Virus record (IMG/VR): IMGVR_UViG_3300028561_000005
Reading direction: 5' to 3' (one strand)
DNA length: 64,000 bases
DNA from: an uncultured virus (IMG/VR IMGVR_UViG_3300028561_000005)
Taxonomy: Duplodnaviria; Heunggongvirae; Uroviricota; Caudoviricetes
A program made the position numbers and the translations under genes. Positions 1 to 64,000 of this stretch are shown here, piece by piece. The notes under the pieces are model-generated. The model had not been told where the DNA came from and ran no database searches. It saw nothing but the letters and a program-made list of their open reading frames with translations. Position 1 is the first letter of the stretch; every line of letters begins with the position of its first letter.

Positions 1-15
1 TTCTTATTATATCCA

Positions 16-381
16 ATGCAACGAGCATTTCCATCGCCGATGGCTAAGAACGTTGTAGGAATAGAGATGTCTCTATCTAGAGACACCGCTCCATACTGCA
101 CACAGTTGGGGTTTGACCCTAACCCAATATTAAGTGAATTTGAATTAAGTGAGTTGGTGGACTTTGCTAGTAAGTTTGACCCAGTATCGTACGCAATGGA
201 CGTTACTAACGCTTACAGTACAAGTACACTCAAATGGCTCGCAAAATGCGAATTTAAAGATCGTACTCGCCAGAACCCCTCATATGATGCAGTTGTGAAC
301 AACAATTCTACGTCATTACCGCCAAAGCAAACGTCTAGACCAGACGCTAATCTACGCAACGAGTTATCTCAGTTACTATAA
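16..381 (+). CDS. hypothetical protein (probably 5'-truncated by window edge)
   Basis: ORF track; frame stays open back to base 1 and there is no RBS before ATG16. Confidence 0.55.
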   Translation: MQRAFPSPMAKNVVGIEMSLSRDTAPYCTQLGFDPNPILSEFELSELVDFASKFDPVSYAMDVTNAYSTSTLKWLAKCEFKDRTRQNPSYDAVVNNNSTSLPPKQTSRPDANLRNELSQLL

Positions 382-392
382 ACTTTTGAATA
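381..392 (+). promoter_or_regulatory. late-type promoter AACT-N6-TA
   Basis: AACT TTTGAA TA directly upstream of AAAGGAGG RBS. Confidence 0.65.
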
Positions 393-409
393 ATAAAGGA
401 GGTGTGCTT

Positions 410-781
410 ATGTTTCCACCGAAAGGATATGACCCTAAGTACCAGTTAGCATCAGAGGATGGCGACCACATCCTCACAGATTCATTCTGCAGATTCCTCA
501 CCGCTAAAGGATATGAGTTTAAAGTAATTACATTTCCTGAACTCAGGCCTAATATAGTATGTGAGACAGTACGTGCTCCACTCTTTGCTAAATACCGTAA
601 GGTAATTGAATTCCATAATGCAGATGGAAAACTCGTAGCGTTACTCCATAGATATGGTTTAACTGACTACGTAGAACGATTCACTAAAGGAAGACTCGAC
701 TTGACGCTTGACTTCCCTGACGCATTAGTAAAGATGAATGTCTTATTGGGATCGGAACCGTTCCCTACATATGGTGATTGA
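410..781 (+). CDS. hypothetical protein
   Basis: AAAGGAGG RBS before ATG410 (start revised from 386); followed by terminator. Confidence 0.8.
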   Translation: MFPPKGYDPKYQLASEDGDHILTDSFCRFLTAKGYEFKVITFPELRPNIVCETVRAPLFAKYRKVIEFHNADGKLVALLHRYGLTDYVERFTKGRLDLTLDFPDALVKMNVLLGSEPFPTYGD

Positions 782-789
782 CAAAAGTT

Positions 790-814
790 TGGGGTAGGCT
801 CAACGCCTACCCCA
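790..814. terminator. bidirectional intrinsic terminator
   Basis: TGGGGTAGGC-TCAAC-GCCTACCCCA between convergent genes. Confidence 0.8.
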
Positions 815-826
815 GTGTTTTGTGTT

Positions 827-2056
827 TTAGAGTTCAGGATATGCAATCTGAATTACTGAGTTAGAATAATCATATTTGAACTTGGCATTGTGTGCTAAGT
901 CAAATCTTAAATCTCTATACTTGTCAAGAAGTGTCATAAACTTCTTAGCCTCAGATGTAGAGAGTTCGACGTTCTCTAATACATCTTCAAGCACAGAGAT
1001 TCTCTGGTTAACCTGACGCAGTACGAATAATGCGTTGTTCTTATCTCCAAGAGATCTAGCCTGCATAACCAGTTCGTAGTAGTCTTCTTCATATGGAGCT
1101 ACACCTCTAAGAATAGCAGCTTTACGCTTGTTACTCTTACGGATTTCAGCTTCCTTGCTTTCTTCAATGTATTCCTGTTCAAGTAACAGATCAACAGATT
1201 CGTATACATTGATTACTGCTCCGTCGTCTGTAGAGTAACGTTTGAGTTTATCGATACATGTCTTGATATCAATCTTTTCAAACTTACTCTGAGTAACTCT
1301 CATGGCATCCATAAGAGAATGAACGGCAGTGTTTCTCTTGAACTTGATGTCCATCATAAGTTTGATAGACCAAGTAAGAGCTACGAGTTTGTTATTGGCA
1401 ACGTTGTTTGCCATGTTGATGCCATTCTTGGTGACCTTTTTGAATACCGACTGGAGTGAATCAAGATAACCACATTCGTATACAAAATGGTCAGCAAGTA
1501 CTTCCCCATCTTTGTATATACAGAACATGGAGCGTGTCTTTCTGATTGTATTGTTAAATCCATACTTGAGTATAGACATAGCAAGGCTTCTTTCCTTTTC
1601 GCCATCAGGGAGCTGAATAGATACATGGTTCTTAGCCGCATAGATATTTACAACGTCACACATCTCTTCGTAGAGTGTTGTGTCGTTTACTATGTGTCCT
1701 ACTTCATGTAATATCATAGCGAGCATTTCATCTGGTGTGATATCTATTCCAGAGAATATTCTTGAATCGATTTCTATTCTATAGGAATCGATACGATGCT
1801 TGTGTTCATCGTCATTCTCTAATACGGCACTGATAAACTGTGGCGTGAGTTCCGGATGAACGCACATACCAAAGAATAATCCGTCGTTTTCTGTGAATAC
1901 AACAGCCTGGCACTTTGAATCGGAAAAGAATCTATTCAATTCTTTACGCAGGTCGTTTAACTGTGATTCTTTAATTCTGCAATGTATGTCATATTCACTA
2001 ATCATATCATCGAAAATGTCTAAGAAACCACTAAAGTTATAATTGACTTTTCTCAT
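827..2056 (-). CDS. zincin-like metallopeptidase, probably head-associated
   Basis: ILHEVGH motif plus downstream EVLAD; AAGGAGG RBS; directly downstream of capsid gene. Confidence 0.65.
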   Translation of the reverse strand: MRKVNYNFSGFLDIFDDMISEYDIHCRIKESQLNDLRKELNRFFSDSKCQAVVFTENDGLFFGMCVHPELTPQFISAVLENDDEHKHRIDSYRIEIDSRIFSGIDITPDEMLAMILHEVGHIVNDTTLYEEMCDVVNIYAAKNHVSIQLPDGEKERSLAMSILKYGFNNTIRKTRSMFCIYKDGEVLADHFVYECGYLDSLQSVFKKVTKNGINMANNVANNKLVALTWSIKLMMDIKFKRNTAVHSLMDAMRVTQSKFEKIDIKTCIDKLKRYSTDDGAVINVYESVDLLLEQEYIEESKEAEIRKSNKRKAAILRGVAPYEEDYYELVMQARSLGDKNNALFVLRQVNQRISVLEDVLENVELSTSEAKKFMTLLDKYRDLRFDLAHNAKFKYDYSNSVIQIAYPEL

Positions 2057-2085
2057 GAGTAGTTTACCTCCTTAAGTGGAATATC

Positions 2086-2119
2086 AAAAAAGGCGTCTGT
2101 GCCCTAGAGCACAGACACC
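2086..2119 (-). terminator. terminator after major capsid gene
   Basis: GGCGTCTGTGC/GCACAGACACC stem with U6 tract on minus strand. Confidence 0.8.
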
Positions 2120-2168
2120 GTTTTATGTTAGGTTGTTATGTCAATGTATTGTCAGCTGTATCAGCAGA

Positions 2169-4112
2169 TTAATAATCAGCGTTATCAACAGCAAAGTCGT
2201 TAAGACCCATGTTGTTGCCGATGAATGCTTCAAGGCCGCCCTGAGCAGCAACAGCGTCCATACCTGGCTTGAATGCAGCAGCATCTCTACCCATAACGTT
2301 AACGCACTGAATTCTTGCCTGAACTGGCTGGTATTCGAAGATGCCCCAACGGTCGAATGCTGTGATAGCAGGGAGATATACGTTTTCGCTTGAACGGAGT
2401 TCATTTGATACGTATGTCTGGTAGTCGTAGATTCTGTACATGAATCTTTCGCTGTTCTTTGGTGTAAGAAGAACGATAAGGTTGTTCTGATCTCTCATCT
2501 TGTCAGCTGAGATGAACTGGTATGTTCTGTTATCAGATGTCTGTACTGTCTTTACGAAGTCAAGCTGGAAAGGACCAACCTGTGATGGTGTTGACCATGT
2601 GTACTGTGTTGGTGTGAGCTTTCTGATAAGGTCTGATCTACCAACGATGTTAACGATAACGTTGCCGTCGTTCCAGATGTTGAGCATCTGTGTTACCCAT
2701 GTATCGAGGTCCGGTAAGAATGCCTTCTTAGCCCAATCAAGATGATCATCAACGAACTGGAATGCTGGTGTGAAGTCAAAGATGTGTGACATCTGAGCTC
2801 TCCAAGGCATCTTTCTGAATGAGTCATCAAGGAATTCCTTAGCTGTTGAGTCTCTGTATTCTTCGAGCATTGTAGCGAAGAAGCTCATGTGCTTTGTAAT
2901 CTGGTTTACGTTGTAAAGAACTGCAACGTCCTTCATTTCTTCAGGAGATACCTGAGCCTGGAGATGTGTAGCTTCAGGAATTCTCTCCATGTGAGTCTTA
3001 CGAACCCATTCGCCGTGAGGTGAAGGAAGTGTACCAGTTGATGAAGCCTGACGACAGCTGTAGATGAAGCCCTTAGCAGCTGTTGAGTTTGTCATAACTG
3101 AAAGGAGATCGTCACGGCAAACACCTGAGATAAGAACGTTTTCTGAAACGCTTCCGCCTGTAGCATCAGCAACAGCGATTGTGATTTCGTGGTTGAAACC
3201 TGTTCTGTTTGAGTCGCCGATGATTGGGTATGTGATGAGTCTTGTAGGAATGATAGCGTTTTCGCACTTAACGTATGCAGCTGTTCCTGTGTTTGTGAAT
3301 GTCTTAATAGCAGCTTCGATAGCAACCGGGTTGCAAGCTGTAACTGCAGTTTCCATAGCATCCCAGTCAACGTATTCAACTGATTCACCAGGGCCAACCA
3401 TTACGTCTGCTACGATACCTGAGATATGTGCATCTATGTCAAGGTGTTCCTGAATACCCTGTGGGTTTCTTGAAACGCCGTGAGCGTCAGCTGTGCATCC
3501 GAAGAGTGCATCAAGGAATCTTGTTGTCTTGTTTTCAGGGAAACGGCAGCCAACTCTTCTCATTGGACGAGCGTTCTTAACAGCCTTAGCGATCTTATAC
3601 TGCTCCTGGAACATGTCAAATTTCTCGCCTGTTGTTGGGTCAACGAGGAGTCTTACTTCTCTTTCAACCTGAACGTTTGGTGTGTTTGTTACGAGTCTTG
3701 GGATGATACCCTGCTGCCATACGCAGTTCATGAGAATATCCTTATGAAGCGGAGGTGTGAATGTCATTGTTGGGTTGAAGCCGTTGATAGCCATAGCTTC
3801 ACACATGCATTCTCTGTCGTTCTCATAGAAGAGAGCCATTTCTTCTTCAGCTTCGTTCATGAGTTCCGGATTACCACCGAGTTTTGGGTCAAACTTAGGG
3901 TCCTTCGGATCGTAAGCGTACTTCTTGTAGTATGCGAGAAGATCGTTCTGAACAGCACTTTCGCAAAGTGCCATCTGAGTATTAGATACAGGGTCGATCT
4001 GTGAGTTCTGCTTGATTGCTTTGAGTGTGTTTACCCAGTCCTTAGCAACTCCGTACATCTTGTCGCCAGTTGCTCTAACTTCTGGGCGTTTTGCTTCCTT
4101 ATAGATAGCCAT
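2169..4112 (-). CDS. major capsid protein (jumbo phage type)
   Basis: 647 aa; strongly biased codons; own promoter, strong RBS and terminator; N-terminal region ending MCE-A like a cleaved propeptide; HK97-like helix QAQVSPEEMKDVAVLYNVN. Confidence 0.75.
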   Translation of the reverse strand: MAIYKEAKRPEVRATGDKMYGVAKDWVNTLKAIKQNSQIDPVSNTQMALCESAVQNDLLAYYKKYAYDPKDPKFDPKLGGNPELMNEAEEEMALFYENDRECMCEAMAINGFNPTMTFTPPLHKDILMNCVWQQGIIPRLVTNTPNVQVEREVRLLVDPTTGEKFDMFQEQYKIAKAVKNARPMRRVGCRFPENKTTRFLDALFGCTADAHGVSRNPQGIQEHLDIDAHISGIVADVMVGPGESVEYVDWDAMETAVTACNPVAIEAAIKTFTNTGTAAYVKCENAIIPTRLITYPIIGDSNRTGFNHEITIAVADATGGSVSENVLISGVCRDDLLSVMTNSTAAKGFIYSCRQASSTGTLPSPHGEWVRKTHMERIPEATHLQAQVSPEEMKDVAVLYNVNQITKHMSFFATMLEEYRDSTAKEFLDDSFRKMPWRAQMSHIFDFTPAFQFVDDHLDWAKKAFLPDLDTWVTQMLNIWNDGNVIVNIVGRSDLIRKLTPTQYTWSTPSQVGPFQLDFVKTVQTSDNRTYQFISADKMRDQNNLIVLLTPKNSERFMYRIYDYQTYVSNELRSSENVYLPAITAFDRWGIFEYQPVQARIQCVNVMGRDAAAFKPGMDAVAAQGGLEAFIGNNMGLNDFAVDNADY

Positions 4113-4139
4113 AATAGAATTCCTCCTTTAGTAGTAAAA

Positions 4140-4250
4140 AATAATAGATTTTATAAAATATACTATTTTTAATAGTAGAATAGCTAGAAACCAGCTATTT
4201 ACTTAATATGTTTCTAGCTATTTCACCATTTTTATATAAAATCTATTATT
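4140..4250. repeat. long imperfect inverted repeat upstream of capsid gene
   Basis: AATAATAGATTTTATA 4140-4155 / TATAAAATCTATTATT 4235-4250 and AATAGCTAGAAAC 4179-4191 / GTTTCTAGCTATT 4210-4222. Confidence 0.85.
4200..4212 (-). promoter_or_regulatory. late-type promoter AACA-N7-TA for capsid gene
   Basis: minus strand AACA TATTAAG TA. Confidence 0.55.
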
Positions 4251-4260
4251 CTGTTGTCAA

Positions 4261-5166
4261 TTAAATCATTTCACCGGTCTTTTCAACCGTTTCTGAATCT
4301 CTCGATTCAATAGCATCAGCTATCTTGTCATCAAGGTCATCGTCTTCTTCGTCAGCATCGACATCATCCGGAATGATTTCTTCCAGAAGACGTGCTACTG
4401 CGTCGAACTGCGCAAGGCACTGTTTATATAAAATATCATTCTCGAAAAATGTTCGAGTATAATATGTCTCAGTAATATTGACATGAATCATGTCTTTGAG
4501 TTCTATAAGCTTACGAGCTGCAAGCTTGAGAACCTGGACATTAGAATCTGTCTTAGGTACGAGGTTGAGACGTTTGAGAGCTTTGTCTGTAGACTGATAA
4601 AGCTTAACGAAGTTTCCTTTAAGTTCTTTATGCTTAAAAGCTTTCTGTTCATCAGTAAGATCTCCGAAGAGTTCATCTTCAACAGCGTTCAGATCCGATA
4701 CTAAAGTTTCTCGGTCTTCAGCACCGCCGCCTACATCATCAAAGTTTTCATCGCCTTCTTCTCCTCCATCGTCGCCGGCATCAGCTTCATCACCGTTTTC
4801 GTCGGATCCTGCATCGCCAGTGTCCATGCCTGAGTCAGCTGTGTTGTCGCCACCTTCGGCTGGGTCTGCTTCATCATTTTCAGATGATGAGCTATCCGCT
4901 CCGTTGTTATCAGCACCGGTATCACCTCCGTTATGGTTTACGTCAACGTTTATATCGACTTCCTGAGGTGAAGGGTCAGAGTTATTAGCATCATTATCCG
5001 GTTCCGGATCTGGTGTAGCTTCACCATCGAGGTCGCCTTCATCAGGAGTGTAGTCTGCTCCACCTGCATCAACGTCATCGGTATCCTGAGTGTAATCTGC
5101 AGGATCATCATCGGCCTCGTTGATGGCATTGTATTTATAGCCGATTGCGTTAAGGTTGAATATCAT
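4261..5166 (-). CDS. acidic head protein (scaffold/core-like)
   Basis: very D/E-rich disordered N-half, INE-A motif, helical C-domain, directly upstream of capsid gene. Confidence 0.5.
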   Translation of the reverse strand: MIFNLNAIGYKYNAINEADDDPADYTQDTDDVDAGGADYTPDEGDLDGEATPDPEPDNDANNSDPSPQEVDINVDVNHNGGDTGADNNGADSSSSENDEADPAEGGDNTADSGMDTGDAGSDENGDEADAGDDGGEEGDENFDDVGGGAEDRETLVSDLNAVEDELFGDLTDEQKAFKHKELKGNFVKLYQSTDKALKRLNLVPKTDSNVQVLKLAARKLIELKDMIHVNITETYYTRTFFENDILYKQCLAQFDAVARLLEEIIPDDVDADEEDDDLDDKIADAIESRDSETVEKTGEMI

Positions 5167-5184
5167 AACAGATACACCTCCTTA

Positions 5185-5916
5185 TTAAAGTTTGAACTTT
5201 CTGAGTTTTACGCCGCGTTCGTCTTCAATCGCTTCAATCTCTTTGGTAATACCAGCACCATAGTATGTGGATGTGTCTTTACCGAAAGATTTTACTGTAA
5301 GGTCAAAACGTTTTCTTGCTGCCATAAGAGAGGTTTCAAGTTCACTCATCTGTTTATTGCAAGTTTCAACAAGCTTTTTGTTATCACCGCCAGCAGCTTC
5401 AGCTTTCTGTTTAAGCTGCATAAGAGCTGCATATGCTTCAACACCGACAAGATATCCGTCTTTATCCTCGCCGTCAGGTTTTACCTTTTCGGCTGTCTTA
5501 TTTGCGAGAACCACACTTGTAACAAATGATCCAATGACGTTTGCGTATATAACGATGAATCCAACAATTGCACCACCAAACGCTAAACCAGGTATTGCAG
5601 TTACCATATACACTATAACTGATGCAATACGTATGAGTTTGTTGATAGCTTTCATTTTATCGGCATTGGAAGTAGCCGTTTCGACAGCCGACTTTGCAGC
5701 TTTCGAAGCGTCCTCGATTGATTTCTTAACGTCTTCAGGTTTGCTGTTCTTTGTAATCTTGATATTATCAAGATCTGCAACGGCTGCTTCAAGCATAAGC
5801 ATGTCGTTTTCGTAAAGCATGACTAAATCATCATGAGAGAATGAATGCTCTCTCATTATAACAGAGCCTTCATTTATTGTGACAGGATTGTATCCTATCT
5901 GATTGAAATTATTCAT
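5185..5916 (-). CDS. internal head/ejection protein with hydrophobic hairpin
   Basis: INEG/LYEN/MLEA motifs, two hydrophobic helices, then coiled coil. Confidence 0.5.
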   Translation of the reverse strand: MNNFNQIGYNPVTINEGSVIMREHSFSHDDLVMLYENDMLMLEAAVADLDNIKITKNSKPEDVKKSIEDASKAAKSAVETATSNADKMKAINKLIRIASVIVYMVTAIPGLAFGGAIVGFIVIYANVIGSFVTSVVLANKTAEKVKPDGEDKDGYLVGVEAYAALMQLKQKAEAAGGDNKKLVETCNKQMSELETSLMAARKRFDLTVKSFGKDTSTYYGAGITKEIEAIEDERGVKLRKFKL

Positions 5917-5919
5917 AGA

Positions 5920-8900
5920 CTAGTCCTCCTTAATGTTTTTCATATCACGGTCTTTAAGTTTGTTATCAACCTCGGTTAAGCAATCCTGAAGCAACTTACG
6001 CTGGTTCTTCAGCTGACGTTGTTTTACAGGATCTGTCTCCTTAGCAATTTCCTTTGTTAACTCGTTAATAGCTTTTTCACAATCTGAACGAGTATTCTTG
6101 AATGCAACCTTGACTCTAGGGTCAAGAACGTTTACTGATGATTTAAGAACCTTTTTAAGTTTGCTAACAACAAATGTCTGTATACCTGTACTTAAATCTA
6201 AAGTCCATGCTAATACATCGACAATACGATTAAGTGTAAGTACTGGGTCAGATTCTTCATCTTCAATATACCGCTTAACAAGTTCAGGATTCTTTATCAT
6301 CTCATCCTTAGTGAGTTTCTTGTTAGCAATTTTCTTGTCAGACGCAATTGTATCCTTAGAGAACTCGTCTTTAGTTTTGTTTACAACGTAGTTTGCCGCA
6401 TCCTTTGTATCTTCTCCGGCTTTCTTAACTGACGCTATAGCATCGTTAGCAATGTCATCAAATGAAAACTCATCAGATTCGTTCATGCCGTGGAGTTTCT
6501 CCCCATTATTTATATCGGAACGTTTACTTTCGTTCATAGCCCGTTCTGTAAGAATTGTGTCAACGTCTACATACTCCATAGCTTCATCAGCAGCGTCAAG
6601 CTTTGGAAGTTTATCAGGCTTTGTATTGTGAACCATAGACATATTATAAACCAAGCGATTTCTCTGTCTCTGAAGTTCACGCTGAGTCTTCATTACATTA
6701 CGAATAGCTTCCATATCTCCTTTTTCTTCGAAATGCTTAAGATAACGGTTACACATATTCAGTTCGATATCAATATCGTCAATGATTATCTGACGTTCTT
6801 TCTTTCTCATCGACTTATTGATTCCGATATAACCTAACAGTCCGATTACAGAAACAGCAGGATTGATAGCCCATGTAGCACCAGTCATAATCGCTATCTT
6901 AATACATGCTGATGCTTTAGGAAGAATGGTTCCCTTGATTACCGCTTCACGGTTTTCCGATTCAAAGGTTCTGTGTATATTATCTCTGATAGTCTCAAGG
7001 GAAGCATCTACTCTCTTTGAGAGCATACGTTCACTATCAGTAAGTTTTACCATGTCTCTCTTAAGAGTATTCATGGCGTTTATAACCTTATTACGTGAAG
7101 ACAGTGCATTCTTCTTAAATGATTCCTGATATTTCTTTGTCTCTTTAGCAGCATTGATAGTTGCAGCATCTTCATTGAATGAATCTGAGCAGAAATCTAT
7201 CATGTCTGATACAACGTCTTTCTTATAACGAGTGTTTTCATAAAGCTCATATCCGTTTTTGAATACTATTCCGAAATCATGTGCTTCGTTTACGGTATCA
7301 ATAGCATGAGCCAGAGATGGCATAAGAGCATATTTCTTTTCTTTAGATAATATAGCCATGGTCGATTCCATAACTGAAGCAATTTTCTTTGTGTTGATTA
7401 CATCCGGACATAGTCTGCAGAATTCTGCAATTGTTTCAAAGTCTTCAGCTCGTTCAGACTTTTTGATCTTGCTGTTTACGATAGTAGTGAGGTCCGATTT
7501 CCAAACATAGTTCTCACATACATCACATATGCCAAGCATAAGTGTAACGGCTTCTTCAAAGTCGAAATCGAAGTCAAATTCGAAATCATCTTCACCGTCG
7601 TCATACAGCTTGGAAGTGTCTTCTTTTTCGTGACGTTCGTCGTTCTCCTTTTCGGTATGGAGTTTGCTAAGTTCATCGTCAAGGGTTCCGCGAGCCGTAA
7701 GAAGTTTGTCACGATACTTCTTTAAGGATTCCTTAACCTGGTCTGTATCAGCTTTCTTAATCTTCTTATTGACACGTACGATTTCTCTATCATACTTTTC
7801 AATAGCAATTTTAAGTCCCTTTCTTCCATACTTTGTCTTGAGACAATAGTCTGTTACAAGGGTTATAATGCCGAGTACAGGCTGAGCAAATGATGCCACG
7901 ATAATAAGACCTCTAAGTATACCGAATATATTGGTGAGATTGTCTATGACATCTCCTGGGTGTCCCGCATAGATTCTATACAGGATAGATTTGAATATAT
8001 TAGGGTCTTTTATAGGCTGAGCCTTGAACTTTCTGAACTCGGCATCCGGATCGATAGCTCGACCGCTCTCAACAAATACGTCCAATGCTTCACATACAGA
8101 TGAGATTTCGTGACCAGTATCTTCATCTTTCAGGAAAGCTACCATTTTCCGAGTATCTGATTCGGTAAATAATTTCGCTTCTTCAAGTATGTAAGCCATC
8201 TTTTCGAATACTTCTCCACTGAAGTCAATAGATTCAGTCATAAGGAAGTAATCCGTGATTGTGCGAATGAGAGATTCATTCGTAACGTTGACGTTATTCT
8301 TAGCCAGAGAATAGAATATATTCTCCAGAGCTGTGTTGTAACGAGCTTCGAATGGAGCATCGTATGTGTTGACGAATTCACAAAGTAATTCAATAGTATC
8401 TTCGAGGTCATCAGACTCTCTAACGATTTTATCGAAGTTGAATCTCTTGTTCAGATTCTCGTTGTTTATAAGAACACGGTCACACTGTTCGATTTTAAGA
8501 GCCGTTTCAAACAGTTTGTCGTAGCATTCTTCAACGAAGTCATCCGACACCTTTTTAAATCCGCCATATGGCTTAGCATGATAACCATGCTTAGACTCCC
8601 AGGCTTTAGCCGCTTCCTGGGTATTAGGGATATCCTTATTAGCCGTACGAGTGGCAGTCGTAATCTTCCTATTAGGAGATTTGAACTTACCCTTCTTCAT
8701 TGAAATATTAAGCTGAAATTCCTGAGCATTTCTAACCTTGTTAGAAACTTCTTCATTGATGAATGATGTGATGTACGCAATGTGTTCTTCACTATCTTCG
8801 TACGCAATAGCAGCTTCAAGTATATCAAGTACTCGACATGCCGCCTCTGTAGTATCTTCGTGAAGTTCTCTCCAGTACCGAAGCACCTGTGCTGCTTCAG

Positions 8901-9024
8901 TAAAGGAATATTCTTTATTGACTATCTTATCGTACAGACGGTAAATTCCGTCTGGTGCGTTAGTCGGTCTCATCTGTTCCAGCTCGTTCTTTCTATGGCT
9001 TATGTCATGTAACGTTATATTCAT
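5920..9024 (-). CDS. large internal head/ejection protein
   Basis: 1034 aa; many Phi-x-E-[AS] motifs; three hydrophobic-hairpin plus coiled-coil modules; late promoter. Confidence 0.5.
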   Translation of the reverse strand: MNITLHDISHRKNELEQMRPTNAPDGIYRLYDKIVNKEYSFTEAAQVLRYWRELHEDTTEAACRVLDILEAAIAYEDSEEHIAYITSFINEEVSNKVRNAQEFQLNISMKKGKFKSPNRKITTATRTANKDIPNTQEAAKAWESKHGYHAKPYGGFKKVSDDFVEECYDKLFETALKIEQCDRVLINNENLNKRFNFDKIVRESDDLEDTIELLCEFVNTYDAPFEARYNTALENIFYSLAKNNVNVTNESLIRTITDYFLMTESIDFSGEVFEKMAYILEEAKLFTESDTRKMVAFLKDEDTGHEISSVCEALDVFVESGRAIDPDAEFRKFKAQPIKDPNIFKSILYRIYAGHPGDVIDNLTNIFGILRGLIIVASFAQPVLGIITLVTDYCLKTKYGRKGLKIAIEKYDREIVRVNKKIKKADTDQVKESLKKYRDKLLTARGTLDDELSKLHTEKENDERHEKEDTSKLYDDGEDDFEFDFDFDFEEAVTLMLGICDVCENYVWKSDLTTIVNSKIKKSERAEDFETIAEFCRLCPDVINTKKIASVMESTMAILSKEKKYALMPSLAHAIDTVNEAHDFGIVFKNGYELYENTRYKKDVVSDMIDFCSDSFNEDAATINAAKETKKYQESFKKNALSSRNKVINAMNTLKRDMVKLTDSERMLSKRVDASLETIRDNIHRTFESENREAVIKGTILPKASACIKIAIMTGATWAINPAVSVIGLLGYIGINKSMRKKERQIIIDDIDIELNMCNRYLKHFEEKGDMEAIRNVMKTQRELQRQRNRLVYNMSMVHNTKPDKLPKLDAADEAMEYVDVDTILTERAMNESKRSDINNGEKLHGMNESDEFSFDDIANDAIASVKKAGEDTKDAANYVVNKTKDEFSKDTIASDKKIANKKLTKDEMIKNPELVKRYIEDEESDPVLTLNRIVDVLAWTLDLSTGIQTFVVSKLKKVLKSSVNVLDPRVKVAFKNTRSDCEKAINELTKEIAKETDPVKQRQLKNQRKLLQDCLTEVDNKLKDRDMKNIKED

Positions 9025-9042
9025 TATGCCACACCTCCCAGT

Positions 9043-9054
9043 TATATAAAAGTT
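9043..9054 (-). promoter_or_regulatory. late-type promoter AACT-N6-TA
   Basis: minus strand AACT TTTATA TA before GGGAGGT RBS. Confidence 0.65.
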
Positions 9055-10397
9055 TAATATTTTCGTGGTAACGGTGGTTCATTCGGCTTGTCGTTTGATT
9101 GACGGTTAAACTGATACCACATATCATACTTGAATATTCTCTGTTCGTTCATGTATACCATGTCTATATATAGTGCTAATGAATTGATTGAACTCTTTGT
9201 AGGTTTGAATGAAGTAAACTTCATATCGTCCCAGTTTACTACACCCTCTACTTCTCCGAATGAATTGTATATCCTGAGGTCCATGAATGACGCCGGCGAA
9301 ATTCCCTTAGCCATATGTGCTTCAATCATATCACGAAGTTCACCCTCAAAGTAATCTCTGAAGTCTACAACCATTGGATTCTCAAGGTCATCTTCTCTAA
9401 GGCAGTCGAGGTCTCGTACATAGAGTCTCCAGTTCTTTTCGTTAACTTCTGGAATCTTGTACAGTGAATGCTGTGATACATAGAATGTCTCAGCAATTGG
9501 GTCTGCCTTAGCTATCTTAGGATAGTTGTACATACGTTCAGCAGCATGATACTCATAGAATCTAGGAGCACCCATTCTGACACTGAAGTTGAAATTGATA
9601 TTGTACATATCGTGGAGATGATTGAACGTAGTTCCGTCATCCTTGGTAAGAGATGCTCTCATAATACGGATAATATTCTCAGGCATTCTTACATAGTATT
9701 CTGGACATCTAGATGCCGAACGATACTTGTAGAGTATTGGTGTCATACTCCACTGGTTAAGGTACGCAAGGAATTCTAACGGTCTATCTATATCTCCGTC
9801 AGCATTCAGACCGAATCCAGCATCTTCAGCAATACAGAGAACAAGCATTCTCGGAAGTAGGAAGTCTTGGTCCACATAATGGGTTTCCGGCATACCAATA
9901 TTGAATGCTAACTTCATCCAGTCATATAACTGCAGCTGCTGCATTCTAGTATGTACAGTTACTTTAATTTCGAACTGCATCGAAAGTAACTGTGACTCCA
10001 TAGAGATATGTCGGTTATTATTAACGTCAGACCAGAAAGCATGGTCTAACGGGTCTTTTCTTAACATGAGTTCTGATCCGTATGCTATATCAGCACCGTC
10101 TCTATTGAATTCTTCCTCTATGATAGGTGTAATAACCAGAGCAGCTCTGGTTGCATCCAAATGAGAAAGAATACGTTTCTTTTCAAGCTGGGCTTCTTTC
10201 AATACGTTGGCTTCAGATACATGCTCATACGAAAAGAAGTCTTCAGCAAATTTATCTCTAAACCAGTCTCTTACAAATTCTGTAGCTAAAGAGTACGAAT
10301 TCGCAAGACATGCGGTTATGAGGTTCTTAGTAAGCATCCATCTCTTAGGGTTCTTCACATTGAAGTCCGATGGATGGAATTCTCTAAAGTCAGCCAT
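9054..10397 (-). CDS. probable virion structural protein (neck/tail-completion-like)
   Basis: 447 aa, strong RBS; function inferred from context and alpha/beta pattern only. Confidence 0.35.
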   Translation of the reverse strand: MADFREFHPSDFNVKNPKRWMLTKNLITACLANSYSLATEFVRDWFRDKFAEDFFSYEHVSEANVLKEAQLEKKRILSHLDATRAALVITPIIEEEFNRDGADIAYGSELMLRKDPLDHAFWSDVNNNRHISMESQLLSMQFEIKVTVHTRMQQLQLYDWMKLAFNIGMPETHYVDQDFLLPRMLVLCIAEDAGFGLNADGDIDRPLEFLAYLNQWSMTPILYKYRSASRCPEYYVRMPENIIRIMRASLTKDDGTTFNHLHDMYNINFNFSVRMGAPRFYEYHAAERMYNYPKIAKADPIAETFYVSQHSLYKIPEVNEKNWRLYVRDLDCLREDDLENPMVVDFRDYFEGELRDMIEAHMAKGISPASFMDLRIYNSFGEVEGVVNWDDMKFTSFKPTKSSINSLALYIDMVYMNEQRIFKYDMWYQFNRQSNDKPNEPPLPRKY

Positions 10398-10417
10398 ATC
10401 ATTTCCTCCTTTCGACG

Positions 10418-10448
10418 AAAAAAAAATAAAGGCACTCCGAAGAGTGCC
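10418..10448 (-). terminator. intrinsic terminator
   Basis: GGCACTC stem, TTCG loop on minus strand, long U tract. Confidence 0.85.
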
Positions 10449-10454
10449 ATTATT

Positions 10455-10706
10455 TTAGATGAGGCTAAACGCTTCGTCTCCTTCGACAAGCAGATCATAG
10501 TAACGACCAAGCTCCGGCATTGTAGGTTCTGTCTTGTCGTTGAGCTCCTCGGCCTCCGTTGCACACATTACATTGAATACGAGATTGCCAATCTGAATAT
10601 GACCAACGATTCTAACCTCTACGTCAAAATCACCTGGGTCATGGTAATTGCCTAATGTACCTACTGGTATCATATCATCACGTCCTTTCACTGTAATAGT
10701 ATACAA
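10455..10706 (-). CDS. small hypothetical protein (start uncertain)
   Basis: fills the gap between the 308-aa gene and the terminator; alternative ATG at MIPV. Confidence 0.65.
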   Translation of the reverse strand: MYTITVKGRDDMIPVGTLGNYHDPGDFDVEVRIVGHIQIGNLVFNVMCATEAEELNDKTEPTMPELGRYYDLLVEGDEAFSLI

Positions 10707-10718
10707 ATGAAAACCTGA

Positions 10719-11645
10719 TTAGAAGTTGCCGTTTGGACCAACGGCTACCAGTCTCCACTGGAGTCCGTAGTTTGAATTCGATACTGTCATCGTAAGCTTA
10801 TTTACTTCAGCACCCTGCAGCATCATAGGGTCTGGTAATGGGTAGTTTGGTACTAACTGGTTAGTGTTTGTATCAATTACACCGAAGTACTTTTCATCTG
10901 TAGCATCGTTGTAGAATACAACGGTTTCGATGTTTGGGGCATCACCGATAATCATTCGGTTCTGTTCTGGTGTAAGAGTTGCTGCGAATGCCGCATATTC
11001 GTCCGAGTCATCCATTGTCTGCTGGAACTGATATGCCGGATTGTTATTAGCTAACGCTGCAGTCATTGTAATTGGGTTATTAGGAATCTGCTGCTGTGTA
11101 GGCATATTGATATAAGCCTGGTAAAGGTCTGCTGTATACTTAGCATCACTTACTGCAGCTTCAGACGCCTTCTGTGCCTGCGCTCTCTTCATTTCGAAAT
11201 TATGACAATCGGTGTAGATCTTATTCTTTTCTCTTACGCAGTTAATCTCTGTAGAGAGAAGAGAGTTGATAGCACCTGCACATTCATTAAGGTGCATGAA
11301 CTTGTTCTTCATTACCTTATTATTCTTAAGTAAGTCGAACTGTGTCTTGAGGTCGTTCACCATCACATTAGCCTGAGAAGCAATGTAATCGTACTGCTCA
11401 AGTGATTCCTTATATGAGTTGATATAAGGTGTGTTTGTTGAGAAGAGGTTGCCTACTGGAGCTGGAGCAGGCTGCTGTGCCGGGACAATCTCGTCACGGT
11501 TCTTAGGTGGTCTACCACGTCTCTTTGGTGCCTGTTCTCCCTCTGCCGGAGCGGCTTCGGTCTTCTCTTTTGGTACGGCTACGCCACGAGATAATACCTC
11601 GTAATCGATGTTAAGGCCGTAAGCGGTTTCTGTTTCTTTACTCAT
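10719..11645 (-). CDS. AT-hook-containing protein
   Basis: PKRRGRPPK motif; coiled-coil middle; AAGGAGG RBS. Confidence 0.6.
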   Translation of the reverse strand: MSKETETAYGLNIDYEVLSRGVAVPKEKTEAAPAEGEQAPKRRGRPPKNRDEIVPAQQPAPAPVGNLFSTNTPYINSYKESLEQYDYIASQANVMVNDLKTQFDLLKNNKVMKNKFMHLNECAGAINSLLSTEINCVREKNKIYTDCHNFEMKRAQAQKASEAAVSDAKYTADLYQAYINMPTQQQIPNNPITMTAALANNNPAYQFQQTMDDSDEYAAFAATLTPEQNRMIIGDAPNIETVVFYNDATDEKYFGVIDTNTNQLVPNYPLPDPMMLQGAEVNKLTMTVSNSNYGLQWRLVAVGPNGNF

Positions 11646-11685
11646 AATTGGTTCCTCCTTATATGAAAAAGTGGTGTATTTTTAT

Positions 11686-11697
11686 TACTTTGATGTT
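11686..11697 (-). promoter_or_regulatory. late-type promoter AACA-N6-TA
   Basis: minus strand AACA TCAAAG TA; back-to-back with the plus-strand copy at 11699. Confidence 0.65.
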
Positions 11698-11698
11698 T

Positions 11699-11710
11699 AA
11701 CATTATAATG
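11699..11710 (+). promoter_or_regulatory. late-type promoter AACA-N6-TG
   Basis: AACA TTATAA TG. Confidence 0.5.
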
Positions 11711-11812
11711 AGAGGTAAAACAACACCTCCATCTTTAAATTCTGTTTCTGTTCGCAAATCATCGCCTCCTAAGTCCCCATCCGGTTCGGCTCGGATGGGG
11801 AAATTTCTTTTC
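11710..11812 (+). ncRNA. candidate ~100-nt small RNA with two CCUCC motifs
   Basis: bounded by a promoter motif and a CCCCATCCG/CGGATGGGG hairpin plus U-rich tail; no RBS on plus strand. Confidence 0.4.
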
Positions 11813-11824
11813 TACACAACCCGA

Positions 11825-11836
11825 AACTTTGAAGTA
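11825..11836 (+). promoter_or_regulatory. late-type promoter AACT-N6-TA for DNA polymerase
   Basis: AACT TTGAAG TA just after the terminator hairpin. Confidence 0.6.
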
Positions 11837-11872
11837 ACCGTAAAGGGTTTAAGAGTGAAAGGAGCATGTTTT

Positions 11873-13894
11873 ATGGACAATATTATTACAGGATACAACA
11901 AAGGTGCTAATATAACAATCATGAATACAATCAATCATCCAGGTCATTTTGACGAAAACAACAAATGGATCGGGTCTAAGTTAGACCTGATCTATAAAGA
12001 CTGCGATACAGGTAAAAAGGGTGTTGAACAGATTGATACTCCTATGTATGAGTATTATCTGTTAAACGATGAAGCATATCACGTTGATTACAATCGTGAC
12101 TTCATTGAGAGAGAAAACGTTCATCCAGTTATATGCGAACATCAGAAACTCAAGTATGATATAGCAGAGAAGACTGGTAATCTTGAATGGTTCAAACAGA
12201 ATAAAGCTACAGGTAATGGTAGACTCAATAACAAAATCCACTATCATCCTGATGTATTCATGTCTGACATGAATATCTCAGATCATTATCGTTTCCAGTT
12301 CAATACAAACTATAAGAATGAAGTATGTCCAATAACAAAGATGTACTTCGATATTGAGTGTGATACTATCAATATCAAGGGTGACTTCCCGGAATTAGGG
12401 GAAGCACCGGTTAATGCTATTTCATGTATCATGAATCATACAGTATATGTATTCATTCCTAGAGACTATACTATTCCGGGAATGGTTGCATTTGAAAAGG
12501 AAGTCAATGAACACAAAGCTGAACTTGAAGCTGAGTTCGTTAAGTTCATTCAGGACTATGTAGGTGGCAATAGACCAAAAGTTTATCAGAAACGTCTTAA
12601 GGCTCTCGATATGGAAGAACTTCATATCAAGTTTGCGTTCTATGATTCAGAGATTCAGTGTATAGCAGCATTCTTTGCAATGGTAAACAAATTACAGCCG
12701 GACTTCGTCCTTGCGTGGAACATGGGATTCGATACTCCGACACTGATTGAAAGAATTCGCCAGTGTGGATATAAACCGGAAGACATTTGTTGTCATCCAG
12801 ACTTCAAGAAGAACAGAGTTGCTGAATACGTAATCAAGTATTCAGACATAGCACCGGACGACTATGCAGAACGTGGAGACTATTGTAATATCAGCGGTTA
12901 TAGTAACTGGATGTGTCAGCTTATTCAGTTTGCATCTAAGAGAAAGGGACAGCACGCAATCGAAAACTATAAGATCGACTACATTGGTCAGTTAATATGC
13001 GGTGTACCGAAGCTTGATTATTCTCATATATGTGATTCTATCAAGGATCTTCCGAGAGCAGACTTCAGAACCTTTATATTATACAATATTGTGGATACTA
13101 TAGTTCAGAAGTGTATCGAAGAAAGAGTTAATGATATTGACTTCGTATTTGCGAATACAATAGCATTCAACACAAGATATTCTAAGGTACACAGACAGAC
13201 TGTATTTCTTGCTAATAAGAGAATCAAGGAATTCATGGCTTCAGGATTCGTTCCGGGTAATAACGTTAACAAAGAAAACGAAAAGAAAGAATATCCGGGC
13301 GGTTTCGTTGCAGACCTTGAACTCATATCACATTATCCTATGGATAAGATCAATGGCGTTCCAGTTAGACTGTTTAAGAACTTGGTTGACTTAGATTATA
13401 AATCTCTTTATCCATCTATCTGGCGTCAGTGGAATATGTGTAAGAATGGTATGATTGGTCAGATGAATCTCTTAGAACCATCTAGATGCGGTAATAAGTT
13501 CGGGGTTAAGTGTTATGACACTAATATAGCATTTGCTCAGGATATTCATGCGGCAAACTGGATTGAGTTCGGTTGGAGATGGTTTGACTTACCAGACTTC
13601 GAAGAAATGGTTTCAGATTGTGAAGAGTACTTTAAGAATCATAGAACACAGGGTTATATGGCTCTTAATCCAGATAATGGAGCAATCAAACTCTTCAGGC
13701 CAAGAGACACAATAAACAAACCTATCAAACCTTGCAGACATTGGCAGGCTAACGAATTTGCTGATTATAAGATTAACGATGTAAAGTGCATAAAGCCATA
13801 TAGTCTTGATGTGCCTATGGATAAGCTTTATGACACATACTCAGTTAAGTTCTTTGAAGAACGTTCTGATGTCATAGCAATGGCTGCACAGTAA
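11873..13894 (+). CDS. family B DNA polymerase, N-terminal subunit of a split enzyme (3'-5' exonuclease + motif A)
   Basis: ExoI YFDIECD, ExoII AWNMGFD, ExoIII YNIVD, YPGGFV, motif A DLDYKSLYPS; motifs B and C absent; AAGGAG RBS before ATG11873. Confidence 0.9.
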   Translation: MDNIITGYNKGANITIMNTINHPGHFDENNKWIGSKLDLIYKDCDTGKKGVEQIDTPMYEYYLLNDEAYHVDYNRDFIERENVHPVICEHQKLKYDIAEKTGNLEWFKQNKATGNGRLNNKIHYHPDVFMSDMNISDHYRFQFNTNYKNEVCPITKMYFDIECDTINIKGDFPELGEAPVNAISCIMNHTVYVFIPRDYTIPGMVAFEKEVNEHKAELEAEFVKFIQDYVGGNRPKVYQKRLKALDMEELHIKFAFYDSEIQCIAAFFAMVNKLQPDFVLAWNMGFDTPTLIERIRQCGYKPEDICCHPDFKKNRVAEYVIKYSDIAPDDYAERGDYCNISGYSNWMCQLIQFASKRKGQHAIENYKIDYIGQLICGVPKLDYSHICDSIKDLPRADFRTFILYNIVDTIVQKCIEERVNDIDFVFANTIAFNTRYSKVHRQTVFLANKRIKEFMASGFVPGNNVNKENEKKEYPGGFVADLELISHYPMDKINGVPVRLFKNLVDLDYKSLYPSIWRQWNMCKNGMIGQMNLLEPSRCGNKFGVKCYDTNIAFAQDIHAANWIEFGWRWFDLPDFEEMVSDCEEYFKNHRTQGYMALNPDNGAIKLFRPRDTINKPIKPCRHWQANEFADYKINDVKCIKPYSLDVPMDKLYDTYSVKFFEERSDVIAMAAQ

Positions 13895-13907
13895 GGAGAA
13901 ATATATA

Positions 13908-14612
13908 ATGACTATAAGAAGATTATTAGAACACAGCAAACTTTTAATGGATGTACTTAGAGTAACTAAGGTTGGTCTGGATTCATTCGTCTTTACGACG
14001 GATGAACCAGGCAAAGTATTCGTAATAAATTCAGAGGGTTCAGTTATATATGTGGTATCCATCCCGGCTAATAGTCAGGGATGGATTCCTAATCGTATGC
14101 ATATTGCAGGTGCGGTTAAGAATTATAACAAGATTATGTCTGAATTGGAAGATTCTAAGAAAGACGGAGAATCACCATTCGACAATATCATATTCACAAC
14201 GTACAATCAGTGGTTATATCCAACCACATTGCATGCACATTGGGTTACATGTCTGGCATGGTTGAATTCGTTGAGAGCCAAAATACCAAGCTTCAGAGAT
14301 AATATGGTAGTTGAATCCGAAGACATTCTTACTGACCCTTATTATGAATTCATATTTACAGATGTCTTCTCAAAAGGCACAGGTGTTGGGGATATTGTCA
14401 AGACTAAGAGCGGACGACCTATCACAGTATATAAGGGATTGCTTCCGTATACATCTAAGGATAAAATTAAACTTACTACTGGAGATATAGGTTCAAGAGA
14501 GTTCATCACTTGCTATACTATATCTAAGATTAAGCCAACAGCTTCATCTATGAGTGTAGATATGTACACAAGATGTCTTGACATCTTTGCACCTCAACAT
14601 TTGAGTAACTAA
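13908..14612 (+). CDS. hypothetical protein co-transcribed with DNA polymerase
   Basis: TAAGGAG RBS overlapping the polymerase stop. Confidence 0.8.
   Translation: MTIRRLLEHSKLLMDVLRVTKVGLDSFVFTTDEPGKVFVINSEGSVIYVVSIPANSQGWIPNRMHIAGAVKNYNKIMSELEDSKKDGESPFDNIIFTTYNQWLYPTTLHAHWVTCLAWLNSLRAKIPSFRDNMVVESEDILTDPYYEFIFTDVFSKGTGVGDIVKTKSGRPITVYKGLLPYTSKDKIKLTTGDIGSREFITCYTISKIKPTASSMSVDMYTRCLDIFAPQHLSN
14596..14607 (+). promoter_or_regulatory. late-type promoter AACA-N6-TA for portal
   Basis: AACA TTTGAG TA. Confidence 0.7.
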
Positions 14613-14632
14613 ACAGTTAGGAGGTAGCTACT

Positions 14633-17002
14633 ATGGCCAAAGATAATAAACGGGAGTCAAGATCTCAGCGTGCTAAATATAAACAGCATAATACTAAGAT
14701 TAACGCTCTCGCAAAGTTTTTAAATTCAAACGGTGATGGCATCAAACGTACCGTCACATATACAGACCCTAAGGACGACAGAGACTACGAGAGAGTAACT
14801 TCCGGCATGGAAGATACCCTTGACAGATTACTCGACGGAATTAATACCGACGGCTCAAGTAATGCCGGCGGTATGGGTTCATCATCATTAGTACATCGTT
14901 TTGCGGATAACGGAACAAGTGAAGAAGACATCATTAAGATGCAGACAGACTTCGACAATCTGTTAGCATTATCGGCTAACGACAGTTCATTCTTATCTGG
15001 TATGGCTAATGATGACTTAGTTGAACATGACTTGCGTATCGACACAGTGCTTCATTACTGTCCTAAGCTTGACGAAGCTATTAATGCTAAAGCAGACTGT
15101 ATTCTTTCAGCTGACCATTTCGATAGAACGTTTATCAACGTTACATCTGAATCATCTGTAGAGCAGGAAGAATCCGTATTCAATCAGCGTGTTTCTGAAC
15201 TCATGGAAATGCATGAGTTTGAAGATAAAGCAGATGAATGGTATCGTGAAGCAGCTAAGTATGGCGAGGTATACGTATACCGTGTTCCATTCGACAAAGC
15301 TACATCACGTTTACTTCGTGCTAAGGATGCATCCAATATGGCTTTACAGAAAGCATCAATTAACGCTTGCGGTATTGTTGGTGAAGGTGTAAGCTGTAAT
15401 TGGTCTAAAGATGAATCTGAAATGATTACTGAGAATTTCGGTGAAGACTTCAATATTGAAGTTGAAATCAATAAGAGCGGATTAATTACCGATGTAGTTA
15501 ACGAAGCTTACTCTATTCATGAAGCAATGTCTTTCAATGAAAGCATGTGTCTTAGCAGCTTCAATGAAGTAGCTGACGATTGTGATGGTGAAGCTATATC
15601 TGCTATGGGTAGAGCCCCTAAGAGAAAGTACGATGTACTTATTCCATCAGATTCATTAGACTATAAATCATTCAACAAAGTAACACGTCACAAAGGTGAC
15701 AAGGTTACAATCACAGGTGCCGAGGATGGACTTGTTGATCCATCTAAGACTAGTATTTCAAATTATGAAATCAATATCCCTGGCACAATAATCAAGAAGT
15801 TACCTCGTAAAAACGTTATTCCACGTTATATAGGTGACACTTGCCTTGGATACACATATATTGAATTATTAGACACTGCCCGCTCCGAAAACCAAAGAAT
15901 ACGTAACTTCAGGAGCACAATTAATCCTATCAACACAATGACAGGATATACTCAGAACCATCCTGATGCTAAGAAAGAGTCTCCGGATGAAGAAGCTGTT
16001 AAGTTTATGGCTAAGCGTATTGCTAGTTTCATAGACACAAACTTCGTAAACAACAACCAGGATATCGCTCAGGATATCTATACAATCCTCAAGTACAACG
16101 ATGACCTCTGTTCTAACAAGAAAGTTAGAATTACATTCATTCCACCACAGGATATGTGTCACATATTCTTCAAACAGGACCCGATTACTCATCGCGGTAT
16201 TTCAGATATTGAAGACTCTATCGTTCCTGCTACATTATACTCTGCAATGTTTATCACTAACGCTATCTGGAATCTCACCAGAGGCCAGGATAAGAGAGTA
16301 TACTATGTAAAGCAGAACGTTGATACAAACACTTCACAGGTGTTACTTAACACCATTGACCAGATTAAGAAAGGTAATATGGGTATTCGTCAGATTGAGA
16401 ATATCTCTCATATCCTTAACGTAACTGGTAGATTCAACGATTATCTTATTCCTACATCGGCATCTGGTGAAGAACCAATGCGTATGGAAATCTTACAGGG
16501 ACAGACTGTAGAACTACAGTCTGAACTCATGCAGGTTCTCTTAGAGGCTGCAATCATCCCGACAGGTATTCCTATGGAATACATTGAACAGAGACGTAGC
16601 GTTGAATTCGCTACACAGCTCACTATGTCAAACAACAAGTTCCTTATGATTGTATATAAGCGTCAGAACAAGGTGCAGAAGATTCTCACTAAAGAACTTA
16701 AGGTTATGTACTTCAACCAGTATGGTGAAACATGTGCTCTTAAGGTTAAACTTCCACCTCCGATGTTCCTGAACATCACTAACATCAATCAAATTATGAT
16801 GAACGTAGCTGATATGGCTCAGAAGTTAGTTGAAATCATGGGTGTCGGATACAATGAAGAAATACTTCCTTATGTGCAGAAAGCAATCACTGTTAAGTAT
16901 CTCGGTACATATATAGACCTTGATGACATTGAAGATATCATGAAGAATGCAGAGCATGAATACATGATAGAACACAAGTCAGAGAACAACGAAGAAATGT
17001 AA
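14633..17002 (+). CDS. portal protein (T4 gp20-like, jumbo phage)
   Basis: PKLDEAI, KYGEVYV, RGQDKRVYYV, DYLIPT..MEILQG, TGIP motifs typical of T4-like portals. Confidence 0.8.
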   Translation: MAKDNKRESRSQRAKYKQHNTKINALAKFLNSNGDGIKRTVTYTDPKDDRDYERVTSGMEDTLDRLLDGINTDGSSNAGGMGSSSLVHRFADNGTSEEDIIKMQTDFDNLLALSANDSSFLSGMANDDLVEHDLRIDTVLHYCPKLDEAINAKADCILSADHFDRTFINVTSESSVEQEESVFNQRVSELMEMHEFEDKADEWYREAAKYGEVYVYRVPFDKATSRLLRAKDASNMALQKASINACGIVGEGVSCNWSKDESEMITENFGEDFNIEVEINKSGLITDVVNEAYSIHEAMSFNESMCLSSFNEVADDCDGEAISAMGRAPKRKYDVLIPSDSLDYKSFNKVTRHKGDKVTITGAEDGLVDPSKTSISNYEINIPGTIIKKLPRKNVIPRYIGDTCLGYTYIELLDTARSENQRIRNFRSTINPINTMTGYTQNHPDAKKESPDEEAVKFMAKRIASFIDTNFVNNNQDIAQDIYTILKYNDDLCSNKKVRITFIPPQDMCHIFFKQDPITHRGISDIEDSIVPATLYSAMFITNAIWNLTRGQDKRVYYVKQNVDTNTSQVLLNTIDQIKKGNMGIRQIENISHILNVTGRFNDYLIPTSASGEEPMRMEILQGQTVELQSELMQVLLEAAIIPTGIPMEYIEQRRSVEFATQLTMSNNKFLMIVYKRQNKVQKILTKELKVMYFNQYGETCALKVKLPPPMFLNITNINQIMMNVADMAQKLVEIMGVGYNEEILPYVQKAITVKYLGTYIDLDDIEDIMKNAEHEYMIEHKSENNEEM

Positions 17003-17016
17003 GAAACGCAAACAAT

Positions 17017-17041
17017 CCCCGGTACCTAAGAGGTACCGGGG
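17017..17041. terminator. bidirectional terminator
   Basis: CCCCGGTACC-TAAGA-GGTACCGGGG between convergent portal and tube genes. Confidence 0.85.
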
Positions 17042-17073
17042 GTTATTTTGTTAAACGTATAGTTTATAGCTTA

Positions 17074-18051
17074 TCAGCCTGTAGTTGTTGATGAAGATTC
17101 TGTTCCTACAGATACAGGATCCTTACTCATGATTGAGTGTTCACCACCTACGTGGCCATCCTTGTTGCTCATCATGTTTGCAACGATATCTGTATGATAT
17201 CCAGTACCTTCTTCACCACGGTTATCACCCTTAGATGTAAGAATGAACTTCTCTTCATCTGTCTGGAGCTTACCGAGTTCTGTGTACTCGAATCTTGTTG
17301 AGTTAACGATAAGACGTGAGTTTGTCTTGTTTTCAGGATTTCTCATGATTCTAAGAGCTGCAGCAGCCTTAGCATCGATAGCGTCATTCTGGAGGCAGAG
17401 GCCGTTGAATGTAAGCTGTCTTACTGAGAAGTCGATTTCACCCTTCTTGTGTTCTGAAATGCTGAGGTCAGCTGTTGTAGGCTGGCAGCAGCAGAAGAGG
17501 TGAGCAGCTTCAACACGTGAGAATGTGTTGTCTGTTGTGAAGTAAAGGAATGTGAATACTTCCTTATCAAGACCTGGCTGTACTTCATCGAAACCGAGTG
17601 TGTCGATAAGACCATGGTATGTCTTAGCCTGTGTTTCAAGGTCATGAATACCTGTGAGGTAGTATCTGTGGAACTTAGTGAGAGGCATACCTGCTCTTTC
17701 ATGGTATTCCATAGTAATCTGACCTGCAGCCTGTTCAACCTTATTGATTACAGAGAGTTCTCTGATACCGTTAGAGATTGTAGCTGTTGAAGTTGTGATA
17801 TTTTCGATACCGTCAAGTCCGATGAATTCGTTCTCAAGAACGTGGAGGTATGTCTGGATGATTGAACGTACTTCAGGGCCTTCATAAGCCATAGCACGTC
17901 TGATCCACTTTGGATAGTCAATTACGATGAGGAATGGGAAACCTGTCTCGTAGTAGTCGAACTGTTTGAGGTTAGTCCAGTCAGTTACACCCTTCATGAG
18001 GTTGTAGTTGACAACTTCTCTAGGAGTTCTTAAGTTACTGAAAAGTGACAT
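17074..18051 (-). CDS. tail tube protein
   Basis: directly downstream of sheath; beta-rich pattern; high-expression codon bias. Confidence 0.75.
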   Translation of the reverse strand: MSLFSNLRTPREVVNYNLMKGVTDWTNLKQFDYYETGFPFLIVIDYPKWIRRAMAYEGPEVRSIIQTYLHVLENEFIGLDGIENITTSTATISNGIRELSVINKVEQAAGQITMEYHERAGMPLTKFHRYYLTGIHDLETQAKTYHGLIDTLGFDEVQPGLDKEVFTFLYFTTDNTFSRVEAAHLFCCCQPTTADLSISEHKKGEIDFSVRQLTFNGLCLQNDAIDAKAAAALRIMRNPENKTNSRLIVNSTRFEYTELGKLQTDEEKFILTSKGDNRGEEGTGYHTDIVANMMSNKDGHVGGEHSIMSKDPVSVGTESSSTTTG

Positions 18052-18072
18052 ATATTTAGCACCCCTTTCTTA

Positions 18073-21000
18073 TTAAACCGCATCGTTGTTGAGTACAGTT
18101 ACCTTGATGATTTCAGACTGGCTGAATGGTTTGAACTGTACTTCAAGAGCGCCGTAGAAGATCTTATTCTTAGCATATGCTTCGTCTTCGATGTACTTGA
18201 ATCTGAGTGTAGCGAAGTACTGAGCGTACTGGTCAATAACGCCGTCCTGAACGTCAGCCTTGTACTGAGCGAGTGAGTCGCTGTCCATGAAGCCGTATCT
18301 TGTGATTGAAGGAAGCTTTTCACGAATCTTCTTCATGATTGTCTGTACTGTCATAACGTTGTTAACGTATGAGAGTTCAGAATCCTTGTCGTAAGTTGTG
18401 AAGAGTGTTTCCATTGTGAGGACACCGTTGAGGTATGAAGCGTAGTTAACCTTGATATCGTTCATTTCCTGCTTCTCGTTTGTGATGCAAGCTGCATCTG
18501 AAGGATATGTGTTATCAAGTTCTTCAGGTGTGAATGTTGTATTTGGATAGATCTTAGGAATGTAGTTAACTGTTCCTTCGATAGCTTCAGGGAATTCGAT
18601 CTGATACATCTTACCAGCGAACGGTCTGTTGAAGCCGTTGATGAAGTGGTTAACCATTCTGAGAGCTGCACCCATTGTAGCTGTAACAGTGATCTGTCTG
18701 CCGTCGAATGGGTTCTTCATGTCGTAGAAGAGGTCTGTTACCCAAACAGCACAGTGCTTCAGGTAGAAGTATCTTGGATCTGTTTCGAGTTCAGCCTTAC
18801 CAGCTACTGTACCATCCCATGCCATCATATCCTTAATCTGCTGGAGTCCTGAAACTGTTGTACCCATGTCCATGAATGCAACACAGTCATTTCTGTAGCA
18901 AGCAAGGTTCTGGATGTCGAGCTTAACCTGAGCGTTGTCGTAGTTAGCATCGAAGATGCAGTCGAATGTATAGAGATCAAAGTTGTAGATATCCTTTGAG
19001 AATACACCTGTAAGAGCTTCGTGCATTGCTGTGTAGAACTTACCAGGGTTTTCGTTCATTGATGTGATTGCACCGTATGAACCGTTCTCAAGTAATGCTG
19101 GTGTATGGTAATCGTAGTCGTATGCAAGAGCAGCGTAGCCTGTTGGGTTGCTTGAAGTTCTTGGAGAAGCAATGATGTACTCCTGTCCTGTAACTGGTGA
19201 TGTGTAAGCAACCTTGTTCATAGCCTTACCAGAAAGCTGCTTCTTGTTCATGATGTCGTATTCTGAGAATACTGTTGAAGGAACACCATATTCAGCGAGC
19301 TTGTCGATGAGAGCATCCCAAGCATCGTAGTATGAAGATGCATCGATAAGGTTAGAGTTACCTGAAACAACAGTCTGAACGTCTGTCTTCTTAAGGCTTG
19401 TGTTAACGCCGTTAGCATCGATTGAGATTGTCCAGTTTTCGATAGTTGCTGATGTAGCACCGTCGATAACGTTGAGTGTGTAGATCATCTTGCCGTTTGA
19501 CTTAGCAAGTGAGTAGTTTGGTTCGATTGAGAAGTACTTGTCTGAAATACCACGACCTGAATCGAAGATTGTGAAGAGAGGGAAGAGAATACCATCGCTT
19601 ACCTGAGCACTTGGGTCGTTGTAGAGTCTGTACTTTCTGCTGTCAGAATAGTCCGGATTGTAGATGATAAGTTCTTCGTCGAACTTAGCAGGATCAATTA
19701 CCTGACCCTTGATATCCTTCTGAGCATAGCCGTAGAGATATTCCTTATCGTCGTTAACACCCTGATAGAATACATCAGTATTTGTGAATGAAACAACGAT
19801 TGGACGGAGAACGAGGCCTCTTTCTGTTACAGAAATACGTACAACCTTGTCGTATTCCTTAACCTTGATACCTGTTACATCCTTGATATCGATTTCTGTT
19901 GTTGGGTCAATTACGTGGATAGCTTCAACGATTGTCTGACCGCCTTCGTGGCTTTCGTCAAGAACGTAGTGAACACCCTTCTTTGTAACGAAATCGCCAA
20001 CAGCGAAAGGAATTGTTGATGCAGAGTCGTCGATAGCAACGTCTGAAGAAATTGTAGCAACTTCTGTATCCGAAAGACCGTCTCTTGTCTTGATAGCTGA
20101 AACAACGTTCCAAGACTTGATTGTGTCGAGGAATACGTTAGCGCCGTCTTCTTCATTCTTGTAGTTTTCAACAGAAAGGCTGTCCTGTGAAATGAATCCA
20201 GCTTCGAGAGCCTTTGTCTGACCGATGTATGTTTCAACTTCCTTAACGTAATTGCCTGCCTTGATACCTTCTGTAGGATCTGTAGCAATCTTACCAGCTG
20301 CTGTGAAGTATGCCTTACCCTGGTAGTAAAGAAGTGTTTCTTCTGTTACGAGAGTATAGCCTTCAGCTGAAGATGTCTTAACGTCGAGACATGGGTATAC
20401 GTAAACAATATCACCAGGATATGCTACGTAGAATGGGTCACCTGTTTCTGGAGTGATCTGTTCACCTGGAACGAGAGTTGCTTCAACAGCTTCGCCGAGA
20501 CCTGAATCGTTTGAAAGGATAAAGGTTGGGCCTGAAGGAGCTGTCTTTTCTTCAGCGATAATGAGTATTCTTCCTGGTGTTGAGTTGTCACATTTAACGT
20601 AGAACTGAGATGTCTTAACTCTCTTGCCGAGTGGTGAAGCTGGAAGAACTGTAAGATTTGTATCAATCTTAGCGAGGTCAACTTCGTTTGCAGCAACAAT
20701 GTGTGTTGTTGAACGAACTGTGAGAGCACCTGTGTCTCCTTCAGCTGCTAACTGATAACCAATCTTAGCGTACTGAATTGTTGACATAGCGAGCATGAGT
20801 GTCTTGTTGGCGAGCTTAGCGTCGTCAGCAACAATTCTTTTTGAGAACATTTTTGCACCAGCGTTAACACTGAGGGCAGCCTGGAGAAGTGGCTGGCCGT
20901 GCTTGTTGAAGTTTGGTGTGTTATTTGACAGATATGCCTTAGCCCATGCATCTCCTTCGAGAATTGTGAACTTTTCAGGACCTCTGTCAGATGTAAACAT

Positions 21001-21096
21001 TGACATGTACATTGGCTTATTTACTGCAGTTGTGTTTGCAATAATCGGCTTGATTACAGAATCATCACGCAGTATAAATTTAGTACCTGGATACAT
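18073..21096 (-). CDS. contractile tail sheath protein
   Basis: MYPG N-terminus, DCIFDANY..RNDCVAFMD, LSYVNN, C-terminal GALEVQFKPFSQSEIIKVTV. Confidence 0.85.
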   Translation of the reverse strand: MYPGTKFILRDDSVIKPIIANTTAVNKPMYMSMFTSDRGPEKFTILEGDAWAKAYLSNNTPNFNKHGQPLLQAALSVNAGAKMFSKRIVADDAKLANKTLMLAMSTIQYAKIGYQLAAEGDTGALTVRSTTHIVAANEVDLAKIDTNLTVLPASPLGKRVKTSQFYVKCDNSTPGRILIIAEEKTAPSGPTFILSNDSGLGEAVEATLVPGEQITPETGDPFYVAYPGDIVYVYPCLDVKTSSAEGYTLVTEETLLYYQGKAYFTAAGKIATDPTEGIKAGNYVKEVETYIGQTKALEAGFISQDSLSVENYKNEEDGANVFLDTIKSWNVVSAIKTRDGLSDTEVATISSDVAIDDSASTIPFAVGDFVTKKGVHYVLDESHEGGQTIVEAIHVIDPTTEIDIKDVTGIKVKEYDKVVRISVTERGLVLRPIVVSFTNTDVFYQGVNDDKEYLYGYAQKDIKGQVIDPAKFDEELIIYNPDYSDSRKYRLYNDPSAQVSDGILFPLFTIFDSGRGISDKYFSIEPNYSLAKSNGKMIYTLNVIDGATSATIENWTISIDANGVNTSLKKTDVQTVVSGNSNLIDASSYYDAWDALIDKLAEYGVPSTVFSEYDIMNKKQLSGKAMNKVAYTSPVTGQEYIIASPRTSSNPTGYAALAYDYDYHTPALLENGSYGAITSMNENPGKFYTAMHEALTGVFSKDIYNFDLYTFDCIFDANYDNAQVKLDIQNLACYRNDCVAFMDMGTTVSGLQQIKDMMAWDGTVAGKAELETDPRYFYLKHCAVWVTDLFYDMKNPFDGRQITVTATMGAALRMVNHFINGFNRPFAGKMYQIEFPEAIEGTVNYIPKIYPNTTFTPEELDNTYPSDAACITNEKQEMNDIKVNYASYLNGVLTMETLFTTYDKDSELSYVNNVMTVQTIMKKIREKLPSITRYGFMDSDSLAQYKADVQDGVIDQYAQYFATLRFKYIEDEAYAKNKIFYGALEVQFKPFSQSEIIKVTVLNNDAV

Positions 21097-21171
21097 AGTA
21101 TCTTCCTCCTTTAATTATAGTCTTAAAAAATATATTTTTTAAAAATATAACCAGAAACCAACATTACTGGT

Positions 21172-21183
21172 TATCTTGATGTT
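21172..21183 (-). promoter_or_regulatory. late-type promoter AACA-N6-TA for sheath/tube operon
   Basis: minus strand AACA TCAAGA TA. Confidence 0.7.
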
Positions 21184-21208
21184 GCTTTATTGGGGCTATC
21201 AAGATAAT

Positions 21209-21949
21209 TTAATCCATGAAGAGCTTCTCCAATGGAGATATCTCTGACGTGTCATTTTTCTCAGAAAGTGTTACCATTGCCATGCATGCTTCATCCCAGT
21301 TTTCGGCTGTAATAGCTGTCTGAGGTGATGTATATCTAGGTAATTTCTGAATTGGTACTACTCTGTAGTTAAACTTATTTGAGATATCTCCCGATGATCT
21401 AAACGGCATAGTTCTGTCTTCTGGTGTTCTGGTAATACCGGCTATCGTTACGCCAATCAACTGCATTGTATTTGCGTATGATGCGTCATTAAGTTCCATT
21501 GAATCCATGAATACATCCTGGAGTTTATCATATGGAAATGTCTGAGTAATTGTCATATTGCCGCCAAGAAACATACGATACACTTCTTCGATATGGTCAG
21601 CTTCCATAGGCACCTTTGTAGATGCTATGAGTTCTGAACCCTTCTTGTACTTAAGAAGTCTATAGTCTAATACAGGTGAATTCTTGGTGAGCTGAACTCC
21701 TTTAACCTTTTCCTGAGCGTATGGAACTGTAAGGAAAGCAGATGGAAAGTAGAATCTCTTTAACTTTCCGTATTTACCATTGGCATCTGCAATGGTATAG
21801 TCTAAAAGACCGTACAGTGATATATTATCACCGATTGTTTGTGCGATATTAATGTCAAACCATTTTTCTGGTACGAAGAATATGAATTCTCCTTCACCAG
21901 TATATGTGACAACATCGCCTTCTTTCTTGATAAATTTCGGCATGCTCAT
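21209..21949 (-). CDS. probable virion RNA polymerase beta' C-terminal subunit
   Basis: MQLIGVTIAGITR and PIQKLPRYTSPQTAITAENWDEA resemble RpoC KHIEVIVRQM and GITKASL..SFISAASFQET; ~246 aa; late promoter. Confidence 0.5.
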   Translation of the reverse strand: MSMPKFIKKEGDVVTYTGEGEFIFFVPEKWFDINIAQTIGDNISLYGLLDYTIADANGKYGKLKRFYFPSAFLTVPYAQEKVKGVQLTKNSPVLDYRLLKYKKGSELIASTKVPMEADHIEEVYRMFLGGNMTITQTFPYDKLQDVFMDSMELNDASYANTMQLIGVTIAGITRTPEDRTMPFRSSGDISNKFNYRVVPIQKLPRYTSPQTAITAENWDEACMAMVTLSEKNDTSEISPLEKLFMD

Positions 21950-21965
21950 TCGTATCACCCTCCTT

Positions 21966-21977
21966 TAATATAAAGTT
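21966..21977 (-). promoter_or_regulatory. late-type promoter AACT-N6-TA
   Basis: minus strand AACT TTATAT TA directly before AAGGAGG. Confidence 0.65.
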
Positions 21978-21980
21978 TTC

Positions 21981-22019
21981 AAAAAAAAATAAAGGTGGGG
22001 AAGGCAGCTAGCCTTCCCC
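21981..22019 (-). terminator. strong terminator ending accessory operon
   Basis: GGGGAAGGC/GCCTTCCCC stem followed by CCTTTATTTTTTTTT on minus strand. Confidence 0.85.
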
Positions 22020-22028
22020 GAGCTTTAC

Positions 22029-22289
22029 TTACTTGATTTTGAATACCTGCTTAACAACACATCTCAGCATCATAATGAGTATAAAGACAGCCACTATAAG
22101 CACTGATGTAAAGTCAAACTTTATCAGCTTAGTAAGGAGCGGCCATTTCTCAATTATAAATCCGGATGCGTATTCTGCAATCAGTACTGATGCCAGAGCG
22201 TACAGTACAAAGCGTATTACCTTCTTTGTCAGTTTACCGATAAGTAATGCAAGCAGGATTACTCCTACTATAATGAGGCATGTATTCAT
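22029..22289 (-). CDS. small membrane protein (about 3 TM)
   Basis: three hydrophobic segments, basic C-terminus, AAGGAGTGG RBS. Confidence 0.75.
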   Translation of the reverse strand: MNTCLIIVGVILLALLIGKLTKKVIRFVLYALASVLIAEYASGFIIEKWPLLTKLIKFDFTSVLIVAVFILIMMLRCVVKQVFKIK

Positions 22290-22290
22290 A

Positions 22291-23685
22291 TTACCACTCC
22301 TTATTATTTTTTGTGATGTCCGGTAACGGAAGTGTATTGGTCAGTGTGTCAAGATTCTCAAAGTGATTCTCGATAGAACGTTCACCAAGAATCATTCCGA
22401 GCGCAATCTTAGACATTAAATTGACATATCTTGTCATGGTGATGTCAGCAAGGTCTTTACCAAACCTGGTTTTAAACTTGGACTCGTCATGATAGTGATG
22501 CATCGTGTTAGTAAGATAACAGAGCTGTGGAGCTAACTCGAAGTATACTGAACGGCTCTTGTCCTTTCCGGTATAAAGTCTTCTATAGTTCTCCATGTGA
22601 TATCTGATATCCATTGCAGACATGATTCTCATATCCATGTCTTCAACGTTTCCGATCTTTCCGAAATCGACATATTCTGGCCCGAAAGCAATTAATGACC
22701 TTAACGTATTGAAGTTTAAGTCACTGACGTACTGAACGTCTACAGTGTTTGCATCAATAGTGTTAATCTGAATCATCTTGGTTGAACGTGCTATTACCGA
22801 AATGATTCCCTGGTCTTCCACATACTTGTTTGAGATTGACAGCGAATTGTCGTTGTAGAATATTGTGAATTCGTCTTCAACAATATCGTCGTTAGATAAA
22901 CTTACAGACATGCTGTAAATGTCATCAATCTTGAATGTCTTGATAAGTGCTCGCTTCTTTGTTTCCAGGTCCTGGATGAGTGTAACGAATGCGTGTTCAG
23001 TTTCATTATAACTGATACGAACAGTCATTCTTGTCTTCCAGTTCTGGTATATCTTGAACATAGAGTCGTCATTATCGATACTGTAAGAGATTTTAGTTTC
23101 TCTTGCTGGACATGGTTCTTTGTCCGGTTTGTTAGACACGAAGTTTGCACCGATGAAATTTATCAGATCAACCGTATCTATATTCACTGTGCTTATGTGT
23201 GTAGATAAGTCTCCGTTGGATAACTGAATCTGTGTGTTCATAATAATGTCATTGAGTTCATTTCTGTAACCCTCGATACTGATATTAGTAGCCGACGGAA
23301 GATTCGGATATAAGCATGCAGCATATGTCCTGAGTTTCTTATCAATGTTTGCCTGTATTGAACCTGGTGATACCTTGAAATCAATAGATTCCGCCGGTTC
23401 GCTATTTATCTGAACCGTAGCTTCATTATTATACTCGGTCGGATAATTCAAGAATATTGTGTTAGATGTATTCGACGAAACTTCGTTAACACAACGTACT
23501 GCAGAAGCAGTGTGTTTTTTCTTGTCCCGTACTCTAACACTTGTTATATTTTTACCGAATGCATTGCAGTTGACATTGCAAACTGTTTTATCATCGCATT
23601 CGGTGATTGTTGAAACAAGATTGTCTGCCTGATATTCTGTAACGGTAAATCCGTTAGATGAAAATGTTTTGTTTGATAATTTCAT
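22291..23685 (-). CDS. hypothetical protein
   Basis: 464 aa, AGGAGG RBS. Confidence 0.8.
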   Translation of the reverse strand: MKLSNKTFSSNGFTVTEYQADNLVSTITECDDKTVCNVNCNAFGKNITSVRVRDKKKHTASAVRCVNEVSSNTSNTIFLNYPTEYNNEATVQINSEPAESIDFKVSPGSIQANIDKKLRTYAACLYPNLPSATNISIEGYRNELNDIIMNTQIQLSNGDLSTHISTVNIDTVDLINFIGANFVSNKPDKEPCPARETKISYSIDNDDSMFKIYQNWKTRMTVRISYNETEHAFVTLIQDLETKKRALIKTFKIDDIYSMSVSLSNDDIVEDEFTIFYNDNSLSISNKYVEDQGIISVIARSTKMIQINTIDANTVDVQYVSDLNFNTLRSLIAFGPEYVDFGKIGNVEDMDMRIMSAMDIRYHMENYRRLYTGKDKSRSVYFELAPQLCYLTNTMHHYHDESKFKTRFGKDLADITMTRYVNLMSKIALGMILGERSIENHFENLDTLTNTLPLPDITKNNKEW

Positions 23686-23712
23686 ATAAGTTCCTCCTAT
23701 ATTGTTTTGTGT

Positions 23713-23976
23713 TTATTTGGCTGATACGATATCAACAATCGCAACCATGCCGATATTCATGAGTGTGTAGAATCTTCCGAAGCCTGCATCAACGCAAAGC
23801 TTTCGTCCGAACTTCTTTTCGAATGGACGGATGTTTGTAATCTTGTATTCTCCTGACAGAATCTTTTCTGTGATTACGTCAGCATTAAGATGAAACTCCG
23901 CCGGAGCCTGTACTATTTTGAATCCTTCGAATGTGCCACTTGCTACAATTACGCTGTCTACAATGTGCTCTCCCAT
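23713..23976 (-). CDS. hypothetical protein
   Basis: AGGAGGAG RBS. Confidence 0.8.
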   Translation of the reverse strand: MGEHIVDSVIVASGTFEGFKIVQAPAEFHLNADVITEKILSGEYKITNIRPFEKKFGRKLCVDAGFGRFYTLMNIGMVAIVDIVSAK

Positions 23977-23988
23977 AATGAACTCCTC

Positions 23989-24483
23989 CTATTCATTAAA
24001 GCTGTATTCGAAAAATGTAACGTATGCATTGTCATGCATAAAGATTGAATGGTTGAAGATATTGTGTAATGACGCATCAAAACACAGTCTCTTCTCAGGT
24101 TTGATTACGTAGTCAAGACCCTCTGCTGGCAGTGGGTTTTGTCTCCACGTTATTTTAGGTTCATCATCGTGCATGTCATAAATCATAATATCGATTTTGC
24201 TGACATCAACGGTTTCGATGTTTCGGATATCGAATGATACCCAATTGAATTCCTTTTCGGTGACAGTACACCACACATCTGGAAGTGTCATGAACTCTTC
24301 ATCGAAATTTTCTGTTAGATACACATTACGTGTACTGATTTGTGTTATACCTGCACAAGGAGATACAAAATCTCTAGCAAGTATATCTTTAATGATTGGG
24401 TCTGGGTCCGGATAATTGTATACCGGATGGTCTGTTACTAGGATGCCTAAGTGACTTCCTTCAAGTTTACCTACGCGAATCAT
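23989..24483 (-). CDS. hypothetical protein, first gene of early-type operon
   Basis: AAAGGAGG RBS, TATATTAT motif upstream. Confidence 0.8.
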   Translation of the reverse strand: MIRVGKLEGSHLGILVTDHPVYNYPDPDPIIKDILARDFVSPCAGITQISTRNVYLTENFDEEFMTLPDVWCTVTEKEFNWVSFDIRNIETVDVSKIDIMIYDMHDDEPKITWRQNPLPAEGLDYVIKPEKRLCFDASLHNIFNHSIFMHDNAYVTFFEYSFNE

Positions 24484-24507
24484 ATTTGATTCCTCCTTTC
24501 TATCCTA

Positions 24508-24515
24508 ATAATATA
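24508..24515 (-). promoter_or_regulatory. early-type promoter TATATTAT
   Basis: minus strand TATATATTATTAGGATAG; same core at 27204 and 42285. Confidence 0.6.
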
Positions 24516-24530
24516 TAATTGAGAATACGA

Positions 24531-24821
24531 TTACTTATACGGTTTTGGGAGACGCATGTAAGCGGTCACTTCATCGGTACATTCACATAGTGAATCGTTA
24601 ACCCAACATACTTCTTCACCGTCATTGTCCAGAATATTGTATGTGGAAAACAAACGTATCCTATCTGGATTAGTCCATGTCTTAGTTATATGATTCCAAT
24701 ACAACGTGCGAAGAATTTTATGGTTTGGCGCCGTTTTGATTGTGCATAGATACCATCCGTCGGTAATTGGGGTATAGTCTGGAAATGGGTGCCAGTGTAA
24801 TGGATGTAATGTACGGTTCAT
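24531..24821 (-). CDS. DUF551-like protein
   Basis: WHPF...P...GWYLCT and C-terminal VTAYMRLPKPY; start revised to the ATG with AAAGGAG RBS. Confidence 0.65.
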   Translation of the reverse strand: MNRTLHPLHWHPFPDYTPITDGWYLCTIKTAPNHKILRTLYWNHITKTWTNPDRIRLFSTYNILDNDGEEVCWVNDSLCECTDEVTAYMRLPKPYK

Positions 24822-24849
24822 AAGCATGTCTCCTTTCGTCAAATAAATG

Positions 24850-24872
24850 GAGGAACCCAATTAGGGTTCCTC
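24850..24872 (-). terminator. hairpin / terminator
   Basis: GAGGAACCC-AATTA-GGGTTCCTC. Confidence 0.65.
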
Positions 24873-24880
24873 TATTCTTA

Positions 24881-25252
24881 TTAAGGGTTGACGTTGATAA
24901 CGTATTCAGTGATATCTCTGATGTTAGTAACGTCGAGAAGCTTGATTCTTCCGTTGTTACATCTTGAGTAATCGAATATAAGAGATTCGATAAGATTTGG
25001 ACAACCGGAAGTTGTAAGGTCTACCATATTTGAGCTGAGTACATCCGCTCTGATGATAGCCTGTTTGAATACACCTGTCATCTGGCTAACTTCTCCAGTT
25101 TCCTGGTCATAGTACACAACGTTGTACTTCTTTTCAGGCTGAAGATTGATTGTCTTAGTAGTTGTACCAGTAGGTGACGTTGGGTCATAGTTGCTGATCT
25201 GAACAGCAGGAATAATCCAAGCATAGCACGATGTGCCGAGAAAAGTAGTCAT
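24881..25252 (-). CDS. hypothetical protein
   Basis: AGGAGGT RBS overlapping upstream stop. Confidence 0.8.
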   Translation of the reverse strand: MTTFLGTSCYAWIIPAVQISNYDPTSPTGTTTKTINLQPEKKYNVVYYDQETGEVSQMTGVFKQAIIRADVLSSNMVDLTTSGCPNLIESLIFDYSRCNNGRIKLLDVTNIRDITEYVINVNP

Positions 25253-25257
25253 TGTAA

Positions 25258-26304
25258 TTACCTCCTTTTCTTGTTGCCTTTACCCTTTCTGCATTCCTTT
25301 TCGATCTTCAGTGTTGTAACCAGATTGCTGATGAGCTTAACAGATTCGTTCATCTGAGCTGTTACATCACCAAGAAGTGTTGACTTGTGTAAAAGGAAGA
25401 GTACTTCAGTCATGTAGTAAACATACCACTTGTCGTAAACGTTGTTAACGTCTCTTGAGTAGATAGTGTTTTCTGCAACGAGTATACAGATAGTCTTAGC
25501 AACTTCTTCACTTACATGAGCGTTGCTGACAAGTCCCCAGTATACGCCCTCAAGTGTTCTTACTTTAACGTTGCTTTCAGTGCAGCAGAACTTGCTGTCG
25601 AATTTCATAGCATACATGTCGAAGTCTCCGATAGACTTGAATGCTCTGTTAAGCTTTGATGGGCGTTCTTCGATTTCTTTGAGAATTGGAGCCATAGTGA
25701 TAGCATTTGTGAATGCTTCATATGTCTTCTCAACCTTTACCGCGGATTCCTCATCGTTTTTCTCACGAAGAGCATCACGTGTTTCATACAGCTTGTTTAC
25801 TCTGTCGAGAACGCTGTCAAGTCTTGCATCGTTTTCGATATTGACTTCAGTTGTTCTTGACTTCATGTCGTTCATGACGTCATTGAATTCATTGAGATAT
25901 CCGTCGAGTTCAGCACTCTGGAATAATTCATTAATGAATGCTGATGCCATGAAGTCGAGTTCATGTGCAGCAGGATCGTTTCCGAATGCCGGTGCAAATT
26001 CTGTTCTGATAATCTTCTGGAGTGGTGTAGGTAACTGAGCAAATGTGTTTGTCAGTTTGTCGCCGGTATCGATACGTTCTTTGAGTTCCATCAGTTCTTT
26101 GATAGCAGTAACTGAGAGTTCAATTCCGTACTTAGTCTTGAATTCATCAAGAAGATTGTTGATAGATGGACCTGATTCTTCTGTAGGTTCCGGTGTTGCG
26201 ATAAAGTCTTCTGCATCTGTAGATGTATCAACTGTTTCCGGATTAATATCCTCTACATTGAGTTCAGGCTGTAATACTGTTTCGTTCATATTCTGTTCCT
26301 CCAA
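25258..26304 (-). CDS. hypothetical helical protein
   Basis: 348-aa ORF; start may be MNETV after GGAGG. Confidence 0.8.
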   Translation of the reverse strand: MEEQNMNETVLQPELNVEDINPETVDTSTDAEDFIATPEPTEESGPSINNLLDEFKTKYGIELSVTAIKELMELKERIDTGDKLTNTFAQLPTPLQKIIRTEFAPAFGNDPAAHELDFMASAFINELFQSAELDGYLNEFNDVMNDMKSRTTEVNIENDARLDSVLDRVNKLYETRDALREKNDEESAVKVEKTYEAFTNAITMAPILKEIEERPSKLNRAFKSIGDFDMYAMKFDSKFCCTESNVKVRTLEGVYWGLVSNAHVSEEVAKTICILVAENTIYSRDVNNVYDKWYVYYMTEVLFLLHKSTLLGDVTAQMNESVKLISNLVTTLKIEKECRKGKGNKKRR

Positions 26305-27090
26305 TTATTTATTAAGATAGTCGTCAATGGCGAACTTTCTTTTCTGTGTTTCAGCTCCTATAATGCTTTTCAGTTCTGATACCAGTGAAGCAGCATAGTA
26401 GCAGTTTTCGAATCTTCCACAGATTACTCCCTTATAGAAGACACCTGTGTCGATAGTATTATCAATGATAATCTGTTTGATCTGAGAATCTATTGGTAAT
26501 GCATTGACGAAGTCGGCAAATGTGACGTCGAATGCAGCCATGTATTTGATTACCTTATACATATAAGCAATTACAATCGGAGTCTTCTTATCATTAAAGA
26601 GACCGATGAATGATGAGTCTACAGACTTGCTGAACTGTGAAAGCTCGCAGCCGTCATAGAGGTCATCAATGTTGTTCTTGATATAGTTTGCAAAGAAGTA
26701 CAGCATGTTCTGGTTAATATGAGATACCAGGATGTCATACAGATTGTAAGCAAGAACGTAGTTCTGATCTGGGTTCTCGGATTTGTTAATCTGGATTCCG
26801 AATGCTGCAGAAAGATGGTCAAGAATGTAGTAATAAGTTTCGATTCTTGCATTGGTAATCTTTGCTGCGTCTGTTGGGTATTCGTTCATCGAAGCGATGA
26901 AATCTGATTCGAATGTGTGAACGATATTTGCCGGCTGTCTTGATGCATTGAATGGATGAGACTTGAAAATCTCAATTTCTGAATCCATGCAATCAAGAAT
27001 ATAATCTGAAGATAAATGCTTTAAAGCTTCTACCATATTGGCGTCTGAGCGTACGGTGAAGACATCACCATACTGTGTCATGTCTGTCAT
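26305..27090 (-). CDS. hypothetical protein (late operon)
   Basis: AAAGGAGG RBS; AACC-N6-TA promoter variant at 27143-27154. Confidence 0.8.
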   Translation of the reverse strand: MTDMTQYGDVFTVRSDANMVEALKHLSSDYILDCMDSEIEIFKSHPFNASRQPANIVHTFESDFIASMNEYPTDAAKITNARIETYYYILDHLSAAFGIQINKSENPDQNYVLAYNLYDILVSHINQNMLYFFANYIKNNIDDLYDGCELSQFSKSVDSSFIGLFNDKKTPIVIAYMYKVIKYMAAFDVTFADFVNALPIDSQIKQIIIDNTIDTGVFYKGVICGRFENCYYAASLVSELKSIIGAETQKRKFAIDDYLNK

Positions 27091-27203
27091 AGATGTATTC
27101 CTCCTTTAATATTACACACCCATTGTGTGCTACAACATATATTATCTTAAGGTTATGTATTCTTTCCAAAATTACAAGTTGGGAAAGTCGAATCTTACGA
27201 TTG

Positions 27204-27211
27204 TATATTAT
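27204..27211 (+). promoter_or_regulatory. early-type promoter TATATTAT
   Basis: TGTATATTATTATAGTG upstream of small-gene cluster. Confidence 0.6.
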
Positions 27212-27300
27212 TATAGTGATAGAGAATATAAAAGCATCACTCTATTAATAAATGAAATCGGCTATGATGCAAGCCAAAGAGTACTAAGGAGGTACTAAAA

Positions 27301-27603
27301 ATGAAAATCGAAGATATCACAAACGTATACGCTTGCAAGTACAACGAGCATTCCCAGTTTAACGGGGAAAGAGTTATTATTGTTCAGGATGTCAATGGAG
27401 GTCTCGGCATTATGGCTTTCACAAGCCGCCGCGACTTCGAAGCAGGTACCATCGATACCTGGTATATTTCCAGACCGCTTATGCACAACCTTAGAACAGG
27501 AGCTTGTACAATTACATGCATGCGTAGATATCGTAAACCATCCAAGGATGTTCTTGATGATTTAATGGTAACAACAGGAAAAATGATAAGAAAGTGGAAG
27601 TGA
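27301..27603 (+). CDS. hypothetical protein
   Basis: TAAGGAGG RBS. Confidence 0.8.
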   Translation: MKIEDITNVYACKYNEHSQFNGERVIIVQDVNGGLGIMAFTSRRDFEAGTIDTWYISRPLMHNLRTGACTITCMRRYRKPSKDVLDDLMVTTGKMIRKWK

Positions 27604-27613
27604 GGTAGTAATT

Positions 27614-27760
27614 ATGTGTACATCATCAATAATAACACTCGTAATCGTAGCTGCCATCGTTGGTAGCTACACTATCGTTAAAAGCCGTCGTGCAGCAATT
27701 GAAATTCCTGACGGTACAACAGTTACAGAATATCATGGGAAAACACATCAGTTTATTTGA
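27614..27760 (+). CDS. 48-aa single-TM peptide (not in ORF track)
   Basis: GAGGT RBS; MCTSSIITLVIVAAIVGSYTIVKSRRAAIEIPDGTTVTEYHGKTHQFI. Confidence 0.65.
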   Translation: MCTSSIITLVIVAAIVGSYTIVKSRRAAIEIPDGTTVTEYHGKTHQFI

Positions 27761-28049
27761 TATTCATCCGGAAATACAGGCAATCGTAGGTCTTTTTGAT
27801 GAAGTTTCTAGAACAACCTGTGTGAAGGATTATTCGATGTCTATTGACAGTAGATATCGTAAGAAGAACCATCTTCATACATACAACAAAAATGGTTTAT
27901 TAATGGAGTCATTTGCGACATGTAGTCTAAATGATTCCACTGATGAAATCGAACACGAGATACAGATATTCATCACAAAGGATGAGTATCTGTGTACATT
28001 CACAATCGAAGATAACGAAGCTAACAGACGTGCTATTAAGAAAATGTAA
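27735..28049 (+). CDS. hypothetical protein (start uncertain)
   Basis: ORF 27660-28049; ATG27735 overlaps end of upstream peptide; weak RBS. Confidence 0.65.
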   Translation: MGKHISLFDIHPEIQAIVGLFDEVSRTTCVKDYSMSIDSRYRKKNHLHTYNKNGLLMESFATCSLNDSTDEIEHEIQIFITKDEYLCTFTIEDNEANRRAIKKM

Positions 28050-28065
28050 CAAGGAGAGATTTACA

Positions 28066-28176
28066 ATGACTGAAGAAATTTTAAAATACATCAATGCTTT
28101 AGCAGCTTTCGCTGATTATGACATGGATGACGATGACGAAATTACAGAAGAAAATTCTACACACATTAGGAGGTAA
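28066..28176 (+). CDS. 36-aa acidic peptide
   Basis: AAGGAGA RBS; MTEEILKYINALAAFADYDMDDDDEITEENSTHIRR. Confidence 0.6.
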   Translation: MTEEILKYINALAAFADYDMDDDDEITEENSTHIRR

Positions 28177-28181
28177 TTTAT

Positions 28182-28808
28182 ATGAAAAGATACTTTTTAA
28201 ACGATAAACAATTCATGTTTGTTTCAGGCCATACATTCTACGTATCAACAGAAAACGGAAATGTCGAAGTTGACGGATTCATAATTAACGAAAATGAAGA
28301 TGACAACTTCATTACGTTATGTAACGGAGAATGGATAACATGTCCAAAATCAATCCCGTTAGACTGGCTGCAGGATGTGTTTATCTTTAAGCATCTTGAT
28401 GATGCTTTCGAGATATCCACAAACTTAAGAATGACTGTATCAACAGATTACAAGTGCAGCCCATCTGTATCAGCTGACAAGCTGAAGAAGATAATCAAAG
28501 ACCGTAGATATCTAAAAGAATTAGGCATCTTGCATCTGATTAATTATTACGATGATGCAGATGTTCTGGTTACCGAAGTTGGACACGGCATAAAGATACA
28601 TCATACCAGACATAACAGACGTTTTCCAACAAACGCGTCTGCCAAGTATCCGGATGATAATATCAGGTCAATCTTCAGATACAAGGACGATGTTTACATC
28701 TGCCCATCTGACAGAAATGCTAATGGCATTCTCAGGCTGGATGAAGATGGTACATTGTATATAGCAAGATTCGGAGAACTTGAAGAGGCAATCTTCAAGT
28801 TCATCTAA
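28182..28808 (+). CDS. hypothetical protein
   Basis: AGGAGGT RBS. Confidence 0.8.
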   Translation: MKRYFLNDKQFMFVSGHTFYVSTENGNVEVDGFIINENEDDNFITLCNGEWITCPKSIPLDWLQDVFIFKHLDDAFEISTNLRMTVSTDYKCSPSVSADKLKKIIKDRRYLKELGILHLINYYDDADVLVTEVGHGIKIHHTRHNRRFPTNASAKYPDDNIRSIFRYKDDVYICPSDRNANGILRLDEDGTLYIARFGELEEAIFKFI

Positions 28809-28817
28809 ACTACAAAT

Positions 28818-28868
28818 AAAAGAGCTTCGGGCTCTTTTGAGAAGGCTATGCCTTCTTTTTTTTTATTT
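28818..28868 (+). terminator. tandem terminators ending early cassette
   Basis: AAAAGAGC-TTCGG-GCTCTTTT, then AGAAGGC-TAT-GCCTTCT with long U tract. Confidence 0.85.
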
Positions 28869-28952
28869 CAATGTAACAATATTTGACATTGTGTATACTT
28901 TTGTTAAGAACAAGGGGTCTTTGTAGCAAAAGTAGTTAACTACGAAGTACCT

Positions 28953-28964
28953 AACATTTTCGTA
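28953..28964 (+). promoter_or_regulatory. late-type promoter AACA-N6-TA driving a non-coding element
   Basis: AACA TTTTCG TA; no RBS/ORF follows. Confidence 0.65.
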
Positions 28965-29225
28965 ATTTATACGAAAATAAGACTAAGATTAGTCTAAGTG
29001 TGACTGTGCCTTAGCTAAAGTCACACTAAGCTAACTGGTCTTAAATATTCTCTGTATAAAACGAAAATATATCCTAATAACCAAAATACCTTGACTCTAC
29101 TTGTTGACCAAGTAGAGTCTTATTTATTGTAGACAGGATCTGAATTAGAAGTATGAGTTTCATCGTATAGGACTACGCTAAGGCTACGTCCTATACTAAG
29201 GGACAGACCTTAAAGCCCTAGGGCA
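28964..29225 (+). ncRNA. candidate structured ncRNA with 8-bp kissing loops
   Basis: own promoter; hairpins 28966-29060, 29071-29139, 29165-29196, 29197-29212; loop GCCTTAGC (29008-29015) is the exact complement of loop GCTAAGGC (29177-29184). Confidence 0.6.
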
Positions 29226-29226
29226 A

Positions 29227-29238
29227 AACATTTTAGTA
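29227..29238 (+). promoter_or_regulatory. late-type promoter AACA-N6-TA
   Basis: AACA TTTTAG TA directly before AAAGGAGG. Confidence 0.7.
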
Positions 29239-29256
29239 ATAAAGGAGGAATGTGCT

Positions 29257-30474
29257 ATGACAGAACAGTATCGTTACTCTGCTGTAATGACATTCATGAA
29301 TAACAGAAGAGAAGCTCAGGAAATATCTATGGATGTAATCCAATTCATAGTTATAGACAAAGATTATGAAAACAATATTATGCCAGTTATAACTACATCT
29401 ATTTTATTAGATTCCAAACTTAGAGACAAAATGATTCTTGAAATGGATGACTCTATAGTATCTCTACAGATATACAAATTCAATAAAGACGAAGACGACA
29501 GAATAGGACAGACTATTCTGAATGATATCTTTGTTTACATGATACCAGGTGACATATCTCATTCACAGGATATGGACTACAAAGATGATATTGACGAAGA
29601 GAATCCACCAAGAATACCTACTACAGTTTATCTGATAAAGAGAGACTCAATAAACAACAATCGCCAGGTAATCAATTGTGTCAATCGATTTACTTACGAC
29701 AAGAATATTAAGAAACAGATATCGATGACAGATATGGTCATGAGAACTTCGGCATATCTCAGACCATTACTGTTAGAACCAATAACAAACAACAAATCGT
29801 TTGATGAGATTGTAATACCTCCATTATCTTCATTATCAGATTATGTCAACTATCTCAATGATAATATCTGTTCACTGTATCCAACAGGATACAGATTCTT
29901 TATGGACTTTGATACTAACTACATCATATCTAAGTCTGGTAAAAAGGTTGAGCACAAAGACCAGAATTATCACTCTGTAATCATAGATATTGGCGAAAAG
30001 ACCAATCTTAATTATGCTGTAGATGGAAACCTATATAACAGTGAAAATCGTTTCTATCACGTTCCAGTGTCAATTGCTATGGCAAAGTTCCAGCGTAACA
30101 TTACAGCGAAACACCTTGTTACTCAAGTGGCTTGTATCGATAGTTCAGGAACAGCTTTTTCAGAAGACGTATCAGAAACGTCTGCTAATATTAAAGAAAA
30201 GCTATCTATTATGCAATCCACAACTTCTAACTCTGGCATCATAGACAATGTCAAGAATGACGTCGTAAATGGCTCACTTGTAATAGACATTGTTAAATCA
30301 GATTTGGATGCCAGCATATTTACAATCAATAAAGAATATATAATAAACAATACTGAAGAGTATAAAGAATACGACGGCAGATATCTGATATGCTGTGCTA
30401 AACAGTTCTTTATCAAAGACGAAGATGGATTCGGTATGAATTCCCTGATGAGATTCAAAAAAATATCCCAGTAG
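29257..30474 (+). CDS. probable baseplate hub-like tail protein
   Basis: late promoter; RFFMDF and C-terminal YDGRYLI pattern reminiscent of gp27/gpD hubs. Confidence 0.45.
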   Translation: MTEQYRYSAVMTFMNNRREAQEISMDVIQFIVIDKDYENNIMPVITTSILLDSKLRDKMILEMDDSIVSLQIYKFNKDEDDRIGQTILNDIFVYMIPGDISHSQDMDYKDDIDEENPPRIPTTVYLIKRDSINNNRQVINCVNRFTYDKNIKKQISMTDMVMRTSAYLRPLLLEPITNNKSFDEIVIPPLSSLSDYVNYLNDNICSLYPTGYRFFMDFDTNYIISKSGKKVEHKDQNYHSVIIDIGEKTNLNYAVDGNLYNSENRFYHVPVSIAMAKFQRNITAKHLVTQVACIDSSGTAFSEDVSETSANIKEKLSIMQSTTSNSGIIDNVKNDVVNGSLVIDIVKSDLDASIFTINKEYIINNTEEYKEYDGRYLICCAKQFFIKDEDGFGMNSLMRFKKISQ

Positions 30475-30492
30475 GCATCTAGCCTACTGGGA
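30466..30492. terminator. bidirectional terminator
   Basis: TCCCAGTAGGC-ATCTA-GCCTACTGGGA. Confidence 0.85.
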
Positions 30493-30511
30493 ATTTTTTG
30501 TGTTTTACTTT

Positions 30512-31975
30512 TTATAAACCTGGTGTACCAATTGAATTGTTGGATACGTTCTGTGAACCGCCAGCATTCATATTGGTTGTTGTCTGAGCTGTCTGTGTAC
30601 CAGCGTCAGTCGCATTAGAGTCTACCTTACCTGAATAGCTCATTACATGAGCTGAGATTACAGACATGTATTCTCTAGTTATCTTTTCAGCACCTGTACA
30701 CATAGCACCGATTACTGTACCAACAGTTTCAGTTACTATCTGGCAGTATTCAGCAACAGACTTTGTCCAAGCCTTGATAGCCTTAGAATCCATTCCGTTC
30801 TGAGCATTGCCAACGTTTGTGTATGCCTGGTTAGCAGCAGCGTCTTTAATCTGCTGTGAAGCTCCGTTCTTCATATTAGCTGTAGCATTATTAGCCGCAT
30901 TAACAGTATCGTTCTTAGCATTCTGACTAGCACCAGCATCAGCAATACCATTTCTGCTGTTATTGTATGTGCTGTTCTTGTTAACGTACTTTCCGTTAGG
31001 CTCAGAGTTTGTGCTGCTGTTGAAGTTAATCTTAGCTTCATTGATGTAGCTTTCGAATACTACTGAGTAAACTTCCGGAAGTTCTGTAGAAGCGTTTACA
31101 GGCTGGTTAGCATTGTTGTTGCTGCCAGTATTATTTGTGTTAGCCTGAGGCTTAGCATTAGACTTAACTGGCTTAGCTTTGTTTTCGTTTGCTTTCTTTG
31201 CAGCTTCTGCAGCATTGCTAGCAAATGCCTGAGCGTCCTTAGCCTTAAGTGCGTTACCAGTCTTAGCATTCTTCTTGTATGATGAGTTATAAGCCTTTTC
31301 AGCCTTATTCATCCACTTGTCGAATGCATCCTTAGTCTTAAGGATACCAGTTCTGAATGTATTAGCTGAAATACAGAAGTTGTATAAGTCCGCCATATTT
31401 ATTGAAGATGTCGGAACGTCCTTATCTGGACCTGGGCAGTAGTAAGCTTTACAAGCATCAGCAAAGCTCTGATCCTTTTCGATTTTGATAGTCTTGTTTG
31501 TAACGAAGTTCTGGATGTCGGTTCTCCATTTATCCTTATTACCTTCGGCTCCATCGTTAGCAGCTGCAGCAGTAAGGTCATCAATGAATGTAACGTTAGG
31601 GAATACAATGTTTATCTTACCCTGAAGTCTCTTGATACATTCAGGGATATTGCTTGCCATTGTAATTGTACCTTCCTGAAGCTTCTTACCAAGAATGATT
31701 TCCTTGTTTTCTGTAAGGAACGCAACGTCGTTCTTAAAGAACTTATCTGCTCTTGTAAGAAATCTATTCCAGATACCAGCAATCCATGCTGTGAACTTAG
31801 ACCAGAATGACTGAGCCTTATCATTTGTAGCTTCATGAATGTACTCAATTTTAGATACAACGTCTGTACCTTCGGCAATAGCTACACATTCTTTGAGGAA
31901 TTCCTGTGTGTCGAGCTGACGTTTCATAACTTCATATCTGTACACAGATTCTTCAAGCATTTCTATATATTCCAT
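30512..31975 (-). CDS. internal head protein, paralog 6
   Basis: IHE-A then amphipathic helix FWSKFTAWIAGIWNRF; internal N/A-rich linker with VFES/INEA. Confidence 0.6.
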   Translation of the reverse strand: MEYIEMLEESVYRYEVMKRQLDTQEFLKECVAIAEGTDVVSKIEYIHEATNDKAQSFWSKFTAWIAGIWNRFLTRADKFFKNDVAFLTENKEIILGKKLQEGTITMASNIPECIKRLQGKINIVFPNVTFIDDLTAAAANDGAEGNKDKWRTDIQNFVTNKTIKIEKDQSFADACKAYYCPGPDKDVPTSSINMADLYNFCISANTFRTGILKTKDAFDKWMNKAEKAYNSSYKKNAKTGNALKAKDAQAFASNAAEAAKKANENKAKPVKSNAKPQANTNNTGSNNNANQPVNASTELPEVYSVVFESYINEAKINFNSSTNSEPNGKYVNKNSTYNNSRNGIADAGASQNAKNDTVNAANNATANMKNGASQQIKDAAANQAYTNVGNAQNGMDSKAIKAWTKSVAEYCQIVTETVGTVIGAMCTGAEKITREYMSVISAHVMSYSGKVDSNATDAGTQTAQTTTNMNAGGSQNVSNNSIGTPGL

Positions 31976-31978
31976 ATA

Positions 31979-33331
31979 TTACACCTCCTTAGCAAGCTCA
32001 TTGAGCTTAGCCTTGCAACGAGCACCAACGGCATTAAAGAATGCCCAAGCTGTAGAGAGTCTAGCTTCTTCAACCTTTAATGCTCCTGAGTAGTAATTAA
32101 CGATTGCTTCGCCGGCTGTATGAATCATTACTTCACACTTCTGAACAACTTCAAACTCGAGCTGTGAAAGAGCTTCGTTAGAACTTGATGGAACTCCAGA
32201 GTTAGAAGTAACACCTCTCTTAGAAAGAATTCTTGTAAGTTCTGTTGATGGGTCTATAGCCTTAACTGAAGCGATAGCTTTATTGATTGAAGCGTCAATT
32301 GCTTTCCACTTCTTACCAACGTTGAAGAGATAAGAAAGTATATTAGCTTTCCAGTTATCGTTCTCAGAAACGTTAGATTCGTCCGGTTTAGTGAAGTTAG
32401 TCAGGATACCCTTTACAAGCTCAATTCCTGAAAGTCCTGATTCCTCAACTGCTGAAAAAGCGGCATCTGTGGCTCTGCTTCCTCCGTCTGAGTTAGAGTA
32501 AGCAAGGAATGCTGTAGCAAAATCAGTCATCATCTTAGCGTTGTATGATTCGGCCTTATCGGTACTTGTCAGACCGTACTTGTGAATGATATCTGTGAGA
32601 GTCATATTCTTAACTTCAGCGCCGAGAACCGATGAGCAAACCTTAGCCATGCTACCAAACTTAGAGACAGCAGCATTTGCTCCGAATGCTGAGAATACAG
32701 CACCGAATGCGTCTGATGTATTTGTTGAAGTATATTCAGATGCGAATCCATCCATATACTTATAGCTCTTTACTGACTTGGCAATCTCATCGAGTTCTCC
32801 AGTGAGATCGAAAGCGTTGATGACATTGGCTGCATTTGATGCGTTCATTGATACTGCCATCTGTTTGAGCTTTTCAAATTCAGCTTTCTTAGTCGCATCA
32901 TCTGTATTCATAGTAAGAGCTTTAACGTCGTTCTTGAATTCAGAAATATTTGTTGTTTCGCCGTTAGTGAAGAGTTTGCCGGCAACGCCAGTCATCTTCT
33001 GACTTAAAGCCGTGAGAGCTTTTACAATAGCTGTCTTAATCTTACCGCATAATGTCTTTACGCGGTTAACCATACCAGCAGACTTAGCTTCAGCTTCAGT
33101 AACAAGTACGGTAGCTTCTTCCGTAATCATTGACTTGAAATAGCTCTTGAGTGATTCGTTCTTGGCGTCAAGCATTTCAAGTAAAGCGTCATAACAAATC
33201 TGATTGATACTACGAGTGTCATGAACTTCGGCAAATGTGTCGAGCATAGATGCTTCGCAGATATCAGTACATTTAATATTTCCGATATCTTTAGATACCG
33301 GTTTAGCCGTAATGGCTGATACATTAAACAT
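31979..33331 (-). CDS. internal head protein, paralog 5
   Basis: VTE-A then RVKTLCGKIKTAIVKAL helix. Confidence 0.6.
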   Translation of the reverse strand: MFNVSAITAKPVSKDIGNIKCTDICEASMLDTFAEVHDTRSINQICYDALLEMLDAKNESLKSYFKSMITEEATVLVTEAEAKSAGMVNRVKTLCGKIKTAIVKALTALSQKMTGVAGKLFTNGETTNISEFKNDVKALTMNTDDATKKAEFEKLKQMAVSMNASNAANVINAFDLTGELDEIAKSVKSYKYMDGFASEYTSTNTSDAFGAVFSAFGANAAVSKFGSMAKVCSSVLGAEVKNMTLTDIIHKYGLTSTDKAESYNAKMMTDFATAFLAYSNSDGGSRATDAAFSAVEESGLSGIELVKGILTNFTKPDESNVSENDNWKANILSYLFNVGKKWKAIDASINKAIASVKAIDPSTELTRILSKRGVTSNSGVPSSSNEALSQLEFEVVQKCEVMIHTAGEAIVNYYSGALKVEEARLSTAWAFFNAVGARCKAKLNELAKEV

Positions 33332-33366
33332 ATAATGGCCTCCTTACTGTAATCAAGTATAAAAGA

Positions 33367-33421
33367 GATCGTCATCAAGATACAACTTGATGACGATCCA
33401 TAATTGTATTACTTAAAAGTT
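33367..33421 (-). promoter_or_regulatory. late-type promoter followed by 13-bp hairpin
   Basis: AACT TTTAAG TA at 33410-33421; GATCGTCATCAAG/CTTGATGACGATC at 33367-33398. Confidence 0.6.
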
Positions 33422-33429
33422 TATTGATA

Positions 33430-34509
33430 TTAGGTATCGCGATCTTCTTCAACCGTGTCGCCATTTTTGTCGACAAATGTAGGCTTGCTTGTTTTGATAT
33501 CGATACGAAACTCGGTCAAGTCGCCGGACTGTTTTGCAACGTCATATTTGTTGTCGTTGACATATCTATTATATGCAACAATAATTGAGTTGCGTAAACG
33601 AACAACCTCCGTAATGTAATCATGCATGGTGCTTACATAAAAATCAACCACACGTCCTATCATTTCGAACAAACTTGTCACAGTACTCGCCATATTTGAA
33701 AAATCACGAGTCGAAGCGTCGAAAACATGATCGTCTGTACGCCTGCCATACTTGTCTTTCACACTGGATGCCTGTACATGTCGTAATGGTCTGTTTGCTG
33801 TATCAGAGAAGTAGCTTTGTATCTTCTTAGTTACAGCACTTTCCTCGTATGTATGCTGATGCATAACTTTACGAACAGTTCCGAGAAATTTGTCATCAGT
33901 CAACACATCTTTATATTCAGGAAGTTCCATAGCTTTTTCGAGAGTCATAACATTACCCTTCAGTAAGGCAGTACTTGAAATCATTCCACCTTTGTCAGGT
34001 TCAACCTTTGACATGCTGCTACGCAATTCTACTACGTCAGCACCAGTTAATGTCTTGATGTCAGCATCGATTCCGATACCTTTCATCCAAGCGTTGATTT
34101 TATCAATGCTAGATTTGATAAGTTCTTCGTTTTTGTCGGTTTTATCGCTATTGATATCATCAATCATGTCAAACACTATCCCATAAATATCGGTGGATTT
34201 CTTTAACGTTGCCGCGATATTCTTTGGGTTAAGATATTCAGAATACATTTTCCTAATACGAACATTACAGTTTTTGATAATGCTAAGACGACGACTGTCT
34301 ATCGAAAGAATCTTCTTTATCGCACTAACAGCTCGTTTTTCATCTATCTTCTGTATCAATTCTGTTATGGCATTTTCCAACTTTTCACAAAGAACACTGA
34401 TTTTACGGATAATCTTTAACACGATTTTCTTGATTCTGTCGAATAAGGAACGTTTAACTTTGGACTCGTCACTTTCAGTAACGATGAATGATTCTAAACT
34501 AATGTCCAT
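33430..34509 (-). CDS. internal head protein, paralog 4
   Basis: SLE-S/VTE-S then LFDRIKKIVLKIIRKI helix. Confidence 0.6.
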   Translation of the reverse strand: MDISLESFIVTESDESKVKRSLFDRIKKIVLKIIRKISVLCEKLENAITELIQKIDEKRAVSAIKKILSIDSRRLSIIKNCNVRIRKMYSEYLNPKNIAATLKKSTDIYGIVFDMIDDINSDKTDKNEELIKSSIDKINAWMKGIGIDADIKTLTGADVVELRSSMSKVEPDKGGMISSTALLKGNVMTLEKAMELPEYKDVLTDDKFLGTVRKVMHQHTYEESAVTKKIQSYFSDTANRPLRHVQASSVKDKYGRRTDDHVFDASTRDFSNMASTVTSLFEMIGRVVDFYVSTMHDYITEVVRLRNSIIVAYNRYVNDNKYDVAKQSGDLTEFRIDIKTSKPTFVDKNGDTVEEDRDT

Positions 34510-34522
34510 ATGTCATTCCTCC

Positions 34523-35782
34523 TTACTTTTTATCGTCGTCTTTTTCTTCAGCTTCAACATCTACTGTTCCATAAGGAATACCCGTTGCCGGATTAACCTT
34601 GAGGTCTGTACAGAATCTTGTAAAGAGTAAATAACACTGCTGATAGAATGACGCAATAGCATTTGTTGCATTACCAACGAGTGTAATATATGACTGAGCG
34701 ATCTCAGAAGCTGAGTTTACGAACGGAGCGGCAGCAGATTCATTGCCGTGCTTCTCAATTTCAACACTCTTCTGAATAATAAGATTTGTAAACTTAGTAT
34801 CCAGTGAAGCCTGCATCTGTTTTACATGATTGGCATTAGCACCGCATATAAGTAAGAACTCTGTGATGTTTTCGAGATTGTATACAGGGTCTTTAAGCAG
34901 ATTAACTTCACCGTCGGCATCTCTGTCAGATGACAGAACTGGAGCAACGGCTGATAACTTGGACATCATTTTTCTGTTGTACTTGTCGAGTTCATCAACA
35001 CTCTTACGATATGTCTTAGTACTCTTATCAGAGAACTTCTGTGAGCCTTTATTATCGTTGTTTGCAGCTCTCTTATCAGCTTCTCCAGCGTAATCTATAG
35101 AGTCTCCGTATCCGTCGAGGAATTTCTTAAATGCGTTAAGTGTATCTGATGAATTGAGAATGAATCCTGTCTTAACGATGTCCATGTTTACAGAAAATCT
35201 CATGCCTGTAAGTTTCTGGATTGCCGCCCTTTCGATTTCATCAGGCTTACGGATAGATTTAATCTTTGCGATAACCTGTTTAGCTCTGTTCATATCTTTA
35301 TTCTTAGATATAGCTTTCAAAAGTCTCTGTACCAGCTTATCAACAGCTTCTCTGATCTTTTCGATAAGATGCTGAATAACTCTCTTGATGTTTCTCTTAA
35401 TCTTATTAACGCGGTCTTTATTTACGTCATAACCGCCGCTCTTAGAAGAGTCATCTTTCTTTTCTTCTTCTTTATTGTCGTCTTTCTTTTCTTCTTCGTC
35501 AGCTTCGTTGAACGCAGCGAGGAAGCTAGGATCTGCAAGAAGAAGATCCCTGTTTTCTGTAACGAAGTTTAATTCGTCTTTACCGAGTTCTCTAACGAAA
35601 GCATTGACGCCTTCTTGAATCTGAGCACAGTATTTAGCAGCAATCCATTCTGGATCGTCGCCTACGGTGAATGTAGTCATTGTTGGATGATATTCTTTTG
35701 TTTCTTCCTGCACTGATTCAGTAACAGTATTTTCCTGAACTGAGCCATACTTAGCTTTAAAGTCTGAGTTAAAAATTCCCAT
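34523..35782 (-). CDS. internal head protein, paralog 3
   Basis: MGIF start and TFTVGD..EW shared with the 458-aa neighbour; FNE-A; KIKRNIKRVIQHLIEKI helix. Confidence 0.6.
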   Translation of the reverse strand: MGIFNSDFKAKYGSVQENTVTESVQEETKEYHPTMTTFTVGDDPEWIAAKYCAQIQEGVNAFVRELGKDELNFVTENRDLLLADPSFLAAFNEADEEEKKDDNKEEEKKDDSSKSGGYDVNKDRVNKIKRNIKRVIQHLIEKIREAVDKLVQRLLKAISKNKDMNRAKQVIAKIKSIRKPDEIERAAIQKLTGMRFSVNMDIVKTGFILNSSDTLNAFKKFLDGYGDSIDYAGEADKRAANNDNKGSQKFSDKSTKTYRKSVDELDKYNRKMMSKLSAVAPVLSSDRDADGEVNLLKDPVYNLENITEFLLICGANANHVKQMQASLDTKFTNLIIQKSVEIEKHGNESAAAPFVNSASEIAQSYITLVGNATNAIASFYQQCYLLFTRFCTDLKVNPATGIPYGTVDVEAEEKDDDKK

Positions 35783-35811
35783 ATTAAGGTTCCTCCTTTA
35801 TGCTTATAAAA

Positions 35812-35839
35812 GGATCCGTGTCGTCTAAGACACGGATCC
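35812..35839 (-). terminator. intercistronic hairpin (terminator or mRNA stabiliser)
   Basis: GGATCCGTGTC-GTCTAA-GACACGGATCC. Confidence 0.65.
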
Positions 35840-35861
35840 ATTATAGTTATTTATGGTTTGA

Positions 35862-37238
35862 TTAGATAATAGCGTTGAAAGCGCCAAGGAAATCGAAGTC
35901 TTCTTCCTTTACAGATTCTTCCTTCTTTTCTTCCTTAGCTGGTTCTTCCTTCTTGTCTTCAGCCTTTTCATCCTTCTTGTCTTCAGCCTTGAATCCAGAA
36001 ACAATCTTTGTAGCAACTGTTCTTACTTCGCCGAGGTATCCACACATAGCCTGTGCAAGACCGCCTGAAGCCGCAACGTATACCGAATGGATTTCAGAAA
36101 TGAGTGACTGAGCCCTTGTAACGTTAGAATAGCCGTTTGAGTTGAAGTTTGTGCCTACCTTCTTCATGTAAGCTTCGAATCCTTCGAGAACCTTCTTGAT
36201 TCTTGCTTCCATGTTGTTGAGAGCCTTAACAGCCTTAGCCTGAGCCTTTGCACCTGATGTAAGAGCCTTATACATTGAATCAATTGTCCAAAGACCGCTT
36301 GATGTGAATGGGCTACCTACTTCGTGCATGTCACCAGCGTAAACTGTGAATACAGCGATCTGTGAAGCTTCGATATCTGAAGGAACTCCGAAAGCCTTAA
36401 GAATTGTACCCTTAACATCTGTAGCTTCAGCTGGCTTTTCCTTAGCTGTGTATTCACCAGCCTTGCCGCCGAGCTTATCGATAGCATTGAAGTCTACGAT
36501 AGAATCCCAACCGTCGATGTTTGTGATCTTTTCTGACCAACCATGAGCCTTAAGACCTGCAGCGATGTCAGCGTTCTTCTTAAGTTCAGGATCATCCTTG
36601 CCCTTCTTGAGAGCGGCAGCAATCTTTGCAACAGCAGCATCGTCCTTAATCTTAGCGATGAGGTTGATAACCTTCTGTCTGAGCTTTTTGAAGAATTCGA
36701 TAATGGCAGAGATAACCTTCTTGATGAATACAACGATCTTTGTGTTAGCAAACTTTGAACCAACCTGAACTTCATCAGGAAGAGCAGGAAGAGTTGTCTT
36801 TGGTTCTTCCTTCTTTTCGTCCTTCTTATCTTCAGCCTTTTCATCAGCTTCGTTTACAGCCTTAGACTTGCCGCTGCATACAGGGCAATCCTTCTTACCG
36901 CATTCGCACTTGCCTTCTTCTTTGCAAGCCTTCTTGCATGATTCTTCGAATTCTGCTTCAGCAGCAGCTGCAGCTTCTTTAAGTTCTTCTTCTGTAAGTG
37001 GACCATATTCAACTTCGAGACCTGTTGCTTCTGTGTATGAGAGTTCCATAACACCCATGTCCTGAAGGAACTGGTTAGCAGCTTCTTCTACTGTAGCAGT
37101 GTTTGTAGCAGCCATCCATTCAAAAGAATCTCCGACTGTGAATGTTTCGTTTGTTACTGTGAATTCTGTAGCTACCGACTTTGCGGCATTTTCAAGCATA
37201 GCTTTCATGCCGTTAGCACCTGTTGAAAAAATTCCCAT
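35862..37238 (-). CDS. internal head protein, paralog 2
   Basis: VNE-A; FIKKVISAIIEFFKKL helix; strong codon bias. Confidence 0.6.
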   Translation of the reverse strand: MGIFSTGANGMKAMLENAAKSVATEFTVTNETFTVGDSFEWMAATNTATVEEAANQFLQDMGVMELSYTEATGLEVEYGPLTEEELKEAAAAAEAEFEESCKKACKEEGKCECGKKDCPVCSGKSKAVNEADEKAEDKKDEKKEEPKTTLPALPDEVQVGSKFANTKIVVFIKKVISAIIEFFKKLRQKVINLIAKIKDDAAVAKIAAALKKGKDDPELKKNADIAAGLKAHGWSEKITNIDGWDSIVDFNAIDKLGGKAGEYTAKEKPAEATDVKGTILKAFGVPSDIEASQIAVFTVYAGDMHEVGSPFTSSGLWTIDSMYKALTSGAKAQAKAVKALNNMEARIKKVLEGFEAYMKKVGTNFNSNGYSNVTRAQSLISEIHSVYVAASGGLAQAMCGYLGEVRTVATKIVSGFKAEDKKDEKAEDKKEEPAKEEKKEESVKEEDFDFLGAFNAII

Positions 37239-37272
37239 AATAAAATTCCTCCTTTATTACAAATACATATAA

Positions 37273-37301
37273 AACGTAGTGAGCTAAGTGCTCACTACGT
37301 T
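37273..37301 (-). terminator. intercistronic hairpin (terminator or mRNA stabiliser)
   Basis: AACGTAGTGAGC-TAAGT-GCTCACTACGTT. Confidence 0.65.
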
Positions 37302-37310
37302 ATTTTTTAC

Positions 37311-38426
37311 TTATGCGAGAGCAGATTCAGCTTCGAATTCTACGAGGTTAGCAGCTTCGATATATGACTCTTCACCGATAACACTGTAGAGGTTAGCGAA
37401 GTCGATAGCTTCTTCAACGAATTCGAATCCTTCGTTCTTAGCTGTCTCCTTTGCTTCCTTCTTGTCTGAGCCCTTAGCCTTGTAAGAAACTGCAGCCATG
37501 AATACCTTACGGCCCTGGATAGCAGCCTTCTTAGCAGCAGTGATTCTTGCTGTTGTGAATGTGATAACTTCTAACTGGAACTTAGAAGCAGCAGCAACTG
37601 CGCAACCTGCAGCAGCTTCAGCCTTGTCTCCAGCTTCCTTAGCCTGATCAGACATATTCTTTGATGTAGCCTTTGTTACAGCCTTTTCGATTTCAGAAGC
37701 TTTCTTCTTAGCTGACTTAACGAGGTTGTTAGCAGCAGCTTCTGTTGTCTTGTTGAACTTGATGAATGAAGCTAGGAGGCTCTTTGAGAGTGATTCCTTA
37801 ACCCATCCGTCAACTGTAGCTGTGATTTCAGCTTCTGCAGCAAAGCATGTATCGAAAGCTTCGTCAGCTGACTTGCCTTCCTTAGCTGAAATGTATGCTG
37901 ATGTGAAGCACTTGCTTACCATTTCTGCAGCAACAGCGTCAGCTTCCTTACCGTCACAGTTACCGATGATATCGAGTGTCCACTGAGCCGGAGCAACGCC
38001 TGACATGCGGAAGTACTTGTTTACGTCAAATACTCTTGCCTTAACCTTGCAGCCTGAGAGATCCTTACCGTTAAGAACCTTTGCATACTGCTTGTAAAGC
38101 TTATCGCCGTCTGTAAAGAATGCTGTCATCTTTGCAGTAGCTGTAGCGATGATACCCTTGATCTTTGCAACGAGCTTTTCGAAAATCTTAACGATTGAAT
38201 CCCAGATTCCCTTTAATGTAGCTTCGTTGATAGCTTCACGCTGTTCCCATTCTTCAGAAAGAACAGACTGAATGTCGTTTGTGATTACGCTTACGAAAAG
38301 CGCCTGGTCATTTTCCTTAGCTTCATGAAGAGCTCTAGCACATCCTGAGATGCCACCGTAACTCATATCAGCTTCGATGTCGCTTGCTTCGAGAGCAACG
38401 CATCTATTGATACCAAAAATAGCCAT
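37311..38426 (-). CDS. internal head protein, paralog 1
   Basis: start revised to MAIFG (AAAGGAGG RBS); INE-A then IWDSIVKIFEKLVAKIKGII helix. Confidence 0.6.
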   Translation of the reverse strand: MAIFGINRCVALEASDIEADMSYGGISGCARALHEAKENDQALFVSVITNDIQSVLSEEWEQREAINEATLKGIWDSIVKIFEKLVAKIKGIIATATAKMTAFFTDGDKLYKQYAKVLNGKDLSGCKVKARVFDVNKYFRMSGVAPAQWTLDIIGNCDGKEADAVAAEMVSKCFTSAYISAKEGKSADEAFDTCFAAEAEITATVDGWVKESLSKSLLASFIKFNKTTEAAANNLVKSAKKKASEIEKAVTKATSKNMSDQAKEAGDKAEAAAGCAVAAASKFQLEVITFTTARITAAKKAAIQGRKVFMAAVSYKAKGSDKKEAKETAKNEGFEFVEEAIDFANLYSVIGEESYIEAANLVEFEAESALA

Positions 38427-38499
38427 AATTAGAATTCCTCCTTTAATAAGTATATATTCCATTTCGAAATGTAATATACCCTGAGGTGAGCTCAGGATT

Positions 38500-38511
38500 T
38501 ATCATAATGTT
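38500..38511 (-). promoter_or_regulatory. late-type promoter AACA-N6-TA for paralog array
   Basis: minus strand AACA TTATGA TA. Confidence 0.65.
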
Positions 38512-38531
38512 CTTGAAATACATACTATATG

Positions 38532-39875
38532 TTAAAATAATGCTGATGTAATTGCGTCAGGAGCGGTTGAAACGACGTCGTCTGCCTTAAGTTTCTTGCG
38601 TTCACTTACGAGCGCGTTTGATGCCTGACGTTCTGCTGACTTGTTATCAACAGCAATCTTTTCTGATATTGTACGGAACTTAGCTGCCACAGCAACCTGC
38701 TTTTCAGCAACCTTCTTAGCGTCCTGTCCAGTCTTCACAAGACCGTTACCAGATTCGATATTGTATGCGTTAAGTTCAAGAATATTACTCTGAGCCTCGA
38801 AGTAATCTGAAACCTTAACTCTTGAATAGTAATAAAGGAATACGAGTTCCTTAATGCATGGAATGATAGCAAGAATTGCTATGATAGCTCCGATAGGTGC
38901 CAGAGCTACAAGTGAGCCAGAGAAGTTCTTAACGTTTTCTCTGAGGCATGCTTCGATACACTTATCAACAGCTCCCTTATCACAAGCAGCGTTGAATTTT
39001 TCAAGTGATTCGAATACCATGTGATCTTTTGACTTATTGAGAGCACCTCTGTCAACAACGATATCAAACTTATCAGCTGTTGGGCTCTTAATAAAGTCGA
39101 TGCACATTGAAAGCATGTATGTAGTAGACTGAATTAATGCCAGAACGATTGTGTTGTATATTACCATTGGGAATTCAATGTTGAGATTATAAGAACGAAC
39201 CCAAGATTTTGTTCTTGATTCGATATTGTTCATAGCCTTAACAAGAGTTGTAATCTGTGATGAACCTTCGTTGTAGTGCTTAAGTACTTCAGTCATGAGC
39301 TGAATGCAATCCTTAAGTGAACCGTAGTTCGGAAGCTTTGTGATATCGCCGCGTGTTCTCGGAATTTCACCAAAGTCGATGTCGTCGATTCGGTCGATGA
39401 TTGTTTCGTACAGTCTTGATGTAAGGCTGATACCCATTCTATCCTGTTCAGCTTCGTTCATAGCAAACAGAACCTTTCGAGTTGTGTTGTCTTCGAGGTC
39501 CATGTATTCGTAAATCATTTCATTGAATTCCGGAGTTCTCTCGATGCCTGAAAGGTCAAGCTGGCTGTATGCGGATTCGTTAATCTTGAAGATTGATTTG
39601 TTCTTCTGAGCCTCGGTTTCATCAGCCTTAGCTTTCTTAACGATTGTAGGATCAGCACTGAAGTCCTTAGAGTTGTTAACTTCCGGCTTGATTGAATCGT
39701 ATGTATAGTCATCAAGTAATTTCTTTGTGCCAGTCTTACCAGCATCAGCATCCTTGATGTGTTCGAGTTCTTTATTGGTATACTTGTTACCAGCCTTTTC
39801 TAATTCGTTAGCACCGAAACCAGAAAGACCAGCGTATTCATTAATAGCTGAGCCTGTCTTATTGCTATATATCAT
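38532..39875 (-). CDS. head protein with hydrophobic segment
   Basis: INES/MNEA motifs; SLVALAPIGAIIAILAIIP. Confidence 0.5.
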   Translation of the reverse strand: MIYSNKTGSAINEYAGLSGFGANELEKAGNKYTNKELEHIKDADAGKTGTKKLLDDYTYDSIKPEVNNSKDFSADPTIVKKAKADETEAQKNKSIFKINESAYSQLDLSGIERTPEFNEMIYEYMDLEDNTTRKVLFAMNEAEQDRMGISLTSRLYETIIDRIDDIDFGEIPRTRGDITKLPNYGSLKDCIQLMTEVLKHYNEGSSQITTLVKAMNNIESRTKSWVRSYNLNIEFPMVIYNTIVLALIQSTTYMLSMCIDFIKSPTADKFDIVVDRGALNKSKDHMVFESLEKFNAACDKGAVDKCIEACLRENVKNFSGSLVALAPIGAIIAILAIIPCIKELVFLYYYSRVKVSDYFEAQSNILELNAYNIESGNGLVKTGQDAKKVAEKQVAVAAKFRTISEKIAVDNKSAERQASNALVSERKKLKADDVVSTAPDAITSALF

Positions 39876-39892
39876 AATTCATTCACCTCCAA

Positions 39893-41248
39893 TTATCTCA
39901 TCTTTGACATGAGGTTAACGATCTTCTTGTATGAATCATCCTTTGATTCTCTTTCGAGTCCGCGGAATGACATGGATTCGAATCCGTCATCTGTGCCTGT
40001 GTCGTAGAGGAACTGAGCGATTTCCATAGACTCATCCACAACTGCAATACACATAAGGTTAAAGCTTTCAAGAAGCAGCCTTGCTGTGTTTGTTTTCATG
40101 ATATTGATATTAGCCTGTTTCTGAATGTCTTCAACAACGTTGCTTGAAAGTACAAGAGTTGTGATAGCAGTGCAGTCATTAGCTTTACGCATTAAACGCT
40201 TAGCCTTAGACTTAGCAGCACGTCTTTCAAGAACCTTCCACATCTTGTTTGACTTACCCATAGAACCGAAGCTCTTAGCATCGATCTTAGCCTTGTCAAT
40301 AGCAAGAACGAAATCCTTCATGAATGAGATTTCTGAAGTTGTAGCCTTTACGAGATTGATGAGCCAGTTCTTATCCTGAGCCTTAGATACAAGATGGTTG
40401 ATTACATCCATGTATTCTACCGGATAGAGTTTGCACTTAACACCGATAACCGCTGTTCTTGTGCATACAGGATCACCTGAAGCTGATGTCTGAACAAAGT
40501 TTACAGTCATCATTGTAGGCATGAGTTCATTTGCCTTCTTAATATCAGAAGGGAGAATAAGTTCCTTTGGAACTTCGACTCTCATATTGAGAGGTGTCTT
40601 TTTATATTCTCTGTATTCTTCTGAATCCTTATCAACTGGACGTGGAATTGTGTTTGGAGCGATAGGATCGTTCCATGTACCGGCAGCTTCTGAAACAGTT
40701 GTACCAGCCCAAGTATTTTCAACAATGAAATCCTTGAGAGCACGTCTATTTTCTTCAGAAGCAAGAACTGAAGATGAAAGAGATTCACAGAGAGCTTTCT
40801 GCATAGCATACTGAAGACCAGCATCCTCAAGGTCTACTCCCTTATAGTCTTCGCCAACAATTCTATCAGCAACGCCGATATAATCGTCGAGAGACATATC
40901 GAGTCTTGATGTGTTGTTATGGAACTGACCAAGGAATCCCATAACGTTTCCGTCTGAAGCAGCATTATAGTCTCTTACAGAGAAGAGCATCTGCAGCATT
41001 GAAGCACACTTCTTTTCCTGTGCACTCATGATCATCGTAGCAGTGTTAATGCTAATGTCTGATGAAACAAGGATAGGGAATGTAAGAATAAGGTCCTTTG
41101 TAGCTGAAGAGATAGACTTCATATAAGATGAACTACCACCAGCAGTTACATTCCAGCCTTTGTCTTTGAGTTCTTTAACGTCATCGATGATATCGAAAAT
41201 ATCAGCAAGAATACTTTCGTGGATAACGTCGTAATTTATTTCGTTCAT
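39893..41248 (-). CDS. probable head protein
   Basis: IHES/LCES/VSEA motifs; late promoter; AAGGAGG RBS. Confidence 0.5.
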   Translation of the reverse strand: MNEINYDVIHESILADIFDIIDDVKELKDKGWNVTAGGSSSYMKSISSATKDLILTFPILVSSDISINTATMIMSAQEKKCASMLQMLFSVRDYNAASDGNVMGFLGQFHNNTSRLDMSLDDYIGVADRIVGEDYKGVDLEDAGLQYAMQKALCESLSSSVLASEENRRALKDFIVENTWAGTTVSEAAGTWNDPIAPNTIPRPVDKDSEEYREYKKTPLNMRVEVPKELILPSDIKKANELMPTMMTVNFVQTSASGDPVCTRTAVIGVKCKLYPVEYMDVINHLVSKAQDKNWLINLVKATTSEISFMKDFVLAIDKAKIDAKSFGSMGKSNKMWKVLERRAAKSKAKRLMRKANDCTAITTLVLSSNVVEDIQKQANINIMKTNTARLLLESFNLMCIAVVDESMEIAQFLYDTGTDDGFESMSFRGLERESKDDSYKKIVNLMSKMR

Positions 41249-41275
41249 AGACTTACCTCCTTATGAAATTATCAT

Positions 41276-41287
41276 TATAGATATGTT
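41276..41287 (-). promoter_or_regulatory. late-type promoter AACA-N6-TA
   Basis: minus strand AACA TATCTA TA. Confidence 0.65.
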
Positions 41288-41292
41288 TTCAG

Positions 41293-41327
41293 AAAAAAAA
41301 TAAAAGGGCTCTTTTTAAGAGCCCTTT
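41293..41327 (-). terminator. strong terminator ending early gene
   Basis: AAAGGGCTCTT/AAGAGCCCTTT stem with long U tract on minus strand. Confidence 0.85.
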
Positions 41328-41335
41328 CGAGGGGA

Positions 41336-42223
41336 TTAGTATGCGTAGAAAAGGTTTTCACCGATTGCCGGCGTATAAGTAATTTTTCTTACGAGTCTTG
41401 GGAACTGGGTTTCCGCTCTGAGTTCAGGCTGTGGCAGAACCTTGTATGGGGTATGGTTCCAAAGATCGACTTCGCCATTCAACAGGAAACAACGGTGTGA
41501 TAATTCCATTGAAAGATAACCTTCGATTATGGCATCATAGCATATTTCCGTAGGAGTTGTGCCAGTACGCTGCATAAAGCATGTACAATTGTTCAGGTCG
41601 TAATCCACAATAGCACCGGCAATGTAAAGCGGCATATAATCGTGGAATTTACCTGATAAGAATTCGCTGTTTAATGGACGTTCATTAACATTGTATGGCT
41701 TCATAAGCAATGGTTTATTGAAGTCAACCGGCTTTGGTGGTTCATTAGTTTTGAGACGATGCCAGGTCTCAGCAACCTTATACGCAATACGCTTAATATT
41801 GACCGGGAGATTGAGCTTGAATCCGAAGCTGAACAAATCAGCATTTCTTGCTTCATCTGTGATTGAGAATGACTTAGACACATTCGCATACATGTATTCA
41901 GTGTATACCGCAAGGTCTACACCGAATAAACCTTCTTCGGCTTTACGTTCTTCGAATACTTCTTTGTCCAGCTGGAATATATAATTCCAACCCATGGTTT
42001 CAACGAGAAGTTCGAACACCTTTGGTGTCGATGTGTTCCACATTGTCTTGAGATGTCCTACAGGTTCTTCAAAGTAATCTCTTGGATATCCGAAGAGACT
42101 TCTGTACTTCTTGTAGGCAATTGCAAGTCTTTCGATAAGCAGTTCATAGTCGGCTATTTCTGTCCAGAGTACCACTACTCTAGAATAGTCGGCTATCATT
42201 TCGTTTCTTGTTAATTCGATCAT
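41336..42223 (-). CDS. hypothetical protein (early-type cassette)
   Basis: start revised to MIELT with AAAGGAAGG RBS. Confidence 0.8.
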   Translation of the reverse strand: MIELTRNEMIADYSRVVVLWTEIADYELLIERLAIAYKKYRSLFGYPRDYFEEPVGHLKTMWNTSTPKVFELLVETMGWNYIFQLDKEVFEERKAEEGLFGVDLAVYTEYMYANVSKSFSITDEARNADLFSFGFKLNLPVNIKRIAYKVAETWHRLKTNEPPKPVDFNKPLLMKPYNVNERPLNSEFLSGKFHDYMPLYIAGAIVDYDLNNCTCFMQRTGTTPTEICYDAIIEGYLSMELSHRCFLLNGEVDLWNHTPYKVLPQPELRAETQFPRLVRKITYTPAIGENLFYAY

Positions 42224-42277
42224 GGTTTGTACCTTCCTTTCTATAATGACGGATGCCATTTACACCCGTTCATCGTT

Positions 42278-42285
42278 ATAATATA
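42278..42285 (-). promoter_or_regulatory. early-type promoter TATATTAT
   Basis: minus strand TATATATTATAACG. Confidence 0.6.
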
Positions 42286-42319
42286 TAAATAAAAAGTTGA
42301 TTGAATATGTAATCAGGTT

Positions 42320-42332
42320 AACATTTTGAGTA
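42320..42332 (+). promoter_or_regulatory. late-type promoter AACA-N7-TA for baseplate operon
   Basis: AACA TTTTGAG TA. Confidence 0.6.
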
Positions 42333-42353
42333 ATAACGGAGGGAGTGAATACT

Positions 42354-43400
42354 ATGAGTGATATACAAACAACAACCTCTTCTATGATGAAATTTGCATC
42401 CGGAAGAGAATCTTTTTCTGGTTCAGTTAGTGATTTAAGTGCACCCGGAGAACGTTCATCCAGGTTCAGCGAGTTTACTAACAATGCCATCAAAACTGAA
42501 AATATATTAACAGCTGACGACTTACATAAAGTAAGATTCAACCGTTTTGCTAAGGTGCCGATACTCGACCCTTGGAATCAGGCTGATATGACAAGAGACT
42601 ACGTGTTCTTCACGAAGCCTGACTTGAATATATTTGCTAGTTCGGGATTTATCAATCCGGTATTATCAAATACAGATTACTTCCCGGATATGATGGAAAC
42701 TCATCCTAATTCTCTGAAAGCTTTACAACAGACTTACATATCTGAAGATAACCCATACAACTACTTACTGTCAAACTACGTTTCAGCACCAATAGATTTT
42801 CCAGGTAAATCATCAGAGACTACACAGGGTAACCAGAACTTATACGGAATAAACACATTTTATCAGGACAACAACCGATCTAATGAATATGGATTCGACT
42901 TCAGCGTTGAATTCACTGATACGATGTATCATGACGTTTATACGTTCTTTGAAGCATATCAGGAGTATCGTAACTTACAGTACGAGATAGATTTATTCCC
43001 TCCAAAGGGAGAATATGCTAGAAGTAAGATACGTTACAAATCATTCTCTGTATACAAGATAACGGTTGACTCGGTCAACCGTATTTTATTCTACGGTAAG
43101 CACATTGGAATTGAACCGCTTAATACTGCGACAGATACAATAGATAGTGTAACCAGTGGAGAAGTTCCAAGATTTACTATAAGCTTCAAGGCTTTTCATT
43201 CTGTGGTTAATAAGCCATGGATACTTCAGGAGATTAATACAATTGCAACCAGAGCTGGATTTAGCGACGGTAAAATAATGAACGAGTATGACAAGTCAAC
43301 CGGCACCGCTAACAGAGAATGGCCGGCTGTACCAGTTATCTCCGCAGCAACCGGACAGGACGGAAGAAAAATATACTTATTGAAATGGGGGCGCATCTAA
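42354..43400 (+). CDS. baseplate/tail-tube-like protein
   Basis: YVFFTKPDL, FSVEFTD..VYTFF, GIEP pattern like tube-fold proteins; coupled to wedge gene. Confidence 0.5.
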   Translation: MSDIQTTTSSMMKFASGRESFSGSVSDLSAPGERSSRFSEFTNNAIKTENILTADDLHKVRFNRFAKVPILDPWNQADMTRDYVFFTKPDLNIFASSGFINPVLSNTDYFPDMMETHPNSLKALQQTYISEDNPYNYLLSNYVSAPIDFPGKSSETTQGNQNLYGINTFYQDNNRSNEYGFDFSVEFTDTMYHDVYTFFEAYQEYRNLQYEIDLFPPKGEYARSKIRYKSFSVYKITVDSVNRILFYGKHIGIEPLNTATDTIDSVTSGEVPRFTISFKAFHSVVNKPWILQEINTIATRAGFSDGKIMNEYDKSTGTANREWPAVPVISAATGQDGRKIYLLKWGRI

Positions 43401-46400
43401 TGCTAAACAATGGAAATCTTATATCATCAGATATCTATGATTTAACCGAATTCGTTAAGCAGTTAAAGAAGAAATACATCCCGTTACAGGATGAAGATAC
43501 TCTTTACATATCTACATTCGGTTATATTGGCGATATCGCTGCAAACTTAATGCAGAATTCTGTAATAGCCGCATCTGAATACAGTAACGAAGCTATTCCA
43601 ACTCGTGCAAAGTTTGACCGTAATGTAATTATTCATGCAATGACATTAGGAATTGATAAGGTTCATGCTACACCAGCAACAATGCCGATAGTTCTGTGTA
43701 TTCCTGAATCTTGTGTAGTTCAGAATCTTGGTAATAACAAAACTGGTGAACGTCAGGAAGGTGTGTTCACAATAGACCACACTATCCCATTCACTATTGA
43801 AGGTGTTGAATTCCATCTGGATTATGATATCAATATCACCAGATACAAAAAGGAATACAAACCTACACCAACTACAGGAGACCCAGACAATCTCACATCT
43901 GTAATTTATACAGCAAGATATGATATGTCTGTACCAAACCCGGTATCAGACATTGATAACGAAATACTTCCTACTGTCGGTGTATTCAGATATGCTGATA
44001 TCTTTCAGAACTCTCTGGCAAAGGCAGACAACGTTCTTGTTGTCTATACTAAACTCAGCCAGGTTATGTATCACGAAGAAGAAGTTGTCGTTTCATCAGA
44101 TAATGACTTACTTAATAAAACAATCAGCTTCCAGTTCAGTGACCAGTTAGCATACTTCGACGTTGCCGTATACGAAGCTAATGCTGATACACCTAGAGTT
44201 CTTACTCCAATATATGACGGATTATACAAGGATGGAGTAACTAACTACTGTTACTATAGCTATATGAATTCTAATAGTATTCGTATACGCTTCGACAGAG
44301 ATGTATATCAGCCTAGAATGAACTCTAGAGTTGTTGTTCGTATATATACAACACTTGGTTCTGGTGGTAACTTCAAATACTCCGAAAACGTAAGACTCCA
44401 GTTCCCGTCAACCTCTAAAGCCGATTACAACAGCGTATTTGCTTTAATCCAGCAGAGAGGCGATGGTGCAACCGATGGTCTTGATAGAGCGTCTACAAAG
44501 CAGCTTCAGGAAATCATTCCTAAGGAAATGCTTTCGAGAGGATTTATTACAACTAACACAGACTTACAGAATTATTTCAATTCTTTAAGTACTGAAAACA
44601 GTATTGTCTATGTATTCAGAAAGGAAGACTCATTCCTTAAACGTACATATTATTCATATTCACTTATGAAAGACAACGACGGTAATATTATTCCAACAAA
44701 CACAATCCCGATAGAGATTGAGGGACAGGATGTAAACTCAATAGACGTTTCGTCAATCGGATTCCTTGAAGCTGGTACCACGGTATTCTTACCTGTGACA
44801 CCATCCACAACAGACCAGCCAATTGTTGCATTACCAGTCAATATGAAGAATGCAATGTTTAATCTTCCGGAATATGACGAGAATGACCGAATTACAGGTC
44901 AGATTCTGTTCAGTGATGCAAACTTTAATACATTTGCTTCAAGGTCCATGGCTACAGTAGGTAATGCTATTGTATTAAGAACTATAATCAACCACGACTA
45001 CGAATTATACGAACGCGGTGAACACGAACGCATGCCATCACATCCTATTCCGTTAAACGGTCAGGTTAATAAGTCTGACTTCACTAAGGCTTGGAATGCT
45101 AACAGTTCATTCATATATACAGTACCATATTCAATCGTTGTATCTCAGCCTAGAGGTACATTAGGTATGGTTCGTCCAAGATGTAGCTTTATTGTCGACA
45201 CTATCGACGAAAACAAGTTTACGACATTTGAATGGATTAACGAAAAGTCTACTGTTCAGTTTATTGCTTCTAACGTAAGAGTATCAAGACCATCATTCAT
45301 GTGTCATGACAGATACGTTTATTATCTTGATATTGACCTTACACCTAACCAGAACAAGGCTAATATCGACATCAACAAGATTCAGACTACAGCTGTATTC
45401 AAGATTGACGGGGAAGCTAAGGGATACGTTACCGGATATCATATCGTTGACCTCGATGATGAAGAATCAATACATTTCAGATTCCGTTTTGAAACTGAGC
45501 CTCTTGCTACTGCATGGTACGAGAACAAGTTAAGAGTTTCAAATATCTACACACCAGGTTATACCGATAAGAGCATTGACCCAGTAAAACTCTTCCCTGA
45601 AAAGATTGACGTTGATATCTTCACTATGTATCACTATGCTGCAGAAAGACCTTGCAAGACAATCGGTGAATCATTCGGTGGTGGAGACCTCGAAGCAGGC
45701 GAAATCGCTATGTATCAGCCGGTTACATTTGCATATCCATTCCAGCTTAGAGATACTGACCGTGTTGGACCTGAAGGCAAAGAATACATGAAGTACTTTG
45801 CTAAGGAAAATGACGCTGACCAGTTTACTAACCCACATCCAATCTACACAGAATATGCTACATATAAGAAGTATGCGGACTTCATTGAAGACAATCCGAG
45901 ATGTGTATATGCTATGGGTAACATGGTACTCACAAATAAGTACTCTATCACTAGCGGAATTAATCTGTACTATAACTATTCAGATTATATGGATTCTCAT
46001 GTATCTGTATCAGAGGCTCCTGCTCTTGGTCATTCATACGACTTCACACTGAATCGTATTCCAGTAATCAGAATGGAATATCTTGAATCTGAAGAACGTG
46101 TACAGTTTACTATGAATGAATTACGTAAGGCTATGATTTATGTATCAAACAGCGTAGGAAAACTTGAAACTCTCTTCGGCATAGACTTCAAACTGTTTAA
46201 CTCATATGGTCCATCAAAGACATACAGCATAGAAGACTCTAACGGTTCACTCTATCCGCTCAATCAGGTTAACCTCACACTCAACTTCAGAGCACAGCTT
46301 TACACCGATGCAGATAAGAATATTATTTCACAGATTAAGTCCGACATCAAGTCTTACATTGAAGACATCAAGGAGATTAAGAATATCCATATGCCAAATC

Positions 46401-46612
46401 TTATTTCAGAGATTACTAAGAAGTATGGCGGATATCTTGTATACTTCGAATTCGTTGGCTTCCAGAATGAAATCGGAAAGTACAATGCGTTGTATCAGCA
46501 TATCATCACAAACAAGGATATGGAACAGCTTAAGGAGGTTCCGGAGTTCTTAAATATCAATTTCAACACATTGTCATCAGCCCCAGACATCAACATTGAT
46601 ATAATTGTATAA
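43400..46612 (+). CDS. baseplate wedge protein (T4 gp6-like)
   Basis: NEAIPTRAK..NVIIHA, YTTLGSGGN, GATDGLD..RGFITTNTDL motifs; TAATG overlap. Confidence 0.75.
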   Translation: MLNNGNLISSDIYDLTEFVKQLKKKYIPLQDEDTLYISTFGYIGDIAANLMQNSVIAASEYSNEAIPTRAKFDRNVIIHAMTLGIDKVHATPATMPIVLCIPESCVVQNLGNNKTGERQEGVFTIDHTIPFTIEGVEFHLDYDINITRYKKEYKPTPTTGDPDNLTSVIYTARYDMSVPNPVSDIDNEILPTVGVFRYADIFQNSLAKADNVLVVYTKLSQVMYHEEEVVVSSDNDLLNKTISFQFSDQLAYFDVAVYEANADTPRVLTPIYDGLYKDGVTNYCYYSYMNSNSIRIRFDRDVYQPRMNSRVVVRIYTTLGSGGNFKYSENVRLQFPSTSKADYNSVFALIQQRGDGATDGLDRASTKQLQEIIPKEMLSRGFITTNTDLQNYFNSLSTENSIVYVFRKEDSFLKRTYYSYSLMKDNDGNIIPTNTIPIEIEGQDVNSIDVSSIGFLEAGTTVFLPVTPSTTDQPIVALPVNMKNAMFNLPEYDENDRITGQILFSDANFNTFASRSMATVGNAIVLRTIINHDYELYERGEHERMPSHPIPLNGQVNKSDFTKAWNANSSFIYTVPYSIVVSQPRGTLGMVRPRCSFIVDTIDENKFTTFEWINEKSTVQFIASNVRVSRPSFMCHDRYVYYLDIDLTPNQNKANIDINKIQTTAVFKIDGEAKGYVTGYHIVDLDDEESIHFRFRFETEPLATAWYENKLRVSNIYTPGYTDKSIDPVKLFPEKIDVDIFTMYHYAAERPCKTIGESFGGGDLEAGEIAMYQPVTFAYPFQLRDTDRVGPEGKEYMKYFAKENDADQFTNPHPIYTEYATYKKYADFIEDNPRCVYAMGNMVLTNKYSITSGINLYYNYSDYMDSHVSVSEAPALGHSYDFTLNRIPVIRMEYLESEERVQFTMNELRKAMIYVSNSVGKLETLFGIDFKLFNSYGPSKTYSIEDSNGSLYPLNQVNLTLNFRAQLYTDADKNIISQIKSDIKSYIEDIKEIKNIHMPNLISEITKKYGGYLVYFEFVGFQNEIGKYNALYQHIITNKDMEQLKEVPEFLNINFNTLSSAPDINIDIIV
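46592..46603 (+). promoter_or_regulatory. late-type promoter AACA-N6-TA
   Basis: AACA TTGATA TA before AAAGGAGG. Confidence 0.65.
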
Positions 46613-46626
46613 AAGGAGGTAGTATC

Positions 46627-47718
46627 ATGTACGAACCACTCGAATCTTATAGACAGTATAGAGAATATCAGGATCAGCGTGATGCAGAATATGCCGAAAA
46701 CCAGCAGGCTATCGGGGAAGCAGTCACTACTGAAAGATATGCAGCTTTAAGTGAAGCTTACCATTCACCAGTCGCTACAAAGACAACTTTAAGAGCTCAG
46801 GTTGGTAAGTTCAGAAACGACGTTTACAAGTCTCTCGTTGCAGAGGCTGTATCTATTGTCGCTTCATGTGCCGTTAAGGCAGTTAAGGATTCAGACGCAT
46901 TTGACTACTCAAGAGAATCAGCTATCCTCGGACAGCTTGCAAAGTCATGGGTAGAAGAACAGTCTATGTATGACGTTCAGTCAAAGATGAATTCTACAGT
47001 TATCCTTTCGTCATTTGATTGTGCTTGTAAGAAGTACACAGATATCATTGTAGAAAAGGCTACAAAGAAGATTGACAAGGGTTCCGAGGACAAGAATTAC
47101 ATATTCGAAATCGAAGATGATGACCGTGAAAACTTCTACAAAGAACTTGACGCAGTCAACGCAGATGAACTCGTTTACACAATCCGTAATAGAGTATCAG
47201 ACGCTTCACAGAGCTTCCTTAACGACTATGTAAAGGATAAGCTCGAAATCAAATCAATCATGCAGGACACTAAGAATACGGTTGACGCTCTTAAGTCAAC
47301 ACTTCCTGGTGCTACACCAACAAATGATGCTATGGATGACGGTATCCCATCTGCATCAGAATATGACCCATACACATTCCACAATCCGGAAGAAACAACT
47401 CCGGCTGTAGAAACACCTACAACAGAAAGCGTTGAAGAGTCATATATGAATATTGCAAAACGCAAGATTCATAAGATTATGAACAAGCCTTGTATGTCAA
47501 TATACGAAGCTATGGTTCTCAATCTTTCAACAGCAGCTTATAAGAACAAAGCTCTCACTGAAGAATTCGTTACAGAAAACGCTAAGCTCGACACTGATGC
47601 TGTAAGAACACGTGCTGGTGTTATGTACACATGGCTCGAAACACTCAACACATCAGGACTCGAAAACGTTACTGAAGAATATCTCAAGAATACTCTTGAA
47701 GAAATTAAGAATCTTTGA
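46627..47718 (+). CDS. probable head protein
   Basis: IGEA/LSEA/VEES/IYEA/VTEN motifs; late promoter. Confidence 0.5.
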   Translation: MYEPLESYRQYREYQDQRDAEYAENQQAIGEAVTTERYAALSEAYHSPVATKTTLRAQVGKFRNDVYKSLVAEAVSIVASCAVKAVKDSDAFDYSRESAILGQLAKSWVEEQSMYDVQSKMNSTVILSSFDCACKKYTDIIVEKATKKIDKGSEDKNYIFEIEDDDRENFYKELDAVNADELVYTIRNRVSDASQSFLNDYVKDKLEIKSIMQDTKNTVDALKSTLPGATPTNDAMDDGIPSASEYDPYTFHNPEETTPAVETPTTESVEESYMNIAKRKIHKIMNKPCMSIYEAMVLNLSTAAYKNKALTEEFVTENAKLDTDAVRTRAGVMYTWLETLNTSGLENVTEEYLKNTLEEIKNL

Positions 47719-47727
47719 TCAAAAATA

Positions 47728-47754
47728 TCCCCGTACTCTATGAGAGTACGGGGA
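47728..47754. terminator. bidirectional terminator
   Basis: TCCCCGTACTC-TATGA-GAGTACGGGGA. Confidence 0.85.
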
Positions 47755-47766
47755 ATATTATGCATT

Positions 47767-48189
47767 TTACTTGAATACGATTTCCACAACGTTCTCATTT
47801 GACTGAGTTATTGCGTATGTCTTTTCCACAATGGCGTCTGAATTCATATGTGCTCCCATATAAGAACCATAGAAGAGCTCATCATAGATTTCGACGATTG
47901 TATTGTGGATTGTACCATGTCCGATATAGATATCAGCCTTAGGTACGTCAATGGTGAGTACCAATTCGCCATCACGCATAGCAAGTGTTGCTGCACCCTT
48001 TACACGATAAATAGCACGAATCTTTGTCATCTCTGAAGATGACAGGATTTTCGGTCCTTTAGCCTGTCCAGTCTTGTCGTTAGTTGTGGCAGCCAATTTG
48101 ACTTTACTGAAGTTATTGCTATCGTACAGAAACTTGTGTATCTCCTTAAGATAATATTCCTCTGTTGTGTTATTGATTCTTGATTTCAT
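47767..48189 (-). CDS. hypothetical protein
   Basis: AGGAGG RBS. Confidence 0.8.
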   Translation of the reverse strand: MKSRINNTTEEYYLKEIHKFLYDSNNFSKVKLAATTNDKTGQAKGPKILSSSEMTKIRAIYRVKGAATLAMRDGELVLTIDVPKADIYIGHGTIHNTIVEIYDELFYGSYMGAHMNSDAIVEKTYAITQSNENVVEIVFK

Positions 48190-48203
48190 GTATTATCCTC
48201 CTA

Positions 48204-48692
48204 TTATTTAATATCTATTATCTTGGTCTGATTCGACGTTCGGATTGATCTACCAAACATGAATACTACGACACTGGATATTATAGTCAAAGATATGGCA
48301 ACACCAAATACCGGATTGTCTAAAGACACCTCAGCAATAGGCATTGCGTTTAATATAGATAAAAACATAAGGAGACTACCAAAGTAGTAATCCTTAGTAT
48401 GTCTTGGTTTAAGTTCACTGATTGCTATTTCAGTTACGTGACCGCAATCAGGACATTTGATTTGAACGATGTCTGCATGAGTTTTTGTAGTCTCATGTAT
48501 TTCACCGCATACATTTGTTAGAAAAGTCATATAAGAGGAATCCTTTCCTTCTTCGAAGATGCATTTGCATCCACATGACTTACAACGGAATTTTATATTG
48601 CCGTCAAGCACAGGCTTTTGACAATCTCCGTGTTCTATAACTTTCAAAGCTATCATCCTCACTTTCATTTTTGATTTTGATATATCATACAA
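48204..48692 (-). CDS. Zn-ribbon membrane protein (start uncertain)
   Basis: CKSCG...CPDCG plus two C-terminal TM segments. Confidence 0.7.
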   Translation of the reverse strand: MYDISKSKMKVRMIALKVIEHGDCQKPVLDGNIKFRCKSCGCKCIFEEGKDSSYMTFLTNVCGEIHETTKTHADIVQIKCPDCGHVTEIAISELKPRHTKDYYFGSLLMFLSILNAMPIAEVSLDNPVFGVAISLTIISSVVVFMFGRSIRTSNQTKIIDIK

Positions 48693-49060
48693 ATATTAGC
48701 AATGGACAGCACCATTGCTAACAGAGACGTTAATCCAATAATCGATGTGCTGTGAGGAAAATTACAAAATGATAAATCCCAATTAATCAAAAGTAATGCT
48801 ATGCTGCCAATAACCATTCCTCTTCTAAAAGCATATCGGTCATCAGATTTGGACGTCGTGTTATTAATTTGTTCGTTATTTAAATGAATCGCCGCCAACA
48901 AACCTGTTATAACTGACATAGCTAATAAAGGTATGATTACTATAGGAATATTTCTGAACGCATATATCAGCAATATGATAAACACTGATGCAAACGATAT
49001 TGCTGTTGATATTAATAATAAAATTGTTACCGGATCATTGTTACGAGGGACTCTGCATAT
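48665..49060 (-). CDS. multi-TM membrane protein, possible ATA start
   Basis: frame open from ATA49060, 7 nt after AGGAGG; first standard start is GTG48985. Confidence 0.55.
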   Translation of the reverse strand: MCRVPRNNDPVTILLLISTAISFASVFIILLIYAFRNIPIVIIPLLAMSVITGLLAAIHLNNEQINNTTSKSDDRYAFRRGMVIGSIALLLINWDLSFCNFPHSTSIIGLTSLLAMVLSIANICMIYQNQK

Positions 49061-49072
49061 ATGAATGCCTCC

Positions 49073-49336
49073 TTAAAATTTCATATCTGAGTATAAGTCA
49101 TCTTCTGTAATAGCTTTGAAACCCTTAGAACCCTGGGTTTCAATTATATGCTTCAGCCTAGCTTTAGCAAGTTCTTCTTTGTTTATATTTGCATTGTTCA
49201 TTTTATATACAGAGCTAAGAGCTGATGGTTCTTCTTTTACCAAAGGATTGGTTTTATTTGGTTTCAAAACCACCTCTCCTCGAAGTGGTTTTGAAGTTGA
49301 ATCGTATGCAAGAAAATTGTTATTCAGATCATTCAT
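49073..49336 (-). CDS. hypothetical protein
   Basis: AGGAG RBS. Confidence 0.75.
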   Translation of the reverse strand: MNDLNNNFLAYDSTSKPLRGEVVLKPNKTNPLVKEEPSALSSVYKMNNANINKEELAKARLKHIIETQGSKGFKAITEDDLYSDMKF

Positions 49337-49337
49337 A

Positions 49338-49733
49338 TCATGTCTCCTGTGTCTTTGCTGACATTGAAACGTTGGCTACTTTTCTGTAACGTGGTTCGTC
49401 AACATAAGTTCCGTTCTTAGTCTTCTCATATCCTGTCTTGATTGTAAAATCATAATCTGTTGCCGGATGGTCTGCATCCTTAGGATAAATGAAGTTTCTA
49501 CGGTTCTCCTTATACCATTCGTATATAGCTTTGTACTTTACGGTCCATAAGAATAATCTGTATGCGGTATGATTAAGAGCCGGATCTAAATGATGAATAT
49601 GTGAACGGCGGCAGAATTCTTTCCACTGTACCTGAATATCCTGAATTAAGAGGAATGTAGCAATGGCTTTTTCCTTAGTATCAAGATGAGTGTTTTCAGC
49701 GTAGAATTCATCAAATAAAATATAGTCTTTCAT
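49338..49733 (-). CDS. hypothetical protein
   Basis: AGGAGGT RBS. Confidence 0.8.
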   Translation of the reverse strand: MKDYILFDEFYAENTHLDTKEKAIATFLLIQDIQVQWKEFCRRSHIHHLDPALNHTAYRLFLWTVKYKAIYEWYKENRRNFIYPKDADHPATDYDFTIKTGYEKTKNGTYVDEPRYRKVANVSMSAKTQET

Positions 49734-49752
49734 TTTAGATTACCTCCTGTAA

Positions 49753-50115
49753 TTAGAACTGTATTAATCCACCCTTAGCGGACCAGCATTTTACCGTAAA
49801 GACAAAACTGAGAAGTGATGAATCGAGCTTCTTGTCGGAAGCGTTATACAATGCCGTTATTATCAGATTACCTATGGTAAATATAGAATAGTCTGCTGAA
49901 CTGTCATCAATTGATGCATCCGGGGATACTATTGTCAGGCATTTAGTGCTGTTTTCATAAAGCACGGTCATTGGTACTTTAAATGTGTTCATGATAGCGT
50001 TATAAATTTCATCTGATAACTTCTTGACGAATTCCGGGTTTTCAAGAAGTCCACGTACCTGTATTCCTGTATCGTATACCTTATCGCTTATTGTCTGTTT
50101 GTCTTTAGTAGTCAT
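49753..50115 (-). CDS. hypothetical protein
   Basis: AAAGGAG RBS. Confidence 0.8.
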   Translation of the reverse strand: MTTKDKQTISDKVYDTGIQVRGLLENPEFVKKLSDEIYNAIMNTFKVPMTVLYENSTKCLTIVSPDASIDDSSADYSIFTIGNLIITALYNASDKKLDSSLLSFVFTVKCWSAKGGLIQF

Positions 50116-50132
50116 GTAAATTTCTCCTTTCG

Positions 50133-50843
50133 TTATGTGAACTTGAGTTCACCCTTATCAAAATATGGTATCTCGACGTTTTCTGGAAAGTCTTTGCGTC
50201 CGGTAATTGTTTTCCACTGTGGTTTAGTATAAACCGCATTTAGGAATTTTAAATCTATCTCTATTCTTGGTAATACTGAATAATACTTATTCACTGTTCC
50301 AGTTACGGTCATAGCGTCATCTAACCATACATTAGCGTTGTACATATCCGAATACTTCTTTCCGATATTATCCCAGTCTGGTTTAGATAGATGACGTATT
50401 AAACCTATCTCAGCAAGAAATGTTTGCCAAGTATTGAAACTCTTTGGAGTCTGGAAGTATGCATTATATGTGACTATGGCAGGAGTTGTAACCAGGTAAT
50501 CCAGTTTGTATAACTCGTCGTATGTCAACAATTCATGCATTCTCTTGTGTCCTGCCGCAGCATCTGGAGAGTATACATGGACGAATCCATCTCTAGCCGC
50601 TGTGGCTACATTCTTTTTGGTAATGAAACGGAATCGAGGACGTTTAGCACCCTCAGGATTCTCATATAACGTTACCTTGTAGTCCATGTAGTACAGTTGG
50701 TCAACCATTGCGTTACGATATGCAATGATATTATCGTAATCCTTAGGTGTTAAATGATATTGACTGCAAAGCCATTGCAATCGTTCATCATAATCTCTAG
50801 GAATCGAACCATACTTTTCGAGGTATTCTTTCTCGTTATACAT
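50133..50843 (-). CDS. rusA: RusA-family Holliday junction resolvase
   Basis: KRPRF and KPDWDNIGK...D....VWLDD catalytic signature. Confidence 0.85.
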   Translation of the reverse strand: MYNEKEYLEKYGSIPRDYDERLQWLCSQYHLTPKDYDNIIAYRNAMVDQLYYMDYKVTLYENPEGAKRPRFRFITKKNVATAARDGFVHVYSPDAAAGHKRMHELLTYDELYKLDYLVTTPAIVTYNAYFQTPKSFNTWQTFLAEIGLIRHLSKPDWDNIGKKYSDMYNANVWLDDAMTVTGTVNKYYSVLPRIEIDLKFLNAVYTKPQWKTITGRKDFPENVEIPYFDKGELKFT

Positions 50844-51366
50844 TCTGTCCTCCTAAAGAGATTTCCATCATCTTCAGTATTCTATGAAATTCCAATGTCA
50901 TCTCCGCCATCTTAATCTGATATTCGTATGAAGTGAATACCATAGAACGAGAATACTTACTGCCTATATGTCCGGCGAATCCGCCTTTGTATTTGAATTT
51001 GGCTCCGATTGCGTAATAACTGTCATCATCCGATGGATAAAAGTGCGAATACTTAAAGTCGGAACCGTGTGAATCAAATACCGTGCTTAATGCCGTTATT
51101 AATTCACCATCGTCGCTAGGACGAATGAATATTTCAAATCCGAATTCTCCGCCGTCTTTATTATCATCCATTGTAAAACTGTTTACATAGAATCCCTCAT
51201 CCTCTAATGCCAAAATGAATGGTGAAATGAGCTCATTTCCTGTAACGTCTATCGTTCGTCTACCACGACAATATTCGCATGCAGGAATCATTGTGTTTTT
51301 CTTGAATCTACGCGGTTTATCACTCACGTCGAATAGTAATCCGCATTCTAAACAAATTCGTTTCAT
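50836..51366 (-). CDS. Zn-ribbon protein
   Basis: CLECG...CEYC; start revised to MKRIC (GGGAGG RBS). Confidence 0.75.
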   Translation of the reverse strand: MKRICLECGLLFDVSDKPRRFKKNTMIPACEYCRGRRTIDVTGNELISPFILALEDEGFYVNSFTMDDNKDGGEFGFEIFIRPSDDGELITALSTVFDSHGSDFKYSHFYPSDDDSYYAIGAKFKYKGGFAGHIGSKYSRSMVFTSYEYQIKMAEMTLEFHRILKMMEISLGGQNV

Positions 51367-51389
51367 AATATAACCTCCCACAAAATTTA

Positions 51390-51423
51390 ACACGTAAGGT
51401 GAATATCACCTTACGTGTAAGTT
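51390..51423 (-). promoter_or_regulatory. 13-bp hairpin overlapped by late-type promoter
   Basis: ACACGTAAGGTGA/TCACCTTACGTGT; minus strand AACT TACACG TA at 51412-51423. Confidence 0.55.
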
Positions 51424-51436
51424 AAGCGGTTTGTAT

Positions 51437-53503
51437 TTAGTAACGTCTGCTTAGTTTATTGGACAGATTCACGATTGTATTATCTGACATACGCTGCCAT
51501 AAGGTTGCAACGTTGGTTGGAATGTCAGTTATTCGTGAAACGATATTGAGGTCAGCATACATCTTAGCATAACGTGCTGCGTCAGGCACATTGTAGTTTA
51601 CACCACAAAGATTTGCCAGGAAATCCATTTCCGCAATGTTGGCCATCATACCGTATTTCATATTTGCCATGGACGTCATAGACATCTGGTTATACAAATT
51701 CTTTAATGTCATTTGGACTTCTACAACGGTCGGTAGCCCGTCTTTATTCCAACAGTTTTCTTTACCGATATTGACGTTCATACTTGTGATAATGCCCATA
51801 TCGATATTGAATATACCCTTGCAGAATCCCTTTACCAAGAAAGGAGATATATAACCATGTTTGTCTGACTGCCTTGGTGAAACTAATCCCCATGAATGAA
51901 TGAGAGGACATAATACATATTCCCAAATGGAGAAGTTATCTGGATCTGGAGCGACGAGTCTATATGTAATATTATAAGATTCACTACAGTCAGATTCGTT
52001 CCACAGTTCCGGGAACATGAGTTTACCACCGGCAATACATGTATTGATTCCACTAACAATCGTAGAGAATAATCCACCGCCAACAGGCAGCTTAGAAACG
52101 AAGTCGTTGAGCGAATCAATATCACCACTTAGCTGGTCTTTAATTTCGTCGAATTTAAGTCCCATTGTTGAAGACGATAAACCTAAGATATACTGAAGTT
52201 CTCTCGCCTGGTCAGACAATGCATTAACCGACGAAGCTAATTGAGACTGAGTCGTTGAGTTAGAGAACTCACGAGATGTGGAGAGTTCGGCATTAGCATA
52301 GATTGGAATACTGCCTCGGTAGTATGCGACTCGTTGCATATCTTCTACCTTATCCCAGAATGATAATTTACCGTCAGCTCCGAGCATCTCATCAGAACCT
52401 ACCTCAACGTCTTCAGAATCAAGATAGTTCCATGCCCAGTTGTATGAGTATGGTTTCATTGTTCCTCTTACCGAGTCATATATAGGATTCTCAAGTTGTA
52501 AGAATTCCGCCATAGCACGGCATGCCGGATTGACATATGAAAAGTACTTCTCATAACAGTGTTCAACTGAATAGAGTTTACCCGAATAGTCATCCATTAA
52601 AGAGTCCAATGCTGTTGTATCGGCACTGTCAGCCAATGCCTTTACATATTTTTCAAGGCCCTGTTTTCTATCTGAACCAGACAGAGACGGTAAGAATACC
52701 GGCTCGCATGGAGTCAGATAAACCAGTGGCATCTTTGAAGCGATAGATTTAAGATAATCAGTACCCATATTCTGAATACTGAAAGCATCCACACTGCTGT
52801 TATATCCTAAGCGTAAATCTGTGGATGGTAAAAACTGTGGAGGTACGCCAATAATACCTCTAAGTTTTGATATCTGGTGCATATTCTGTAATTCTGACGC
52901 CGTAAATGATGTGCTCATAGCAGCAATTACTTCAGCATACTTTTCGAAGTCAGGACTATATCCTAAATCTTCGTCTGTAAGTAAACCGGCTTCCGTAACA
53001 TCTACGCCAACGGCTGCGTCTAAAGAATCAACAACGGCGTCATCTCCTGGAGATGAGGTTCCGTATGCTGGTGAAGCATAACCAGTTATGGCAGTATATG
53101 TATACTGTCTAGTGAGCGAATCAACCTTAGCTGTTCTAGGGTTGTCATTAGGGTCTATACATCCTTCTATTGTTTTACAAGAAGATGCACCAACTTCAAC
53201 AACAAGAGCAACGTGGTCTGCGTCGCCAGTGAAGTCGTAGTCAAAATATATTAAGTCTCCGACTTTAGGTTTATAACCTGAAGTACGTGGATGAAACAGA
53301 TTTTTTGCTTTGAACCATTCCATCTGACTCGTGCAGTGCGTATCTTTAGGAATACATCCACCGTTACCTGTCTTTTGGGCAATAGTTGAAATAAATGAAG
53401 CACACCATGAATAACAACCGCCACCGAATATTTGGGTGTATTCCTGGTATCCATGTCCCATGCCTTTCTTAGCCTCGGCAACTATGGCAGCGACACTTCC
53501 CAT
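51437..53503 (-). CDS. CHAP-domain baseplate/tail protein (virion-associated peptidoglycan hydrolase)
   Basis: WCASF, PKVGDLIYFD, HVALV, TIEG; C-terminal tube-like region (FPELW..SYNITY, MGIITSM, GLPTVVEV). Confidence 0.75.
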   Translation of the reverse strand: MGSVAAIVAEAKKGMGHGYQEYTQIFGGGCYSWCASFISTIAQKTGNGGCIPKDTHCTSQMEWFKAKNLFHPRTSGYKPKVGDLIYFDYDFTGDADHVALVVEVGASSCKTIEGCIDPNDNPRTAKVDSLTRQYTYTAITGYASPAYGTSSPGDDAVVDSLDAAVGVDVTEAGLLTDEDLGYSPDFEKYAEVIAAMSTSFTASELQNMHQISKLRGIIGVPPQFLPSTDLRLGYNSSVDAFSIQNMGTDYLKSIASKMPLVYLTPCEPVFLPSLSGSDRKQGLEKYVKALADSADTTALDSLMDDYSGKLYSVEHCYEKYFSYVNPACRAMAEFLQLENPIYDSVRGTMKPYSYNWAWNYLDSEDVEVGSDEMLGADGKLSFWDKVEDMQRVAYYRGSIPIYANAELSTSREFSNSTTQSQLASSVNALSDQARELQYILGLSSSTMGLKFDEIKDQLSGDIDSLNDFVSKLPVGGGLFSTIVSGINTCIAGGKLMFPELWNESDCSESYNITYRLVAPDPDNFSIWEYVLCPLIHSWGLVSPRQSDKHGYISPFLVKGFCKGIFNIDMGIITSMNVNIGKENCWNKDGLPTVVEVQMTLKNLYNQMSMTSMANMKYGMMANIAEMDFLANLCGVNYNVPDAARYAKMYADLNIVSRITDIPTNVATLWQRMSDNTIVNLSNKLSRRY

Positions 53504-53534
53504 AAACATCCTCCTCCTTATTGATAGTATCAAT

Positions 53535-53546
53535 TACTCAAATGTT
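53535..53546 (-). promoter_or_regulatory. late-type promoter AACA-N6-TA
   Basis: minus strand AACA TTTGAG TA, identical to portal promoter. Confidence 0.7.
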
Positions 53547-53559
53547 TCGAAAAAATATA

Positions 53560-53585
53560 GGGGAGGGCTTTTTACAGCCCTCCCC
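53560..53585 (-). terminator. terminator after tape-measure gene
   Basis: GGGGAGGGCT/AGCCCTCCCC with U tract on minus strand. Confidence 0.8.
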
Positions 53586-53595
53586 AAATATTATA

Positions 53596-56500
53596 TTACT
53601 TCTTAGCTATTCTGTAGACAGCGTCGATGATTTCGGAATTATTCATATCATTGAACTGTGCGTTCATAGCGTTGAGTCCCTGACGTGTCATACCGTTAGA
53701 TGCGAGTAAAGCCTTTGAAAGCTCTGCCATCACATTAGCAGTATTAGTGTCATTAGACTTGCCGCTCTTTGTAGATTTTGAATTGTTTCCTGAACCTGTC
53801 AGCTGACATGCGTTTGAAACTGAGAGTTTTGTAACTGCTGCAACGACATCCTGAAGTTTAGCAGTGTTGCCACTGATTTCACTAAGGAGTTTAACAACAG
53901 CGAGAAGAATTTCGTTAGTAGCGTTTCCGTTTGTAGGACCACCTGTATTCTTAGTGTTTGAACCTATTCTAGCACCTGGCTCATACTTAGAACCGGTTGA
54001 ACCTGTTCCTGAAGCATTTGCCGCAGCCTTAGCTTCAGCACGTTTAACAGCGTCTACTGCACGTGTAACAGCATTTGTTGAAACCTTCTTGAAGTTTGCT
54101 GTACCCGAAGTTCTTGAAGAATCGCATGAACCGCTTGGGCGTTTACCGTTAGCAGCCTGTCTAACAAGAGCCTTATCGACAAATCCCTTACCACTCTTCT
54201 TGTTAGGAGCTGGAGGTCCAACTAGTGTTGAAGATGTGGAAGAACTTGTTGTGTTGGTTGTTGTCTTTGTATTGTTTGGAAGTAATGGTCCCATTACATC
54301 ATTCGATGATGGTACAATTCCTGCACGCTGAGCTGCAGATTTGATATAATCACTATAGTCGTACTGGTTAGGGTCTACGTCGGCATGCCACATATCACTA
54401 GGCTTGTTAACCTGATAATGTAAGTGAGGACCTGTAGATTCACCCGTCGTACCACAGTAACCAACCAGTGTACCACGGAATACTTCGTCACCTTCATGAA
54501 CTGGAGGAAGCTGACACTGATGACCGAAGATGTGATAGTAGCCATGAGTATCCTGAACGATTGTAAGGTTGCCGTAGCCACCTGTATTCCATCCTGCGAA
54601 TACTACTGTACCATCAACTGGAGAATATAATTTGTTGCCTTCTGGAGCGGCATAGTCGATACCACCATGGTCCGGACGTTCTGGTCTTCTATATCCAGAA
54701 GATACAGATGAACCTTCGAGTGTTGTTAAGAACCATGCGTCGGAACCATTTTCGGATACAGATGTTAAGTAGTCGTCGTCTCCGAGAGCACCTACACCTG
54801 CGGCTGCATTACCAGTTGTTGCTGATGCTGCACCGAATACTGCGTCATATAAACCGCCATAGAGCTTTCTCATTACCTTAGTAACGTAAGCACCAAGCTG
54901 TCCTATGAATGTGTTATCTACTGTTGTTGTTCCAGCGTCTCCGGCTACAGATGAACCATCTATAGACGCATTGGTTGAGAATTCATCAAAGATTGTTCCT
55001 GCCTGATAATTGTTGAGGTCGATATTTGCGAGTTTAGCTCCGGTATCTTTGATACGATTTACCCATGCTCCTGAATACTGGCTTCCGCATGTAGCCCACC
55101 ACGAGCTTGTAGCCATACGGTTAACGACATCATTGATTTCTTCTTTTCCACCCTTATGAGCTGGTCTCCAGCCATCTGCCCATCCAGTATGAACACCGGT
55201 GTTATAGATATCTGCTGGAACTATCATTGAAAGTGGGTTCTGAAGAATTCCCGAATTATAGAGTTTAAGTGGATGTGACATGTTATTCTCTTTATAGAGT
55301 TTGAAAGCCAGATTATCTTGAACGTCTTTAGCAATACTCTCGTATTTTTCAAGAACCTTAGACAATTTATCAGCTTCACTCTGAGAAATAGCACTTGTTG
55401 CACGATTTGCAATGTTTAAGAGATATGCCTTGTCATCCGCATCAGTAACGCGGGCAGCCATTCCACGAAGAACGTCTGCTGCAAGTGTAGCATGGAAACC
55501 GATTGTACCGATTGAAATTCCACTTCCGTTATCGTTAGGACATACAGCATGATATCCGCCGGCGGTGCCTGCTTCTCTGGATACAATACATTCGTGAAGA
55601 ATTGTGTAAAGATTCTTTTCCTGCTGTGGTGTGAGAGCTGGACCTGTACCTGATTTAACACCCTTACGATATGACAATGGAGTAATACCTCTGCCACTAC
55701 GTTTTCCGCGTCCTGCACTAATAGCGTAGATAGAATCTCTGATAGTGTCATTTGCGTCATAAATTCTATCGCCGAATGGATCTTCAGGGTCCTGAACAAC
55801 TATCTTGTTGTTCTTCATTCCTGTTGCAAGTACATAGTGAGCATTCTGATTTCCGAACGGAGTAGTTCCTCTACCAGACTGTCCCATGAGGATTACATCT
55901 TCACCATTAGCGAGTCTACGTCTTAAGTCTGAACGTGTTCCAACGTTTGCTGTACGTACGCCATTTTTGCCGAGATAGTCTCCAAAGAATTCTGGGAATG
56001 TACCAGCGTTTCTTTCCTTATAGCCAAGGGCATTTCTTGCTGCGTCTCTTACGTCGTAATTCAGTCCACGTCTAGCGAGAACTTCTGAAGCAACTACAGG
56101 GCCACAACCTGAGTCAGCGATTGACTGGAAATTGCTGTCACCAGAGATATTGAATCTATCATCATAATCTCTCTGATAGAGATGTGGGTTTGCTCCACCC
56201 GAATACTGTGACTTGATGTATGATGCCTGTTCGTCATCCAGTGGTTTAGGTGGGATTAAGTATTTAAGTTTACGATTTTTGAATTCTGAACCCTTACCTG
56301 ACTTCTTCTTACCGCCAAAAAGATTACTGAAGAATGTAGCAATCTTGCCTTTCTTCTTGGTTGTTGTTGAAGACTTAGAGGTAGTGGTGCTTGTTTTCTG
56401 AATAGGTTTTGGTGTTGTCATATCGTGCATTGACTCGTGACTTACACTGTAACCTGTACCAGAAACTTCATTGTTTGTCAGCTGTGTTGCCGATGAAGCT

Positions 56501-59500
56501 TCAGTGTCGAATACGGAATTAATAGCGTCCTGAATGATTGTGAGTGGTGATGAAATTGCACGTCTCATGAACTCGCTTAATTTGTATAAGCTTGCTGCGA
56601 ATGTGGTATCATTACCTGTGTTGATATACCAGAAACGCTTATCGTTTATCTTAATCTTACCTTCATCAATCTGACTTGTTGCAGACTTATTCATACTTTC
56701 GTATCTTGCCATCTGTTCAGTAATATTCTTACCACCAGATATTGAGTTAATAAGATTGTCAATAAAGTTTCCGCCAGTAGGCATAAGCATATTTAACGGA
56801 GATAGTTTGTTGTTTGCGTATGCGTTTGTTGCTAAAGCTTCATCTATTGCTGCATCTACGGCATCTACGCCAAATGGGTCTAATCCATCGTTAACCTTTG
56901 CATTAGTTTTAACCTTTGTCTTTGATGCAGTTGATTCAACTTCTTTATCTGCCTTAGTGAACCAGCCCTTAACTGTAGATTTGATCTTCTGCCATTCTGT
57001 TGGGTTAACAGCACGGTTAAAGTCTTCAACAGTTTCGAAATCTGTTCCGTTTTCGGCATTATACATGTCAATTGCTTCGAGTGCATTATCCTGTTTAGTT
57101 TTGATTGCCTTAGCGAAGTCTGCACCTAAGAAACTGAATAAGTCGAGAAGTACGTTTGCAATGAAGTCTGCAGGAATAATTGAGCAGCAAAGACCTGATA
57201 TAACGTTTGTTAAACCTGCGAAGAATCTCTCGAATACGGATACCTCTTCGTCTACTATACCAAGTACGTTACGTGCATTATCCCAGCCTGCGATGAAGTC
57301 TAATACGGCCTGAGCTATAGCCAGTATTACGGTTGCTTTACCAAGAACCTTAGCAAGAACTTCTACAGATTCCATACCTAATTTCTTAGCAAGATTTGCT
57401 GCGAGTTTCTCACCAGTCTTAGCAAGTTTTTCGCCTAAAGCCTTCTTAGACATTCCGACCTTTTTAGCAAGTGGTGCAATCTTTTCAACAATCTTTGAAT
57501 TGCCAAACAGTTTGGTTAATACCTCTTTAAGGAATGTACCAACCTTTGCAAGAAGTTTTGCTTTCTTGTCTGCACCTGCTGCAGTTCTAACTGCTGCTGT
57601 TGCAGCTGTTTCGACAGCGTCTTCTGCGACATCGGTTGCAATATTAGCCGCAGCTCTGCCTGATGCCTTAAGAGTCCAGTCGCGGAATTTACGTCCCACA
57701 TTTGCTGGAGCATTAATTACATTCATAGCACCTTCGCCGAGACGGCCAACGATGCCAATTCCAGGAACCTTACTTACACCCTTGAAGATACCAGCACCAG
57801 CTTTTCCTGCTATATTACCAAGTGCTCCCATACCAGCAGCGTTATTAAGGAATGAACGTCCTGCCATCTGGAATAAAGATTTACCCTTATATCCAGTAGC
57901 ATTAGTCTGCTGCACGTCAGCATTTCTGATAGACTGGAATGATGCGTTACCCGCGATTTCTTCTGCGAAGTTTTCGTCAAGATACTGTGTGCCTATTCCT
58001 CTATTAGCCAGATAGTTCTGATAGTTAGCATTGTTTATAGCTACACCTTCAGCATTTTCAGCTAAAGGACCGAATACTGAGCTCTTTGCTACGTCTGCAA
58101 ACGCGTTGGAGTTTGAATTGTCGTATGCGTCGCGTTTAAGTTTGCTTTCGTTTATTTCTGCACCAGTAGTACCTGTTGCTCTACGTGCTGAACTTGTGAT
58201 GCTGTTGCCAGCCTTTTTATTGCCGCTCTTACCAAATCCAACCTTAGATGAAATTGTTTTAGCTCCGGACTTGATAAGTTCCCAAGCACCAAGCAATGCA
58301 CCTTCGATTATTTCTGGAAGACGTTCAATAAGGCCATCCATTACTGTAGGTAATACATCATCTCTGAGGGTTGTGATTCCTGTTGACCAGAGGTCTCCAA
58401 GAACACTCTTAACCTTTGGAAGAGCTGTATCTTCTACCCATGGAATTACGGTATTATTGATACCATTTACAACGCCCGAAGCAATACCTCCAGTGTAATT
58501 GCCAGAAGAATCCTTTTCGCCAACTAACCAAGGTACAAGTTTATCTTTGCAGAAAGGAATTACCCACTTAGCCATAGCACCAACGAAGAGTGGCACGCCA
58601 ACCGCGAGTTTACCAATACCAAATACCTTACCGAAGAATTTCTTAATCTTTCCGAAGAAAGATTCATCTTCGTCTTCACTGTCATTCTTAGGAATAATAA
58701 AGTCAGCAATAGCAGTAATCTTATTCTTCATAGTCTGGAAGATTCCAACCTTTTCAGCCTTGTCTTTCTTAGCCTCAGCTTCTTCCTTAGAACCTGCTTC
58801 AGGTCTGTTACGTCTAGGGTCATTAGGAAGTAATACGTCATCAGCAAATTCTGAGAGTCCGTCATTTGCTTCAGCATTAGTAGGAATCTGTCTGAGTATA
58901 GCTTCAAGCTCATCTGTGGTCATAGCCTTAAGAGCCTTAACTGAATACTTAGGGTCATTCTTAAAGAAACGAGTCTCAGAAATCTTCTTAATTAATTCGT
59001 CTCTACGTTCATCCTGATTGAAGTTTGAGCTTAATCTATCAAATACAGAGACATGATTTCTATCAAGTAAATTCTGGATACCCATTCTCATTGACTCATG
59101 GTTTTCTTCAGATGCGAATCTGTTTAATACCGGAATCTTTGATGCTACTGTACGTACACCTTCATTGAAACGTCCAACTGCTCTTTCCATTCCATTGTTT
59201 GAAGCACTCCAGATATCTTTTGCACGGAATTCTTTAAACTTAGACTTGTTGTTTGAAAGTGTTGAGATATACCTCTTAAGACCGACAGAATCGTTCTTAA
59301 ACTGGTTAAGTATATATACGTTTTCTTCAGAAAGAACCTTACCGAGTTTAGCAGATTCTCTCTTAGTGAGTGTACAGATTGTGTCCAGAAGTTCCTTTTT
59401 GAATACGAATTTCTTCTTACCTGTAAATTTGAAGTTAGCAATGTTATAGACTTTATTCTTGTCAGTTTCGCTTAATTCAAAGAAGTCTGTTAAAGCTTCA

Positions 59501-62500
59501 AGATCAATGAACCAACCTTTATCGCCCATGTCATTGAGTAATCTAATTACATCTTCAGAAGATACATCGAATACTAATGGGAACTTCTGTGGTGTTATCT
59601 TAGAATACAGCTTAAACTTTCTGAGTTTAGCTACATGTGTATCTAAGAATCTCTGCTGCTCTCTGTCATATACACCGTCTGCCGCATCAAGTGCTGCATC
59701 GAGGATATGCTGACGATTAGCAGATGAATCTTCGAATGTGTTCTGTATGTTAGAGATATCAATAGCCTGATTCATATTAACACCGTTGCCGTTATTGTAA
59801 ACCGCATTGTCATTAATATTACGGAAGTTACCGATACCGTTCATGAACTTAGTCACATTCTTAAGAGCTGCAGCGAAGTCTGCAAATGCATTTGTTGATA
59901 CTTCTACAGCTTCAGCATTTCTTGCGAATATGTCTGCCTGTAAATCAGCTGAACGTGATTCAGCTTCACCCTGTGAACCATATTTAATTGAAGCAGCGTT
60001 CTTAGCATTGATTTCAGCCTTAAGAGAATCCATGATAGCTCTCTTCTGCTTAGCTGATTTCTTATTGAATTTCTTAATTCCTAATTTAGAAGCATATTCA
60101 GCAACCTTTTCGTCAGTAGCCTTATATGTATCTCTCTTAGCAAGAATTTCATCACGCTGTTTGAGTAACTGCTGAACCTCTGCTATGAAAGCATCAGCTT
60201 CTTCTTTACTCATACGCTGTCCGTCTACGGTCTTAGTGTTTCTGATAAGATCAAATGCCTTTTCGTACTTACCCTGTTCAATAGCTCTGTCGATAGAACG
60301 TGCAGCATTACCGAAACGTGTTCTAAACTTGTCAGAAATCTTCTTGCCAATAGCTCTAGAGTTATTACCAATTTCTTTGTTAAGTCCACGTTCTCCATCA
60401 ATATTGAAAGCAATAGAGTTTTTGATTAATTCAAGGTCTTCAACAGAAGCTGTTTCCGAATAAGCTGCGAGGTTCTTATCATATTCAGCATATTTATCTC
60501 CAACGAGGAATTTGCTCTTATGTCTCTGACGGAATTCGTTTCTTTCGGCTGCAGTCATATATGAACCAGCTCTACCGTTTTTGATACCGGCAGTCTTAGC
60601 CATATTACCGAGTGTTCCGAATAAACCCTTACCGATTAATTTAAATGGTAATCTTATTACGCTTGTAGCTTTCTTAAGAATACCTGTAGTGAGTTTCTTA
60701 ATAGGGTCAGCCACATAATCTCTTACGAGATTAGCTAACGGTACAGAAATGTGTTCTTTGAATGTGTCTGCAATCATGTTTGGAATGAATGTAAACATAT
60801 TCTTCAGTTCAGTTGTAATTGGAGCCATTGCGTCCTTGATTGGATCTAAGAAATCCTCGTGGAGGTTTTCCTTGATATCTTCAAAGAGATCTAAACCGAA
60901 GTTCTTGAGAGGTGTTACGAGATTGTCTTTTAACGCTCCAACAACACCGCCATCACGTGTTCCGTCTTCATTCTTTTCGCCGAGTAATGCAGACTTAAAC
61001 TTTTCTGTTGTTGTAAGGAATCCTGCACCGCCGCCGAGGAGAGCACCACCGAGTAAACCGAATGGTCCCATTAAAGCTCCAGCTGCAGCGCCAATAGCTA
61101 CATTAGGGAAAGCTGCCTTGATAGCCTTACGGTTATCTTCTGATAACAGCATTCCGTCGCCGAATAATCTGTCCTGTACGAACTTAGTATTCTTGAGGAA
61201 TCCTAAACCTGCACCTACGATAGCACCACCAACTGGTCCAAGTGGAGTCAAGAGACCGGCTACTGAACCGAGTAATCCACCTGTCTTCATGCTTGGTAAA
61301 GCCTGCTGTACAGATTCCTTAATTAATCCATCATTAGCATGTATCGGGTTACCATTTTCATCATAGTCAATGATACTTCCGAATAATGCCTGATTGAGTA
61401 CCTTATTAGACTGGATAAGCTGTGAACCCATTCCGATACCTGCACCAAGTAATGGGTTTCCAACGAGTAATCCAGCGATGCCACCGATTGCACCCTTAGC
61501 AAGTCCCTGGTATCCAATACCCTTAGCGATTTCTCCAACACGTGTGCCAGAGAGACCATCATTTGCTCTAGCATTAGTTAACAGTCTACGTTTGAAGTTC
61601 TTTTCGGCTGCGGCCTGTTTTGCTATTGTTGCATCGTCTGCTGGATTTATAACTGTAGATTTTCCAGGAATAGAATATATTCCCATCTTAGGTACAGTAT
61701 AAACTGAACCACCAGAAGTGATAATCTTTTCGTTAGGTGACATAATAGAGAGCATGCTCTTTGAAGACTTGTTCTTGCCACCTCTAGCGAACATAGAAGC
61801 GTTTGTGATATCGTTATAACGAGTTCTTGTTTCGGAATCAATGTCCCCAAACTCATTATATACGTAGTTGCCGTCAGCGATTCTTTCAAATCTGGCTTTT
61901 AACTCAGGGTCCTGTACAGATGCAGCAAATTGTTTCATAAGCTCTTTATTTCGTGAATACTGAGCTAAGAACTGAGCTGTCTTTGGATCAAGGTTTGCAC
62001 CGTATTCAGCAGAGAATAAATCGTAAGCATACTTGTCACGTTCTTCTCTAATCTTATCACGGTCAGCTCTTGAACGATACTGTCCGTTAGCATCACGATA
62101 TACAGGTGAAGATTCGTCATCAGTAGCAGTATTCATCATTGAATCAAACGAATTCTCTCCATATAAAGAATACTGTGAGTTTAATCTGTCATATCTGTCT
62201 GAACGTTCAGAGTCTAAACGTCCTACAACAGAACTGTCGATTGTGAATCTCTTAAGCATTGCCTCTACGTCAGAGTTAAACTTAGCGTTAGCACGGTTTA
62301 CTCTTGACTGAGCTCTAGCCTTGAGACTTTTAGCCTGTGGAATATAAGTACCACGCATTTCTTCAGCTTTACCTGTTAACTCATCACGTTCAGCAATGAG
62401 CTGTGCAAGTTCTTCTGGAGAATAGTTTGCATGTGGGTCAGTTATCTTGTCATGTAGGGCAACAGCCTGAAGATTGTACTGTTCGTACTGCTGCTGGAAC

Positions 62501-64000
62501 TTGTCGAGATCGGAAATAGCATTAGTGAGTTCATTCTGGAATGCTTCACGCTGTTTTGTTGCCGCATCAAATACTGCCTGGAATGGGTTAACAGAAAGGT
62601 TATTGATTAAGTCAGCATTAGCAGAAGCCTGTTTGAGCTGTTCTTCAACATAGCTTCTCTGTTCATTGATGCTTCTGAGTTCATCTACAGATTTAGCAAT
62701 GAGTTCATCATTTTCTTTAATCTGCTGATTAATCTCAGCAACGCGTTCCTTAGCCTTTTCAATTGCATCCTGACGTTCTTCATCTGTAGCATATGTACCG
62801 CCGCCATTGATAATGTCGTTATTAGCACGTAATTCACGACGAAGATTGCCTGTAGCTCTGGCTGTTGTGTTGATTGTATTCTGAGTATCTAGTGTGTTGA
62901 ATATTCTATTGAGTTCTGATGTCATATCTGCAGTTCTGTTTACAGATGCAAGTCTAGACGCTGGTGAAAGAACCTTATTGATTTCATCAAGTTTTCTCTG
63001 AGCAGCTTTCTTAGCAACTTCCGAAGCATTAGGATCATCAACCACAGACTGATATTTGACACGAAGTTTCTTAGCAGATGCTATCTTACTAGCATTACCT
63101 CTGAAGCTTTCGAATCTAGCTCGGTCAGTTTCGTTCATAGCACTAGCATGAAGTTTTGATTCTTCTTCGGTCATAGTTAACGCTTTCCTGATTGCTTCTG
63201 GGTCCTGAGCAGATTCGAATGCCAGAATCTGGCCAATCATTTCAGGTGTTAAAGCAGCCTCTTCAGCAGCAGCTCTACGTTTAGCTTTAAACTTTTCTCT
63301 GTAGTCTGTATATCCGAATGCATCAGCTAATGAACCGAATGCGTTACCGTATGTTCCCTTAATATTTCCAATCTCATTTTTGAATGCAGCCTTGAATTTA
63401 CCAAGAGGAGAAGCTTCACCCTGGCTAAGACGGTCTTTGGTGTTTGCAAGCCACTGACCGAATTTAGTCTGAGATAATTTATCCTTAGCTTTACCAAAGA
63501 TATCTGTAACAGTATCTTTGATTGTATTAAATGATTCCATTGCTTTGTACTTAAGAAGACCCATGAATCCCTGAACTGGTTGTCCGTTGTCGTCTGTCAT
63601 CTGAGTAGATGTCTTGTACAGTAAGTCAAAGATATGTCTGTCTGCAGCAAGCACAGCCTTTTCCATCATTCTGGACGGAGCATCAATCCAAGACTGAAGC
63701 TTATCCTTAACGAGGAATACTCTTTCGCCAATATTAGAAGCAGCAGCCCATTTGTCCTTGAATGAAGTGAGTTCTTTAAACTTATCTCTATTGCGTTCAC
63801 GTCTAGCAGCGCCGTCTGTGATTATATCAAGGAGTGACTCCTCTTCTTCGAGGTCCTGACGAGCTTTTCTTCTTTCTTCAGCAGATGTCTGCTGCATATT
63901 AGCAAGGATTTCTTCCATATCTGTATTAGAGTCGACAATAATCTGTCCGGCACGGCCAGTCATGTAATCTAAGTTACGTCTATGATAATCACGGTCCTGA
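53596..64000 (-). CDS. giant tape measure protein with C39-like peptidase, lysozyme-like and M23 peptidase domains (5'-truncated)
   Basis: frame open to window end; coiled coils and GxxxG-rich hydrophobic repeats; SGCGP..HYV..DP; SREAG..NDNGSGISIG; HGGID..HIFGH..STGPHLH. Confidence 0.85.
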   Translation of the reverse strand, partial: QDRDYHRRNLDYMTGRAGQIIVDSNTDMEEILANMQQTSAEERRKARQDLEEEESLLDIITDGAARRERNRDKFKELTSFKDKWAAASNIGERVFLVKDKLQSWIDAPSRMMEKAVLAADRHIFDLLYKTSTQMTDDNGQPVQGFMGLLKYKAMESFNTIKDTVTDIFGKAKDKLSQTKFGQWLANTKDRLSQGEASPLGKFKAAFKNEIGNIKGTYGNAFGSLADAFGYTDYREKFKAKRRAAAEEAALTPEMIGQILAFESAQDPEAIRKALTMTEEESKLHASAMNETDRARFESFRGNASKIASAKKLRVKYQSVVDDPNASEVAKKAAQRKLDEINKVLSPASRLASVNRTADMTSELNRIFNTLDTQNTINTTARATGNLRRELRANNDIINGGGTYATDEERQDAIEKAKERVAEINQQIKENDELIAKSVDELRSINEQRSYVEEQLKQASANADLINNLSVNPFQAVFDAATKQREAFQNELTNAISDLDKFQQQYEQYNLQAVALHDKITDPHANYSPEELAQLIAERDELTGKAEEMRGTYIPQAKSLKARAQSRVNRANAKFNSDVEAMLKRFTIDSSVVGRLDSERSDRYDRLNSQYSLYGENSFDSMMNTATDDESSPVYRDANGQYRSRADRDKIREERDKYAYDLFSAEYGANLDPKTAQFLAQYSRNKELMKQFAASVQDPELKARFERIADGNYVYNEFGDIDSETRTRYNDITNASMFARGGKNKSSKSMLSIMSPNEKIITSGGSVYTVPKMGIYSIPGKSTVINPADDATIAKQAAAEKNFKRRLLTNARANDGLSGTRVGEIAKGIGYQGLAKGAIGGIAGLLVGNPLLGAGIGMGSQLIQSNKVLNQALFGSIIDYDENGNPIHANDGLIKESVQQALPSMKTGGLLGSVAGLLTPLGPVGGAIVGAGLGFLKNTKFVQDRLFGDGMLLSEDNRKAIKAAFPNVAIGAAAGALMGPFGLLGGALLGGGAGFLTTTEKFKSALLGEKNEDGTRDGGVVGALKDNLVTPLKNFGLDLFEDIKENLHEDFLDPIKDAMAPITTELKNMFTFIPNMIADTFKEHISVPLANLVRDYVADPIKKLTTGILKKATSVIRLPFKLIGKGLFGTLGNMAKTAGIKNGRAGSYMTAAERNEFRQRHKSKFLVGDKYAEYDKNLAAYSETASVEDLELIKNSIAFNIDGERGLNKEIGNNSRAIGKKISDKFRTRFGNAARSIDRAIEQGKYEKAFDLIRNTKTVDGQRMSKEEADAFIAEVQQLLKQRDEILAKRDTYKATDEKVAEYASKLGIKKFNKKSAKQKRAIMDSLKAEINAKNAASIKYGSQGEAESRSADLQADIFARNAEAVEVSTNAFADFAAALKNVTKFMNGIGNFRNINDNAVYNNGNGVNMNQAIDISNIQNTFEDSSANRQHILDAALDAADGVYDREQQRFLDTHVAKLRKFKLYSKITPQKFPLVFDVSSEDVIRLLNDMGDKGWFIDLEALTDFFELSETDKNKVYNIANFKFTGKKKFVFKKELLDTICTLTKRESAKLGKVLSEENVYILNQFKNDSVGLKRYISTLSNNKSKFKEFRAKDIWSASNNGMERAVGRFNEGVRTVASKIPVLNRFASEENHESMRMGIQNLLDRNHVSVFDRLSSNFNQDERRDELIKKISETRFFKNDPKYSVKALKAMTTDELEAILRQIPTNAEANDGLSEFADDVLLPNDPRRNRPEAGSKEEAEAKKDKAEKVGIFQTMKNKITAIADFIIPKNDSEDEDESFFGKIKKFFGKVFGIGKLAVGVPLFVGAMAKWVIPFCKDKLVPWLVGEKDSSGNYTGGIASGVVNGINNTVIPWVEDTALPKVKSVLGDLWSTGITTLRDDVLPTVMDGLIERLPEIIEGALLGAWELIKSGAKTISSKVGFGKSGNKKAGNSITSSARRATGTTGAEINESKLKRDAYDNSNSNAFADVAKSSVFGPLAENAEGVAINNANYQNYLANRGIGTQYLDENFAEEIAGNASFQSIRNADVQQTNATGYKGKSLFQMAGRSFLNNAAGMGALGNIAGKAGAGIFKGVSKVPGIGIVGRLGEGAMNVINAPANVGRKFRDWTLKASGRAAANIATDVAEDAVETAATAAVRTAAGADKKAKLLAKVGTFLKEVLTKLFGNSKIVEKIAPLAKKVGMSKKALGEKLAKTGEKLAANLAKKLGMESVEVLAKVLGKATVILAIAQAVLDFIAGWDNARNVLGIVDEEVSVFERFFAGLTNVISGLCCSIIPADFIANVLLDLFSFLGADFAKAIKTKQDNALEAIDMYNAENGTDFETVEDFNRAVNPTEWQKIKSTVKGWFTKADKEVESTASKTKVKTNAKVNDGLDPFGVDAVDAAIDEALATNAYANNKLSPLNMLMPTGGNFIDNLINSISGGKNITEQMARYESMNKSATSQIDEGKIKINDKRFWYINTGNDTTFAASLYKLSEFMRRAISSPLTIIQDAINSVFDTEASSATQLTNNEVSGTGYSVSHESMHDMTTPKPIQKTSTTTSKSSTTTKKKGKIATFFSNLFGGKKKSGKGSEFKNRKLKYLIPPKPLDDEQASYIKSQYSGGANPHLYQRDYDDRFNISGDSNFQSIADSGCGPVVASEVLARRGLNYDVRDAARNALGYKERNAGTFPEFFGDYLGKNGVRTANVGTRSDLRRRLANGEDVILMGQSGRGTTPFGNQNAHYVLATGMKNNKIVVQDPEDPFGDRIYDANDTIRDSIYAISAGRGKRSGRGITPLSYRKGVKSGTGPALTPQQEKNLYTILHECIVSREAGTAGGYHAVCPNDNGSGISIGTIGFHATLAADVLRGMAARVTDADDKAYLLNIANRATSAISQSEADKLSKVLEKYESIAKDVQDNLAFKLYKENNMSHPLKLYNSGILQNPLSMIVPADIYNTGVHTGWADGWRPAHKGGKEEINDVVNRMATSSWWATCGSQYSGAWVNRIKDTGAKLANIDLNNYQAGTIFDEFSTNASIDGSSVAGDAGTTTVDNTFIGQLGAYVTKVMRKLYGGLYDAVFGAASATTGNAAAGVGALGDDDYLTSVSENGSDAWFLTTLEGSSVSSGYRRPERPDHGGIDYAAPEGNKLYSPVDGTVVFAGWNTGGYGNLTIVQDTHGYYHIFGHQCQLPPVHEGDEVFRGTLVGYCGTTGESTGPHLHYQVNKPSDMWHADVDPNQYDYSDYIKSAAQRAGIVPSSNDVMGPLLPNNTKTTTNTTSSSTSSTLVGPPAPNKKSGKGFVDKALVRQAANGKRPSGSCDSSRTSGTANFKKVSTNAVTRAVDAVKRAEAKAAANASGTGSTGSKYEPGARIGSNTKNTGGPTNGNATNEILLAVVKLLSEISGNTAKLQDVVAAVTKLSVSNACQLTGSGNNSKSTKSGKSNDTNTANVMAELSKALLASNGMTRQGLNAMNAQFNDMNNSEIIDAVYRIAKK

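Follow-up and report, generated by a model that had tools for sequence, protein, structure and literature searches.

The 64,000-nucleotide stretch of viral DNA analysed here (the window) belongs, as judged from its sequence, to an uncultivated relative of the Bacillus jumbo phages AR9 and PBS1. Its products include a family B DNA polymerase, a T4-like portal protein and a CHAP-domain protein, and strong AAGGAGG sites are found at the gene starts; searches for tRNA and tmRNA genes in the window were negative. The 405-aa gene that adjoins the element described below encodes a protein with 26-33% identity to hypothetical proteins of AR9, PBS1 and other Bacillus phages (8 records, all of them from Bacillus phages). 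The nearest phage record, denoted G001, is an IMG/VR contig of 183.7 kb, estimated to be 75% complete, which has 49% of the sampled words in common with the window; the orthologs are 97-99% identical, a divergence too small for a selection test. A blastn search of positions 28000-30500 against 50,697 phage records gave no match.

Upstream of the 405-aa gene lies the largest gap among the ORFs of at least 100 aa in the window (28809-29256, 448 nt; the next largest gaps are 352, 332 and 321 nt). The sequence-only reading had placed here a perfect late promoter without a gene behind it, tandem terminators upstream, a downstream gene with a promoter of its own, and three consecutive helices followed by small palindromes, and this anatomy holds up, with the third helix starting one base away from the implied position. 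The gap appears to be non-coding, given that no ORF with a Shine-Dalgarno site is common to the four copy types of the element (see below). At its upstream end, two hairpins with T-runs (28818-28857, + strand, reading AAAAGAGCTTCGGGCTCTTTT) form the putative tandem terminators that end the preceding 208-aa gene; the terminator scan flags 28839-28857 on the + strand and 28838-28818 on the - strand. This stretch lies outside the repeated cassette and is not kept in the paralogs. The conserved 5′ block of the cassette (28869-28925, + strand) follows, consisting of a 21-23 bp palindrome (28869-28891), a small hairpin (CTTTTGTT-AAG-AACAAGGG, 28898-28916) and the sequence TCTTTGT. Within this block, the stretch TTTTGTTAAGAACAAGGGGTCTTT is identical in three of the four copy types (window, 106k and L139) and absent from the 166k type.

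The promoter motif P1, AACA-TTTTCG-TA (AACATTTTCGTA), occupies positions 28953-28964 on the + strand, with the predicted transcription start at A28964. An imperfect DNA palindrome of 113 bp (28956-29068), detected as a reverse-strand self-match with 71% identity, begins within this motif, and its outer arms, ATTTTCGT/ACGAAAAT, reach 8 nt upstream of the predicted start. The palindrome contains H1 (28966-29060, + strand), a long imperfect hairpin identified from the predicted fold and from comparison of the copies, in which TTTATAC (28966-28972) pairs at the base with GTATAAA (29054-29060) and the apical stem AGTGTGACT/AGTCACACT of the window copy carries the 13-nt loop GTGCCTTAGCTAA. In the predicted fold of the window copy, the apex is closed by only two pairs, so that the loop is open; in the paralogs the apex closes to a CTTA tetraloop, and indels of 1-2 nt separate the copies inside H1. 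The second helix, H2 (29093-29129, + strand), is an 11-bp hairpin (stem GACTCTACTTG/CAAGTAGAGTC, 29093-29119) with the tail TTATTTATTG, which is flagged by the terminator scan. The third, H3 (29165-29196, + strand), has a 9-bp stem, GTATAGGAC/GTCCTATAC, and a 14-nt loop, TACGCTAAGGCTAC, that carries the octamer GCTAAGGC. On the 3′ side of H3 are the small palindromes TAAGG/CCTTA and GCCCTAGGGC and a conserved tail, GGGACAGACCTT (29200-29211, + strand), that marks the 3′ edge of the cassette and of which GGGACAGACCT is kept in three of the four copy types, being absent from the 166k type. A second late-promoter motif, P2 (AACATTTTAGTA, 29227-29238, + strand), is located 19 nt before the ATG of the 405-aa gene and outside the repeat; the 106k and 166k copies lack a conserved counterpart, and the L139 type has AACT-N6-TA at the corresponding place.

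A 263-nt stretch of the region folds at -77.8 kcal/mol, compared with -51.35 +/- 4.68 kcal/mol for 200 shuffled sequences (z -5.65), and its reverse strand folds at -81.6 kcal/mol (z -6.16); across the copies, the opposite strand folds as well as or better than the sense strand in four of six. Because both strands fold equally well, folding alone identifies neither the strand nor whether the structure is one of RNA or of DNA.

Phages of the AR9/PBS1 type transcribe their genomes with their own split, sigma-less RNA polymerases. The late promoter consensus of AR9, to which 94 late start sites conform, is AACA-N6-T-A/G, the last base being the start site (PMC5312081; Table S3 part 1), and P1 fits this consensus. 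A late motif is found 13-52 nt upstream of 8 of the 46 listed gene starts in the window when TT is also admitted as the last two bases, and AACA-N6-TA has 42 matches on the two strands of the window. A 32-nt block, TAACATTTTCGTAATTTATACGAAAATAAGAC, is invariant in all copies, two of which were found with a pattern drawn from the block itself. By its match to the consensus, P1 is a plausible late promoter.

The sequence-only reading described a ~260-nt RNA at this locus. The element is not unique: it occurs at three places in G001, and a fourth type is found in a related metagenome; the best-supported description of the sequence data is that the element is one copy of a ~350-bp, lineage-specific, non-coding cassette present in about four copies per genome. 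A BLAST search with positions 28810-29256 identifies in G001 the ortholog of the window copy (51039-51479, + strand, 99% identical), the 106k type (106178-106536, + strand, 76% identical) and a partial copy, the 166k type (approximately 165921-166162, - strand), at intervals of 55 and 60 kb. A covariance model of the promoter and H1 gives exactly three matches in G001, at the same sites; with the H1 covariance model, no second copy is detected in the 64-kb window and no match in AR9, in a distant 265-kb relative (98% complete) or in a 79-kb relative (records G002 and G003 having been searched). The fourth type, L139, lies upstream of an RNA-polymerase-beta-like gene (PHROG RNA polymerase beta subunit, E 6.5e-30) that is absent from the window and from G001, and the fourth copy probably sits in the uncovered part of the genome. 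Pattern scans recovered orthologs of the 106k and 166k types along with the L139 type, all from one other metagenome. When five DNA patterns were scanned in IMG/VR, only two contigs were matched, leaving aside the matches of a 14-mer, and an exact 22-mer of the 5′ block led to the same two contigs only; one pattern scanned in the JGI metagenomes matched three contigs, all of one metagenome. Contigs assembled from four further public DNA runs contain the same four flank types, often breaking at the repeat, and no new sequence type, and protein-guided searches with the 405-aa gene and the polymerase-beta-like gene yielded no new copy. The 14-mer matches at least 120 loci in IMG/VR which, apart from the G001 copy, are presumed to be chance matches, and two matches in GTDB, with flanks unlike those of the element, are regarded as chance occurrences of a 21-mer, apparently within coding sequence. 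Within the data covered, the cassette is confined to one narrow lineage, DNA of which is present in metagenomes from soil, wastewater and gut.

All four types are co-oriented with a gene that starts ~60-110 nt after H3. These downstream genes are unrelated to each other: they comprise the homolog of AR9 hypothetical proteins, a thymidylate-kinase-like block and the RNA-polymerase-beta-like gene. In two relatives with 44-45% protein identity that do not carry the element, the polymerase gene is preceded only by a terminator and a TACA-N6-TA motif, and in AR9 the syntenic gap before the homologous gene is 37 nt. Because of these short gaps in AR9 and the distant relatives, the cassette looks like a recent insertion.

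The secondary structure was evaluated by comparing the copies in an alignment of seven sequences, representing the four copy types, in which 41 pairs were counted (base, middle and apex of H1, and H3). Across these pairs, 96.2% of the cells are paired and 11 pairs are changed on both sides, a count reached in 0 of 500 shuffles, with controls using slid partners giving 0-2. The seven base-stem pairs of H1 are invariant and hence uninformative on pairing; both-side changes are found in 2 of 10 pairs of the H1 helix 21-31/73-82 and in 5 of 15 pairs of the helix 32-47/53-69. In H3, 4 of 9 pairs are changed on both sides with 100% of the cells paired, and in the 166k type both arms carry an insertion of two bases. 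In the H1 loop, the two four-base flanks of the CTTA also covary with each other (ATGC/GCAT, ACAC/GTGT, GTGC/GCAC; 3 of 4 pairs changed on both sides), so that H1 extends to the tetraloop in three of the four types, the window type (GTGC/GCTA) being the imperfect one. These counts come from four paralog types of one lineage and thus represent few independent events. With this limit, the comparison supports H1 and H3 as hairpins kept by compensatory change, which agrees with their description as helices in the sequence-only reading. Hairpins are also favored over a double-stranded operator, since one protein could not follow differing changes at several sites.

The complementarity between the loops of H1 and H3, around which the sequence-only reading was built, is exact: GCTAAGGC is present at 29177-29184 on the + strand and at 29008-29015 on the - strand. 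The odds of roughly 1 in 1500 then assigned to this match are correct for two random loops, but both octamers share the form GC-NNNN-GC and are conserved motifs, not random sequence. Under that reading, a ~260-nt RNA would pair the H1 loop GCCUUAGC with the H3 loop GCUAAGGC, and the result would be a kissing pseudoknot within one molecule or, as in phi29 pRNA, multimers joined hand in hand, to which transcripts of the different copies might contribute. All 8 nt are complementary in the window, in its ortholog and in the 106k copy of G001. The 166k type retains the capacity for a core of at least 6 pairs, and the L139 type, which has an extra A in the H1 loop, could form 8 pairs around a one-base bulge. 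Standard pairs account for 94.6% of the cells in the proposed loop-loop helix, an A to G change in a 166-type copy of another metagenome gives a U-G wobble, and the predicted openness of the H1 loop in the window copy is also compatible with a kiss. However, when the loop-loop helix was written as a pseudoknot on the alignment of the copies, none of the 8 pairs proved to be changed on both sides, two being changed on one side and two having broken cells. The 166k type has ACCTTAGT in the H1 loop (G to A and C to T) while H3 keeps GCTAAGGC, without an answering change; a 106-type copy in a 44.6-kb contig has GCTTAGGC in H3, which creates a central U-U mismatch, with H1 unchanged; and in L138, a 166-type copy, three substitutions fall within the H3 loop, with the stem unaltered. 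Furthermore, the covarying flanks of the H1 loop would leave a loop of 4-5 nt, too small for an 8-bp kiss, and in all four types a terminator-like hairpin, H2, stands between H1 and H3. Taken together, the loop complementarity is real and its 6-nt core is mostly kept, whereas nothing in the alignment indicates selection for pairing and several observations speak against it; the kissing reading is accordingly judged highly unlikely. In the window, GCTAAGGC has 10 matches compared with 0.76 expected, but the octamer was rejected as a dispersed binding site, the other eight matches all being in-frame GCT-AAG-GCx codons.

The setting is also quite unlike that of phi29. The phi29 pRNA is a phage non-coding RNA built of hairpins with two complementary loops; it binds the connector of the prohead and is required for packaging. 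Its gene is single-copy, is transcribed from an early promoter and adjoins the packaging genes at one end of a 19-kb genome. The element resembles it in size, in its hairpins and in the two mutually complementary loops, but differs in having a late-type promoter and multiple copies, in belonging to a jumbo myovirus-type genome, in the lack of covariation between the loops and in the terminator-like hairpin between them. The pRNA model gives no match, and the five weak Rfam matches obtained with cmscan at E up to 10 in positions 28000-30000 include no pRNA and nothing credible; at gathering scores, the entire window yields 0 Rfam matches, and no match was found to the models of bacterial 6S RNA or other known small RNAs.

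The behavior of H2 differs from that of the two flanking hairpins. Its sequence changes from type to type (GACTCTACTTG..., ATCCAGTCCTGA..., CCGTAGGC..., TCCAGTCTTGA...), and between the 106k and L139 types one change (C-G to T-A) is compensatory, but a GC-containing hairpin with a T-rich tail is always present. In the terminator scan, H2 is flagged on the sense strand of all four types and on the antisense strand of only one, the window copy. Counted from the predicted start, the H2 stem ends at a nearly constant distance in the four types (156, 156, 148 and 155 nt). The T-runs in the tails are interrupted and weaker than those of the terminators that follow ordinary genes in the window. The polymerases of AR9 terminate strongly at predicted intrinsic terminators (PMC5312081). 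From its sequence, H2 reads as a weak intrinsic terminator that would end an RNA of ~160 nt. Given that it is terminator-like in all four types, the primary product is more likely to be ~160 nt long, with H3 outside, than to span the ~260 nt originally proposed. The combination of a conserved 5′ domain with a terminator of free sequence at a fixed distance is the pattern expected of a discrete small RNA or of an attenuating leader.

On balance, the explanation that we tend to favor is a cassette whose AR9-type late promoter would drive synthesis of a ~160-nt hairpin RNA and, when H2 is read through, of a structured leader. The phage non-virion RNA polymerase would start at A28964, transcribe the long hairpin H1 and mostly stop at the weak terminator H2, releasing a highly structured ~160-nt RNA, while the read-through fraction would carry H3 into the structured 5′ leader of the co-oriented downstream gene or operon. 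The most likely role would be that of a cis-acting attenuating leader controlling how strongly or when the genes behind the cassette are expressed, with a trans-acting small RNA being a close second. At the window copy, read-through is not needed because the gene is adjoined by its own putative promoter, P2. Transcription, termination at H2 and any function of the cassette are all inferred here from sequence comparisons. An RNA from the sense strand is suggested by the promoter motif, the one-sided T-tails, the constant distance between the start and H2, and the excess of G-U over A-C cells (by manual count, 14 G-U cells on the sense strand of the consensus H1 compared with 3 that would be G-U on the other strand). 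Against the ~160-nt RNA are the equal folding of the opposite strand; the extension of the palindrome upstream of the start, which an RNA beginning at 28964 does not explain; the interruptions in the H2 T-runs; and the conservation of H3 even though it lies past the terminator. A search for an antiterminator pairing with the arms of H2 common to the four types was negative.

A rival reading is that the element acts as DNA, with hairpins forming in single-stranded or supercoiled DNA and functioning in replication initiation (promoter plus primer RNA, as in the T4 origins), recombination or packaging, so that the promoter would be just one part of it. A role as single-stranded DNA or a cruciform fits the covariation equally well, the palindrome 28956-29068 takes in the promoter bases upstream of the start, the same octamer is inverted in H1 relative to H3, and the 55- and 60-kb spacing of the G001 copies is also compatible with such a role. 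The AR9 polymerase recognizes its promoter in the template strand in single-stranded form and is able to use single-stranded DNA as template (PMC5449584). The GC skew changes sign at 28-30 kb, with genes on the minus strand on both sides, but this change is not repeated at the other two G001 copies, and it was rejected as support for an origin or terminus. The T-rich tails after H2, present on the sense strand in all four types and on the other strand in one, point to one-directional transcription, and the G-U count is likewise at odds with a purely DNA-level element; in addition, neither iterons nor an AT-rich unwinding stretch is evident, and origins driven by a late promoter would be unusual. 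These considerations leave the DNA-level reading with a small, though appreciable, probability.

The repetition of the cassette in front of unrelated genes invites comparison with the promoter-early stem-loop (PeSL) cassettes of T4-type phages, which are ~100 bp long, number ~50 copies per genome, contain sigma70-like early promoters and cluster in hyperplastic regions (PMC2839356; PMC4122927). In both cases, a phage promoter and terminator-type stem-loops are repeated in intergenic regions before genes of varied or unknown function, and the sequence conservation between copies could drive recombination. By this analogy, the element could be a portable, regulatory or selfish module of terminator, promoter and insulator, spread by homologous recombination, the RNA of which has no function of its own. 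The repeated combination of a promoter with terminator-like hairpins ahead of gene blocks, the lack of relationship among the downstream genes, and the short gap with a promoter motif before the same polymerase gene in distant relatives, as well as the 37-nt gap in AR9, are what such a module would produce. The cassette, however, is 3-4 times longer than PeSL (~350 bp) and occurs in approximately four copies rather than ~50, with three in the 183.7-kb G001, the fourth type, and none elsewhere in the 64-kb window. It has the AR9-type late motif AACA-N6-TA, and a scan found no sigma70-type site conserved across the copies; unlike PeSL, for which no long transcribed structured part is described, it includes a predicted hairpin-rich segment of ~160 nt and a further conserved hairpin. 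Moreover, compensatory changes preserve the pairing of H1 and H3, and copies with only 76% overall identity match at ~90% within H1, which suggests selection on the hairpins, although gene conversion could mimic this pattern. A PeSL-like module without a functional RNA is therefore considered rather improbable.

Two systems of lambdoid phages resemble in layout the favored reading, that of a short terminated RNA with a structured leader on read-through. The late promoter PR′ of phage lambda produces the short 6S transcript, which ends at tR′, before the late genes, and the put sites of HK022 encode cis-acting antitermination RNAs that occur in several copies per genome (putL/putR, nutL/nutR). 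In the architecture predicted for all four copy types, the cassette would share with these systems the succession of a promoter, a short, apparently non-coding transcript and a terminator before late genes, a conserved 5′ RNA structure and the presence of several copies. It differs from them in showing no similarity of sequence or to Rfam models, in its predicted dependence on a non-canonical jumbo-phage polymerase, in the second promoter motif after the terminator in the window copy, and in the absence of a detectable antiterminator pairing; no Q- or N-like factor was identified for the cassette. The likenesses to lambda, put, the T4 origins and phi29 are thus of architecture only and support no family membership.

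The cassette could also represent a previously undescribed family of jumbo-phage RNAs, made late and acting on the non-canonical multisubunit RNA polymerase of the phage or on each other. Either H1 would, in cis, make termination at H2 conditional, or the released ~160-nt RNA would dock, through its H1 loop, to the H3 loop carried by the read-through leader of any of the four loci; we regard this as a speculative proposal with fairly poor prospects. Conditional termination at H2 would make H1 the first attenuation or antitermination RNA for a jumbo-phage polymerase, and with RNAs acting on the polymerase or on each other, four operons, including that of an RNA polymerase subunit gene, would form one RNA-controlled late regulon.

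To our knowledge, very little has been learned so far about how jumbo phages of the AR9/PBS1 type regulate their genes through RNA. Against this background, a conserved, multi-copy, hairpin-rich unit that combines a late-promoter motif with a bounding terminator-like hairpin would be a concrete candidate for jumbo-phage RNA regulation or for a small RNA family, and its four paralogs with compensatory changes are ready-made natural variants. Should the cassette be no more than a mobile module of promoter and terminator, it would still carry the PeSL concept beyond the T4-type phages and into a very different group. Its value is limited for now by the fact that the phage is uncultivated and known from metagenomes alone.

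Several properties of late transcription in AR9 parallel those predicted for the cassette. In AR9, late 5′ UTRs reach 491 nt, and in some genes the primary late start is preceded at 150-170 nt by a secondary one (PMC5312081; Table S3 part 1). The promoter consensus is the same, and the long late UTRs and tandem late promoters of AR9 resemble what is predicted for the cassette. In contrast, the H1 model has no match in the AR9 genome, and the syntenic gap there is, as noted, far shorter than the cassette. No paper on such an element was found in searches of the literature on jumbo-phage small RNAs and AR9 promoters; the same AR9 source mentions a predicted motif of unknown meaning in late UTRs (PMC5312081), which might bear on the novelty of the element. 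As a separate observation, an AR9-like early motif is present in the window between divergent genes at ~42.3 kb.

The octamer GCTAAGGC occurs 10 times in the window, against 0.76 matches expected, at positions 29008 and 29177 within the cassette, the repeated non-coding unit at ~28869-29211, and at 3583, 9505, 17366, 20936, 36232, 39625, 54026 and 57107 outside it. All eight of the outside sites lie on the coding strand and are read in frame as GCT-AAG-GCx (Ala-Lys-Ala), and accordingly the excess of the octamer in the window is an effect of codon usage. The shorter motif CTAAGG is found 66 times in the window (21 expected), and its strand tracks gene orientation.

In the nearest phage record, a 183.7-kb contig, the three copies of the cassette are located at 51.2, 106.3 and 166.1 kb, that is, separated by gaps of 55 and 60 kb, and each of them heads a short block of genes with an orientation unlike that of the surrounding genes. 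This even spacing, which is defined by three points, may be due to chance. In the window, the minus-strand genes between 17 and 27 kb have a positive GC skew and those between 30 and 42 kb a negative one; given that the genes on both sides of ~29 kb are on the minus strand, gene orientation does not explain the change of sign at this position. No comparable sign change is seen at the other cassette copies in the contig. In the 106-kb copy (locus L002, 1848-1876), the conserved tail GGGACA is followed 17 nt on by a perfect TATAAT, which together amount to a 10/12 match to a sigma70-type promoter directly after H3, the 9-bp hairpin near the 3′ end of the cassette; this TATAAT is absent from the window copy.

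In the DNA sequencing run X10, summed contig depth is ~19 on the single-copy flanks, ~60 over the remainder of hairpin H1 and over H3, and ~320 over the promoter-proximal 34 nt (28953-28986). The latter peak could reflect either collapsed repeat unitigs that were counted several times or additional partial copies in parts of the genome that the available contigs do not cover.

Two divergently oriented genes, 41336-42259 (-) and 42345-43400 (+), are separated by an intergenic gap (42260-42344) that contains TTTATATATTAT-AACGAT-G, a near match to AAATATATATTAT-N6-G, the consensus of the early promoters of AR9. The opposite strand of this gap carries AACATTTTGAGTAA, which resembles the late promoter motif and has a spacer of 7 nt. 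Judging from these motifs, the phage seems to share both promoter classes, early and late, with AR9.

The final 10 kb of the window is occupied by a single ORF of 3455 aa (53596-63963, -). In two distant relatives that lack the cassette, the gene that lies upstream of the one for an RNA-polymerase-beta-like protein (L142 901-1200; L143 901-1400) consists of many short tandem coding repeats; those of L142 have units around GGTAATGCTAGAGTATATGATAAT, and those of L143 are rich in asparagine.
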